Source: Glycera tridactyla
Taxonomy: Eukaryota
Assembly (NCBI GenBank): GCA_965644265.1
Contig: OZ286468.1
Location: forward strand, 28,892,001 to 28,956,000
Direction: 5' to 3'
Length of the DNA: 64,000 nt
In this document: piece by piece, positions 1 to 64,000 of the stretch
How positions within the stretch are numbered: position 1 is the first letter of the stretch
How the letters are laid out: every line of letters begins with the position of its first letter
Notes under the pieces: model-generated
Seen by the model: the letters and a program-made list of their open reading frames with translations, nothing else
Database searches by the model: none
What the model was told of the DNA's origin: nothing
Made by a program: the position numbers and the translations under genes

Positions 1-148
1 TCAGTGCCTGCATCTTTCTGCGATTCTTGTGTCCCGCCGTGCTTTCACCGAGCCTCTTCGGCCTACTGCAGGAGTTCCCGCAGGAACGCCCCGCTCGTAA
101 CCTCACACTCATTGCTAAGACCATACAAAATGTCGCCAACTTCACCAA
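1..148 (+). CDS. DAB2IP/RASAL2/SYNGAP1-like: RasGAP (SynGAP/DAB2IP/RASAL2 family) internal exon, GAP domain; exon begins upstream of window
   Basis: Frame from base 3: [49 protein letters not shown], containing the FLR...PA...P...LAK..QN.AN RasGAP signature; donor AA|GTGAGT at 148/149. Confidence 0.95.
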
Positions 149-598
149 GTGAGTATCCCGCTTAATAGCTTTCATTTTGCAATTTTTCTAGCAGCAAACG
201 ATAGGGAAAGTCGAATATGCTTGAGAACACCTCTATACAAAGGCCATGATGCACTTTGATCACCATTGTATTTTCTACAGTAAATGACCTCTCTTCAAAG
301 GCCATCTCACTATGAAGACCACTTTTTGATCTAGCCAAGTGTGGTCTTTGTGGACAGATTAACTGTTCATATCGGAAAGATGACTTGATTCTCATTTTGA
401 GCGAGTTTCAGGGGTGAACAGTGTGACCTTTTACTTCAATCGTGAGAAGGGCAAATTCACTTGAAGTTATGGTGGTTCCGGAAACAAAAAAATTGAATTT
501 TTCTGTAATGGCCCACTAGTTTTCTTATAAATCAGCGATGCTTAAAAGGTTTCCGACCCATTTGATGGTGTTTAAACTCTCCATGATATTTGTTGCAG

Positions 599-689
599 GT
601 TTGGCGGGAAGGAAGAATACATGACGTACATGAACGACTTTGTCGAGCGTGAATTTGATAGCATGCACACATTCCTTGCACATATCTCG
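599..689 (+). CDS. DAB2IP/RASAL2/SYNGAP1-like: RasGAP exon
   Basis: Acceptor TTGCAG|G at 598/599, phase 2 completes K; FGGKEEYMTYMNDFVEREFDSMHTFLAHIS; donor TCG|GTAAGA at 689/690. Confidence 0.95.
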
Positions 690-1260
690 GTAAGATTTCT
701 GCAATTTGGGATGTATAATTAGTTGCAGATATGAAAGAAAGCGTGTTTGTTCATTGTATTTGATTCATAGAGTGGAGATGCCAACCATTATGATTTTGCA
801 GTGATGATCGCTTTTTTAAAGCTCAAATTCAGGCATCTTATGTGTGATATTGCTCCAGGATATTCAGGGATGCCAACCACTATGATTTGGGAGTAGCAAC
901 TACTATTTTTAGTTCAAATTCCTTGCATATTGTGCGTGATGCCACTCTGCGAAATGGGGATACTTCTTATTATTCCATTGCAAGCAATGTTCCTGAAAGG
1001 TTGGCATCCATTTGAAATTCATCATTTTGTTATTCAATCATTGCAGGTGAAGTGTGATTTTCACCTGCCCTCCTGCAAATAATCATAGCCCAAATAATGG
1101 TTGGGTATCTGTCCATCAGGCAGGCAGACTGATAAAATCACCCGCCCTAACAATGAATCTGCCTGCCTGTGCAAGTAGGGCAACCCTTAGCGTAGAGCCC
1201 TGCATAGAAGTTCATGTCAGACAAAATGGTATTCTCATTGTTCTCCACTTGTCTTTTCAG

Positions 1261-2646
1261 TCTCCCGAAGGGAAGAGCGCAGCACTTGAGTTTGATGGAT
1301 ATATCGACCTTGGGAAGGAATTATCGTTGCTACACACCCTGCTGATTGAATCCATCGAGAAGATGACGGAAGCTTCCGAGGAGAAACTTCAGTCACTCAC
1401 ACACATCTTGTCAGATATATCGGAAGCTTTGACCCTTCCCTCTGGCACTCTACGGAGAACACGGACTCCCGCAAACCCTCACATTTACGATAATGTAACA
1501 CGCGTGCCTCATTCACCTGAGACTGCCAAAGCGAACGGACATCGTCCGGTTGGCATAAAGCATTACGAGCCGGACGTTTCCCATTCCAGTGATTTCAGCG
1601 TGCCAAATCATGTTGATGTGGCATCTGATACTTCTGCGCGGAGACGGAGCTTTAATCGTTCAAATTCTGGACTGGATTCCAATGACGATTACGTTCTGTT
1701 AGCTAATTTGGACACACGATTAGGTTCGGATAAACTGAGTGCCAGTCAGCGATCTGGAATACGACCGAACGAGCAACAGGTGAACCAGTCGTGGAGTAAG
1801 ATGGTTTCCGCCGCAGACATGGTGAACGGGGACTATGTGGATTTGATATCATTCATGGATGAGTTACAGGGACAGAATAACTCCACTGCGGAGTTGGACA
1901 ATGGCAGCCAAGTATCCATCGGACAGTTATCCACGGTCGCTTCATCCGGCTATCAGTCGTTCGGTTATAGTCAGTCTAGTTCGCCCGTCGATTCGGCAGT
2001 ACACCAGGACCAATTTACGCCCGTCGCACAGCCACTATCTTTTGCCAATCCTCTATTTCAGCATCAGAATAATTCACAGACTCAGACCGCTCGCTTGCCA
2101 CTTGGACCAATGAGAATAATGAGCAGCAGCTCACTGAGCAGCGATGACGGTGCTTCTAGTCCTTCTCAGCGTTCTAGTCATCCCCATCAGCGACCCTCTG
2201 AAGGTCATAAACTCTCTAGTGTCTCATGTAGCTCAAGTAGTTGTGAGTCGTTAAATCAGTATCGTACGGCCGAAAACGGCAGCATCGGACGGCGATGTCC
2301 ATCGTCCTCGAGTCAAGCTTCAAGTCGAAGTGGACGGAGTCAATTACTCACACATTCACAAAGCGTAAGTGGCAACTCCTCTTTCCAGTCCCCACCCTCA
2401 CCCGATATCAGCACGTCACGTGCTGTCACGATCGCCGAGTTGTCGCGTAGTGCCGAGTTCCTCAAGCAGCGACAGCCAGTCAGCCCGAGCAGGATCAAGC
2501 GAAATGCGACTGATTCTGCACTCGCTGCAGCCTGTGAACCCATGAGTGAGCCGCCTGTCCGACGATGCTCGGTACCCACAAATACGGTTCGCATGGGGGT
2601 ACGCTCTGTGCAAAGACGCCATGATCAAGAGCTTAGCAAACCCGAG
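1261..2646 (+). CDS. DAB2IP/RASAL2/SYNGAP1-like: RasGAP large exon: end of GAP region plus long Ser-rich disordered linker
   Basis: Acceptor CTTTTCAG| at 1260; SPEGKSAALEFDGYIDLGKELSLLH (FDGYIDLGRELS is typical of the family) ... ELSKPE; donor GAG|GTATGG at 2646/2647; lies within ORF 1054..2703. Confidence 0.93.
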
Positions 2647-3605
2647 GTATGGTGCACCCTCCTTTTGTTCTTCAGTTCAAACCACAAAAGTAGTTTTAGT
2701 TAAGAGCTTGAAATGGTTATGAACAAAGAATGTGCAAGAGAATCAAAACGGAAGGCCATAGAATAGAATCAAAAATTTCATTTTGGGCAAGTATCACTTC
2801 TACTCTTAGGAGACTGTCCTGAAAGTAATTGTTTTCAGTGGCCTTGAAGGGATGCTATACATACTTACTGATTGGAATTCTGATGAAATAACACCAAGAA
2901 ATGTGAATGTAGGTGTTGAACCATCAATTTCCGAGAATATGTGTGAATATTTGTACATTTTTATGATGTACATTTCTGAATACAAAGTTATTTGTTTTGG
3001 CCATCAGTGCAATGCCAAACATGGCTATTCCTAAATCAAATTCGAAAAATATCATCTCTCCATTCATTGTTTCTTATCTAATCAATGAAGATGTTGGTTG
3101 TGAAAATAAAAGTAGTTCAACTGAAAGACATGAAATGAAAATCACCCTGGCGTTTCTGGAGATTTTCACACTCTATAGTAGTTGCCATGGTACAACAAAT
3201 TCAAGATCTTGTGCTTCAGAAGGACGTCTTGAAAGTCGTGATTTTGGAAGCCAATGCTAATTTTTTAAAAAAGCAGTGATTTTACAAATAATGGTGGTTT
3301 GATCTGATTCAGAAATCATATGTTGCCCCCATTAACTTCTCTGCGTTCATGCATTCAGTTTTAATTTCCCTGCTTTTCTCCACTGGGTGCATAACTTATG
3401 TTTTTGTGGAAGATGTTCATTTCTTGGTTAAAGGTGTATCTTTAACATCATTGCTGGCAATCCATGTTATTTCTCCTCATTTTTGCATCCTTATGTTTCG
3501 ATATTGGAAGTTTTGAGATAGGAGTTTAGGGCTGTCTACACTTGTGATGCAATTTGGAAATTTTCTGAGAGAGAATCTGAAAATGAGTGAGACATATTGA
3601 AAGTC

Positions 3606-3783
3606 CACCAGTGATAAGAGACCATCCAAATTAATCAGTTGTTGGTTGAAAAATTGTAGAGTGAGACCTCCAATGAGGGACCTCCTGACGAGAGACCACC
3701 TGCAATGAGAGACTGCCTTACCAGTGCATCTTTCACATCTTTTCAGTGACATTTAGGGTGGTCTCTTGTCACATGTTTCACTG
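3606..3783. mobile_element. Degenerate Tc1/mariner-type MITE
   Basis: Right end CATGTTTCACTG|TA and internal GAGACC motifs shared with the MITEs at 4871 and 22080; left end degraded and approximate. Confidence 0.4.
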
Positions 3784-4870
3784 TACCAGTTGGGAAACAC
3801 TGAAAGTGTGTGCCATGTCATGTTGAAATGGGGTCGCTTGTGTATGTTGGATGTCAGTTGTAATTGAGATTTTAATAGCATGTAAGTACAGGACAGGAGG
3901 GTTCAAAATTCGATCTCTGGTATAATAGTGGGCGGACATGTGCAGTGTCTAATCCAGATGGGTGTTGGAGCAAATTGCCCACAGACCTGACAGGATGTCC
4001 CACACTTTGCCCCATCTGAAAGCCCAATTGATGCATTTAAATGACATCGTCTATTCTGTTTCCTGGGTAGTTGCTTTCACCTGGCCACAGCACTAAGCTG
4101 ATTTCTCATTTGATCGAACCATCATGGCATTGCCTGAAAAAATACCCCTCCCTCCAAGAACACCCCTATTTTTTCATCGAAATGCCCCCTTTTTTCCAAG
4201 GGGGGGGGGGGAGCTTTCCCCCCTGGAGTCAATTTCTACAATGGACATTGCATGTGATTTTTCTCGGGGAAACAAACTGAAGTCAGGTTTTCTTCTGAGT
4301 AAGAAGTGGCTTTCATGCAAAACTGCCGATAGGGAGACTTTTTTTCCCAGTTTTTTTTCTGATGATCCAATCACATCCCTGAGAGGGTTCCGCCCCACCA
4401 AGATTAGAAACCTCACCCAAGAATAGATTTGACAGCTGTACTGGTAACGTCGGAATCTCTTAAACTCCGTCAGTGATACTGAGCTGAGATCAGATTCGGT
4501 CAAACTCATCACACAAACAAACAAACACACCAACAAACAAACAGTTGGGACTGTTCTTGAGTGGTGGTCCCTACCCCAACTGCTTCCCTTGAATGTATGT
4601 ACATCAGATTTTGCTGCCTGAAATTGATATGTTGCTGAAATCCAGCCTAAAGTTTCTGGAGATACTTCAGAGATTATGTTGGGGTATTTTTTATGGAAAT
4701 GTTTGAAAATTTCGCTTCATCTCTGTTGAATCACTCCGTAGTCGTTCAATCTTTTCAGATCAGATTGTTGTAACCTTGTTTGATTCACATTGAAAAGTTA
4801 ACCAATATTTTCATTTCAGAGCTAAGGTGGATGATATCCCTATTTTTTTCTTTGCAACCCAAAAAGTATA

Positions 4871-5031
4871 CAGTAAAGCCTGCAACAAGAGACTGCCCTA
4901 GTTGTCACCCCAAAATAAATGGTCTCTCTTCTGAGATAAATTTGACTGTCAGATAGGCAAGCTGCCCTGAGGAAGCCATCTCACATCAAAGGTGGTCTAT
5001 TATCGGGGGTCTCTTGCAGCAGGTTTCCCTG
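4871..5031. mobile_element. Tc1/mariner (pogo/Tigger-like) MITE
   Basis: TA|CAGTAAAGCCTGCAACAAGAGAC ... GTCTCTTGCAGCAGGTTTCCCTG|TA: imperfect TIR, TA TSD. Confidence 0.75.
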
Positions 5032-5158
5032 TAATTTATTTGTACACTTCCAACCTTTGTAGGCGGATTTGCTTGATGCATTCAATTCACAAATATTGGA
5101 GTGAAAGTGGTGTGATTTGATTTTATTCTCAAAATTTTGAGTTCTTTATCTTTTTCAG

Positions 5159-5340
5159 TACGAGCAGGAATTGAACATCTTACGGCAGCAGTTGGCGGAG
5201 ACGCAGGCGATGTTACACGAGACACAGCAGCGGCTTTTGTCACAAGAGACAACGTGGAAGACAACGTTAGAAGACAACGAGGATCGTCTGAAGAAGGAGC
5301 AGTCAGTGAAAGACGACCAGATGAAGGGAATTATTCACAG
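5159..5340 (+). CDS. DAB2IP/RASAL2/SYNGAP1-like: RasGAP exon, C-terminal coiled coil
   Basis: Acceptor TTTTTCAG| at 5158; YEQELNILRQQLAETQAMLHETQQRLLSQE...KDDQMKGIIH(R); donor AG|GTACC at 5340/5341, phase 2. Confidence 0.92.
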
Positions 5341-6993
5341 GTACCACTCGCCCACGTTAGTTTCTGTTTTACACTATTAACCAACCAGCGGTGAATGTCA
5401 TATCTATCACGACCCAAACACGTCATCAAAATTCCACCAAAACGAGAAAAAAATGTAGTTTTCCAAAGGTTATATGATCATTCAGAAATTCTGAATGGAT
5501 GATTATCGACTAGCATCATTGATTCTATGTTGTCTTTCTGAGTCCGCATTCCCTCATTCAGGTCTAGAAATCTGTCCGCAATGGCTGTCAATTGTTCTTG
5601 TCATTCAAATGACATTGGTTCAAGACGAATAGAATTTTTTATTTCATTTGCTGTCGTTGAGAACGGACAATCCTTTTGGTATATAATTGCAGGGCTCCAC
5701 ATTGACCTTTACTCCACCTGTCCTTTGGGCAAGTGGAGTGAATTGTCACCTGCCCTCAACATTTTTGTGTGCTCTCTTGAAGAAATTTCAACAGAATCAT
5801 GGGTATGGACGCACCCATTGGGGCAGGTACATGATTCCAATTCCCAGCCGCAGCAGTAAATCAGCATTTTGTATCAAGTAGGGCAGGGTTTACTTCAGAA
5901 CCCTGAGTATCGAGGCATCTATTTTGGGATGTTTTTGGCAATAATTATGATGACATGAGTGGGTTTTGAGTTACATACTAATGTCACTGCCATGGGAACC
6001 CTTTCATTCTTGAATATACTTCCACTAATTGGTCAACAAAGGATTGAATGTGAATTGAATATGCTTGCCAAGATTGTCCTGTATGATCGGCGAAAATGGG
6101 TGCCCGTATCACATGCAGGATCAAAAATGACAAATGAAATTCAAAATTATTTGTTGTAGTGGGTAAAATCAGTTTTGTGATTATTCTTGACTGAATTCTA
6201 GTTATGCCGTTGAAATGAGTATATTTTCGGTGGGCCATGTACATTTTAATATCACCTGCCTATTAGATGGTGGGAAAATGAGCATGGATTGAGAATAGAT
6301 AGGCCAGGTTGGTGTATTAAAGTGGGGCATATGAAATACACATCCACCAGTCCAGGTGGCAAGTGGATTTTCATGTTTTCATGCCCTGAAGCCATTCATC
6401 GTTTCTAACCATTTCAGACATTTAAAATTCAGTCTGAATGAATTTCTGATTCAAGAATGGAAGGTGTTCGACGAAGTTTGCCCGATAATTTCCCATATGT
6501 GAATGTGAACCAGGCTTAAGTATGTTCTTCTTGACATTTCTCCGGAATGGGGTGCTCTCAATTTCTCGTCCCAAACTATCAGAAGTGGCTCACAGTGACC
6601 GGGATTCATTTGAATGATGGCAGCCTGCTAATTTTCTGTAATTTTTGCTTTTCGTTGGCAATACATTTTTTATGATGGTATGAGGGAAAAATAATGTTTG
6701 GAAATTCAAACTTAGGCTGATTATTTTGTATTCACAGCGAAAGCTTGGTGTTTGCATTAAATGGATTCATGTATAGCTTCTGCCACTCAGCTTCACCATG
6801 TTGTAACACTCTCACTCGGGTTCCATCTTGTGCCCCCCCCCCCCCCTCACTCCCAGAAACTGGTATTCATGCATAAAGCATTCAGATGGTCATGTACATG
6901 TATATTTATGTGGGTCACATATGTATGCATGTATGATATTCATTCCACATGTATACATGTGGCTGCATATGACTGTAATCATGTACATGTATA

Positions 6994-7123
6994 NNNNNNN
7001 NNNNNNNNNNNNNNNNNNNNNNNNNNNNNNNNNNNNNNNNNNNNNNNNNNNNNNNNNNNNNNNNNNNNNNNNNNNNNNNNNNNNNNNNNNNNNNNNNNNN
7101 NNNNNNNNNNNNNNNNNNNNNNN
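6994..7123. other. Assembly gap (130 N)
   Basis: N run preceded by (TACATG)-like low-complexity sequence. Confidence 1.
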
Positions 7124-8334
7124 TGATCAAAATGGCCCTATTTTGTGTATTGAATATCATCTCCCATATGTCTATGCACATAAAAATGCTCTGGTAAATT
7201 TCATTGAGACCAAGGCCAAAAATTCCCATCCAATTTCCTTTGGTCCTTCAGATTGACCTACTTACTCGGAGCAAGTCGTAGTTTTTGGCTTTAAAAGCTT
7301 AACAATGGCTGCAGTTCCTCGGACATGAACACTGTTCTGTTTTGTATAGGGTGAAGGCTTAATATTTATTTAGCTTTTATTTTGCACCATTTGATGAAGG
7401 CTTTTGATCACCTGTTGACAAATCTGTTGTGAATGACTTGCAATTTGATATTTTGTTTGGTATACTTTTATTTGGTGCAGTCCCTCTTCCTTTGGATTTC
7501 GAGCTTGAGGGAATTTCCAATTTCAACGCTCATGGATAGTTGCAAGCAGAAGAAGGCCAACTGACTCAGATCAGTGTTTTCACAACATGGGTTCAATTTT
7601 GAGCATATGTCAAACCTTACTCGTATTCAGAAATTTGCGGCACCATATCTTTTGTTCATATTTGAAAGCTGCCTTCCAGTGGTTGATGAACTATCAGTTC
7701 CCCAGGTCACCACAGGAGGTCACTCCCTGCAATGCACATCTTATTCAACTGGAGTTTCCGTAGCAACCAAGAACAGCTAGGAACCTTTTTGAATACACCC
7801 ATGCCACAGTGAAATGCCCCAGGATGCATTGCTCCCTCTGTAAAAATTCTTCACTTGAGATATGCCAGTGAGCTGCGAATTAATGAAAGATTTATTAGTA
7901 ATCGAATCTTCCTCTGGGAATGAAGGGTAGTTTTTTTTCTCATTCATCCATTTCTCATTTCATGAATATATATTGGAATTTGCATGACCTGTCGTTTCCA
8001 TCACTTCCCTCCAATTTTCCTTGCACAGGCACGATCCCCAAACCACCTACCTCCGCTATTGCTACGCATTTGCACTGCCTACGGAAAACAAGGGGGTTCC
8101 TTTTATCAGAAATGGCTGTAAGTTTCAGAACAGATACTCTCAAAGATATGTGGGGATGATTTCAGAAAATCTATTCATATTCCTGAAAATTCAGCTTTAC
8201 CCCATATTGACCTCATTGTCGTGAAGTCACTGCTTCCTTCTCAAGAAGATATTCAAAAATTATGAGGGTCTGAGAAATTCTTATAAGGGTCAGGGTATAC
8301 CTCCAACAAAGCTCTCGCCGTATAAATCAATATA

Positions 8335-8509
8335 CAGTAAAACCTGCTTTAGTGAAATCCTGTCCACAGTGAAATCCTGTCTACAGTGAAAAGAAAAATC
8401 TGGCCCGAACGTTTTTTTTCACTATGATTGACCTGTATATAGTGAAATCCTGTCTACAGTGATAAGAAAAATCTGGCCCGTGACTTTTCACTATAGACAG
8501 GTTTTACTG
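8335..8509. mobile_element. Tc1/mariner (pogo/Tigger-like) MITE
   Basis: TA|CAGTAAAACCTG ... CAGGTTTTACTG|TA perfect 12-bp TIR; internal repeated AGTGAAATCCTGTCTACAGTG and AGAAAAATCTGGCCCG. Confidence 0.8.
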
Positions 8510-9265
8510 TATATGTACATATCTGGATATGTCTCAATTTGTTCCAGAAGTATGACATAAATGCCAACCTTTGAGAGACAATGTTAGTAGTTTTGCCGAT
8601 TCCAATTACTAGAAATGCCACTCTATGCACTGGAATAATGAGAAAAATCTTGATGAATCAGAGTAGCATTCCCGGTTCAAATGCAAGAATTTTGGAAATC
8701 ATGAGACAATTTCTTTCAAACTGTAAGATGAGAAGCAAATGAAAGTGGGGGACCGGATGAACATATGACAGGGAAGATTTTCCCTCTCGGCCCCCAACAT
8801 GAAGCTGATTTTTTGTTATCAAGATGAACCTTTCTTTCATTTCATCCCTAGAAATTCTCATTTCCTGAATATTCATGGAAGATAATACTTCCTGCATGAT
8901 ATTGCAATGTGGAAGTTAAAGCATGAAATTGTTGAAGTATGGAATTTGGTTTGCAGTGGTCTGATTGCTATACGCTTTTGATTGAGAATTTGAATTTGAA
9001 ATTGCTCAAGATTATTCTTGATAGTAACGGATATTGTAAATTTGAAATTGTGGCTTCATGTTGAAATTGTGAGTCCAAGCATGGAGATATATACCAGTAC
9101 CTGTGCATGCATTTTATAGAGTGTTTGTTCTTTTGTCTTTGAAATATTGTGAAAATTGAGTTACATAAAAAGTCGAAGAGATTTTTTGAATGGATTTGAT
9201 TGGTTTGCTGTTCTGACTTGAATGGACATTGAATTGAGAATGAGTGTATGTATGCCGGTTTCTAG

Positions 9266-9341
9266 GGGCGATATGGATGGTTACCATGGTAACCACTCAC
9301 CGTCATCAGCCCTGCAACTCGTATTTGAGACTGGCCTCTGA
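9266..9341 (+). CDS. Candidate alternative terminal exon of the RasGAP ending in a PDZ ligand (-ETGL*)
   Basis: Acceptor TTTCTAG|G at 9265/9266 in the phase 2 required by exon 5159..5340; (R)GDMDGYHGNHSPSSALQLVFETGL*; polypyrimidine tract is weak; no transcript evidence. Confidence 0.45.
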
Positions 9342-12300
9342 TAAAAGTAGTGCCTGTAGCCTCCTTACACACTACCCCACCTGTATGTACAGGGTGAGTC
9401 TGGTATTCCTACGCTGCTGCTGCCGCTTCGATGACGATTTTCATCGTCATCGTTGTTACCGTTAGTTACATGATCGTACTACATTCTTCCCTTCATCAAC
9501 TAGTGTTTGTCTCTCACACTCAACTCACTTCATGTGACGTAACCTCAAGCAGTGAAATCCCAGTCAGTAGAGAACTAATTCTCCAAAGGCACACCTTGAA
9601 TTCAATTTGATTTCTACTCCAATTCCCATGTACGGATGCACCAATTTTTCCGCTTTTTTTTCCTAACAAATTTTGCAGCCATTTGTTGGTACATAAATTC
9701 GATCTATGATAATGAATATTCTCCATTCTGCATCAAATAGCTCCTGAATGGTGAGGATGGATGAGGGTGAAAGGCAAAGGTCCCTATCCTGATTGTCCCT
9801 GTTAAACTTTTGTGAGATTATATTAATTGGTGGTATAGCCAAGAATTTACCAGTAGGCTCCAAAGAAATTTATTTGCATTAAGCATTTTTGATTTCATCC
9901 TGGAAGTATGGTTTTGGTTTTGATCTCATCCAATTTGGATGAACCAAAACAGTATATATTTTTTTTCTATCCATTTTTGCGTGGGAATGAAATGGTGATC
10001 TCATGAATGGTGATGGTTTCTCAAATATTTCATATTGTTCAAATCATATTGTTTTATGTATCGCATTGACTCTACCCTTTTCATATCAATGCTGTGATGA
10101 ACTAGTCTCAGTTTTGATGTTTCCACAAACCGGCTTCACATCTGCCATCTTCTGAAAGACACACCTGTCAGGTGTCGATTTTTCAACTGGCACCACTAAT
10201 ATTTTGAGACTCATGAACCCTGAAATCCAGCCTCAAATAATGTAGTTTTGTACACAAACACCAGATGTCATAGTGCACCTGTTTTTGACCACCAGATGTC
10301 AGACCTCACTACTGCTTGAATTGCGATCACATGGACTGAGTTTGATTGGTCAGTCAGAAGATTTTGTTGTTTTTGTGCATCTCTGTCTTGTACCCAAGCA
10401 CCTCATTTCATTTCATTTACTTCTCCATAATTTCTCGTAGTTTTATTTTTCTTGCGGCACTTATCGACACCTTTGTGAAGTCTGAATTTTTTTCTCTACC
10501 TTTTTGAGTGACAATGATTCCTAGAAGCGATTTTGTTCTGCTCAAGATGTCATCTTGTTTTTTGGTTTTTTTGTTTACCTGGGACCTACAGCGGAATTGA
10601 GCAAGCTCATTCTGAGACTACTCATATCCATTCAGGAAAAGAACGACTTATGTTGAGATTTGTGAAGATAGCTTGTGAATGTTCTTTGATGAATTGCATA
10701 TTTGCTGTGGAAAGTCTTCAGAGCCACCGGTTGACTATTGTTGATCATTGCAAGTCTTTGCAATGATTACTGGACTTGCTGCAGATTGTCCTTGTCATCA
10801 AGATAGTTTGCAAACCGACGAGAAAGAGTGATGCCAATTCTCCATAAGATTTTGAAGCTGCTCCAGTTCCACATCGATTCTGAAAGCAAAAAGAGCTTCT
10901 TTACCCTGCCAAATAAAATATTGACCAAGCAGTATTTCATTGAGCAGTGTATTTGCTTGAGAAATTTATCTTTTGGATTGTAAGCACTGACTCGATAGGG
11001 TCACAGAGCCAGAGAACTTGCTTGTTTTGAGACTCATTTGAGTACAATCCCGGATCTCCATTGCTCAACATTCCTAATCGAAATCACCATTTCAGAGCAA
11101 ATAAGTGCAACTTTTCATGCATATTGACTTCTATGACAATATTGTTTAGATTTTGCCTGGTATCTGGCCTGGGTTGAAGAGACGTTAAGCCCTACTCAAA
11201 CAATCATTTCTCAGTTGTAGTTTGCTTCTGTTCTTGGCCAGTTCATAGTTAGAGTAAGTTTAGTTGTGATTAGTCCTTCGGCTCATCCCATTTGGTTCAT
11301 CCACTCTTGACCTGAATAAGTTGCTAATCCATCTCCAGATCATCAGCAGGATGTACCCTGTAGTTTTCTTTTTTCAATCTTGACAGATCGCTACAAGAAA
11401 AAGTTGAATGGATTTAGCAATGACCGCTTGTTTACATGTTACTATCATAGTTTTTGAACTTGTCCTGTTTGAATGGATTTATAGGACAGAAGTGGCCAGT
11501 GAAAACAACAACACCAATGGGTGTGTTTGGTATCTGACAAACTGAGAGCGAAGGTAGACCTGTGAGCTCAATGTGGTATTCAAGTATTTGGTTCTCGGCT
11601 TTGGCTGCAGGCCCACCAGCATGTCTGCTTTCAGCTGACTGCCTGGGCAGTGCTTTGGATGTCATGACCTCAAACCCATTATCTGTCAAAATCCTTGTTG
11701 CATTTATGTGCAGAAGTGACTTGCTCAGTCATTTTAAGCTTCATTTTTCACCTCTCAGCAGCTTTCTGATGACATCAACTAGTTCGAAAGATGGCTGCTC
11801 ATGTTGAGTGTCACCTAGTGTTAGTCCTGCACAACATAAACTTCTCAGTGTCACACCAGAGTCATTTGAAGAACTCATGGTGTTGGCATTCATATCATGT
11901 TTATGGAGGTCATAATATAGTTGAGGGTTTCCCCATTGCATACAGATGATAAGAGGCTTGCATTTACCCCAGTGATAATTTGATAAGAGAGATTGATATA
12001 TAAGCGGGGGTTTAAGGGCTAGTTTGAGTATTTGGTAGTGTATTCAGACATACTGTAGTTGATATGCAGGGTCTTCTCCTGTACTCAAAGATATCTATAC
12101 ACATCTTACTCCTAACTTCCTTTTGATTCTACCCACCAACAGCAACCTTTTCGACCCAAAATTACCGGCTGGAATTGGATAGATAGATTCTGGATAGGAT
12201 TCATTTCAATAGTTATAAATTTCGAGTGTCATATTCTTGTTTTCAAACGTCATGTCAAATTCCATCACTTGTATTGCTCTCATTTTTGCTGTTTACAAAT

Positions 12301-14413
12301 TCCAGTCAATAGTAGTCAGTTTTAAAAAATTGCCTGATTGTGATAAATGGCTTTTTCTTCACTGCCGAAGCTGCTTTCAGCAAACAGTTAGGAAGTATGA
12401 CGTGAATCATGACTTTTCAGGTGTCCTTGATTTTTAGCGGATTTTTAGTTGTGATTGGAAACCAGTGTCTGAAATGATGGGACCTGTGGCTCATATGCAT
12501 TGCATGAAAGTATAAGATAGTCATCTAGTTTATTGATAATTAATCATTTAATGTATTTTGTTGCATGCTGTGAATAGTAGATTATTTTTTATTCAGTTTT
12601 TTTTTGTGATTCCTTGAGCTAAGAGGATTGAAGTGACATTTTTCCAGATTGTCACTTGCAATCATCAATCTGTTGGGTTCTCTTGTTTTTGTTTTGCTCA
12701 TTCTTAAACTGGTTCTGACTCTTCAAGAAGTAGTTTTACATTAGTTTACTGATTGATAATGAATTATGATGAATTGGAAATTGTTTGCTACATCAACCCA
12801 TCTCTTCTCATGTGTTTGACGAACTGAAAGCAGATGAAAGGATTGGGTTAGCTGAACGTGGAATTGATTTCTTTGCATCAAGTGATGAGTTTATGGTACT
12901 CACAATAATCTCAGGTATCAGGAAGGTTTCAAGATTAATCCGAATCCTTTTGTCAGCCCGTGGCAATTTTCTCGAATTCTCTCACATCTGACATTCAGTT
13001 GGTTGCCTGCTGCTGCCTAAGATGTCTTTGGCTTCATGCAATCCATGTCTGGACAAGCACTAGCCAAGTAGCAATTAGCCAAACGTCTATGGGCTTAAGC
13101 CATTATCATTTGGCTACTCAAGTTGGCCGAAGCAGCTAGCATGAATATCTGGGGCTTTCTCCTCATTCATCGCCCTATTCTAATCTACCTATTTCTTCCT
13201 CAGTGACCCTGAATCTGTGTTGAAATCATGATTTTAGATGTAACAACTTGCAAGATACTTTTCTGAGTAATAGTTTGTAAAACAGAAGAATTTCATTTAG
13301 AGTATGGCTTAAGTCTCTTCATGTCACCTCAAAATGAAACCATAACTTTCACTCAATCCAAAAAAAAAACACGGAAGAAAAACAAACTTTCACCCAATCT
13401 TTGATGAGATATTTTGCTCCAGCAATACTTGTGTAAGTGGACTGGTGTAAACAGGAAGGTGGCCATGTGGTTCAGTTGGTGTCACCTGCTCGCAAGATCA
13501 TTTTACAATGAAACGACTGCTTTCAACCCCTTATTAGGGTTTGTGAAAGTGAGGCCTGCAGGGGACATCTAGCTTTTATTGACCAGGAACACAACATACA
13601 TGATCTTCCACATAGATACATGTCATTAAATCACAACCAAAACAACCATCCTGTCATTGTGGAATTCAAAGTGCTGGTATGTGGTCGCCTCTTTTAATGC
13701 ATACCCATTGTCGACACCAGAGTGAACGGAGTTGTTGCGATTTCACTCACAAGCACCATTTCTCCAACAGCGAAATATGCGGTACTTGATGCCCATGAAA
13801 GAGGGATTCTTGTTTTTTCCGCAGTTTGTTAATTGAATGTGATGTTTCTGATGTGTATTTTTGTGTGATGTATCAACCCTCTAATTAAGATTTGTAGATG
13901 GCATGCTATGTCCTCTGTACCCATGTGTAACCAGTAAATGTTTGGGTCTGTGTCCTTGATTTTCACTCTCATTTTGCTTATGTGGGTGGGTGGTCTGCTG
14001 ATTCTGCTGAATATTTTTCACCCCCTGTGAGGTGAATTAGAAAATATACTTGATTCATAACAGTCAGTGCTCCATGAATCTTGAATGGTAACATCTGTCA
14101 TGGATCTTGTTTAAAAGTGTGTTGGAACATAGTGAGAGAAAAATTATCGTCCAATACATGTATATGTTTCATCACTTCTCGTGACCCATCCTCATTGGAT
14201 GGAATCTGATCTTCAAATTTGAGGTTTTCATGATCCCAAATGAACTCGAGTTATTTATCTGAATCATGGAACATTATTTTTTTCCCCTTCCAAATCCGAT
14301 AATGTTTGACAGCTGTAGAAGTGAAGCAAATCATCAAAATAATTCTACGCTATAGTTGGCAGGTTGTACCACAAGGTATTAATGGATTTGTTCGTTTGTT
14401 TTCTTTGTTTTAG

Positions 14414-14669
14414 GCTCATCTCAGTGGAGGAACGGTTACGAAGGGAACAAGTTGAGCTCAAGAATATAGTCGACCAGAAACAGACGGTCATCGAGTCACA
14501 GGAACGCCGCATTCAGTCACTAGATGCCGCCAACGCTCGCCTTCTTTCCGCTCTTAATCAACTGAAAGACCGATGTAACCCACCGAGCCGAAACGGAACG
14601 GTCAGCCCGATTAATCCCAAGTTGTCTATCGCCTCAGAGAACGGACAGTTCAAAAGCAGTTCGTGCTGA
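14414..14669 (+). CDS. DAB2IP/RASAL2/SYNGAP1-like: RasGAP canonical terminal exon
   Basis: Acceptor TTTTAG|G phase 2; LISVEERLRREQ...RIQSLDAANARLLSALNQLK...SENGQFKSSSC* closely matches the RASAL2/DAB2IP/SynGAP-alpha2 type ending (ENGEFKNSSC). Confidence 0.93.
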
Positions 14670-14727
14670 GTTGCTGATTGACGTGCCAAGATCGTCTGTG
14701 AATAGCAAGACATGTAACCTCATGATC

Positions 14728-15657
14728 TGTAAATAGCGCCCTCTAAGGCGTGTGTACATAGCGGCATGTCTTTGTAAATGGTGACCAAAGTACCCGTCAT
14801 GAACTGTGAATAGTGAGTTTGTGTAATGATGTCATGGATACAGTTGTCATGGAAACTGTGTATAAAGCGAGGCGTGCTTACTCATGGACTGAATTTGTAC
14901 AGTTGCATAACATGTTATTGTCATTCATGAAAAAGGGAGTTATGTGACCTCATGATGGTTCCAAAATGTTGCGATTAGTATGGCAGAGAACTTCATGAAG
15001 TATGACCAAATGTAGTTGGGTACACTGGCTATACCACTTCCTGTTTTTATAGGGGTTTCAAAACTGCCATGAGTAGAAAAGGAGCTGAAGAACCATAAAT
15101 CACAAGCATAAAGATTGATATTTAGAGATCAAGTTCACATTACTCACAGCAACTTTTAAAGGCAAGATGCTTTCAGATTTTCCTTCTGGAATCATTCCCG
15201 AATGTTGTCATGGACTGTAGCCATGAATTGTTAGTTACCCTGCTCCGAGTGAAGGGATTTTTTCATATGAGCCCGAGACTGAAAGTTTCAGAGGGTGTTA
15301 GTAAAATATTTTCAGGCATTTTTCTGTTGCCATCATTTATCATCTGTACTGTAGAGGGGTTATGACACCACAGATCCTTTTGTAAATGATGTCAAAAACA
15401 AATCTTTGTGTTGAAATATTGGCTTTAGGCAGCATTTTCAGTTCCATCTTTTTTCTTGAGAACGTTAGGATTTTTTCCCCACAAATTTTCATCAATCATG
15501 TTGATGAAACTGACCAACCAAGAATCACCCATAAATGCAAATATTTGTTTTGGATCTGAATGAGGAATGGTCATTTTTTGAGTTCATTTTCAATAGTTGT
15601 AGGAGGAGGGATAACTCCAAATATCTTTCAATGGTCGCAATTTTTTTCCACATAGAA

Positions 15658-15712
<55 letters not shown>

Positions 15713-16033
15713 TGCGTGCATGTGTATTAGGTTGGATGCATGGGTTTGGTACGTAGATGTCAATAAGCACATAGCACTTGTTGTAAAGTGTCTGTACATA
15801 TAAACTTGCCGACAACAGTTGTCCTACATTCTCTCAGAACGAACGTGATATCCACAAACAATACCTTGCCCTTGCCATCTATATCTTTGCAAACTCTTCA
15901 CCGATATCATCACTAGGAAAGCATACTCGGTTAATATTCCATGAACCCTCTTAACATCCATGCAGTGGCTGGTAGAGAGCCAGTGCATGCTTTGTGAGTG
16001 ATCCTCAAAGTGATCGTCCCTACACTGTACATA
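14728..16033 (+). promoter_or_regulatory. Four Pumilio response elements (TGTAHATA) in the presumed RasGAP 3' UTR
   Basis: TGTAAATA 14728-14735; TGTACATA 14753-14760, 15793-15800 and 16026-16033. Confidence 0.4.
15661..15708. repeat. (TG)n microsatellite
   Basis: 24 TG units. Confidence 0.98.
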
Positions 16034-17751
16034 CACATACACCAAACTCAGGCTTGCTTAGCATTGCAGCAGATTAGTAGTTCTGACTAGAGGCACCAGA
16101 TGTCAGCTGGAAACAGCACTTGCCACCTGGTGGCATTACTACACACTACCCAAGGTTGTTGTTATACAGATTACAGTGACCTTCATCCTGATGTGACCAA
16201 TTCTGGCATTTGACTTTGACCACTACATTGATGACCTCTGCTGAAGGAGGTCACTGTATTCTACCATAGCAATGCACATTAGATCACTTTTATAATTGGT
16301 ACAGTCTGCAATTGTCCTGATTGATGTGATGTCGATTTCGGTGAGTTAACAAATTTCCAGTCCATTACAAATTGAAGTTTTGAGTTTTCTAGGTAATATT
16401 CTGCCACGGGGAGTTCTAGTGAGAATACTTCCAAAACTAGTCATGTTTGAAACAAATATTTTACCCATGGCAGTTGGCGCAAATGGTTTTTCACAAAGTG
16501 GTTGACAGATATATAAGGGTCATTCATTGATGATTTGTATTCTCTATCTAGAAGGTAGATTTTAGTTACAGTGTGCATTTAATCGGATCCCGAAACAGAA
16601 TGATATTGTAGAATCCAGTTCGACGATTCACTATTTCAGAGATATTTGATTTGAAATCTATCCTATTAGCACAAGCTTACGATATTCATGCCATTTCACT
16701 TGGTTGTAGGGTTACCCCTGATTGAAGCAATGGTTTCTTGTTGCTGTTCTCTGAGAGGATTGTAGCATCTTGGAACACCTGAATGAGATTGTGGGAACCA
16801 TCAATTCATACCCAACATCAGGGTTCGTACAGACTTGAAAAAACTCCTTGAATTGGACAGACTCCTCGAAAACTCCTTGAATTTTACTGGAAAATATGAT
16901 CTTGATCTGTAATAGTTGCGATACAAATTGGGGATGAAATCGACGGTGTTAATGCTGTCTGACATTTGAGTAACAAATAAAAGCACGTTTATTGCAAATT
17001 TTTCACAAAGGAGAATTGGTTTGCAATATGAGTCTTGAGTTGTGGCCAACGAAGATGTTCTTCCATGATTGTGTGAAGAATTTGCATTGAAGTGTGTTCT
17101 TTAGAAAGCTCTAGATCCCTTGATTTGTCCTTGAAAAGAATTTGAATTTGATAGAGGCAAAGAAGTACGAACCCTGCAACGTTACGCTTTAGATATTCTA
17201 TTCCTTTCTATTCGATCAATAACATACTATCATTACTTTTGAAGATTGGTATCAATAATATTCTTGCTCATCAAATGTTGGCATCTGTTGAAGTTGATTA
17301 TTATTGACTAGCATGTGTTATCAATACAATCAGTGCTTACATTATGCTTTATATCAGTGGATTTACTCTTATGACTGTCTTATTGGGGGATACTGACTCT
17401 GAAATGTTGAATTAGATGTTATTTCATCAGCATATCTTGACTATGTATTGCATGTTGGTCACTGTCAAAAGCAACTACTCTAAAATTGTTGCGGCGAGTA
17501 ATTCCATCAGGTTCCTCATCATCTTGTGTTCAGGGTTTGTGAGAGAGATGTCTGAAGGGGAGCTTTCGTTAACCAGAAACACACAGCATACATAACCCTA
17601 GGTTTGATACATAATGTTAAACCTCAAATAAACAAACAAACAATTAGTGATACTCTTTTTGATCATTACAAATACATGTACTGCTATCATTACTCTTAAA
17701 GATTTACATTGTCAATAATTCTGATTATCAAAGCTTGGCCTCCCTGCAATA

Positions 17752-18000
17752 NNNNNNNNNNNNNNNNNNNNNNNNNNNNNNNNNNNNNNNNNNNNNNNNN
17801 NNNNNNNNNNNNNNNNNNNNNNNNNNNNNNNNNNNNNNNNNNNNNNNNNNNNNNNNNNNNNNNNNNNNNNNNNNNNNNNNNNNNNNNNNNNNNNNNNNNN
17901 NNNNNNNNNNNNNNNNNNNNNNNNNNNNNNNNNNNNNNNNNNNNNNNNNNNNNNNNNNNNNNNNNNNNNNNNNNNNNNNNNNNNNNNNNNNNNNNNNNNN
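17752..18000. other. Assembly gap (249 N)
   Basis: N run. Confidence 1.
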
Positions 18001-18904
18001 GTCAAGGCATTCAGGCATGGAGGGCTCAGAAAAAAGCAGTTTTATGATATACAAAAATATACAGAAATCTTATTGTAGTCACTTCCTACATGAGTTCATG
18101 GTGCAATCAACTCTGAAATAGCAGGATTACAAATAATTACTCTAAAAACAGAAGATGCATTCCTTGATAGGATAGGGATGGATTTGGGTAGGATATGCAA
18201 GAGGAAGAAGACCTGGCAGAAAGGTTGCTACAGAGTGAAGTAGGATTTCTCTTCTCTCATCATTTCCGTGTTTTTGCTCAAAAACAGTATCAGTGAAGAT
18301 AGTGCACAATGTTTTTATGGGGTTCTAGTGGCCTTCAGTCACCAGTTGGTTGCGTTTGTTGATCGACAAAATCTTGGTATAAGTGCTCCCGGTCAGGTTT
18401 TCAGTGTTTTTGGTTGTGAGCCAATCACATCCATGCATATGATCTTAGATCTTTGGCTGAAATAAATATTCCGCCCTCACCACAACTTAACAGATGGTTA
18501 TATAGCTGAGAATTACATTTTCACTTTTCCTTTGTTATTGAGTTACTTTGGTAAAGTTGTCTTTACCAAAAGATGATGTGTTCAGACCAGTAAGTGACAA
18601 ACTATGTACATTCATTTTCCCATTTTGTTTTGTAATTATGTACAGAGAAAACTTTTAATTTATTCATGCAGAAAATCTACATGTTTAATTCGTATGGATA
18701 TTTTAAGATTTCCTTACTTGGTATACATTGTGAGTTGAAACTTTCAGATGAATTATTTTTGTTAAGTATGAATGCATGGGCATTTTCTAAACACCACTTG
18801 AGGAATCCACTCTTGCATACTTTTGGGCCTTGAATAGTTTTCTTTTCAACAGAAGTCTTAAAAGTTTGTATTTGATATTGTTGTGCGTACATCAGGAATC
18901 AACT

Positions 18905-18948
18905 ATTTATTTACGGTGTGCCGTAAATCATGTGATTATAAAAATAAA
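18905..18948 (+). terminator. Possible distal poly(A) signal of the RasGAP 3' UTR
   Basis: AATAAA 18943-18948 preceded by an AU-rich TATTTATTTA; an earlier AATAAA near 16976 is also possible. Confidence 0.3.
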
Positions 18949-19957
18949 ACAATGTATATAGATGGTCTGTTTGTTTTCTTTTTCTTCAACTCCTTTCTAT
19001 CCCTCTAAGCCCTTTCTTATTTCTTCAGCGAAATAGTCTCAGGTGTAGGTAGCTAATGGTTTCCCGGTACCAGATATTGTCACTATGCAAAAAGCGGGTA
19101 CCAGGCACAGAAATTGCTGGAGACTTGCCAAAACTCTCAGAATAGGTACTTATGAGATCATGTGAGGGTAGTTTCAGAAAATCTAATCATATTTCCGAAA
19201 ATCTTGCTTCATCAATTGACATCACTTCACAAAAACATATACCTACAAAGGCCCCCTGATCAGTGACTCTGATAGTATTCGGCACAGTATACAACTTCTC
19301 TATTATTTAAGCGGAACCTGCGATCAGAGACCTCTCAGCAGGAGACCATTTCTGCAGGGCAGCTTTACCTCTGACGAGAGACCACTGTTTGGAGACATAA
19401 AGGGCGGTCTCTCGTCAAAGCTTTCACTGGCTCCATATGTATATGGTTCTTTAAAAAAAAATGGTTCATCAGTTCAATGTGATACAGGTAGAGCTTCTTC
19501 ATTTGACCACCCTGACTGCATGGAAGACGGCATCTAGTTCTATAATGGGGCATACATATCAAACCCCAACCAAATATTGATGTCAATTGGTGACAATTTA
19601 AACATCAGCAAAATCACAAATTTCACTTGGGGATCCAGGCAGATGGCAGGGGGTCACAAAATGATTTTGTTGCCTTCATATACCAACTTGCATGTGCATG
19701 ATGATTTTGTACAAATGCAATAGTACTAATTCAATTGAACTAACCAATAGAAACACTTTGAAATGACACTTTTCGTGTCTGTGATTTTCATATCATTCCA
19801 ACTTAGTAGTTACTACCATTGCATGAGCATTTCAATGTAGCCCAGACGGTATCTGTGAAGTACTAGAAACTCTTTGACATGACGCTTTCAGTGTCTCAAT
19901 GCATGGGCATCTCAATATAGCACAAGTAATGCTCACAAATCGACAGGGACTCTTGAA

Positions 19958-20071
19958 ATCCAGAAGGAGGAGTCTTGAATGATCCCACCCATGCCCATTG
20001 CATGGGCGTCACAATATAGCCCAAATGGAGCTGACGTGACGTTAAACCCCCAACAAAACAAACAAACAAAC
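19958..20071 (+). mobile_element. SINE family A, 3' fragment
   Basis: GAAGGAGGAGTCTTGAATGATCCCACCCATGCCCATTGCATGGGCGTCACAATATAGCCCA...GACGTGACGTTAAACC plus (CAAA)n tail; same sequence at 32600, 36099, 47371 and 55897. Confidence 0.8.
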
Positions 20072-22079
20072 ACTTTTAGTGTGTGATTCTCATATCATCT
20101 CTCCTTACACTTAGTGTCTGTGATTTTCATATTCCGTGGGGGACCCAGGAGTCTCAAATATTACAACCCATGCTAAATGCATGGGCGTCTCAATTTAGCC
20201 CAGGTTGTGCTAACAAATCAACGGGAACGCTTTGAAATAACGCTTTCACTGTCTGTGATATTCGTATTTCACCTCCCATACCGTAGTTGACCAAGGACTC
20301 TGAAATAGATAACCTAACCTGTGCTCAATGCACGGGCGTCTCAATATAGCCCAGGCTGTGCCAACAAATCAATAGAAACGCTTTGAAATAACACTTTTAG
20401 TGACTGTGATTTTCATAATTCATGTGCATCTAAATATACCAGAGACTGACATTTTGCGGAGCGATGGTGGGCAAAAATGCCCAAGGGGTCATGGCAAGAT
20501 GGGCATTTTGGAAAAATGTTGGGCACACTGCGATTTTCGTTGGGCATATGACGAACGACACAAATTTGATCAATAACAATAACAGTGAATGAGTGGATAA
20601 AAGTGGATATTTATTGCATGAAACATCAAAATATCAACATATCAGATCACTGCCTGATTACAGATATCATTTCAAATTTCCTGTTGCAAAATTCACTGCA
20701 AAAATCATCCATCCCACTCAGCAACATAAACACAACTAGAAAAGTCTCGCAAGAAATTTAACTACAGATCCCCCCCCCCCCCCCATTCCCGTCCACACAC
20801 AATCAAAAATTGGTACAGAATTGGATTCAATCTGGTTTGATTTCTCACCAGGAGGACAAACTATCAACTCCAAGCAAACCACTGGTCATTTTCCTCCCTC
20901 ATCATATATTGCTCTCCAACTACTGTGAGAAATGATTTACTGTTGCAATAAAGAAACTCACTGGTGGCTGTAGTTTTCTAATGACAAAATTCACAACATG
21001 AGTCTCACCCATACACTGGGCTATAAAATCACAACTAGAAAAATCTGGCAAATGAATTTACAAGTATATTCCTCCACAGCTTTGTAACAAACATGGCTAA
21101 AAACACCCCTGAGAAAAGCATTTTGGAGTCCACAGGCCTTGTCAAGATACAAGATACAGGATCATTATTTAGTGCAGACATCAACAGTTCCGGACATGGC
21201 AATAGAAGAACAGAATAAAAATAAGGCCATAGGCCTAATCTCACACTGCATCCTGTGTTTTGTTTTCAATTGGACCATATTTTTGAATGAAATACTCATG
21301 AAACTAAATATGTGTTTTTTTGAGATTGGTTGTAGGTTGATGGATGTGCGGAACCATGACGGTACTAGATTAAATCTCGGAATAACTTCGACCTTTTCAA
21401 GGGCATGTTACAGAGACAGACACCCCATGATTTACAAGTGTAGCCAAGATTCAAGTTACTGGATTCACCCATATATCAACCTTTTTTTCACCGGGAGATG
21501 GCAAGACAGAGTCAAGAAGACTCATAACATTGCATGGAAAAAGATACAAATTCACTTGTTGCCATACTACAGGGAGATGGCAAAAGGAATCAGAGGCAGT
21601 CATTGTATGATATTGCAGGAAGGAGATGCAATTCATCATTTGTCAAGAGTGGTATCAAAAAGGCAAGTTGAATGTAATAAATGCAAAATATAAAGTGTAT
21701 CAATCTTCAAACTGTTACTTTATCAGTATGACAAAATTTGATTCAGTAAATGCCTGCCTGTATAACACAACTATGAAAGTTTTCAGATAATTATCTGAAA
21801 TCAGATATTTTGCATCGATAGCTCACATTTTCAGATATTTTGTCCATAATGAAAATTTCTGGAAGAAGACTGATTTCAGATATTTTTCATGATAGTGACT
21901 TTCATCCCTGACTAGTATTGCTTCTCACCACACGTACAGACTATCAACTTCACGCAGCTCCACTGAACATAAACAACTAGAAAAGTCTGGCAAGAAATCT
22001 AACTACATATCCTCCCCCAACACACATACACTTGAAAATTGGTACAGAATTGGATTCAATCAGGAGAAAATGCCTGGTA

Positions 22080-22223
22080 CAGTGAAACCTGCAACGAGAC
22101 ACCAAAATTCAGTCTCTCAATAGAGATGGTCTCATTGGAGGTATATTGAATATGTTGACTAGAAAAGTGGTCTCCTGTTAGAGGTGGACTCTCATCGGGG
22201 GTCTCTTGTTGCAGGTTTCACTG
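22080..22223. mobile_element. Tc1/mariner MITE nested in the hAT element
   Basis: TA|CAGTGAAACCTGCAAC ... GTTGCAGGTTTCACTG|TA: 16-bp perfect TIR, TA TSD, 144 bp. Confidence 0.85.
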
Positions 22224-22523
22224 TACAGTATAATACTTTTGGGTTGATCTCTCACCATTGGGACAAACTATTAACTCATGGGCAACGCCATTGGTCATTT
22301 GCCTCCCTCATCTTACATCGCTCTCCACATAATGGGCCAGCATATTAGAAATGGTTTGCTGTTGTGATAAAAGAAACACCCTGCTTGCAGTTGTTTTCCA
22401 GTGACGCACACTGGGGTATTAAACTCGACTAGAAAAATCTGGCATCAAAACTTACATAATGATTACTACATGTAGTAACACTGATTTTGGTTTCTCACCA
22501 CAGGGACATGCTACCAAGCAACA

Positions 22524-24859
22524 CTACTGGCTATCGTTGTTTCTCACCATATTTCGTGACCCCAGAAGATGCCTTCTTCGGAGTGCGCGCCACTTTTCCA
22601 ACACATCTCGAGAAAACTTTTCATATTCAGACCCTTCAGGGCTGGAATCATCCCTGTCAGGTGATTCGAGTTTCACCTTCATCAGCTGGCAGCATGTGTT
22701 GGGGTCGATGTTTGCCCTTCTGATAGTCGTAATGGCATTCTGCACACTGAAATCTCTCTCACAGTCTGCAGTGTGCACAGGCAAAATAAGTGCAATTCTA
22801 GCCAACGTGAGTAGATTCGGAAACTGTGTGCCATGGTTTATAGCAATTTGCTGCCACAGTTCCCTCATCTGGTCTCGGTAGTAACCATGTTCTAGTACTG
22901 CCCGTTTCAGCCGCCTCCATTCCTCTAATGCCTCATCACGATCAATGATCGGGGCGCATGTTTTGCCGATCAATGCGTCTTTGCTTTTGGGTTTCCAGGC
23001 GTGCGTCCTCTCATTTCCGAAGAAATCCAGGAGTGTGACCAGTTTGTCAGTGCCCCAGTCATCAAGGTCCTTCTCAGGGAGCAGGGAGATTGGTCTGAGG
23101 CCAAGGACGCTGAATGCAGCCATCAACGATTGTTCTGGGAACCGCGATTTCAAATTTTGAACTAAGGCCTCCACATACGCACATCGGAGGTTCTGAAGAT
23201 TTGTTTTTGTTTTTTGTATTTTGTGCCCCATGTAATTTTCTTTGTCAGGTCTATTTTCCCACTTCTCCATCTGACAGCCAGCTGGTACATCTGGTAGGGT
23301 GAACTTTTCCAGGTCTTTCAGGCAAAAATGCAGTTCAACCTTGATCACGGCAACATCCACGAGCTGCTTCTGAAAAAGCAGCTGTAGTTTGGCGACGATT
23401 GGAATGACATCCTCCATGAGGTGTAATAGGAACAGGAAGCGTTCGTTTGTGATTTCTCTATAAAGACCAACAGCCTTGGGGTCCTTCAAGTCAGATGCTC
23501 CAAAATACATCAGGAGTGCCTCAACGGTTCGGAAGATCGTATGCAAGGCCTCAAAGAAACTTAACCACCTGACTTCAAACACCTCCCGATATTTGAGCTG
23601 TGGGCTGTCCAGGATTTGTTGGATTTGTTGCATGTCATGCCTTTTACTCGATGCATATTTGAAATAATAGTATATATTTGTAAGAGTGTGAACAAATTCA
23701 TCAATAGTGTGAGTGACTGGCTCACCAGCTGCCTTGCTAGCCTGTGAAGTAGCAAGTGAAATTCTGTGGGCACCACAATGAATGTCACAGATATGAGCAT
23801 TCTCTCGCAAAAAATGTCCAGCTAGGCCTTTGCCATGACTAGTCATCGCACTGGCCCCGTCAGTACCAAGCCCGAACACTTTGGTTGCAATATCAACCCC
23901 CCGATCACTCAACTCTTTCTTTATTGCCCTGAAAACTGATTCTCCCGTGCCAGAAAATACTTCAACATCATTCAAAAACAATACTGACACATGCATAAAT
24001 GAGTTTACTGTTATGGCCCTGATGTCAAGTTTCTTTTTCACAGTAACATCCGTGCTCTCATCACATAAGATAGCAATATGAGTGGCATTTATCAACTTCT
24101 CAGTAGTTCTTTCATCGATGGCATCTGCCATGCACTGCAAGATCTCTTTCGCGGCTCGACTACTCTCGTACTTCACAGAGTCAGTGACATCGAGATGCTT
24201 AATGTGAGGGCAGCCAGTAGACTTGACTAGCTTGATGAGGCTGGGATAATCACTCAAAGGCCTATTCTGTTTAGCAATGTAATGAATGATCTTTAATGCT
24301 TCTAGAATGCCTTTCTCTTCATTCGTGAGAATCTTGCTGACAACCTTCGGCATCGCCTGAAACTGTTGTTTCGATCTTATCGCTTGCAGATGATCAGGGC
24401 TCTGAACATGCCTACTCAGAGTACTAGTCTTGAAATTCATTGTGCCCCGAACCATAGCGTTCTTTTGATTGAGACAGAAATGCACACAAATGTCACAGGA
24501 CATGATTTTGTCTTTAATAGAATACCGTAACCAGTCATACTGGGCAAGCCATTTATGATAAAAGATACCTGTGTGAGTCTTATCTGGATTTTTTGTGCTT
24601 GGTCGAGTCTCGCCACTGGTGCCAGGCTGAGGTGCCACACTGGTGCCTGCCTGAGGGTCTATGCTGGTGCTTGGCTTGGGGTCTACACTGGTGCCAGACT
24701 GAGCGTCCATGCTGGTAAACGGCTTGGGGTCCACACTGGTGCCAGACTGAGCGTCCATGCTGGTGCACGGCTTGGGGTCCACACTGGTGCCTGACTGCGG
24801 TTCCTCGCTGATGCCTGTCGGTCTCTCATGCAGCCCATCATCCTGCTTGGTTTTGTGTC
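22524..24859 (-). CDS. hAT transposase exon 2 (ZNF862-like: TTF-type zinc finger, DDE core, hATC dimerisation domain); spliced product 801 aa, uninterrupted
   Basis: Acceptor TTTTATTTTGCAG|GA at 24860/24859 matches phase 1 of exon 1 and joins in frame to ORF 22524..24782; motifs WL..CDIC..H..H, CDESTD, TDGASAM, HCGAHR, RWLS, TADCERDFS. Confidence 0.92.
24616..24795 (-). repeat. 24-bp coding tandem repeat (about 8 units) in the transposase N-terminus
   Basis: CTGGTG anchors every 24 bp from 24616 to 24784 (CTGGTA at 24712); peptide TSVDPKPC/TSMDAQSG alternating. Confidence 0.9.
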
Positions 24860-24938
24860 CTGCAAAATAAAGGAAAAAAAGATCTGTTGAATATTTTGAT
24901 GATTAATTGATCTGGTCTGAGTGTGGGTGTGGGGGTGA

Positions 24939-25514
24939 CAGAGCTGCATCCAGGCCGCGCCTTGGCAGGATTTACGCAAAAAAACAAACATTGGCACAAT
25001 TCGAATATGACTGCGCTTTTGTCGAATTATCTTCGCGATTTGACCAGTAAACTGCGTCACAAACCTGTATTACATCATGTTTAATCTGATAAAATCCGGT
25101 GATATGACTCGTGGCAGCCATAGCCCAAGGTGCGAAGATGACAGCGATTTGTCTTCTCAATTCTGATTGTCTCGTAGAAAGGTAACCGGTTGATCTCGGC
25201 CAATCAGCGCGCATTTCAAATGACTTCAAACTGCACAGTTTGCCGAATATCCGTGAGATGGCGAACATTCATCGAATGAAACGACTTTTCTCAGCGCAAC
25301 CCCATGTTCCGAGATGATAGTCGGTACTAATGGTGGGTTGGGTATAGACATCGTTTTGGCGGAAGAAATGTGTTCTGTGCCGATTTTGGCGTCATTAGAA
25401 ATTCGGTGTTTCTGTTGGCCCCCAATTTATCGGGATTGGCGCTATTTTTTCACAGATAGGGGGCCAATTAGCCCGAAATTGGCCCCACTTGATGAATTCC
25501 TGGATGCAGCTCTA
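24939..25514. mobile_element. Non-autonomous hAT-like MITE nested in the transposase intron
   Basis: TIR YAGAGCTGCATCCAGG (24939-24954 and 25499-25514); flanking GGGTGA at 24933-24938 and 25515-25520; CpG-rich interior; no coding capacity. Confidence 0.8.
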
Positions 25515-27852
25515 GGGTGAGGGTGTGGGGGTGGGTGTGGGTGAGGTGGTGTGGGTGTGGGGTGATCTGGGTGTAGGGTGAGGTGGTCTGGGTGTGGGGT
25601 GAGGTGGGTGTAGGGTGAGGTGGTGTGGGTGTGGGGTGATGTGGTGTGGGTGTGGGTGAGGTGGTGTGGGTCTGGGTGTGGGGTGAGGTGGTGTGGGTGT
25701 GGGGTGAACTGGGTGGTGTGGGTGTGGGTGAGGTGGTGGGGGTGTGGGTGAGGTGGTGTGGGTGTGGGGTGATGTGGTGTGGGTGTGGGGTGAGGTGGTG
25801 TGGGTGTGGGTGAGGTGGTGTGGGTGTGGGTGAGGTGGTGGGGGTGAGGTGGTGGGGGTGAGGGGGTGTGGGTGTGGGGTGAGGTGGGTGTGGGGTGAGG
25901 TGGGTGTGGGGTGAGGTGGTGTGGGTGTGGGGTGAGGTGGTGTGGGTGTCGGGTGAGGTGGTGTGGGGTGAGGTGGTGGGGGTGTGGGGTGAGGTGGGTG
26001 TGGGGTGAGGTGGTGTGGGTGTGGGTGAGGTGGTGGGGGTGAGGTGGTGTGGGTGTGGGGTGAGGGGGTGTGGGTGTGGGGTGAGGGGGTGTTGGTGTGG
26101 GGTGAGGTGGTGTGGGTCTGGGTGTGGGGTGAGGTGGTGTGGGTGTGGGTGAGGTGGTGTGGGGTGAGGGGGTGTGGGTGTGGGTGTGGGTGTGGGGTGA
26201 TCTGGGTGTAGGGTGAGGTGGTCTTGGTGTGGGGTGAGGTGGGTGTAGGGTGAGGTGGTGTGGGTGTGGGGTGATGTGGTGTGGGTGTGGGGTGAGGTGG
26301 TGTGGGTCTGGGTGTGGGGTGAGGTGGTGTGGGTGTGGGTGAGGTGGTGTGGGGTGAGGGGGTGTGGGTGTGGGTGTGGGTGTGGGGTGATCTGGGTGTA
26401 GGGTGAGGTGGTCTTGGTGTGGGGTGAGGTGGGTGTAGGGTGAGGTGGTGTGGGTGTGGGGTGATGTGGTGTGGGTGTGGGGTGAGGTGGGTGTGGGGTG
26501 AGGTGGTCTGGGTGTGGGTGAGGTGGTGGGGGTGAGGTGGTGTGGGTCTGGGTGTGGGGTGAGGTGGTGTGGGTGTGGGGTGAGGGGGTGTGGGTGTGGG
26601 GTGAGGTGGGTGTGGGGTGATCTGGGTGTAGGGTGAGGTGGTGTGGGTGTGGGGTGAGGTGGTGTGGGTGTCGGGTGAGGTGGTGTGGGTGTCGGGTGAG
26701 GTGGTGTGGGGTGAGGTGGTGGGGTGAGGTGGGTGTGGGGTGAGGTGGTGTGGGTGTGGGTGAGGTGGTGTGGGTGTGGGGTGAGGGGGTGTGGGTGTGG
26801 GGTGAGGGGGTGTTGGTGTGGGGTGAGGTGGTGTGGGTCTGGGTGTGGGGTGAGGTGGTGTGGGTGTGGGTGAGGTGGTGTGGGGTGAGGGGGTGTGGGT
26901 GTGGGTGTGGGGTGATCTGGGTGTAGGGTGAGGTGGTCTTGGTGTGGGGTGAGGTGGGTGTAGGGTGAGGTGGTGTGGGTGTGGGGTGATGTGGTGTGGG
27001 TGTGGGGTGAGGTGGTCTGGGTGTGGGTGAGGTGGTGTGGGTCTGGGTATGGGGTGAGGTGGTGTGGGTGTGGGGTGAACTGGGTGGTGTGGGTGTGGGT
27101 GAGGTGGTGGGGGTGTGGGTGAGGTGGTGTGGGTGTGGGGTGATGTGGTGTGGGTGTGGGGTGAGGTGGTGTGGGTGTGGGTGAGGTGGTGTGGGTGTGG
27201 GTGAGGTGGTGGGGGTGAGGTGGTGTGGGTGTGGGGGTGAGGTGGTGTGGGTGTGGGTGAGGTGGTGTGGGTGTGGGTGAGGTGGTGGGGGTGAGGTGGT
27301 GTGGGTGTGGGGTGATCTGGGTGTAGGGTGAGGTGGTGTGGGTGTGGGGTGATCTGGGTGTAGGGTGAGGTGGTGTGGGTGTGGGGTGATGTGGTGTGGG
27401 TGTGGGGTGAGGTGGTCTGGGTGTGGGTGAGGTGGTGTGGGTCTGGGTGTGGGGTGAGGTGGTGTGGGTGTGGGGTGAACTGGGTGGTGTGGGTGTGGGT
27501 GAGGTGGTGGGGGTGTGGGTGAGGTGGTGTGGGTGTGGGGTGATGTGGTGTGGGTGTGGGGTGAGGTGGTGTGGGTGTGGGTGAGGTGGTGTGGGTGTGG
27601 GTGAGGTGGTGGGGGTGAGGTGGTGTGGGTGTGGGGTGAGGTGGTCTGGGTGTGGGTGAGGTGGTGTGGGTCTGGGTGTGGGGTGAGGTGGTGTGGGTGT
27701 GGGGTGAACTGGGTGGTGTGGGTGTGGGTGAGGTGGTGGGGGTGAAGTGGTGTGGGTGTGGGGTGATCTGGGTGTAGGGTGAGGTGGTGTGGGTGTGGAG
27801 TGAGGGGGTGTGGGTGTGGGGTGAGGTGGTCTGGGTGTGGGGTGGGGTTGGG
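25515..27852 (+). repeat. G/T-rich satellite, 20/21-bp unit GGG(G)TGAGGTGGTGTGGGTGT, with higher-order duplications
   Basis: Plus strand almost only G/T; variant markers recur about 720 bp apart (GTCGGG 25948/26670, TGTTGG 26090/26811); GAACTGGG at about 25707, 27078, 27478 and 27707. Confidence 0.97.
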
Positions 27853-27923
27853 ATGACTGCCCACCACTTTCATTTTCACAAGAAGTCCTAAAACTTTGAT
27901 ACAAAAATGAAAAAAATAATTAC

Positions 27924-27993
27924 CTGTTGTGAAGAATGTAATGGACATCTGCTTGGATCGTCCATCATCAATTTTCCTTTTTTTGGGAGGCAT
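27924..27993 (-). CDS. hAT transposase exon 1
   Basis: MPPKKRKIDDGRSKQMSITFFTT plus one G (phase 1); NLS-like PKKRK; donor G|GTAATT at 27924/27923. Confidence 0.8.
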
Positions 27994-29092
27994 ACTGATG
28001 AGGAAAACTCAATCAAAACTGCTGACCTTGGTCCAACGAAGGCACGCTTGCGAGGTCGATCAGCTGTACTTCGTTCGTGATCGCCACTAGATGGCGACAT
28101 TTTATTGAGTTTGAATTTGAATTTGATGGCAATAAAAACAACAAAAACACAGTTGAAACTGCTGAAAATCATTTATTAAACATCCCGTTTCCCGACAAAC
28201 TTTTATCACGCGCGAATTCGTGAAAAAACGATTTATTAGAAGTGGAAATGGAGAATAATACCGATACGAAACTCGGCCACGAAACGATGCCATATCCAAG
28301 ATGGCGGCCGGTGAGTTTTCTCGGGCAAATGTCGCTTCAGCATCACGATTTCTCTCGAATATCCGATAATTATTACCACAAATAAACTTTCAGATTCCGT
28401 CATTCGTTCGCGCATCTTCTCGCGCACAACCTCGGACAATTTGCGCGTTTCGACGTGATTATCGGCACTATGCGCTTCGCGCTCAAAATGTCAGTCTCTG
28501 TATACCATAGCTGGTGTTCATGAGAAGTTAAACCAAAAACTATAAATAGGAAAACAAAGCAATCAACTGATCAGTGAACCAACCAAGTGTCACTTCAAAA
28601 GACTTCTTTGTGTGTTTTCTGTGAATTTCATAAATCACCTTCCATATATAATTGGATTTCCACTGGTGTGTACAGACGTGCTTCAAATACCACTGAGTAT
28701 CCAACAAGATAACCTCATATTTCAGTGAAGATCCGACAGGAAGCCGCCTGGGAGTTTTATAGTCTCTTGATTTAATTGATTAAGATCGTATTTCGTAAAC
28801 TGATCAACAAAAGTACGTGTCCTGTTGATCCCTTGAAATTCACCTGATGGTGACGCAGTCGTTGTTGGCTTCACCACCGGGTGTCAGTTATTGCAGCATG
28901 TGTCATCGAGTGACATCTTCCGTCTACTACCATCGCGCGGTAGTTATCACGCACGCTAGAAGAGGGCGATAATGATTCAGTGAAGCGCCACCTGTACAGC
29001 CATGCTCCTGGAGGTCGTGTCAGACAGCAACCAGTGGTGCAGCATGGTGGCGCTCGGCTCTACTCGCGTGTGACGTCATTATGTGGGGTAAC

Positions 29093-29205
29093 AAGTCGGC
29101 CTGGAGGTCCTTTTGGTCTTGGGGAGCATATATTGGTCTGTAAACTAGACAATCGTCAGCAAATAACCTCACTTGAGATGCAACATGCAGGGAGGGGGAG
29201 GTCAT
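29093..29205 (-). pseudogene. Small non-LTR reverse transcriptase fragment (CR1/L2-type)
   Basis: SQVRLFADDCLVYRPIYAPQDQKDLQADL. Confidence 0.8.
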
Positions 29206-30454
29206 AAATATGAACTAAAAAACACTTGAAACAGAATACCTATAAAACAAATATATTTATGTATAAAATATCCAAAGTGGCTATAGTAAACATGTTTGCA
29301 CACATCTGGATGATACCAACTGGCTGTTATATCAATATTTTCTGAGTATATCCTTGATGGGCCATTGATCCTGATAACCAACCTCTCTATCTCAGTAGTT
29401 CATCTAAGGGTATGTTCACTCAGAAAAACATGATGGTAGATTAGGGTGTATATCTGGGATGAATAATGCCAGTCCAGTGAAGGCCTTCTTGAGATGACTG
29501 TGTCCAAAGACTTGCTATTTGAACATTTTAAAATTTCCCCTCTTGAGTAACCAGACTTTGTTGGTTGCAGTCAGGTCTGACAGTAGATCTTCCATGGAAT
29601 TACAGTCCATCTATTGAAACATGCCATTTCTCCATTTTAAGATTTGAGAGTTTATTTGGCTTAAATAATTGCATACCCGAGATCATGTAATCATGAAGTG
29701 TTGTTATACAGTATTTTTATAGCACTGCGGAATCTGTTTAACCCTTTCATCCATGTAATCAGATACATCCTTTCACAGCTTGTGTTAGAATGCTGCAGTT
29801 GTGTAAAATATAGATTGAATATAGAAAATGATACATCTCTGTTATTTGCCATGAATATGCTGTAGGTGACATCATTCACCTAAACTCATGAAACACCTTT
29901 TTCCAATGTAGGTATTTCCTGATGTTACATATAGATTCATCAACCACAGACATTGTACGCAAGATGGTAAAGCATTGTTATATCATCATTGGTGCTGAAA
30001 TACCCACTGAATTGTGCATCTGCGGTTACAGCAGGCAACACTTCAGTGGATATTTGAACATATAATAAGCCAGAATGCTAAAGGTTATAGAGACGAACTG
30101 AAGATATGAAATGATACGGATCCACCCAGTGTAAACATGTGTCATGCTGATGCGTCCAAAGTGCTCCATCTGGTGACAAGCGATGCCAGCCAGATCAAGC
30201 AAAGGAGGAGGAGGAGGTGGAACAGCCTGACTAGAATGAGGAATTAATGGTATGAATTCCAGCCAGATCAAACAAAGGAGGAGGAGGAGGAGGAGATGGA
30301 GTTTTGTTTTACTTGGAAGGGCTCATACATATTCGACAGTATGGCGAAAGGGCACATGCACACTTGGGAGTCTGGATATCCCTACAGTCGTTTATACAGC
30401 TCAGCTGATCACTATCAGGACAGGAATGCAAATAATGCAATAAACAATGTCTGA

Positions 30455-31611
30455 CTTGATCGATAACTCCTGCAGGAAGTCCTTAATGATCACCTGCAGC
30501 AACATACGGAGGGTGTTGTCCCGACATCTCGAGAGGTAGGAGTACTTTAACAGTTCGTTCATTCTCTCAACACCATTGTTGGGTGTCACATTGAAGTTCT
30601 GGCTGTGGAATGCCCGAGCCCAATGCTGGATACATACATAAAAAATAATGTAACTTGAGAACATCTCAGGTATATTTTCTTTGAGAGGTAGGAGTACCTT
30701 GATAGCTCATTCATCCTCTCAACACCATGCCTTGATCGATAACTTCCCCAGGAAGTCCTCAATGATCACCTGCAGCAACATACGAAGGGTGTTGTCCCGA
30801 CATCTTGAGAGGTAGGAGTACTTCGATAGCTCATTCATCCTCTCAACACCATGTCTTGATCGATAACTCCCCCAGGAAGTCCTTAATGATCACCTGCAGC
30901 AACATACGAAGGTTGTTGTCCCGACATCTTGGGAGGTAGGAGTACTTCGATAGCTCATTCATCCTCTCAACACCATGTCTTGATCGATAACTCCCCCAGG
31001 AAGTCCTTAATGATCACCTGCAGCAACACACGAAGGGTGTTGTCCCGACATCTTGAGAGGTAGGAGTACTTTAACAGTTCGTTCATTCTCTCAACACCAT
31101 GTCTTACTTGATCCACAACTCCCGCAGGAAGTCCTTAATGATCACCTGCAGCAACATACGGAGGGTGTTGTCCCGACGTCTTGAGAGGTAGGAGTACTTC
31201 AACAGTTCGTTCATCCTCTCAACACCATGTCTTACTTGATCCATAACTCCCGCAGGAAGTCCTTAATGATCACCTGCAGCAACATACGGAGGGTGTTGTC
31301 CCGACATCTTGAGAGGTAGGAGTACTTTAACAGTTCGTTCATCTTCTCAACACCATGTCTTACTCGATCCACAACTCCCGCAGGAAGTCCTTAATGATCA
31401 CCTGCAGCAACATACGGAGGGTGTTGTCCCGACGTCTTGAGAGGTAGGAGTACTTTGACAGTTCATTCATCTCTCAACACCATGTCTTACTTGATCCATG
31501 ACTCCCGCAGGAAGTCCTTAATGACCACCTGCAGCAACACATGGAGGGTGTTTTCCAGACATCTTGAGAGGTAGGAGTACTTCCACAGTTCGTTCATCCT
31601 CTCAACACCAT
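30455..31611 (-). repeat. Array of about 8 copies of a 124-128 bp unit derived from a MULE exon
   Basis: Units start near 30455, 30731, 30855, 30979, 31107, 31235, 31363 and 31490; each reads GVERMNELLKYSYLSRCRDNTLRMLLQVIIKDFLREL on the minus strand. Confidence 0.9.
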
Positions 31612-32209
31612 TGTTGGGTGTCACATTGAAGTTCTGGCTGTGGAATGCCCGAGCCCAATGCTGGATACGTACATAAAAAATAATGTAACTTGAGAACATC
31701 TCAGGTAAATTTTCGTTGCCGACCAGTCAGACAATTCTTTCAGGCCCATGACACATCCATGTCCTCCAAATTTCACAAACCCCTCTGATGTGATGGATGA
31801 CAGGATTTTCCTGGGCCTGTACGTTTTTATGCTTAGATCATTGCAAAGTAATGTTGCAACTGTGCAAAATGGTGGCTGGCAGCCTACAGTTCTCTGTTCT
31901 AAGTCTAGATACATAATATACAGTGCCTGAATTTGCAATGACAGTGCTACTATTTATACAAATTTATGATGCTCCGACCTATTTCTGAATAAATACTGCT
32001 CTATTTTCAGAATCAAAAGTGGTCTCAAAAGTGGTATCTCACGGGTTCAGATGATAGGCAAATTGAGAATAGGCCACTGGGAAACGGTTTCTGAAAAAGA
32101 TAAATCCATCATCAAAAAATCTCTCAAAATCAGTGGTATGACATCCCAGATTGACCTTTAGCATACTTGTTCAGTGTAGATAAAATAACCACTTCTTGTT
32201 CAGTATAGA

Positions 32210-32272
32210 TGAGATATCCACTGAAGTGTTCACCTGCTGTAACAGAAGGTGAACACTTCAGTGGATATCTCA
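32210..32272. repeat. Perfect 26-bp inverted repeat (hairpin, 11-nt loop)
   Basis: TGAGATATCCACTGAAGTGTTCACCT - GCTGTAACAGA - AGGTGAACACTTCAGTGGATATCTCA. Confidence 0.95.
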
Positions 32273-32599
32273 GAAACAAATGATGATAGAAACATGATTT
32301 AACTTCTTTAATACATTGCCTATGGCCTATGAATCCAGATGTAACATCAGAAAATATCTACATTGGAAAAAAATGTTTTATGAGTTTGGACGATGGATAT
32401 CGCCCTCAAATATCACCCGCAGCATGCTAAAGGTTGATAAAATCCTAATCAAGGCATCATGTGAATATTACATCTGATTTGTCAAGGATGGCCCTACCTT
32501 AGCCTTGCCAAGCCACCTTTTCTCCAGCCACGTCCTCAGGGTCTTGTTGCTGCACCAGTATGAGCTTTTCTTCAGTGCAGTCAATGTTGCATCAAAACA

Positions 32600-32743
32600 A
32601 GTCAGAAATGACACCTGGAGTGTCTGTGAATTTCATAGAAGGAGGAGTCTTGAAGATCCCACCCATGCCCATTGCATGGGCGTCACAATATAGCCCAGAT
32701 GGTGCTGACGTGACGTTAAACCAGAACCAACCAACCAACTAAC
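32600..32743 (+). mobile_element. SINE family A, 5'-truncated insertion
   Basis: 13-bp TSD TTGCATCAAAACA (32587-32599 and 32744-32756); (CCAA)n tail; empty site in unit 2 near 35947-35960. Confidence 0.9.
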
Positions 32744-35181
32744 TTGCATCAAAACAGGCAGTCTCACGAGCCTTCGCAATATTCCTCAGGAGATTGAGGA
32801 CGTTGTCATGGCAGGACGGTGGCACACCACTTTGGGGTAGGAAATCGATCTCCAACATGCCTGCTCTCTGTGGAAGTCACAGATACAGTTCCCCATCTCG
32901 AAACAGACAGAAATCTTCCATACGATAAGTCCTGATAGAGGCAAGTGGACAGGACAGCTCCCAGTGTTAATCCTTTTGGAAATTTACTGAGGGCCAGCCA
33001 GAACAGAGGATACATTCAACATCTTGAATAATTATTTTACATCGTGTGCCAGCTGGTGTAGGTATATTTTAGACTATTTGCATTAATCATCACTATTTGT
33101 TAAATTACAAACAATGAATGAAACAAAATATCAGAGGCAAAATTTAGGCTCTCATTCACCAGCTTGCTTGCCCACTGGTATTGTTTCCTGCTTGAATTAG
33201 GAACAACAATGGCAGGGGCTAGGTGCATGTTGCTTTTATTTAAAAACCAGCTGTAGTAGAGAAATTATATATAAATATAATATATATATATATATTCAGT
33301 AGACGACACAAGACGTCAGCTGGCGCTGAAGGGGAAAACAAATATTCATGGATCATATAGTTATGAGAATACAAAAAATATCGATCATAATAGTCATGTG
33401 CAGCCAATGTGAGAGGAGAGAAAAATTATATGCAGATCCATAGTCCACAGAAAACAATACATTTATCAGAGCATAAATCATAATTTTTTTCACTGTACAC
33501 ACTACATATCACCATCAACATTTTGTTTTTTTGTAATCAATTCTTCAAGATTGACCAATGAGAATCATTGTTATCCCCTTTTTTCTCTCAAAACTCTGAT
33601 AATTGCAGTATGACCTCAGTAACCACACCAGAGAAACCACACAAAAGCAGGATACTACAGTCAAGCACATAATTGTACAGTCAGAACTATCACACCAGAA
33701 TTATACAAAGACTGAGCTCATGACAAGATGTCTTGATATCTTAAATAAAGAATAGTAGTATTACCCACCAGACATTTTATCGCTGCTCTGAAATAGAACA
33801 TAGTTACAACTTTTCCGAAACGAGTATGAAAGCTGGTCAGTTGGATTGATATTTTTTACTTTTGAAAGTTTATGGTCAGAAAAAATACATGAATACTGCT
33901 TATTCGGAGTTTTCACAGGTGTATGTAAAGGTTGACCTGTCTTGACTTCATTTCACAGTCCAGGAGGCAGGCTCCTCAAATCCGATGTCCTGTCAAGCAG
34001 TGATGTTTGAATTGTCACCAATGTGTCTCCCTCCCCTGGATTCCATAATAGGAGGTGAAGGAATTTATGAGAATGGTTATCAGGTGAAAACAGCTGGTAG
34101 CTCATATGACTGTGTTGGAAGGGGACTGAAAAAAATGTGTCATGGTACTAATGTCCCCTCTAGATGTAACACTAGACTTGTACACTAGAACAACTTTCCA
34201 CAATGAAGGACTGGATTTTAAAACTCACCAAGAAAAACAGATGAGATTGCTGTCATTTCTGCCTCACTGTAATCTGTCATGTAGGAATTTGGATTCCACT
34301 GGGCATTCCATCCCCGTAGCACCTCAAGAGCCTCCTCGATTGCTGGACCTGTTTCAAACTACCTGATGAACAGAGCAACAATGGTGTATTGCACATTCGT
34401 TGGCACGCACACAACGAACAATAGTAGAGCATATCGGGTGATACAGTAAGTTGCATCCAACAACACAACTTCATTTCCATATAGGTTGAGGATGTGTCTC
34501 TGCCACTTTGTCTGATAGACAAGCAGCATACCGGGAGGTGTATTGGCACATGGTTTGACCTCTTCACACCCATCACTGTCATCCATCTCCTGACTCTCTG
34601 GAATGATATGTGATGTCGTCTGTAAAAAATCTGATCCTCTGGACTCTCAAGTTTCCAAAGTGAAGGTCAAGAACCCTTCTGCCACTCGCGTTATGCAAGC
34701 AGGCATGCTGCAAAGGTACCTTATGTACCAGCTCAGAGATGCCTTGATAAAAGCTTCCATGTCGATGAAGGCCCGTGGACCCTGCTGTGAGACGGATGGT
34801 GAAGGTATCACTGGAATATTCGAGTTCCTCCACTTCCATTTGCCTAACTGAGTCGATGAATACAAGAGCCATATGTACATTGCTCTGATCGGAATCCATA
34901 ATGATCCTTCTTGGGAGCCAGTCCACAAGAAAGTGACGCAACCAGTAGGGCATAGGATCTAAAACCTGTGATCCATCCCTGATAATCCCTAGATGTGATT
35001 GACTCTAATAAAGCCCAAAATTGCTCTTAGTTTACAAGTCTTATCATTACAATAATTATAAGATCAGAGGCTGAATGATCAAAAATGACTAAAGACAGTA
35101 ATGTAATAACAAATTGAGGGAATGGAGCGCATTTTTTAAACTTTTATTCAGTCAAAGCAAATAAGTAATTGATATGTGAAT

Positions 35182-36902
35182 GACTAGAATGAGGAATTAA
35201 TGGTATTAATTCCAGCAAGATCAAACAAAGGAGGAGGAAGAGGAGGTGGAATAGCCTGACTATGTGCCTTTGCACCTTTTAGTGCATTAAAACCTTAAAA
35301 GGCACAATAACTTTTCATATTGTTTTGTTATACTTGGAAGGGCACATACATATTCGACAGTATGGCGAAAGGGCACATGCACACTTGGGAGTCTGGATAT
35401 TCCTGCAGTCGTTCATACAGCTCAGCTGACCACTATCAGGACAAAAATGCAAATAATGCAATGAACAATTTCTTACTTGATCCATAACTCCCGCAGGAAG
35501 TCCTTAGTGATCACCTGCAGCAACATATTGAGGGTCTTGAGAGGTACTTCAAATAGCTCATTTATCCTCTCAACACCCTTGTTGGTTGTCACATTGAAGT
35601 TCTGGCTGTGGAATGCCCGAGCCCCATATCTCAAACACAAATGATGATAGAAACATGCTTTAACTTCTTTAATACATTGCCTTTGGCCTATGAATCCAGA
35701 TGTAACATTAGAAAATATCTACATTGAAAAAAATGCTTTATGAGTTTGGACGATGGATATCGCCCTCAAATATCGCCCGCAGCATGCTGAAGGTTGATAA
35801 AATCCTAATCAAGGCATCATGTGAATATCACATCTGATTTGTCAAGGATGGCCCTACCTTAGCCTTGCAAAGCCACCTTTTCTCCAGCCAGGTCCTCAGG
35901 GTCTTGTTGCTGCACCAGTATGAGCTTTTCTTCAGTGCAGTCAATGTTGCATCAAAACAGGCAGTATCACGAGCCTTCGCAATATTCCTCAGAAGATTGA
36001 GGACGTTGTCATGGCAGGACAGTGGCACGCCACTTTTGTGTGAGGAAATCCATCTCCACCATGCCTGCTCTCTGTGGAAGTCACAGAGATACAGTTCCAC
36101 AGTGTCTGTGAATTTCATAAATTTTCGCCTTCTGTTGGGGATCCAGAAGGAGGAGTATTGAATGATCACACCCATGCCCATTGCATGGGCGTCACAATAT
36201 AGCCCAGATGGAGCTGACGTGACGTTAAACCCCCAACAAAACCAAAACAGTTCCGCATCTTGGAACTGACAGAAATCTTCCATACGAAGTGAGCATCGTA
36301 CATGTATGGAATTCATGGTTATGCCACTGTCAAAGTACTCTTTTCTTTCGAGAATCCAGGGCTTAACATTAAGGATTTTAGCCACTTGCCTGGCAGGCAG
36401 TGCTCAACAAGAAAAATGGACCTGCCACACCGATGTTTTCTGTGCAAGTAGTTTCAAATGTACTGACTTGCCAGCATCAGGAGCACCACCAATAAAAAGA
36501 GTCCTGATAGAGGCGAGTGGACAGGACAGCTCTTAGTCTTAATCCTTTTGGAAACTAACTGAGGGCCAGTCAGAACAGAGGACACATGCAACATCTTGAA
36601 TAATTATTTTTCATCGTGTGCCAGCTGGTGTAGGTATATTTTAGACTATTTGCATTAATTATCACTATTTGTTGAATTACAAACAATGAATGAAACAAAA
36701 CATCAGTGGCAAAATTTAGGCTCTCATTCACCAGCTTGCTTGCCCACTGGGTACTGTTTCCTGCTTGAATTAGGAACAACAATGGCAGGGGCTAGGTGTA
36801 TGTTGTAGCTTTTATTTGAAACCAGCTGTAGTAGAGAAATTATATATATATATGTATATATTCAGGAGACAAGGCAAGACGTCCGCTGGCACTGAAGGGA
36901 AG

Positions 36903-36943
<41 letters not shown>

Positions 36944-38878
36944 GCATGGATCATATAATTATGTGAATACAAAAAATTATCAATCATAATAGTCATGTGC
37001 AGCTAATGTGAGAGGAGAGAAAAATTATGTGCAGATCCATAGTCCACAGAAAACAATACATTTATCAGAGCATAAATCATAATTATTTTCACTGTACACA
37101 CTTTACATATCACCATCAACATTTTTTCAAATCAATTCTTCAAGATTGACCAATGAGAAAAATGTTTTATCTCATTGTTGTCCACTCGTTTCTCTCAAAA
37201 CTCTGTTAATTGCAGTATGACCTCAGTCACCACACCAGAGAAACCACACAAAAGTAGGATACTTCAGTCAAGCACAGAATTGTACAGTCAGAACTATCAC
37301 ACCAGAATTATACAAAGACTGAGCTCATGGCAAGCTCTCTTGATATCTTGAATACAAAATATTAGTATTACCCACCAGACATTTCATCGCTGCTCTATAA
37401 TAAAACATAGTTACAACTTTTCTCAAACGAGTATGAGAGCTGGTCAGTTGGATTGATATTTTTCACTTTCGAAAGACAAGTTTATGGTCAGAAAAAATAC
37501 ATGAATACTGCTCTTTCAGAGTTTTCACGTGTGTATGTAAAGGTTGACCTGTCGACTTAATTCCACAGTCCAGGAGGCAGGCTCCTCAAATCCAATGTCC
37601 TGTCAAGCAGTGATGCTGTTTGAATTTTACTCAAAACACCTTCATTGTTTCATCTAGGATATGCAAAAAAACCTCATTAGGCCCACATATTGAAAAGATA
37701 AGGGATTGATTGGATGAAGTTTGATGTCGCTTGAAAGATAGATTATGACTTTATCTGGATATCCATGCTAGGAGCATGGGAAGGGGTCACCAATGTGTCT
37801 CCCTCTCCTGGATCCCACAAAAAGAGGTGAAGGAATTTATGAGAATGGTTGTTAGGTGAAAACAGCCGGTAGCTCAAAAAACTGTGTTGGAAGGGGCAAG
37901 GACTGGAAAAAAATGTGTCAAATGGTACTGATGTCCCCTCTAGATGTAACACTAGAACAACTTTCCACAATGAAGGACTGGATTTTAAAACTCACCAGGG
38001 AAAACAGATGAGATTGCTGTCATTTCTGCCTCACTGTAATCTGTCATGTAGGAATCTAGATTCCACTGGGGATTCCATCCCCGTAGCACCTCAAGAGCCT
38101 CCTCGATTGCTAGACCTGTTTCAAACTACCTGATTAACAGAGCAACAATGATGTATTGCACATTCGTTGTCATGCACACAAAGAACAATGGTAGAGCATA
38201 TCAGATGGTAAGGTAAGTTGCATCCAACAACACAACTTCATTTCCATATAGGTTGAGGATGTGTCTTTGCCACTTTGTCTGATAGACAAGCAGCATACCG
38301 GGAGGTGTATTGGCACATGGTTTGACCTCTTCACACCCATCACTGTCATCCATCTCCTGACTCTCGGGAATGATTTGTGATGTCTGTAAAAAATCTGATC
38401 CTCTGGACTCTCAAGTACCCAAAGCGAAGGTCAAGGTCCCTTCAACGCAAGCGGGCATGCTGCAAAGGTACCTTATGTGCCAGCTCAGAGATGCCTTGAT
38501 AGAGGCTTCCATGTCAATGAAGGCCCGTGGACCCTGCTGTGAGATGGATGGTAAAGGTATCACTGGAATATTCAAGTTCCTCCACTTCCATTTGCCTAAC
38601 TGAGTCGATGAATACAAGAGCCATATGTACATTGCCAAGTAGGGCATAGGATCTAAAACCTGTGATCCATCCCTGATAATCCCTGGAAGATGTGATTGAC
38701 CCTAATAAAGCCCAAAATTGCCCTTAGTTGACTAGTCTTATCAGTACAATTAATTATAAGACCAGAGGCTGAACGATCAAAAATGACTAAAGACTGTAAT
38801 GTAATAACAAATTGAGGGAATGGAGCGCATTCTTTTGCTTTAATTCAGTCAAAGCAAATAAGTAATTGATATGTGAAT
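35182..38878 (-). pseudogene. MULE transposase remnant, tandem unit 2 (3697 bp)
   Basis: Anchor GACTAGAATGAGGAATTAATGGTA at about 30230, 35182 and 38879; LYLCDFHREQAWWRWIS...LRTWLEKRWL in ORF 35828..36385 (Mutator CxxH motif). Confidence 0.8.
36099..36246 (+). mobile_element. SINE family A, 5'-truncated insertion
   Basis: 8-bp TSD ACAGTTCC (36091-36098 and 36247-36254); empty site in unit 1 near 32885. Confidence 0.88.
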
Positions 38879-39396
38879 GACTAGAATGAGGAATTAATGG
38901 TAGTAATTCCAGCCAGATCTAAGAAAGGAGGAGGAGGAGATGGGATAGCCTGACTATGTGCCTTTGCACCTTTTAGCGCATCAAAACCTCAAGAGGCACA
39001 TTAACTTTTCATATTGTTTTGTTTTACTTTGAAGGGCACATACATATTCGGCAGTATGGTGAAAGGGCACATGCACACTTGGGAGTCTGGATATTCCTGC
39101 AGTCGTTTATACAGCTCAGCTGACCACTATCAGGACAAAAATGCAAATAATGCAATAAACAATGTCTTAGTTGATCCATAACTCCCACAGGAAATCCTTA
39201 ATTATCACCTGCAGCAACATACTGAGGGTCTTGAGAGGTACTTCAATAGCTCATTTATCCTCTCAACACCATTGTTGGTTGTCACATTGAAGTTCTGGCT
39301 GTGGAATGCCCGAGCCCGATTTCTCAAAAACAAATGATGATAGAAACATGCTTTAACTTCTTCAATACATTGCCTATGGCCTATGAATCCAGGTGT
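38879..39396 (-). pseudogene. MULE remnant, partial tandem unit 3
   Basis: Colinear with 35182-35705 until an abrupt junction at about 39396. Confidence 0.75.
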
Positions 39397-39413
39397 AAGA
39401 CGAATCCTGATTC

Positions 39414-40437
39414 CTGGAAATTAGCAGATAAGATGTCATGACATGTACGCGATCCAAAATTATCAGATGCAGGCAGGCTGCTATCATACATGATACTTAC
39501 CATCACACATGTGCCCTGAGTTTGTTTCTAGGTGACAAAATCAACATTGACTATCAGCCCCTAGACATGCACCCATTGTCCCCTGGTCGTATTTTGGTGA
39601 TGAGTGCTGACAAAGTGTCAATCGGATGTCCATCAAGAGCTGTGGTAGTCAGGGAAGGTTGTCTCTACTGTGTTCCGAAACAACCATGTGCATGTGGTAT
39701 AACTGTCATGGATGCCGAGGGCAGGTCAATTTCACGTGCACCAGTCCTGCATAATTGTAGCAGTGATACATGAACTCAACAGGTGGAATTTCCAGTAAAT
39801 TTAGCAGCACTCTCTAGGTTAATGGACCCAGCCAAATTGTTGATTTTTTCAGTTAATTCCTATGATTGTATCGTCTGTGTCAAAAATCCCAGAACCACAA
39901 ATTCCGATCAATCCAGGTGTAGACAGCCTGATCATGCATGAATTCTATAGATTTGGCATGGATTTGGGTGAGGCTGCAACTCAGCTAAAGCATGATCAGG
40001 TGAAAGCAGACACTTCCCATCTCTTGTTTTTAGAGGACTAAAAGCCTTAAAAGTAGGGGCGATATTTTATATACATTCGCCTATATAGAATGTAACTACT
40101 GGAAATATTTATCAAAAATATGGCTCAGGAAATCTCACTCCAGCAGTGCATCAAAGCGACCGGAAAGTATAAACAGACCATTACAGGCACACTAGCAAAT
40201 ACACATTTCATTGATGTTGGAATAATAATATGCTCCGCAGCCAGCCTTCTGCTATTAGGTCATTCAGTTGGACTTTGGAAACAGACTTTAACTATAACCA
40301 CTCACACCAAAATGGTGAATGTGAGAATGTGTAATCCCACGGGAAGCATCAGGGTTTCTTCATTGGCAGTGCAACGCCACAGAAATTACAACAAACTTAT
40401 GAAAGACCAGCGTGGTTGTGTGGAAATCCAGCAATAG
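39414..40437 (+). pseudogene. Envelope-like (fusion glycoprotein-type) ORF remnant of an LTR retrotransposon
   Basis: Cys-rich ectodomain-like MTCTRSKIIRC..HTCALSLF..LSPGRILV..CP..GCLYCV..PCAC..APVLHNC; continues past a TGA (FPVNLAALSRL) and a frameshift; hydrophobic GIIICSAASLLLLGHSVGLW in ORF 40120..40437; directly followed by PPT and LTR. Family call from recalled motif pattern only. Confidence 0.55.
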
Positions 40438-40474
40438 TGGGAAATCCACCAAAATCTATATAAGGGAGGAAAAT

Positions 40475-40993
40475 TGTGATTTCCTTACTCTTGGAAATTA
40501 CTGACACACCGAATGTACGAAACTTTCCTTGCTCTCAAGAATTCTCCAGGAAAGCTGATGTAGTCATACACCACATTGGATCTCTAATGTCTGACAATAG
40601 CAAGAGGATTTTCCATGCTGCAAATTTCTGTTAAATTGATTGGAGCTGTGCCATATTGACTGGATCTGTGCTATATTGACTGGAGCCTAGTTACACACAT
40701 TGACTGGATCCGTGCCTCATTAACTGGATCTGTGAACACTACCATATTTCCTGGATTGTGAAAGTGCCAGTGAATGTTGTGCCTTTCAGTGAATTATTTG
40801 AATCATCCTCTGTACATTCATCGTGAAGTGACTGATCCGGTGTTGTCAAGTACATTTATCTATAGTTTGTGAGTTGCCTCAATCTTGAAGTCTGCTTAGA
40901 GGTTTGGTTTGAGTTAGGATTGTTGCCCGTGATTTCTTCAAGATCTCCTGCCTCACCTGTGGGTCACCTCAGACCTTGCATTGTAAAATCACA
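40475..40993 (+). mobile_element. 3' LTR (519 bp) of the env-bearing element
   Basis: TGTGATTT...AAATCACA perfect 8-bp terminal inverted repeat (TG...CA); preceded by purine tract AAGGGAGGAAAA (40462-40473); five ~20-bp ATTGACTGGATCTGTG repeats at 40635-40739. Confidence 0.75.
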
Positions 40994-41656
40994 AGCAAGC
41001 GAGTTTGTAGTTTCTTCCCTCCCCCCCCCCCCCCCATATATTTGTAAGCAGGTGAACTCGACCCTAGCTCACAGCTCCGGGGGAAGCTCGGGGTGTGGAC
41101 AGACAACAATGAGAAGTAGCGGGGAGTTGTAGACTTTATTTGTCATATCGTACAAGAAAGAAGACGAAGAAAAGACCCCTCATGAACAAGAGAATCCTGC
41201 TCCTATCTGGACGCGCACATGGACACAGCATTCCCATTCCTTGGAGGTGGATGGAGAAGGATTCTCACAATCTAGAAAGCTGCTACAGATGTTGCAGAGA
41301 GCTTGTTAGGAGTGTGCTCTCTTCATCCTGGTTTGGCAGGAAATGGTGTGGTCAGGGGGTGTATGCTGTGCCCACCAGTACCCCATCAGATGGCAACAGG
41401 TGGAAACCCCTGTCAACTGCCCTCTGGTGGGAGGGACATACAACTGCCATCCAGGGGACTGTGATCAGCCTCATCAGTCCTGGCCACACACCAGGGTGAT
41501 ACAGCTACCAGCCAAGTGCTGTGGAGAAATGGCAAACATGTGCCGAGACCATTTGGTCACTGGTCACATATTCCCCGCTGCTTTTACACCCTCATGTCCC
41601 ATGAGGAACAACAAGAGAAAAGGAGACAGGGATGCAACAATGCATCGTACATCCAT

Positions 41657-41964
41657 CAACAAGAACAGCCAGTGTCAGATACACTGGGACACATGGGTGC
41701 ACTAACTTGTAGTGCATTGACAGACCAAACGGTCAACAAGAACAGCCAGCATCGGATACACTGGAACACAGGGATGCACTAACTTGTAGTGCATCCATAG
41801 ACCAAACGGTCAACAAGAACAGCCAGTGTCGGATACACTGGGACACATGGGTGCACTAACCTGTAGTGCATCCGCAGATCAAATGGTCAACAAGAACAGC
41901 CAGCGTCGGATACACTGGAACACAGGGATGCACTTGTAGTGCATCCACAGACCAAACGGTCAAC
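41657..41964. repeat. Four 77-bp tandem repeats in the Gypsy 3' untranslated region
   Basis: Starts at 41657, 41734, 41811 and 41888 (last unit 73 bp); the first three contain the hairpin TGCACTA-n5-TAGTGCA, shortened in the fourth. Confidence 0.93.
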
Positions 41965-42023
41965 CACAAACAAAAACAAAAACACAATCAACTGTAAGAA
42001 CTGTCCTCAGACCACAGTGCGCA

Positions 42024-45000
42024 CTACACATAATTAGCATGTTTGCTAGTACACGAGAAGACGGGAGCGCCATATCGCTCTGGCTGACTACCAGCAGTCG
42101 CCCTTGTGGTCCTATGAACCCAGTGATCATCATCATCATCAGAATCAGATGAACTGTCTGCTGCTACAGGTGGAAATGCCCTCTCGGCTCTGGGCCACTG
42201 GACTTGTATGGCAGGATCCTCATCACTGCTCTCCTCAGAAGACTCCTCCGTATCGGAGACTCTTTCATGGGCCATTCTGACTTGGCAAGGTGGGAGCAAA
42301 TTCGGTAGAGGTGGTTTGGCTGGCTCCTCTGCATGGCAAACTTGGAGGTCTTTGCGAGTGACTGTTCGCTCTGCTCCAAAACCATCAGCAGGCTCCACTT
42401 CGTAGACATCATTATCACCAACCTTGCTGACAATCTTGAACACCCTGTCCTTCCAAAAATCTTGGATCTTTGCTCGACCAGGGGTGAACAAGCACAGGAA
42501 AACACTCTCGCCGATTGGCAATGGTGCATCCACCGCCTTCCGATCAAAGATCTGCTCCCGGGCCAGAGCCGCAGTCCTGAGCTGTTGATTAGCTTGTTCA
42601 GAAGTCTTCTGCAGCCTCGACTGGTGAACTGATAACCAGTCGTCTTCCCCTTTGGCATCATCAACCCCTAGTCGGATGTCAGAGGGCATCTTTGGATCAT
42701 GTCCAAACATCAAGTAGAATGGTGACATTCCTGTCGAAGCGTGTGGAGTTACATTATAGGCATTGACCGCTTTCTTGATGGCCTCATGCCAGCGCTTCTT
42801 TTTCCAGCTGGTAGGCTACGCAACAGGTTATGCAGCGTTCGGTTGAATCGCTCCACCCGACCATTTCCTTGAGGATGCCCAGGGGTTGTCCGAGACTTGG
42901 TGATCCCATACCACATGCATAACTCAGCGATCATGTTCGAATCAAAATTCTTACCACGGTCACTGAATCCGCAGGGGAACTCCATAGTGGAAAAACCACT
43001 CGTTGACAAGGATCCTAGCCACTGTTGTGGCTTTCTGGTCCCTTGCAGGGACAGCAACAGTGTACTTCGTGAAAACATCAGTCATGACCAGCACATGTTC
43101 TAAACCATTTGATGATGGCTCTAGCGTTGTAAAATCCACGGCTAGCACCCCCAGAGGTCGTGATGCAAGTAGGCTCCCCATCGGCGTCCGGGTCTTCACA
43201 TGAGGCATTTTTGCCAAGGTACACAGTCCGCAGTCCTCAAGCCAGTCCTTGACATCTCCATACAGACCAATCCAGAAGTACTTCTGTCTGATCAGCGCAT
43301 CAACCCGGTCAGTGCCATGGTGTCCCAAATGGTCATGATGCTGCTCTATCTGGGACAAGCAGTTGCTTACACTCTCCCCGAACCCTGTCTTGCAACCTCT
43401 TGTATAGCACTCCGTCTTGGAACACAAGCTTTGGCCAATGCTTGAGCAAGAGTTTGGTCTTTCGGGGCAGTGCCTGCCACTCTCTCCCCTCTGGTTGGCT
43501 TCCTGCTTCAAAAGCCTTGAGAAGAGGCCTCAGAACTACATCCTGGAGTTGCAGCTTGCGCATGGACTGTGGGGTGTACTGCGGGATGGTTGTGACTGCG
43601 TGAGGTACAGTACCATCTTGCCCAACATGAGCAACGTGACCTTTGGACAAATGTGCCGCAGCCTTCACTAGATTCCTTCTCAAAACAAGGGGCACCCCAG
43701 TGCTGTCAAGGACAGCTGCCATAACCTCGGCACACTTATCTGATGTCACAGCAGTCGCGGAATGGCCAGGCCTAGGCTCCTTTTTTCCCTTGGTCAGATA
43801 CAAGCCCAACACGTCCACAATCTCATGGAGGTCATCGTCATCAGAAAGTTCAGGACGTGGCCCCAACCTGGATAAACCATCAGCATTGCCATTCTTGATC
43901 CCAGGCATATACTTGATTTGAAAATTGAATGGGGCCAGGTCTGCGACCCATCTCTGCTCAATAGCCGGAAGTTCGGCTTTTGTCTGGATGTAGGTCAGTG
44001 GGTTGTTGTCAGTGTAAACCGTGACTGTTGACCCAAGCAAATAATCCCTGAATGTCTCAGCCATTCCCCACTTCAGTGCGAGGAGCTCGAGTCTCTTGCT
44101 GCTATAGTTCTGCATATTCCTCTCTGTGGGACATAGCCCTCGACTTGCAAAGGCCACTACTCGCTTCTTGCCCTCTTGATCCTGCGACAAAACTGCACCT
44201 AAGCCATGAAAGGATGCATCTACCTCCAGTACGAATGGCAGACTATAGTCGGCATAAACCAAAATTGGAGCAGTGGTCAAGGCTTCTTTCAGTTGGTCGA
44301 ATGCTCTATGGCACTCTTCCGTCCAGGCAGAAGTGATGGATGGCGATCATGCTTTGCGTCCTGACTTTTGTCCACTGTTGACTTCAAAAGGGCATTACAC
44401 TCACCAATGAGCTTGTGCGGAGGGGCAGCAATTGCAGCAAAACCTTCAACATAGCGCCTATAGTATGATGCTAGACCCAGAAATGCTCTAGCCTCTCTCA
44501 CCGTGGTAGGTACTGGCCAGTGCTTCACCACACCAATCTTGTCGGGATCTGTTGCGACTCCAGCTGCAGAGATGTGGTGTCCCAGGTACAAGACTTCTTT
44601 CTGGAAAAAAATTGCACTTCCTCAGTTCCAGTTTTAGCCCAAACTCTTGCAGCCTCTGGAAAACTCTTTCCAGCCTACCCAAGTGATCCTCTACATTCAT
44701 TGAAAAGATGATAATGTCATCAAGATACACAAGAAGAATGTTGAAAACATCACTGTCGAATGCCTGTTGCATGAGATGCTGGAAGGTCGAGAGAGCATTG
44801 CAAAGACCAAATGGCATTTGCAAGTATTCAAACAATCCGAGGGTGTTGTGAGTACAGTCTTTCGACGATCTTCTTCGGCTACCTCCACCTGGTTATATGC
44901 AGACTGAATGGTCAAGGACTGAGAACACCTTAGCACCACTCAGTGCATCCATCGACTCCTCAATACGAGGCAGCGGAAAGGCATCCTTCTTCATTTTTGC

Positions 45001-46028
45001 GTTGACCTGCCGGTAATCCACGCACAGCCGCAGGTCCCCAGACTTCTTACGAACAAGGACTATGGGACTGGTATAGTCACTTTTGCTTGGCTGAATGATT
45101 CCCTTTTTCAGCAAGCCCTGGATATGGGTGCGCACCTCCTCAAATTGATTTGGTGGTATCCTGCGATAGGGCTGCCTGACTGGGAAATCATCTGTGATTG
45201 GAATGCAATGCTTTGTGGCACTGGCATGGCCCAAGTCCAAGTCGTCAGCTGCGAATACGTGCCTGTACTTGGCAAATACCCCCATTACCTTTCGGCGCTG
45301 TTCTTCAGTCCTCGAAAACCCAGATAGATCCAACTCCTCCAGCCATTCACTGGCATCGCCCGGCATATCTCCACTGCCAGAGGTTACAACAACCTCTGTC
45401 GAACTAACGCACAAATCAACTACCGGGGGCACGACATCCACACAGAGGGCAGAGCCAATGGGTGTCCTTGGCTTCAACCAGACATCCTGCTCTCCAAAGT
45501 TCACAATGCGAACATAACACACACCAGAGGTACTATCGACTACCATCCGGCAGAGACTGATGCCTCCTGGAAGGGGTGTCATCAGTGGCTCAACCAGAAC
45601 CTCTGCCCCAACCACATTTCCTGTGACAGGCACATCAACAACCGACCCAGCAGTCACCCGAACAGACTTCAGCCCCGCGATCCAATAACACCCACTCTCG
45701 ACAAGACACTCTTTCTTGTCGGTGTTGTCGGAAGATGCTTGTATTCGGGCAGGTCCTGAAGAACATTTTACCAACCAACCCATCACACGCAGAGGGGGAG
45801 TGTCTCGTTACCAAAATTCCACGAGAAGGCAAAACATGTCCGTTGACCTCAACATCCATGGTTAAGAAGCCTTCGCATGGCATCTCGAGCCCGTTTGCAG
45901 CTCGCAACTTCAACCAGGACAGAGGAAACTTGGGGTCGCCTACCAAATGACGGAGATGCCTCTCAAAAAACTTACTGGTGACTGTTGGTCACAACAGAAC
46001 CAGTGTCAATCAGACAAGACACGGGTAA
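42024..46028 (-). pseudogene. Gypsy pol (PR - dUTPase-like linker - RT - RNaseH - IN - GPY/F) in several frames
   Basis: CLIDTGS (45999-46007); RLCVDYR, KDAFPLPRIE, YLDD; EVDASFHGLGAVL, YSSKRLELLAL, TDNNPL; HDHLGH..CGLC, AVDF, SDRG, RVERFN. Confidence 0.93.
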
Positions 46029-46044
46029 CCCACTCCTGGTACCA
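46029..46044 (-). promoter_or_regulatory. Primer-binding site complementary to tRNA-Leu(UAA) 3' end
   Basis: Minus strand TGGTACCAGGAGTGGG, 6 nt from the 5' LTR; matches the recalled metazoan tRNA-Leu(UAA) end ...CCCACUCCUGGUA-CCA. Confidence 0.75.
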
Positions 46045-46582
46045 AAAATATGTAAGCAGGTAAACTGGACCCTAGCTCACAGCTCCGGGGGAAGCTCGGG
46101 GTGTGGACAGACAACAATGAGAAGTAGCGGGGAGTTGTAGACTTTATTTGTCATATCGTACAAGAAAGAAGACGAAGAAAAGACCCCTCATGAACAAGAG
46201 AATCCTGCTCCTATCTGGGCGCGCACATGGACACAGCATTCCCATTCCTTGGAGGTGGATGGAGAAGGATTCTCACAATCTAGAAAGCTGCTACAGATGT
46301 TGCAGAGAGCTTGTTAGGAGTGTGCTCTCTTCATCCTGGTTTGGCAGGAAATGGTGTGGTCAGGGGGTGTATGCTGTGCCCACCAGTACCCCATCAGATG
46401 GCAACAGGTGGAAACCCTTGTCAACTGCCTTCTGGTGGGAGGGACATACAACTGCCATCTAGGGGACTGTGATCAGCCTCACCACAGTCCTGGCCACACA
46501 CCAGGGTGATACAGCTACCAGCCAAGTGCTGTGGAGAAATGGCAAACATGTGCCGAGACCATTTGGTCACATATTAATTCCA

Positions 46583-46584
<2 letters not shown>

Positions 46585-46632
<48 letters not shown>
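46585..46632. repeat. (TA)n microsatellite
   Basis: 24 TA units. Confidence 0.97.
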
Positions 46633-46636
<4 letters not shown>

Positions 46637-47217
46637 TGAAGGGTTAAGGCTGGATACAAGGGGTTCTCACTAAAGACAGATTTTCTGTGCAGTTGACTCA
46701 ATTCCCTGCAATATTATTATATTTATATAGTGCATTGAGAGGCCAGTATAGGAAGTGGAAAAGCTCCCTGAGACAGTTCTTACTGTACATCTCTGAATTA
46801 CATGATTCAAGTCCTTAAGGTGAAAGTGCTGCTTAGTACAGATTCAGCTGTGTGGCTTTGGATTGTGGGTTTTCAATTTTTCAGTAAGGTTGGTCCCTGA
46901 GACAGGTTTGACTGCCCTTCCAGACTGCAAAATTTGCAATCTTCAATATAATACCCAAATAGTACAAAAGTGACACTTCCTTAGGCTAACTGGAGATAGA
47001 TTGTGGCTTATAACTGGTAGACATAGGAGATTCCATCAGCAGGATTCGAGTGATCAAAGAGTCTAGCTTGAGATTTGGAAAGTCACATATCCTTAGGCTG
47101 ACAAGATTGTGGCTTGAAATAGGTTAGCACAGATCACCCCAATAGCTGGTGTTTTGCTGGGTTGTAAGTGATGTCCGGTGGGCAGAGAGGGAATCACCCT
47201 ACTGTGAGAACACATAC

Positions 47218-47441
47218 CCTGAGTCATTAGCATCGGAAATCCTGGCATCCTTCCCGGAGGTTTGAATTCCATTCTCTGGACCCCATGGGGAGCCCGGGGA
47301 AGAATTGGCCCCATGTTTCCCTATGTGTCGTAAGAGGGGACTAAGTGAGCATCGCAGAAATGGCACCTTGAGTATCTGTGAATTTCATAAATTTTCACCT
47401 TCTGTTTGGGACCCAGAAGGAGTCTTGGAAGATCCCACCCA
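47218..47441 (+). mobile_element. SINE family A copy retaining a tRNA-like head; 3' part lost
   Basis: A-box-like TAGCATCGG 47228-47236; B-box-like GGTTTGAATTCC 47259-47270; GTCGTAAGAGGGGACTAA 47327-47344; family A body from 47371. Confidence 0.6.
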
Positions 47442-47780
47442 TAGAATAGAATAGAATAGAATAGAATAGAATAAACTTTTATTTATCCAGGCTTAAGTGG
47501 GCAATAATGATGGTACATACATTCATTAAGGATGTAGCAGGGAGTTTTTCTAGTTCCCTGACTGGCACATATGACATAACACTAGTAGGTGACTTGCCCA
47601 CCTTCCTAGATACCTCTATCACTGTCCTTCGAATAAATACTGCATTATTTTTATGCCCAAACATGTGTGAACACCAAACCGGGGATTTTTCCAAAATTGA
47701 CCCTGGTGTTGGTTGGTGGCTGTGTGCTTGAGTAGATTTGTGGGTATGATTGCCTGAGATCTGGCAAGACACCTACCAAT
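47442..47780 (-). mobile_element. Probable LINE 3' tail with AATAAA and (TTCTA)n
   Basis: Plus strand (GAATA)n 47442-47472 followed by TTTATT; interrupts the SINE; 5' limit uncertain. Confidence 0.4.
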
Positions 47781-48009
47781 TTTGAGATGGCTATGTTGAA
47801 TTTTTCCATATTTCTTCTATATTTCATCATTTTTGGAGTAATTCAATAAAATTTTCAACACTGGCTAGCAAAAAAACGGATCTGGTGACATGCTTTTTTT
47901 TTTCTCACTTATTTTGATTGTCCAGTAATGAACCACAAAATGAATGAAAAAAATTGAATCCAGCAAATATTCCTGTATGGTCTGTAGGGTGATTTGTGAT
48001 TTTTCAGTG

Positions 48010-51000
48010 TTTTTTTTTTTTTTTGTTTGAAAAAGCTTTATTTGCAGCATAGCAATATAAACAGCACATTACATGCATGCAAAAACAAATAAAGTAGATT
48101 GCCAATCATTATTAAGCAAGATGGATAAGAAAAAAAGTTCAAATAACAAGTAATCCCGAGATAGATAGAAGTATACAATACATCAATCAAGACTTGGACA
48201 TCAGGACAGAGAAAGAGATAAGTGTGACAAATAATATAGAAAATAAATTTGTATCAAGAGCAATTGTAGACAACCAAAACATTGACAAGAATTATTTGCG
48301 CGAATCTCACGAATTTCACGAAAGATCAGGCAGTACGTCAAAGTAAGTGACGTAGCTATAATTGGACACACCAGTACTGACCATGATATATAATTGGCAT
48401 ACATATGAGCGACCTGACACTAGCATATTAAGCTAGCACTATGATATTACAATATTATAATAGCGGCTGTTTTGGTACTATTTCAGGAATTTTTTAATTG
48501 CCATTTTGAAACTAATATTAGTAGGTAACTCACGAAGATGAGGCGGCAAGCCATTCCAGTTCAGCGCACCTCGATAACGGATATTTGCAGAAGCGAACAC
48601 CGTGTTGCAAACATTGATATATAGATCATCACGGAATTGTTGTCTAGTAACACGTTCACTTACATCGCCAACATGTCTGAACATATATGAAAGGGAAGTC
48701 TCAGAATTGTCATTAACAGCACGCTGTACCTGAATTGCTACATTCCTGTCACGTACTATATGTAGTGGTGAAACACCGAGTCTCTCACGCAATGCAGAGG
48801 CGGAGTTCGAGGTAGTGTTATAGCCAGCAACAGTACGTAGACAATTGTTTTGTGAGACCTGAAGTTTTTGGCACAGAGTGATACCAGCACTTCCATAAAG
48901 AAAGTCACAATATAAATAAAGTGGATGAATTAAAGCAAAATACAATTGCAATGCACGCGCTTCGGTGAGATAGTTTCTAATCCGTGAAAGTGCTCTACGA
49001 CGGACAAATATCTTTCCAAGTAAGTAGTTAATATGTTGCTCAAAGGATAAGTGTTCATCAACAATCATGCCTAAATATTCAAATTTGTCCACACGGTAGA
49101 TAGTTTTTCCATTGAAGTCAATATTATTGAGTGTAATAGTCCGAACTTGAGGTCTAGTTCCAAAAATCATGATGTTAGATTTATCGACATTTAATGTCAA
49201 TTTCATGATATCAAACCAATTCGCAACCCGCATAAGATCGCGTGTCAACGTAGCGCATAGCATTTCTTCATTCGGGGCACTGCAGAATATGGCAGTGTCA
49301 TCTGCATATAATAAGATTTTTGTGTCTGTCAAGACATTCGGTAAGTCATTTACGTATGATACGAAAAGAAGAGGTCCAAGTATGGACCCCTGTGGGACTC
49401 CATGAGATATGCTCAAGTGGTCAGATATGGCATTATTAATACGTACAGTTTGATGGCGATTGCATAGATAGGACCTAAACCAATTCACTGCACTATGGCG
49501 TAAGCCAAGCCTCGATAATTTATTGACTAGAATTTCATGATTCACAGTGTCAAAGGCTTTTTTCAGATCCAGGAAGAGTACTCCAGTGGGACAGCCATTA
49601 TCTGCTGCAGAATAGACGTTGTCCAAGAGAATAGACAAGCATGTCCCAGTGGAGCAACCCTTCCTGAATCCGAATTGGCAATTAGAAAATATATCATAAT
49701 TGTCAAAATAATTATACAATTGCGTATGAATTACACGTTCCAATATTTTACTGAGGCTAGGCAAGATGGAGATTGGTCGGTAGTTATTCATTTCATAGAG
49801 CGAGCCACTCTTGAATAATACATTAACCGTAGCCAACTTCCACCTTGAGGGAAAAATAGAAGAACGCATAGAAAGATTACATACGTGTAATAAAACAACT
49901 AGTGCAGAGTCTGGCAATAGCTTTAAGACATAAGACGTAAGGCAGTCTGGACCAGCTGCAGCACTGTTCTTCATATCCTTGATACTTGAACGGATATCAT
50001 GAATATCAATAGGTCTGAACTCAAAAACAGGTGCTCTATAAGGGAGAAACTCAGATAGATCAGGGTTGTCATCGGCAAAATTTGATGCTAGGTTTGGGCC
50101 TACATCGGCAAAGTGACGATTAAAGAGATTGGCTTTACCTAAATCTGATTCGATCCCATTTATTGTTGGGATCACACAATTTTCAGAGGTAAGGGGCCAT
50201 AATTTCTTCAATTCGCGCCATAGCTTCTTGTGATCATTGGCATGTGAATCGAGGGTACCTAATATATATCCCTTTTTGAGGCTGGTTTTGAGACGATATC
50301 GTTGACGAAAGGCTTCCTTTTTGAGGACAAGATTAACTAAATTAGGATTCGAATTATAAAGTCTAGATCTATAGGAGCATAAATCTACAAGGCTTAAAAA
50401 GTCATTATTTATCCACTGGGCACCACGGTCATAAACCGTTTTGGTGACAAGTGGTGCAATAGCATCAAGATTTTTAGTCAATATTTCCTCGAAGCCGTTA
50501 GTAACAGTGTCAATATCATTAGAATCCAACAGGGGGCCCCAGTCAACGGCACTAAGATAGCGTGATAAATTTTCTTTTGTCATCTTTCGCCAAGACCTAA
50601 ATGTGGCTACGGTTTTCTTTTTTGGCAGCTTAGTCCGATGTCTCGTTGTATACACTAGCTTATGGTCACTTAGACCCAACTCAAATGTCCCTGAGTAGCT
50701 GAAATACTCTGTACGAGAGACAAGAATATGATCTATTAAAGAACTAACAGTGGGACATACATGTGTCGGATCAGCAATTATTTGAGAAAGCGACTGACGA
50801 CGAATAAAATTTGAATACTTTCTGACTTTCGGGTCTCTTGGCTTTAGCATATTAATGTTGATATCACCGAGAAGTACAGTGTCAAAGACACCAAGAGGAG
50901 TCATGTCATCTAGTAAAGTACTAATTGTTGTTAAACTTCGTTCCAAATTTCCGTCAGGTGGTCGATAGATCCCAGCCATAATTGTCGGTCGACAATTCGA

Positions 51001-51660
51001 AAGTTTCCATTGAAAAGCCAGAATCTCAACATCCTGATCACAAAAGAGTTTACACGTACTAAGATCAATATTATATATAGGGTTGAAATAGCATAAAATG
51101 CCGCCGCCACATGATTTTCCACTGGCAGCTGTTCTATCACTCCGGATTAACGAGTATCCTGGGATATCAAATTCTTTATTGGCAATGGAATCATTGAGAA
51201 AGGTCTCTATTAAAAAAAGAAAGTCCAATTTACTTTTGCTCAAAAAAAGTCTTAATTCGTCAATGTGTCTAGTTACACTGCGAATATTTAAGGCTGCAAT
51301 CTTGATTCCAGGCAGGTTAGAAAGACATGCATAAGCATATTCAAAGTCGGACCTGATGTCCAGTGAGGGTAGTACAAACGTGTTACGTCGGCGATTGTTC
51401 ATGTATGATGGAATGAATACCGCTGTATCAGAAAATAATTATGATAAAATAAACAATTTAAGTAGAAGAGAAGACTAGGGAGAATGGTCGGGCAGTGGGA
51501 ATTGCAAGGTTAGATAATATACATCGAGTTCGCTTCAAACAAAAATGATAATAGGTGCTGTGATTGATAGAAAATGAAACCAAAAAGGTGGAAGTGGACA
51601 ATAAATGACTAAAGTGAAAAACTGCAATTCAAGAAGCAGCCATTTTCAATGGTTTCCGTG
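48010..51660 (-). mobile_element. CR1/L2-group LINE A, probably full length, no ORF1 visible
   Basis: Poly(A) tail 48010-48024 with AATAAA just upstream; intact ORF2; YY1-like AAAATGGCTGC at 51636-51646; 5' end approximate; no TSD found. Confidence 0.75.
48478..51402 (-). CDS. LINE ORF2 (AP endonuclease plus reverse transcriptase), intact, 974 aa
   Basis: EN: LNIRS, IETFL, YRPP, GDININ, IDHIL, SDH; RT: YRPISIL, QFGFRKG, LDLKKAFDTVNH, GVPQGSILGP, YADD. Confidence 0.96.
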   Translation of the reverse strand: MNNRRRNTFVLPSLDIRSDFEYAYACLSNLPGIKIAALNIRSVTRHIDELRLFLSKSKLDFLFLIETFLNDSIANKEFDIPGYSLIRSDRTAASGKSCGGGILCYFNPIYNIDLSTCKLFCDQDVEILAFQWKLSNCRPTIMAGIYRPPDGNLERSLTTISTLLDDMTPLGVFDTVLLGDININMLKPRDPKVRKYSNFIRRQSLSQIIADPTHVCPTVSSLIDHILVSRTEYFSYSGTFELGLSDHKLVYTTRHRTKLPKKKTVATFRSWRKMTKENLSRYLSAVDWGPLLDSNDIDTVTNGFEEILTKNLDAIAPLVTKTVYDRGAQWINNDFLSLVDLCSYRSRLYNSNPNLVNLVLKKEAFRQRYRLKTSLKKGYILGTLDSHANDHKKLWRELKKLWPLTSENCVIPTINGIESDLGKANLFNRHFADVGPNLASNFADDNPDLSEFLPYRAPVFEFRPIDIHDIRSSIKDMKNSAAAGPDCLTSYVLKLLPDSALVVLLHVCNLSMRSSIFPSRWKLATVNVLFKSGSLYEMNNYRPISILPSLSKILERVIHTQLYNYFDNYDIFSNCQFGFRKGCSTGTCLSILLDNVYSAADNGCPTGVLFLDLKKAFDTVNHEILVNKLSRLGLRHSAVNWFRSYLCNRHQTVRINNAISDHLSISHGVPQGSILGPLLFVSYVNDLPNVLTDTKILLYADDTAIFCSAPNEEMLCATLTRDLMRVANWFDIMKLTLNVDKSNIMIFGTRPQVRTITLNNIDFNGKTIYRVDKFEYLGMIVDEHLSFEQHINYLLGKIFVRRRALSRIRNYLTEARALQLYFALIHPLYLYCDFLYGSAGITLCQKLQVSQNNCLRTVAGYNTTSNSASALRERLGVSPLHIVRDRNVAIQVQRAVNDNSETSLSYMFRHVGDVSERVTRQQFRDDLYINVCNTVFASANIRYRGALNWNGLPPHLRELPTNISFKMAIKKFLK

Positions 51661-52349
51661 GACTATTGGGTCTTTTTTATCGTGAAAAACATTTTCTCCA
51701 TGCGAAATTCCCAATTCATGTTGCATTAGGATACAAGACAAAATAAATAAGAGGTTTGATTGATTCAAATATGGTGTTTATGTAATATTTCTCGATGAAA
51801 CTGTATCTTGGCATTTTTTGCAGTTTCTCAATATTTCGACTATTATATAAATAGCTACAGCTGAAAAACGAGCCTGGTGACCCCAACTTTTTTCTCAGGA
51901 AATCTGATCTATACCTCAATAGAAATAATCATATGAAATTTCAAGGATGTGGCAAATTTATAAAAAATTGCCTCATTCATCCTTAAATAGGGTACATCCT
52001 TAGGCTTACGCCTACTCCTCCCCCAGTGCCTGGTTACCATAGTTACATGAAAATATGACACAATTTTCTTCATTCATTCGATTGTTGTTTGGACTTGCTT
52101 TTACATTTCAGTTTCAGCGCCAGTTACATGAAGTATAGTATGAATCCGGAAATTTCAGTGGGAATTAAAAATTCACCTCTCTTATGTTTTAAATTTCAGG
52201 TTTGTTTCTAAGGAAAAAAGAGAAGTGTCCAGGGATGGAAAGAGATATGTAAAGTGACAGCGACCGGGCACCAGGTTCACAATATTCGACAATGATAAAC
52301 ACCAGAAATAAAGACATTCTTACACCACAACAGAAAAGCATATGGACTA

Positions 52350-55300
52350 ACATCAGTCTTGCTTTTGGTACAACATTTTCCTCATCATATTCTTGAATGC
52401 ATTGATAGACCTCGCATTGCGTATTTCAATTGGGAGATTGTTCCAACATCGAGGACCATAAACCGATATACATTAGTCCCCATATTTTGTTTTGGTTCTG
52501 GGTACAATCAGGTTATTGTCAGTCATCGCACGTGTTTGTCTGTCATGTTGCAGATCTAGCGTATTCAGGGAATCATGAAGTCTTTTACATTTGATCTTGT
52601 TGTTGATTATTTTATATAAAAATATTGTATAATTCATACAGCGTCTATCCTCAAGTCGAAGTAGTTCTAACGATAAGTGCATGTCCATAGTATGAGTGCG
52701 GCGACCAACTTGGAGGATGATCCTACATGCACTATTTCGCAGCATTTGGAGCTGATCAAGAGATTCTTTGGAGGTATGAATAAGTAAAATGTCACCGTAG
52801 TCCAACAATGGCAATATTGATGACTTGTAGAGCATTAAAGTCACATTTTCGCCTATGAGTGGTCGGATTCTTCTCAGTACTGACAATTTCTTTTTAGACT
52901 TTTTGACAATATGTTCTACATGTGTATTGAATTTCAGGTTTTCATCTAGTATCATTCCCAGGTACTTAAACGTTGGAACTTGTTCAAGTTGTTCATTGTT
53001 CATTGACAGTACCAGATTTGTATTTCTACGGTAGTGAGTGCTATGGAAGACCATCGCCTTGGTCTTGCTCACATTAAGAGTCAGTCTATTTGATATCAGC
53101 AAATTTTCAAGGTCATATAGGTCTTCCTGCAACTTCATAGATACCTCCTCAACATTACAGCCTGAGTAGTAGATTGCTGTATCGTCAGCATACATGGCCG
53201 TTTTAGAGTTCGCTATACATGAGGGCAGGTCATTAATATAAATTATGAAGAGCAGGGGCCCCAATATCGAGCCCTGGGGAACTCCAACACTTATATTTCC
53301 AAAATTTGATAGTTTCCCTGCAAAGGATGTTATTTGCTTTCTATTTTGAAGATGATTTCTAAACCAATGTTGGACACCATCAGACACCCCATACTGTCCC
53401 AGTTTCTGAAGCAGTATCGGGTGACTGACGGTGTCAAAGGCCTTTTTAAGATCCAAGAACACCATACCCACCTTTCCTTGATCAAGTTCGATATGTATAT
53501 CATTCAATACACTTGATGCAAGTGACAGTTGACAAACCGCTTCTGAAACCAGATTGCGCATCATCAAATCAACCCGTTTCTTGGAAATACTAGAATTTTC
53601 TAGAGAGCTGGGAGTATAGAAATTGGCCTATAATTTGAAACATCGCTTTTTGATCCTTCCTTAAATAATGGTGTCACTTTAGCAGTTTTCCAGTCATCTG
53701 ATATGTCCAATTGGTATAGCTAATGCACTAACACATATTTTAAGAAATCTGGTATTTATCCCATCCAGTCCGGTCGCCTTTGAAATACTCAATTTCCCCA
53801 GTGCATCTCGAATTTTACTTTTCTCTACTAATCTGAAATGGAAATCCAAATCTGGTCCCAGGATTTCAGAGAACTTATCTTGATTCAATTTTGGAATTTG
53901 ATTTGCCAACTTAGCCCCAATTTCACAGAAGAAATTATTAAAATAGTTGGATATCATTTCAGGGTCATCAGTTCCATCAATGACTGGCGTGGAACTTCTA
54001 CCCGATTTTTTACTGGGGAGCAACTTAGCGAGAATGTTCCACAATTTCTTGCAATTTCCTTTGCTGTCTAATTGCATTGTTGATAAATTCCTTTTGAAGA
54101 TTTTTACTAAGCGTGCTGCACTGATTTCTCAAAATCCGATATCTCTCCCAGCTCTCATTTGTTTTATTACTATTGAAAATCAGTTTTGCTGATTCACGAG
54201 CATCCTTCATAGATACATAGTCATCATTCATCCATTCTGGTAACCTGCCTCTAAATTTCATATTCCTATAGGGAACATGAATATCACAAACAGGTATGAA
54301 AATGTCCTTGAAATTATCCCGGGCTTCACATGTGTTCACACTGTTGAGTACAGAGGCCCATGAAAGGCGCTCTGTCTGTTCTAGTAATAAACTGGGACTA
54401 AAATTTCTGAATGATCTGGCATAGACGATCTTGGCAGGTTCCTTTTTGTTGACACACTTACGACAGGTGAATACCATCGCATGGTCAGAGTTACCCGTGT
54501 CAATAGTGTAGGCATGTGAAATATAATTTTCTCTATTATGCAATATCTGATCAATTATAGTACTTGACATGGGCGTGACTCTGGTGGGGATCTTGATCAG
54601 GGACTCTAAATCCAAAGCACACATGAGATATTTCATTTCTCTGTTAGCTGTTAGATGTAATTTTTGAAAGTCTATGTTATAATCTCCGATTATGAATACC
54701 TCTCCTGGTCCTTTTTGGTAGATGTTTAATATGAAATCTTTAATGATTGAACAGCATGACTTCGTATTCCCGTATGGAGGTCTATAAATATTCAATACAT
54801 AAATGGGTCTGGTATTTTTCAGAATAATCTTTATGGTGAGACACTCCAGGTCTATTGTACTACAACAGAAATCAGAACTTAGTTCATATTTCAAACTAGA
54901 TTTGACATATAACACTATTCCGCCACCAGAGTCTCTTCTAGAAAAATCTTGTCTATCTAGTCGCTCAATTTCATATCCTGGGAGGGATATTTCACTGTTA
55001 CAAACAGACATATTCAGAAAAGTTTCAGATATGGACAAGTCCAGGCAGGTGATATGCAATATATGTTTTATTTCATGTAATTTATTGTAGAGATGGCAAA
55101 TATTTTGATGTCCAATACAAATACCCTTCAGTCCCACTATAGCATCGAGTCTTACACTATCTGTCATTTATATATGACTGACCATTTTTACCAAACAATT
55201 TTCAACAAATAAACCCAGTATGTATCCTGAAATGCTTTTGGTTTCTAAATTCTTGTTGCAGTATGTTTCAAAGATCGGATTGATATTCATTCTCACCATA

Positions 55301-55895
55301 GGGAAATGCATCAGGAGTTTTGAGATACAGTCTGAAACAATAGTTCATTTCATGTTACTTGTACCTGCTTGCACAGCATTTTGTCCATCAGAGAACATCT
55401 CATTGAGGTCCTCCTCGGTCCTAATAGGACTACCCCTGTCTGCTTTTTTGAGGGCGGCATATACTTGACCATTCATGGTCCAGCACTTAGCAAGCCTCTT
55501 TCCTTCCTTCTTTCGAACAAGTTGTCAACAGAGAAAGAAGAGGTAAGAGTTTTGCTTAGTCGAAAATTCACTGATAGAAATGCCACATCTGGTGGCTGCC
55601 AATTGCATTCTGGATTGATAGACAGATTTCCTCTTATAGGAATAGACAAATTCACACAGGATGGCCCTGGGCCTTCCTCCAGTTCTATTGCCAATTCTGC
55701 GCGCTGTTTCTATGTCTGCCAATGTAAAACCAGGATTGAGTTTCGTGGACAGTTGCTGAACTAGCAATTCAGGGGTATTCTCGTTTGCCACCTCCTGGAT
55801 ACCTTCAAAGATAAGCAACTTCATATTCACAGCATTTTCAAGTGTATTAACCTTGTCAGTGAGGGATTGGACATTCTTCACATGAGCACAGCTAG
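52350..55895 (-). pseudogene. CR1/L2-group LINE B, decayed: ORF1 remnant (about 55340-55895) and ORF2 in 3 frames with stops
   Basis: ORF1 LLIFEGIQE..IETARRIG..PRAILCEF..CWTMNGQVY; EN ISETFL, YRPPYG, GDYNID, IDQIL, SDH; RT LDLKKAFDTV, GVPQGSILGP, YADD; premature TAA at 52473 followed by CISVYGPRCWNNLP. Confidence 0.9.
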
Positions 55896-55896
55896 A

Positions 55897-55970
55897 GCAT
55901 TGCATGGGCATCACAATATAGCACAGATGGTGCTGACGTGATATTAAACCAGAACCAACCAACCAACCAA
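55897..55970 (+). mobile_element. SINE family A 3' fragment at the 5' edge of LINE B ORF1
   Basis: GCATTGCATGGGCATCACAATATAGCACAGATGGTGCTGACGTG..TTAAACCAGAA(CCAA)n. Confidence 0.85.
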
Positions 55971-56769
55971 TTCCATTCTCTTCGGCTGCAGGGTGATACC
56001 GGCTGGTCAACCCTTTCACCCATCTTGCCTTCTCCTAATCCCCTGCTTAAAAGCCATAACCAGTTCAACAAAAAAATTCATTTACCTCATAAGATAATAG
56101 AGATTGAAAATTTGTAGTGAAACCTGTACAGAATCCCCATTCAGATGACGGGAGTCCTTCTTGAGAGTATTGACCCTACAGTAAATGTGAAGTGGCATTA
56201 TAAAATATATACTGAGCCTGTTTCAATAATTTAACGTGAGTGGATCGCACTTCCTTGAATTTCGAAATTTTCACTTGTTCTCCATATTCTTCTACATACT
56301 CACATTAGAGATGTTCAAGGGATTTATTGAGTACCCAGGATGCTTTTCTCGTCTTTTTGCAGTTTCTTGATGGGTAAGTCTATTATATGCTCACTTTGCT
56401 CATAGAAATCCCGAATGTCATCCACTACATTGTATGAGATCGATACACCAGTGGATGGAGATCGATGTGTGGCTTCAGACTCTATATGAGTTTTCCCAGA
56501 GAATGTTAATTGATTGGCGGGTGCAATCTGCTTGGGGGCAACATTGGTGATAGTGTCCACTGATTGATCAGAGGGCTCGGGTTTCATGTGGGGCTCTCCA
56601 GAGACAATACCCTGATTTGATTCAACCGACTCCTCATTGGCAATAGTGTCCACTGATTGATCAGAGGACTCGGGCCCTATGTAGGGCTCACCAGGGCAAA
56701 CATCAATACAGCCTATCTCACTCAGGCTTTAATTCAGAATTGAATCTATAGCAGTATTAGCCTCAAACT

Positions 56770-58441
56770 GAAGTCATCATCATTTTCACCAAGTTTCAAA
56801 ATGCCAGGCAAGAAATCATCAAGTTCCTGAATGTCCGATTTTTTCTGGATGTTTGGTGGACTTGTCTTCACATCGGCAATGAGCCGTCTCCTTGTGTCTG
56901 ATCCTCAGTCATGTTTAGATCTGAGATGCTGTTCGTGTAGCATTATGTTATTGACTGCCTGCAGACAATCATTCTTTCTTCTTGCACTTGTGGGAGTGGT
57001 TATAATGCCTTTTGCACTCAAATGTTGACGTTTGGCTGGTCTAGCCGACATCAAGGTGCTTTCCATCATGCTTGCCCATTTTTTCGTCATCGTTTGGGAG
57101 GACCTTGATCACTTTTGATGATTCTGAACTAGTTGGTGCCTTCGCTAAATCTTCTGACAGTAACTCCTCTTCTCCTCTCTCCATTTTGCCTATTCTTTCT
57201 CGTTTCATGTCATGACCTCAGTCTTGGATGAGCTTTCTATGACTCTAGAATAGATGTCGATTATCGAAAGGCCATGGCTGAGAAATAAAAGAGCCCTTCT
57301 CACTTACCAAAACCATTACATCATCATTTTCATCAACTTTCAAAATGCCAGACAAGAAATCATCAAGTTCCTGAATGTCCGATTTTTTCTGGATGTTTGG
57401 TGGACTTGTCTTCACATCGGCAGTGAGCCGTCTCCTTGTGTCTGATTCTCTGTCATGTTTAGATCTGAGATGCTGTTCGTGTAGCATTATGTTATTGACT
57501 GCCTGCAGACAATCATTCTTTCTTCTTGCACTTGTGGGAGTGGTTATAATGCCTTTTGCACTCAAACGTTGACGTTTGGCTGGTCTAGCAGACATCAAGA
57601 TGCTTTCCATCATACTTGCCCATTTTTTCGTCATCATTTGGGAGGACCTTGATCACTTTTGATGATTCTGAACTAGTTGATGTGCCTTTGCTAACATTAT
57701 TTTCCTTTATCTTCTGACGGTAACTCCTCTTCTCTCCATTTTGCCCTATTCTTTCTCGTTCCTTGTCATGACCTTAGTCTTGGATGAGCTTCTCATGACT
57801 CTAGAATAGATGTCGATTATGGAAAGGCCACAGCTGAGAAACAACAGAGGCCTTGTCACTTATCGAAACCATTACATAATCATTTTCATCAAGTTTCAAA
57901 ATGCCAGACAAGAAATCATCAAGTTCCTGAATGTCCGATTTTTTCTGGATGTTTGGTGGACTTGTCTTCTCATCGGCAATGAGCCGTCTCCTTGTGTCTG
58001 ATTCTCTGTCATGTTTAGATCTGAGATGCTGTTCGTGTAGCATTATGTTATTGACTGCCTGCAGACAATCATTCTTTCTTCTTGCACTTGTGGGAGTGGT
58101 TATGATGCCTTTTGCACTCAAACGTTGACGTTTGGCTGGTCTAGCAGACATCAAGATGCTTTCCATCATACTTGCCCATTTTTTCGTCATCATTTGGGAG
58201 GACCTTGATCACTTTTGATGATTCTGAACAAGTTGATGTGCCTTTGCTAACATTATTTTCCTTTAGCTTCTGATGGTAACTCCTCTTCTCCTCTCTCCAT
58301 TTTGCCCTATTCTTTCTCGTTCCTTGTCATGACCTTAGTCTTGGATGAGCTTTTTATGAAATCTAGAATAGATGTCGATTACGGAAAGGCCACAGCTGAG
58401 AAACAACAGAGGCCTTGTCAGTTACCGAAACCATTACATAT
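56770..58441 (-). repeat. About 3 copies of a ~555-bp tandem repeat with coding-like content
   Basis: Anchor CTAGAATAGATGTCGA at about 57245, 57801 and 58363; two units carry 130-aa ORFs (57245..57637, 57801..58193). Confidence 0.9.
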
Positions 58442-58508
58442 ACTCGAAATTATTGACTAATTATGACTCCAGGATAGATGTCAGAAAGATCTAACATATC
58501 ACAGGTGA

Positions 58509-58632
58509 CTAACAAAAGAGGCAGTGTCAGTTTCCGGAGGATCTTACATAACAAACTCAAAATTTGTGGACAGACAGACAGACGCAGTGATTACTATAGG
58601 GCACCCGAATTTTCATGCGGGGCCCTAGCTAA
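58509..58632 (+). mobile_element. Possible short Helentron-associated (HINE/DINE-like) element
   Basis: T|AACAAAAGAG start, (GACA)n tract, subterminal hairpin GGGCACCCG...CGGGGCCC then A-rich end. Confidence 0.35.
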
Positions 58633-59960
58633 ACATCATCTGAGAGTATCAAGATCACCATGACTGGGTTTCATTATGGGTGGCATGGATGGACACTGTA
58701 AACAACACATCATATATGGGACAGATAATATTGTAAACTCACAACTACGAGATGAACTTTGGTATGTTGGTGATCACTGACAGACACATTTCGGCATGCT
58801 TTGAAAATATTTGAAATCTTTTTGAATGGAGATACCAAATATGAGTTACCTGTATAACACAAGGGATTCACAGAACGAAATTCAAGCAGTTATCATCATC
58901 CCTTATGAAGCTCTGGTAATTCTGAATTTTTCCAATCCATGGTGGCAAAAATGAAGAAAAAATGCTTTTAAATGCTATTTCGCATATTGAGGGCATATTC
59001 TGATAAAGATGGGAAATCCTGATGCCTAAAGTCATCTAGCATGGACAAATAGCCAGGTTACAGCATTATCTGATGACGAGATCTAGTGATCTTTGCTTAA
59101 TGAAATCGGGTCCTCTCTCCGCATGGGCCCTACGTGTTTGTTGGCAGTGTAGGTTTGTGCATGCATTGGTTGTTGTGCATGCACTATTTGCACAATTTGG
59201 CTGTTTGAATGGTAAAAGCTCGTCTCTGATCACGGCACGCTGAGTTGCTCATCGCTCAGAACTGCCATTGAATATTGAATATATTTTATAACAATAGTGA
59301 CAATTAGATACTAAAAGTATCCATCTTCAGACCATCGTTATAGAACACAGCATTGTTAGTGGTAACGACATATAATGGTTAGTACAAAAAGAGTATCAGC
59401 GACAAAAAAATGGTATAGGATAAAATTAAATCCTTGACCCTGACTGGAGCATCTAATGAATAACATATATCTTGATGTGTTATTTCAAGTGAAAGTAAAA
59501 GATGTAAAAGGGGTGAAAAGCAGTGAAGATCTAGTGCAGATCTAATTGCACATCATGGTGAGGGAGATATTCACACAAGATCCACAAACCATTTCAATTT
59601 TGTCTTGAGCTGATCAACTGTCGCAATAATTGTTCCAGGTAGTAACGGCTCCAAACGAGATACTACCCTCACACTTTTTTGAGTTTCATAAAGGTTTTTA
59701 TAAATAGGTTTTTAGTTTTGTTCTGATATCATAATGGTGAGTTTGCTGTTTGGGTTTGCAGAAGCGTTTAAATTTCTACTTTCTGGATTCAATGATTTGT
59801 ATACACCATGTTAAACCGCGCGAAAGTCATAACTGCAGGAAACACGAGGTGGCGCATCTCGCGCTCCATGCCGCGTGCATCGGCACTTCCGCTCCACGCA
59901 TCCAGCATGATGCTCTCTCTCTGAAGTCATGTTTGATGTAATGATGAAAGTAAGTAGCTA

Positions 59961-60062
59961 GAAGCCATGGCCACAGAAAAGGTGTGAAGCCACGGCTGCG
60001 GAAAGGTGTGAAGCCACGGCTGCGGAAAGGGTGTGAAGCCACGGCTGCAGAAAAGGTGTGAA
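59961..60062. repeat. Four 24-25 bp tandem repeats
   Basis: GAAGCCACGGCTGCGGAAAGGTGT unit, no spacers. Confidence 0.92.
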
Positions 60063-60205
60063 CAACAACATTGAGAGAGAAAGAGAGAGAGAGGGGGGGG
60101 GGCATGGCTGAAGGGGGGGAGGTGTGAAAAACACCATCGATACATGAACGACCACCATGCTTCAATGATCTACGGGATATCACGCTCAACTACCCCCCAT
60201 GTCTC

Positions 60206-60336
60206 NNNNNNNNNNNNNNNNNNNNNNNNNNNNNNNNNNNNNNNNNNNNNNNNNNNNNNNNNNNNNNNNNNNNNNNNNNNNNNNNNNNNNNNNNNNNNNN
60301 NNNNNNNNNNNNNNNNNNNNNNNNNNNNNNNNNNNN
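60206..60336. other. Assembly gap (131 N)
   Basis: N run. Confidence 1.
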
Positions 60337-60612
60337 GAGACGCTCAAGCAATGATAGTGTTTTTCACACCTTCCTCTAACTGTAGCTAGTCACCTCGAAC
60401 CATGACTTGTCACCTCTTACTGTGGCTTGTCACTTCATACAGGACTCAACTGACTCATATGAAAGGGTTGGACATTGAAAGGGTTCAACGGTCGCATAGG
60501 GAGTGCAATTAAAAGAATCCACGGCTCCCCTTTGAAGTAACTCCAATCAATCGTTCAAGCCCCTCGCTGCCCCCCCTCTTTCCCTCCCCTTCCCTCATAG
60601 ATAGATGGACAT

Positions 60613-60616
<4 letters not shown>

Positions 60617-60666
<50 letters not shown>
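60617..60666. repeat. (GA)n microsatellite
   Basis: 25 GA units. Confidence 0.97.
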
Positions 60667-60670
<4 letters not shown>

Positions 60671-60828
60671 GTGAGTGTGTGAGTGTGTAATTCAAATGCA
60701 TTGAGTAGGCCTAAACCGGAAGTTGGTATGCACGCGCACTGCGACTCAATAATGCTCTACATGAGCCGCCAGATAGCGTTCTTTCGCCTCCGTGAATTCG
60801 GCAACCGCGTGGTGTATAGAACGGTACA

Positions 60829-62560
60829 ATTGATTGATTGATTGATTTTTCTTGATTTTTCTTCGTCATTGTATAAACATAATACAACAATTGCCCCAGC
60901 TTGGGGCTTTCCCGGGTTGACGAATACTACTAAGTTCACATCAAATTATAATAATGATAAATGAAAATGCATGATAATGATTTCAAATAATATGAACATT
61001 TGTAAATAAACATTAAGACCAAATGAAACCTGTTTGTCATCTGTTCAAGTGATTTCAATGAAGACAATAGCTCTAGAATTGTTAGTGAGATATGATAATG
61101 AAATGAGATGTGATGAATTGAGATGAATGGTGGATGATGTAAATGGCAAAATGACATGATTCAAAAATGGTTCAAAATATATTGTTATTGTCTTTCAGTG
61201 TGATCAGTATTTCTTTTTGAGATCAAGAATTTGTTTCAATTTAAATGGAGAAAGTTTTTTAATTGATCCTTAAAAACTTTTGTTTCACAGGGTCCAAAAT
61301 TTTCATATCTTTTCACATAACCATTCCACAATTTTGGGCCTCCGTATCTAAAAGATCCCTCTACTTGTTTCAATCTTGGCACTCTTTGTTTCAAAAATGG
61401 ACGGGTTTTGGATCTTGTGGAATAAGTATGTGAAGCATCAGTTAGAGAACATAGAGGTATATATTGGCTATGAACATCACCCATCAATATTTTATTTACA
61501 TGTATGAGAGTATGTTCTTGTCTGCGACAATCCAGGTATGGCATATTTAAGTTATGATGTATATCAGTAGTACGTGTCAAAGGTACACTTTTGGTTATTA
61601 TTCTGAATGCCTTGTTTTGAACCAATTGTAACTTATTAGCATCTGCCACACCTAGATTGTCGTAGACTATATCACAGTAATCAAATATTGGCAGAATGAG
61701 GGCCCTGTAGAGCATGAGGGATGTGTTTTGATTTAGCACATCCCTCAGTCTCCCGAGGACCCCCACCCTACCAATAGTTCTACTTCTCATATATTCGGCA
61801 TGTGCAGAAAATTTCAATAAACTATCCAGAATAACCCCCAGATATTTAAATTCTGGGACCTTTTCTATTACTTGATTTTCAAATTGTAAATCAAAATCAT
61901 TCTTAGATAATTGTAATCGTGTCCCAAAGATCATCATTTTGGTTTTTTTCAAGTTTAGACTTAATTTATTTCTGCACAACCAAGTATGGGCTTCTAATAA
62001 TGCATCCTCCAGTTTAGATTTTAACCGGATAGGATCATTATCAGAAACCAAAATCGCGGTGTCATCCGCATAGAGATTCACACTGGGCCCATTTATATAC
62101 TTGGTTACATCATTTACATATATTGTGAATAATGATGGGCCCAGTATGGATCCTTGCGGCACCCCGCAATTTATCGCACAATCACATGAGTAAACTCCAT
62201 TTACTTTAACATTGCATTTTCTATCAACCAGGTAACTTTCAAACCATGATGTGGTCAACTCATTGGATCCATATCTAGTCAATTTCTTCAATAGAATCCC
62301 ATGGTCCACCGTGTCGAATGCCTTCTTGAGGTCAAGGAAGAGTACTCCACTGGTCATATTTTTTTCAATATTTAGATACAACTTATCCAGGAATTCTAAC
62401 AAACATGTCCCAGTGGAGCACCCCCCCCCCCCCCCCCTAAAACCAGACTGCTCACGACACAGTAGACCATGGGCTTCAAAATAGTCTGATACTTGTGTAT
62501 GTACAATCTTTCCGAGAATTTTACTAACTGTGCTGAGAAGGCTAATGGAATACTTCAGTC
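60829..62560 (-). mobile_element. CR1/L2-group LINE C, 5'-truncated, RT frame 61236..about 62555 still open
   Basis: SISLLSTVSK, QSGFR, LDLKKAFDTVDH, GVPQGSILGP, YADD, GGPKLWN; probable (CAAT)n tail at 60829-60844 (3' end uncertain). Confidence 0.9.
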
Positions 62561-63149
62561 CGAAATGACCCATGTGGTGTCAAGAGGACGCTAAACAATA
62601 CTCAGTCAATCAATCAATCAATCTCAGGAGCATCCTCTTGCATGAATGTACATGCTTGAATTAACGAATGATATGATCCGTCTTTTAAAGTAGGCATGCA
62701 CAGGTCCTCATGTAAAGCAGCTGTACTGTAGTCTCGAGGCTTGCATGAGACTACAATGGACTAATCCAGCTGCAATAATCCAGCATCTCTCGGACTCATT
62801 GCTCCATAGAAAATATCCACGTAATCAAAGATTGGAACAATCAAACTCTTATAAAGCATGAGAGATGTCTCACGATCAAAAATATTACGTAGTCTGCTTA
62901 GCAGTTTAACATGACTTATAGTGTATACCACATAGTCATGATAGGTTAGCTCCTAAGCAGTCTCGGGTTACTGATTCGCTCATCTCGTTTTATCAGACCA
63001 ACATGTGAGCAGACAGACAGGCTCTCATGTGATCTAATGAGATTTTCAACCGCATGACTGGTTCCATGAGCTCTCGCGGTATTGTCATTTGATGCTGTAC
63101 CTGATTGATTTGTTTGGCTATTTGAAAAGGCTTGTAAGAGATAAACTGG

Positions 63150-64000
63150 GGCCGATAGGGTCGGGAATCACTTATTCCATCTTCACTCTCACTGTCAGAA
63201 AGGATCATCTCAGAAAATTTATAATAAACTGGCCAATGCGATCTTCGATGAGATTATCCTCATCCCAGTACTCATTCTCCAGTTTTTCCACATGGTCAAC
63301 TTCATTCTGCCAGACCTGTGGAGTAATGTTGGCAACAGCCTCCATGCACAGTTTTTTCTTGCTACCCATTTTTTGTATTGGCCTATATCAGCTCAATTGG
63401 GTTGAAGTCACAGCGATATGGTAGAAGTCGTACTATTTGGTGTCCATGGTCTGCTGCTATCTCATCTATTTCATATTTCTTATTTATGGGCTTGGTGCTC
63501 TTTAATGAGTTCAAAAAGCTCCACTTTCATGCTGTCACTGGGATAGATGATATTATTTCTCAGGAGCCAGTTGGTCATCTCTTGTTTTCGACTGTTTAAT
63601 GTTGGTACTTCATCAAGCTGCATGCTGTGGTAAGGGGCATTGTCTATGACTATGATCTAGTTTACATGAATGTTTGGAAGTAATTGATTCTGGAACCTTG
63701 AAATTGTCTCCATTCATTTCATCATGTTAATCCCCTGTCTCACTCTTTGCGTTGAAGATGAGCAGTCCATTGGGAATACAATCATGAATAGAGCCAGCAT
63801 GGTTAATTATCGAATGGCCTCCTTTTCCTGTAGGCACAGCTTATTCCTGTCTTTGTTGGTTAGGATTTTGCCAGCATTTTTTGACACTGTGAGCAGCATT
63901 CAGTCATGTCTCATCACTGAGCGGGGACTATCACTGTTATGGTTTTGACGTATTTTTCTCAGCTATTCATGTCAAGCTGAAACAATATCACCTCGTTCCA
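63150..64000 (-). pseudogene. IS630-Tc1-mariner transposase pseudogene with DD82E spacing (Sailor-type); extends beyond window
   Basis: DET*LNAAH (D1 63913-63915), PTGKGG, GD*HDEMNG, VIDNAPYH (D2 63642-63644), RLLPYRCDFNPIE (E 63392-63394), acidic C-terminus; 82 residues from D2 to E after removing one extra base. Confidence 0.85.

Follow-up and report, generated by a model that had tools for sequence, protein, structure and literature searches.

hAT transposons have short TIRs (about 10-25 bp) that start with YARNG, and their usual target site duplication (TSD) is 8 bp, which is the length found in Hermes, Ac and Tol2. TSDs of 5 bp are made by Transib elements. In PMC12730594, the naming of hAT5 (5-bp TSD) and hAT6 (6-bp TSD) is credited to Kapitonov and Jurka, Repbase Reports 2007, and both are placed in one animal lineage together with Blackjack. 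PMC9004415 describes hAT5 in invertebrates and fish and treats the 5-bp TSD as an unusual mark. In the searchable literature, there is almost no treatment of hATs with shortened TSDs beyond the Repbase listing, and biochemical or structural work on a stagger other than the 8 bp of Hermes, Ac and Tol2 was not found there.

hAT5 shares with the family described here an autonomous hAT transposase, short TIRs and a TSD of 5 bp instead of 8 bp. However, the present family leaves an exact 6-bp TSD in 3 of 21 informative insertions, and its transposase gene appears to be split by a satellite-filled intron, both of which set it apart from hAT5. hAT6 resembles the family in the hAT transposase and the shortened TSD (three copies have 6 bp, and a nested MITE is flanked by a 6-bp repeat), but most TSDs here (18 of 21) are 5 bp long. 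The Hermes transposase of Musca domestica (PDB 2BW3, 4D1Q, 8EDG) has the same fold, the same D/D/CxxH/RW/E blocks and the motif S/C-E-R-x-F-S. However, identity to Hermes is only ~15%, and Hermes has an 8-bp TSD and a BED-type N-terminal domain, whereas a C17orf113-type finger and a 5-bp TSD are found here. ZNF862, C17orf113 and KIAA1586 have the same domain set, composed of zf-C17orf113, DUF4371 and the hAT dimerisation domain, but they are single-copy host genes without TIRs, whereas the present element is mobile and multi-copy.

The locus lies in the window, the 64-kb stretch of DNA analysed here (C28:28,892,001-28,956,000), and the genome searched comprises 2.04 Gb in 207 contigs. Positions 20440-28500 of the window are, with high probability, a copy of a young autonomous hAT transposon family that uses a stagger of 5 nt, occasionally 6, a spliced transposase and a Hermes-like mechanism. 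The kind is already known, as hAT5, since 2007; the family is a good fresh example of a little-studied kind and not a new kind.

Ends and transposase gene of the window copy

The window copy is 8,061 bp long and carries the transposase gene on the minus strand (Table 1). Perfect 17-bp TIRs and an intact TATAC duplication with unequal 8-bp flanks had been claimed in the sequence-only reading, an earlier inspection of this DNA, and both were read again at the two junctions: the two arms are complementary throughout, and TATAC adjoins both TIRs directly while the 8-bp flanks differ. No further TIR motif was found in the 64-kb window with up to 3 mismatches allowed. In the genome, the left TIR is exact in almost all copies. 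The start of the TIR, CAGAG, fits YARNG, and its length of 17 bp, the insertion-split core, the dimerisation domain and the D/D/E, CxxH and RW residues are further hAT traits of the element. The usual 8-bp TSD of hATs is absent here, and this is the exception that defines hAT5 and hAT6. The hexamer TGGGCA occurs five times in the first 110 bp of the left non-coding part, and at about 21773-21910 this part also contains a highly abundant repeat of ~140 bp; the hexamer GCGCGA occurs three times in the outer 95 bp of the 5' non-coding region.

Table 1. Features of the hAT element, given in positions of the window
Feature	Position	Strand	Remarks
Left TSD copy, TATAC	20435..20439	.	Same 5 bases at 28501-28505
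Left TIR	20440..20456	+	Starts CAGAG; 3' side of the transposase gene; 17/17 complementary to 28484-28500
3' non-coding DNA past the stop codon, ~2.1 kb	20457..22523	-	Family sequence, 91-100% in other copies
Exon 2 including the stop codon	22524..24859	-	777 full codons (22527-24857), stop-free
Putative intron, 3,064 nt	24860..27923	-	GT...AG ends
Nested MITE of another family, 576 bp	24939..25514	.	16-bp hAT-like TIR (15/16); GGGTGA on both sides
G-rich satellite	25515..27848	+	Located in the intron; GGGTGT-like, with higher periods of 21 nt and about 400 nt
Putative exon 1, coding part	27924..27993	-	ATG + 23 codons + one base
5' non-coding region, putative promoter and 5' UTR	27994..28483	-	94-100% identical among copies
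Right TIR	28484..28500	-	5' side of the gene; 17/17 complementary to the left arm
Right TSD copy, TATAC	28501..28505	.	Adjoins the right TIR

Exon 1 would start with the ATG at 27993 and run for 70 nt to 27924, followed by the GT donor at 27923-27922. The acceptor is composed of a pyrimidine tract and AG at 24861-24860, and exon 2 begins at 24859. The one-base overhang of exon 1 (phase 1) joins in frame with the long frame of exon 2, and 70 plus 2,333 coding nt give 801 codons. We infer a splice from 27924 to 24859, which is well supported by the logic of the sequence; the GT/AG sites and the frame arithmetic agree with the 70-nt first exon, the 3,064-nt intron, the matching phase and the 801 codons proposed earlier. 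The exon-1 peptide is composed of a lysine-rich stretch and then Q-x-x-I-x-F-F, and in one young copy a K is changed to N in the lysine run. Many relatives start with M-P-P-K-K and later have Q/K-x-x-I/L-x-x-F-F, contiguous with the main frame. The likeness of the exon-1 peptide to the N-termini of these relatives is suggestive only: with an HMM of the relatives' N-termini, the exon-1 piece came third among 2,751 six-frame pieces from the window, with a non-significant E of 1.3. Exon 1 and exon 2 were analysed apart, and the protein searches described below used exon 2.

The earlier claim of an uninterrupted frame with DDE/hATC motifs agrees with the exon-2 translation, to which all residue numbers below refer: no stop occurs in its 777 codons and its blocks align with those of Hermes. 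The N-terminal part is predicted to be disordered and has 48-nt coding repeats. In Pfam, a zf-C17orf113 CCHH zinc finger was found at residues 107-164 (1e-10) and Dimer_Tnp_hAT at the C-terminus (1.8e-7), together with a weak match to DUF4371. The core is an RNase-H-like DDE domain with a helical insertion domain, after which comes the hAT dimerisation domain. In an alignment of the element with 19 relatives (about 20 sequences), D266 and E267 (DESTD), D333 (GTDGA), C361-x2-H364, R430, W431, and E700, R701, F703 and S704 (CERDFS) are invariant.

A single-sequence search of PDB chains with the exon-2 protein gave no useful match. The profile built from the alignment matched the Hermes transposase (4D1Q, 2BW3, 8EDG) at 2e-14, and in this match the D, D, CxxH, RW and E blocks line up with those of Hermes. 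We take D180, D248 and E572 to be the Hermes counterparts of the D, D and E blocks. The AlphaFold model of the exon-2 protein (mean pLDDT 79, pTM 0.71) has disordered residues 1-95, a small beta/alpha zinc finger and a well predicted core. When its fold was searched against solved structures, Hermes chains were the sole strong matches (E 5e-10, TM ~0.6 on the target), and RAG1 and the P-element transposase appeared only at E > 0.1. Since all catalytic blocks are kept and the profile and the fold both match Hermes, the exon-2 protein is a hAT transposase, with every catalytic block present. A word-based protein search returned only distant relatives, the best of which are 36-39% identical. The best relatives include bivalve proteins called 'C17orf113-like', 'TTF-type domain-containing' and 'zinc finger protein 862-like', and the first and last of these NCBI names bear out the ZNF862-like architecture that had been recognized earlier. 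Fish proteins named ZNF862 are 25-28% identical to the exon-2 protein. That the best matches come from bivalves is consistent with a lophotrochozoan.

The intron is made up of ~75 nt of unique sequence, the 2.33-kb satellite, the 576-bp MITE and ~79 nt ahead of the acceptor. This satellite and MITE content is absent from the sequence-only reading. The MITE family is abundant in the genome (about 2,700 candidates, 83-86% identity). Within the hAT family, the nested MITE is present in the three youngest copies only and is 100% identical among them; this shared insertion marks the youngest lineage. The copy at C32:27.5M is without the MITE; its intron, which has the same GT...AG ends, is ~970 nt long and includes an 840-nt satellite. 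The length of the satellite varies between otherwise identical copies, and the three youngest copies, of 8,061, 7,842 and 7,386 bp, differ in length only in the satellite-bearing part. A large satellite can accordingly sit within a transposase intron and change its length between otherwise identical copies.

Family copies and length of the target site duplication

There are 14 full-length copies in all including the window copy, one of them rearranged; at least 13 others are 5.9-7.8 kb long. The left end gave 462 first-look candidates in the genome. A 301-bp query from the left end matched 14 sites at 98-100% and, over its first 210-264 bp only, many others at 87-95%, and a 301-bp query from the right end had 14 matches at 92-100% and many others over the last 91 bp only. 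Short derivatives of 0.57-5 kb share these terminal parts, with about 210-260 bp on the left and 91 bp on the right. When the ends were paired per contig, 24 elements were obtained, 14 of 5.1-9.5 kb and 10 of 0.57-3.2 kb. A six-frame search of the genome with exon 2 found 13 copies. Seven of them, 98-100% identical, have a full-length open frame, and three of the seven have identical or nearly identical scores; the other six are broken by stop codons, by an indel or by a rearrangement.

The window copy and the copy at C32:8.85M have no difference in 2,440 non-coding nt (1,800 left and 640 right), and the copy at C28:34.9M differs from the window copy at 4 of the 2,440 positions. These three youngest copies, 99.8-100% identical, are located at three unrelated sites. 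The remaining copies fall into several sub-lineages that are 1-6% apart. The copy at C34:59.6M is a recombinant: its left end matches the window lineage at 99.1%, and its right end matches a different lineage at 99.5%. Since near-identical copies have unrelated flanks, transposition must have been very recent. Near the junctions, the flanks of the window copy occur only once in the genome, and every copy carries a TSD of its own, so the copies arose by transposition and segmental duplication is ruled out. No empty paralogous site was found, as the 400-bp flanks have no second copy across the junction anywhere in the genome. With three copies that are nearly identical and seven uninterrupted frames, the earlier description of a recent autonomous element is well supported. 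A single-copy, syntenic locus had been named beforehand as the finding that would speak against it; the locus is multi-copy with unrelated flanks.

Statistics of the TSD rest on the 24 copies with both ends recovered, of which 21 are informative. An exact 5-bp TSD was found in 18 copies and an exact 6-bp TSD in three, and three more are uninformative because they lie in CA repeats; an 8-bp TSD was found in none of the 24. The 5-bp TSD first seen at the window locus therefore held when lengths were tabulated over copies. The three 6-bp TSDs, at C32:8,854,950, C18:9,376,221 and C4:91,469,480, all start with C. They are not chance-extended 5-bp TSDs, since the 5-bp comparison fails at each of them and the 6-bp comparison is exact; a 5-bp TSD with one stray base would demand a second coincidence per site. 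The copy at C32:8.85M, identical to the window copy, has the 6-bp TSD and the window copy has 5 bp. The target preference in the 18 sites is weak, A/T-rich and roughly palindromic, (T/G)-A-n-T-(A/C); an nTnAn pattern is not apparent in them.

With a stagger of 5 nt, sometimes 6, versus the usual 8, the element belongs to the operationally defined hAT5 kind; it is hAT5 by that definition, in which placement is by the 5-bp TSD only. The mix of 5- and 6-bp duplications in one family calls for explanation. It may be that the same transposase makes both, and that the hAT5 and hAT6 labels reflect a flexible stagger of one type of transpososome and not two discrete kinds; we see the chances of this as evenly balanced. 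If it is true, the family is a natural system for studying what sets the strand-transfer spacing in hAT enzymes. The three practically identical intact copies provide a ready natural sequence for an excision or integration assay. For genome annotation, they show that DNA transposons were mobile very recently in this invertebrate. Any use as a new transposon tool is speculative, and otherwise the element is of an expected kind.

Alternative readings and proposed mechanism

The names of the database relatives, taken from domesticated human genes, and the intact frame might suggest a domesticated host gene like ZNF862 or C17orf113 that is no longer mobile. This is hardly conceivable for an element with perfect TIRs and a TSD, of which 14 full-length copies occupy unrelated loci and each shows a TSD of its own; non-autonomous derivatives also exist and some copies carry stops. 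Domestication is refuted by copy number and TSDs. Likewise, the 5-bp TSD could be thought to place the element in another superfamily such as Transib, for which this length is established. However, the hAT dimerisation domain, the hAT-like start of the TIR, CAGAG, and the poor score of RAG1 noted above (E > 0.1) leave this reading a negligible probability, and it is refuted by the profile match to Hermes and by the fold search, in which Hermes was the sole strong match. A narrower question is where the protein begins. Exon 1 would be unused if translation began within exon 2, at its first in-frame ATG, which lies after ~35 of the 777 codons; the transcript would then be unspliced or spliced in another way, and the protein would have ~743 aa. 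Every recognized domain is in exon 2, residues 1-95 of its translation are predicted to be disordered, and the homology of exon 1 in the HMM was not significant, all of which is compatible with such a start. However, the ATG, the 70-nt length and the GT donor of exon 1 are kept in 13 of the 13 copies whose right ends were read, a strong pyrimidine tract precedes the AG of the acceptor, the phase is correct, and many relatives open with a lysine-rich stretch and I/L-x-F-F contiguous with the main frame. We therefore consider an internal start decidedly improbable and prefer the two-exon gene.

The family may instead have been active very recently and now be silent or crippled, the intact frame of the window copy not being productively expressed. 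Possible causes are silencing by host small RNA or missplicing of the 3-kb intron with its satellite and MITE. The introns of the three youngest copies are indeed the longest (the right parts of these copies measure 3,643, 3,425 and 2,969 nt, versus 1,548-3,269 nt in older ones), all three share the nested MITE, and 6 of the 13 exon-2 copies are already broken. The satellite and the MITE in these longest introns might impair splicing. However, the last copies to move were the three that carry the MITE together with the long satellite; they lie at three unrelated sites and are 99.8-100% identical. Since the latest-moving copies carry both, this cargo was no bar to mobilisation, and we regard a silent family as possible but rather unlikely. 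The transposase for the cargo-bearing copies could have come in trans from another copy.

For the young autonomous family that we favour, the following mechanism is proposed, largely by comparison with Hermes. The gene would be expressed, and the family may be active at present. The start codon and a lysine-rich N-terminus resembling a nuclear-localisation signal most likely come from the short exon 1, which would be spliced over the satellite-filled intron to the one long exon. In the resulting protein, the zinc finger would bind DNA, the Hermes-like DDE core would catalyse the reaction, and the hAT domain would dimerise. Following the Hermes model, this protein would bind both the 17-bp ends and the subterminal repeats and would then cut the element out. 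The 3'-OH ends would then be joined to target DNA cut with a stagger of 5 nt, occasionally 6, and gap repair would yield the 5-bp duplication.

The genome is rich in related hAT families. Other open frames of the same protein family, with 28-39% identity, gave 1,685 first-look candidates.

Coding sequence and ends of the hAT element

In the inferred first exon of the hAT element, the predicted N-terminus of the transposase opens with a run rich in lysine, after which comes Q-x-x-I/L-x(1-2)-F-F. This arrangement is common to many relatives, among those compared P0008, P0010, P0023, P0029 and P0031. In some of them, e.g. Q-K-R-I-T-S-F-F, the motif matches the canonical PCNA-interacting pattern, which fits a putative PIP box. 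In the second exon, the tandem repeat codes for a Ser/Thr/Pro-rich peptide unit that recurs within the exon's disordered N-terminal region.

The two ends of the element differ in their subterminal hexamer: the left 110 bp contain five copies of TGGGCA, and the right 95 bp contain three of GCGCGA. Both hexamers are candidate binding sites of the transposase.

Features of the hAT element and its surroundings (window coordinates unless a contig is named)
Feature	Position	Remarks
TGGGCA hexamers	20468-20550	left end
Repeat, about 140 bp	21773-21910	3' non-coding part
Inverted repeat	21786-21804 / 21870-21888	within the 140-bp repeat
48-nt tandem repeat, 3.8 copies	24614-24797	minus strand, coding
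MITE, 576 bp	24939-25514	nested in transposase intron
G-rich satellite, 2.3 kb	25515-27848	inside transposase intron
Inferred exon 1, with N-terminal motif	27924-27993	minus strand
GCGCGA hexamers	28406-28482	right end
LTR-retroelement RNase H frame	43336-44280	
LINE reverse-transcriptase and endonuclease frames	48481-51402; 52.5-55.2 kb; 61.2-62.6 kb	974-aa ORF in the first
Full-length chimeric hAT copy	G000:C34:59642648-59650225 (Glycera tridactyla genome)	end loci L007, L038

Repeats nested in the element

The intron MITE belongs to a family other than that of its host and occurs in the host element's three youngest copies only. Its TIRs are hAT-like and 16 bp long (CAGAG.../TAGAG..., 15/16 matching), and its family is abundant, with about 2,700 first-look candidates that are 83-86% identical in the genome search. 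GGGTGA borders the MITE at either end and is an apparent 6-bp TSD, though it lies within a satellite that repeats the same hexamer. Across copies of the host element this satellite measures between about 0.84 kb and 2.3 kb. Since it varies even among copies that are identical elsewhere, either length change outpaces point mutation or the satellite was collapsed in the assembly.

The repeat of about 140 bp is very abundant on its own in the genome, where a first look gave 3,498 candidates of 90-96% identity. It represents either a MITE or SINE that nested there long ago, or else a fragment dispersed from the host hAT family.

Related copies, open frames and neighbouring elements

The full-length copy on contig C34 agrees at 99.1% with the window lineage over its left 1.8 kb and at 99.5% with the C39/C29 lineage, another sub-lineage of the family, over its right 640 nt. 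This split affinity suggests recombination or template switching between the subfamilies.

Dozens more open frames of the same protein family, of 700-830 aa and 28-39% identity, were found on many contigs of the genome. Six of them form a cluster at C26:49.25-49.30 Mb that has the appearance of a tandem array rather than of dispersed transposons. Around the hAT element itself, transposable elements are plentiful (42000-46000, 48478-55167 and 61236-62573).

Follow-up and report, generated by a model that had tools for sequence, protein, structure and literature searches.

A dead envelope-gene remnant in a likely annelid genome and its relatives, a family of giant Ty3/gypsy elements with a predicted F-type fusion protein

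Introduction

The 64-kb stretch of genomic DNA analysed here (hereafter the window) contains a decayed, cysteine-patterned reading frame next to a putative long terminal repeat (LTR), which raises the question of whether an envelope-bearing retroelement once inserted at this site and, if so, what its relatives in the same genome look like. Drosophila errantiviruses, the familiar elements of this kind, are ~7-8.5 kb long, with a frameshifted gag-pol, one furin site and no known antisense ORF, and integrate with a sequence bias. The initial annotation of the window had proposed a remnant with an F-like class I fusion protein and had inferred a host lineage outside insects. It rated the novelty too high, since annelid errantiviruses with an F-type env are already in the literature: a survey that took in 23 annelids recorded 1,512 env-bearing Ty3/gypsy elements across metazoans, 74 of them in annelids, nearly all F-type and present in up to 241 copies (Chary and Hayashi, eLife, PMC13524379; our comparisons cover its main text and a portion of its table).

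Our analysis makes it probable that what survives in the window is the defunct 3′ terminus of a Ty3/gypsy element (gag-pol-env, 20-21.5 kb) whose host is likely an annelid: part of env, a polypurine tract and a 1.9-kb LTR interrupted twice. A sister subfamily of young elements has a gene for what is predicted to be a class I (F-type) fusion protein, and it likely travels from cell to cell in the worm as enveloped particles. The errantivirus with an F-type env in annelids is already known; what differs here is an unusually large and elaborate form, whose more unusual features lie in the intact relatives and were missed in the initial annotation.

The window copy is an inert remnant

The cysteine-patterned frame is present on the plus strand at 39399..40002, where CP..GC..C..PC.C..AP.L.NC..PVNLA can be read in a decayed fragment of an F-type env gene corresponding to the Cys-rich F1 head and stalk, approximately residues 640-860 of relatives of ~960 amino acids. 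The fragment is interrupted by in-frame stops at 39408, 39429 and 39771, has lost ~10 codons near 39540, shifts frame near 39865, and lacks a gene start, membrane anchor and tail. By tblastn it is 60-82% identical to the proteins P0001-P0004, and positions 39397-40003 are colinear with, and 85.7% identical in DNA to, the env of the closest element, the C32 copy (L007-L009); none of three window fragments taken alone matched a Pfam family. Env homology stops at 40002, ahead of the true anchor (approximately residues 870-895 of relatives), and at 40003 it jumps from L007:5645 to L007:2017, the intervening 3.6 kb of the C32 relative being gone. The sequence after this deletion is the end of the 3′ untranslated region (40003..40048, plus strand), followed by a polypurine tract (40049..40061, plus strand) that stands in the same place and in nearly the same letters before the 3′ LTR of the C7, C18 and C32 elements.

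The 519-bp LTR first proposed proved to be the central part of a longer LTR, of ~1.9 kb, that two insertions have since interrupted. Homology to five loci (L009, L010, L011, L013 and L020) begins at 40072, and this common start, together with the LTR length of the C32 element, the closest two-LTR relative (two LTRs of 1,926 bp, 97.8% identical), delimits the window LTR as 40065..41042, 46576..47277 and 55982..56205, all on the plus strand and 1,904 bp in total. The first piece (978 bp) comprises U3, a TATA-like box at 40456 and 20-bp repeats and is 75-77% identical to C32 LTR positions 22-915; the second (702 bp) is 79% identical to positions 942-1604; and the last (224 bp), which ends in TATAAAA, is 84-88% identical to positions 1607-1894. 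A TATA-like box lies at comparable LTR places in four subfamilies. The ~20-bp repeats noted initially hold up, as a 20-bp repeat in 4.8 copies at 40635-40734. The 8-mers taken to bound the LTR, TGTGATTT (40475) and AAATCACA (40986-40993), do exist, occurring 9 and 5 times in the 64-kb window, but both are internal to the LTR; the purine run read as a polypurine tract directly before the LTR (40463-40474) follows the TATA-like box inside it; and what was taken for a C-terminal hydrophobic segment of the envelope ORF is an ORF at 40096-40437 that sits in U3, the true env anchor having been deleted. That hydrophobic ORF also occurs in both LTRs of the C32 relative and at six other LTR loci, and is broken or shortened in 8 of 8 loci tested. 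Elsewhere in the genome, satellite arrays have grown out of portions of the window-type LTR, namely its 20-bp repeat and a 105-bp segment (G000:C47:24396369-24398446, C11:79626373-79629989 and C42:22204992-22235751). An intronless short-chain dehydrogenase frame, possibly a retrocopy, lies ~1 kb away from a solo LTR that belongs to the same subfamily as the window copy (L010:3654-4394; adh_short, E 2e-50).

The first of the two insertions (41043..46571, minus strand) is an unrelated gypsy element without env, with its own ~525-bp LTRs (97.7% identical), a decayed pol and the duplication TATT; its pol is 25-44% identical to the errantivirus pol of the family. The second (47278..55981, unstranded) is a LINE within a LINE, flanked by a 13-bp duplication (47265-47277 / 55969-55981) and carrying endonuclease/RT-type ORFs read by eye; within this block, 48478-51438 is an open endonuclease-RT frame of 986 codons, a young LINE nested in an older LINE inside the LTR. 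On its 5′ side the env fragment adjoins partly repeated MULE/ZSWIM-like DNA-transposon remnants (35308..39398, minus strand), recognised by repeats and a weak Pfam match (PF21056, E 0.0016, below the cut-off). Three partial copies of this kind, with an internal tandem repeat of 124-128 bp, are found in 30200-39398, and a ~2-kb G-rich minisatellite of GGTGT/GGGGTGA units with a GC skew above 0.9 occupies 25506-27600.

A tblastn search of the window and the 10 kb upstream gave no sign of the element's gag, pol or 5′ env. With no gag, pol or 5′ LTR, a broken env and an LTR interrupted twice, the window copy is not a working element; it is an inert remnant, and its dN/dS against C32 in pieces of 27-77 codons (0.65, 0.03 and 0.5) is in line with decay. 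The copy would have lost its 5′ part beside the DNA-transposon remnants and its env anchor by deletion, and would have received the two insertions thereafter.

Relatives are 20-21.5-kb Ty3/gypsy elements with gag, pol and env

A protein search of the window's own genome (2.04 Gb, 207 contigs) yielded 3,777 candidates. Every one of the 150 that were scored matched, many with open frames of ~994 codons; twenty stretches were retrieved around env-type and LTR matches. The elements are laid out as LTR-PBS-gag-(TGA)-pol-antisense ORF-env-PPT-LTR, and four intact-looking ones measure 20,390-21,539 bp with LTRs of 2.2-2.6 kb. LTR pairs were found in five of the six elements examined and in C32, and none was present for the C4 element (L033-L035) within the stretches retrieved. 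The C1 element has a gag of 936 codons from the first ATG, a pol of 1,934 and an env of 993, with 1.7 kb between pol and env, 3.4 kb between env and the 3′ LTR, and 13.3 kb from gag start to env stop. Elements matching the window LTR do carry an ORF downstream of pol: a separate env frame of 993-1003 codons occupies that place in L001, L003, L005, L016, L019 and L025, and a full ORF3 follows pol in four subfamilies. As to the host, a mitochondrial contig is read with the invertebrate code, in which AAA stands for Lys and ATA for Met at conserved positions of COX1. It carries, all on one strand, nad1-nad3-nad2-cox1-cox2-cox3-nad6-cob-atp6-nad5-nad4L-nad4-rRNAs, which we take to be the annelid order. 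These codon readings and this gene layout rule out an echinoderm, a host that would have closed a gap noted in the metazoan survey (PMC13524379).

Pfam matches in pol run Asp protease, RVT_1, RT_RNaseH, RT_RNaseH_2, Integrase_H2C2 and rve, the PR-RT-RH-IN order of the Ty3 type; Gag gave weak matches to Retrotrans_gag and Ty3_capsid, and no BEL/Pao family was listed in the Pfam search of the element proteins. The best PDB match of the reverse transcriptase is that of Ty3, ahead of retroviral enzymes (E 7e-52 versus 5e-39 for the next Gag-Pol entry), a ranking of matches rather than a tree with named references. With a reverse transcriptase nearer Ty3 and an env of the Baculo_F type, the family would fall outside the Retroviridae. 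Pol also contains an RNase H-integrase bridge of ~280 residues. Beyond the integrase it continues for ~430 mostly basic, low-complexity residues (L001:2600-3874, L005:6114-7400), which matched no Pfam family above the cut-off; a short block within them, NPW...DRL.KI...SFLC.W.DR..SW, is conserved and may act as a targeting domain.

In all six elements, from four subfamilies, gag and pol lie in one frame parted by CAA-TGA, and Pol would be made by read-through of this TGA; judged by raw folding energies, the RNA downstream of the gag stop has no strong structure (-4 to -15 kcal/mol over 90 bases). The primer-binding site, TGGTGGAGA, pairs over nine bases with the 3′ end of genomic tRNA-Ala(TGC) plus CCA, a match on which tRNA-Ala would prime reverse transcription. 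A long tandem array of tRNA-Ala(TGC) and tRNA-Leu(TAG) genes lies at G000:C1:36976363-37080743 (L127), and the Ala 3′ end is matched 381 times genome-wide. LTRs of the family start with TTT(T/C)ATA and end in TATAAAA in the young subfamily and the window and in CATTACA in another.

The young sister subfamily, whose env is ~67% identical to the window fragment, has 1,484 exact LTR starts and 581 exact LTR-PBS junctions and hence at least 581 copies, in counts in which small contigs may double-count copies; copy number times length gives ~12-15 Mb, or 0.6-0.7% of the genome. Among the first 100 LTR starts 83 were paired, at a median spacing of 19.35 kb. From copies sampled as the first listed, nearly all on one chromosome, 20 pairs were fetched and 16 could be measured (two had no exact PBS and two no anchor), giving an LTR-pair divergence with a median of 0.09% and a maximum of 1.0%, and a 4-bp target duplication in 13 of the 16. 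In a second subfamily 65 LTR starts were counted, most of them forming pairs 8-12 kb apart, a spacing that marks these copies as internally deleted. We infer that the window copy belongs to an older subfamily than the young burst. Rearranged units were also seen: an internal deletion at L015:4248-8627 has joined the start of gag and the latter half of env into a single frame of 1,460 codons, a 347-kb contig (G000:C3:89652-178306, L019) carries head-to-tail full-length elements that share LTRs, with PBS junctions after three successive LTRs, and six LTR starts spaced 5.2-5.3 kb at G000:C1:64971844-64998161 form a tandem array of a shortened unit.

The U5 tip is fixed within elements and variable between them

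The last ~40-45 bases of U5 differ in 22 of 22 young elements, with pairwise differences of 32-39% against ~2% in the LTR body (a median of 14 edits per 40 bases over 231 pairs, and of 0 just upstream), and yet the two LTRs of one element share the tip with 0-1 mismatches in 16 of 16 pairs. In seven of the 22 the tip is present twice, with a PBS-like linker (220 exact matches genome-wide), and the inner copies of doubled tips resemble the tips of close relatives. In nine elements of the second subfamily the variation is weaker, at 8-14% versus 0-2%.

Slippage and template switching in the first steps of reverse transcription, from a weakly paired primer, would scramble the tip in this manner. 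A real though minority possibility is that the tip is just low-complexity sequence dominated by A, C and T, altered by mutation once inserted or drifting free of constraint. Runs and short repeats are indeed frequent in it and G is scarce (56 of 1,166 bases), the LTR body offers no equally G-poor window to act as a control, and close relatives inherit similar tips, the inner copy of L093 being one edit from L097. Against this, the sharing of one tip by an element's two LTRs indicates that the changes arise before insertion, fifteen pairs less than 1% apart in the body differ by 5-18 edits per 40 tip bases with a median of 0 in the 40 bases upstream, and a duplicated tip that has moved inward differs by at most two edits between L069 and L081, whose bodies are 2% apart. 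Under error-prone priming, a tip fixed within an element and variable between elements would record the fidelity with which tRNA-primed reverse transcription starts, and would serve as a lineage barcode for dating the burst.

Insertion flanks of the young subfamily are rich in 3-periodic repeats

Repeats of period three, for example (TAG)n or (CAC)n, occur at 15 of 27 insertion flanks of the young subfamily, as compared with 57 of 663 nearby windows of sequence, 4 of 2,113 in the window itself and 42 of 3,238 in other loci; the second subfamily has them at 0 of 12 flanks. The young integrase would prefer such repeats, that is, trinucleotide microsatellites.

Relatives encode a predicted class I fusion protein under purifying selection

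Full copies among the relatives combine gag, pol and env with a signal peptide (called by eye from hydrophobicity), furin site and transmembrane anchor: their Env has a hydrophobic N-terminus, a furin-type site followed by a GLFNFGG peptide, a Cys-rich head, a helical stalk and an anchor at ~870-895. Baculo_F was matched above the cut-off by all three full ORF3 proteins (E 7e-10 to 4e-12), and one Env homologue leads to Baculo_F clusters in the Atlas. A PDB sequence search with env returned nothing (best E 0.95), a word-index search one match among 7,993 scored, and a full HMMER search 1,552 matches at E 0.001. The AlphaFold model of the ectodomain, built on an 87-sequence alignment, has a pLDDT of 75.8 and a pTM of 0.63 (45-85 pLDDT in the spacer described below). 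Its best PDB matches by Foldseek are hMPV, RSV and Nipah F (E 1e-7), with TM-scores of 0.24/0.39 and an rmsd near 10; against pneumo- and paramyxovirus F in the PDB it reaches Z 11.2 with an rmsd of 6.8 over 394 aligned residues; and against viral models (BFVD) it matches baculovirus F at E 6e-17, chu-like and abalone herpesvirus glycoproteins scoring best. The low TM-scores are expected from a large insert and mixed conformation and are still a weakness. The predicted head and stalk fold is shared with hMPV/RSV and baculovirus F at 7-12% identity. Similarity to viral fusion proteins in a relative's model, the Baculo_F matches and the position of the ORF after pol all agree with the original reading of the window as the env end of an envelope-bearing, F-type Ty3/gypsy element outside insects.

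Env of this family has a long region ahead of the fusion peptide. Of 162 proteins compared, 64 have the furin and fusion-peptide motif and 42 were measurable; the span from a conserved N-terminal motif to the fusion peptide is 90-119 residues in 29 of these and 199-342 in the other 13. Here it is 335-342 residues, with three or four RxKR/RxRR sites, and judged by the sequences compared, the long-spacer clade extends past this genome. Canonical F2 appears to end at the first furin-type site, which leaves ~220 residues from there to the last site. In RSV F, cleavage at two furin sites releases p27; the spacer here differs from that of pneumovirus F in its length of ~220 residues, its own Cys pair, its N-glycan sites and a third site. 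Furin would cut Env at three sites, freeing the fusion peptide and releasing the spacer as a glycosylated, helical and much larger counterpart of p27. Tandem duplication as the origin of the F2 extension was not supported: against a profile of 29 short-F2 homologues scored with shuffles, the segment before site 1 reached 7.0 (P0001) and 8.1 (P0003) bits, above shuffle maxima of 6.1 and 7.2, and the segment before site 2 only 2.8-3.2 bits, within controls. Among database proteins, P0005-P0013, P0050 and P0062 have an F2 of 199-326 residues with one to three furin-type sites.

In the 20 young copies env is always present, open over at least 900 codons in 12 and broken in 8, and all 12 open genes keep three RxKR sites. 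Env pN/pS is 0.076 for shared variants and 0.25 for singletons, below 0.1 in each of five regions and 0.09 and 0.035 within the spacer, and dN/dS between subfamilies is 0.155-0.16 where synonymous sites are unsaturated. Purifying selection read from sequence in this way is a sign of function, not of infectivity. Moreover, copies can multiply without an env of their own, as the eight broken genes and the mostly shortened second subfamily indicate. Both observations, and the purifying selection on the spacer itself, would suit an env kept for a role other than infection, be it intracellular trafficking, transfer between nurse or somatic cells without free virions, or secretion of a host-modulating spacer, the burst then being ordinary germline retrotransposition. 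We hold this to be unlikely: env retains its signal-like N-terminus, furin site, fusion peptide, Cys-rich head and anchor, with the low pN/pS seen in every region, and the eight env genes are broken at different places, with no shared broken alleles seen. We favour spread as enveloped particles, since the relatives carry a predicted viral-type membrane-fusion gene and so likely move between cells. Infectious spread, Env cleavage and expression of the family are predictions; contigs from four sequencing runs of guessed type span pol, spacer and env, and such contigs cannot show transcription, strand or env splicing. That the window piece comes instead from a free virus (baculo-, chu- or herpes-like) whose F gene was endogenised and by chance sits beside an LTR is vanishingly improbable, as the abalone herpesvirus and chu-like glycoproteins that head the viral fold matches are only 10-15% identical, and colinearity with the C32 element refutes it, the fragment being 80% identical to the env of an LTR element of its own genome whose LTR matches the window LTR in the right order.

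Comparison with known elements

The family has in common with the "ancient errantiviruses" of annelids and molluscs a gag-pol-env layout, an F-type env, a furin site, a fusion peptide and multiple copies; several of those elements also have a tRNA-Ala primer site, and LTRs among them reach ~1.8 kb (PMC13524379, in the parts covered). Judged by these features the family is one that would work like an errantivirus, and it falls within the operational definition given in those parts of the survey. The annelid entries covered are at most ~15.7 kb including 3-kb flanks, as against 20-21.5 kb here, and the filters described in the survey (a pol-env gap of up to 1 kb, a region of up to 10 kb and an LTR distance of up to 14 kb; PMC13524379) would exclude this family, in which the gap is 1.7 kb and pol plus env span 10.5 kb. 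Filters at 10-14 kb thus miss a class of env-bearing elements and, if giants were indeed filtered out of the only metazoan-wide survey, reported absences, as in echinoderms and sponges, may need re-testing. The main text of the survey describes one furin site and nowhere uses the word "accessory" (PMC13524379); here there are three or more sites and an antisense ORF.

Drosophila gypsy, ZAM and Idefix share the three-gene layout, an env related to baculovirus F and a 4-bp target duplication (PMC3383448, in part), and Drosophila errantiviruses use Lys/Ser primers, unlike the Ala match here (PMC13524379). Burro of planarians and Ogre/Retand of plants likewise exceed 20 kb and have long LTRs (PMC6431247 and PMC11963269, each in part). 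Burro has env homology, but in frame between gag and pol in a huge polyprotein (PMC6431247); Retand has antisense ORFs after pol (PMC11963269), but Ogre and Retand both belong to plants, and no Pfam family matches the antisense protein of the present family. The fission-yeast Ty3/gypsy elements Tj1/Tosmo also have an in-frame gag-pol TGA after AA that is read through; the downstream context of the TGA differs here (no CTA/CTG), and Tj1/Tosmo have no env (bioRxiv 10.1101/2022.12.06.519325, in part). In the mostly open-access papers searched and the part of the PMC13524379 table covered, we found neither a hypervariable U5 tip nor an LTR element that targets trinucleotide microsatellites, nor any errantivirus of giant size from an annelid.

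With ~600 near-identical copies and an env under strong purifying selection, the family is a good natural system in which to test the infectivity of a non-insect errantivirus, and its multi-furin spacer extends the architecture of class I fusion proteins. A bolder reading, about which we are doubtful, is of a currently spreading 21-kb "complex" invertebrate retrovirus with a furin-shed 220-residue domain, an antisense accessory gene, a microsatellite-targeting integrase and error-prone priming that stamps each insertion with a heritable, near-unique U5 barcode.

An antisense ORF lies between pol and env

This ORF, 132-245 codons long, was seen in four subfamilies. Its C7 and C18 versions match each other by tblastn (E 1e-6 to 1e-7); those of the young subfamily and C32 are assigned by position and alignment only, and tblastn gave no match between the young version and the other subfamilies. 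All 20 young copies gave a match to it, and a search by motif recovered it open in 16, with a pN/pS of 0.107 for shared variants; dN/dS within the C7 subfamily is 0.61-0.69, pointing to weak constraint. No homologue of the protein appeared among 7,997 sequences scored, and no Pfam family was matched. The model (pLDDT 73.6) has the order alpha-beta-beta-alpha-beta-beta-alpha, with no clear fold match (Foldseek best E 0.014; best Z 5.5, to ACT domains), and a LAGLIDADG-like fold was absent among the fold matches listed. Around this ORF, contigs from three of the four sequencing runs join back over 1,703 bases with 13 foreign letters (L001:3247-4949), a backward joint that may possibly reflect a rearranged copy or a circular or spliced RNA.
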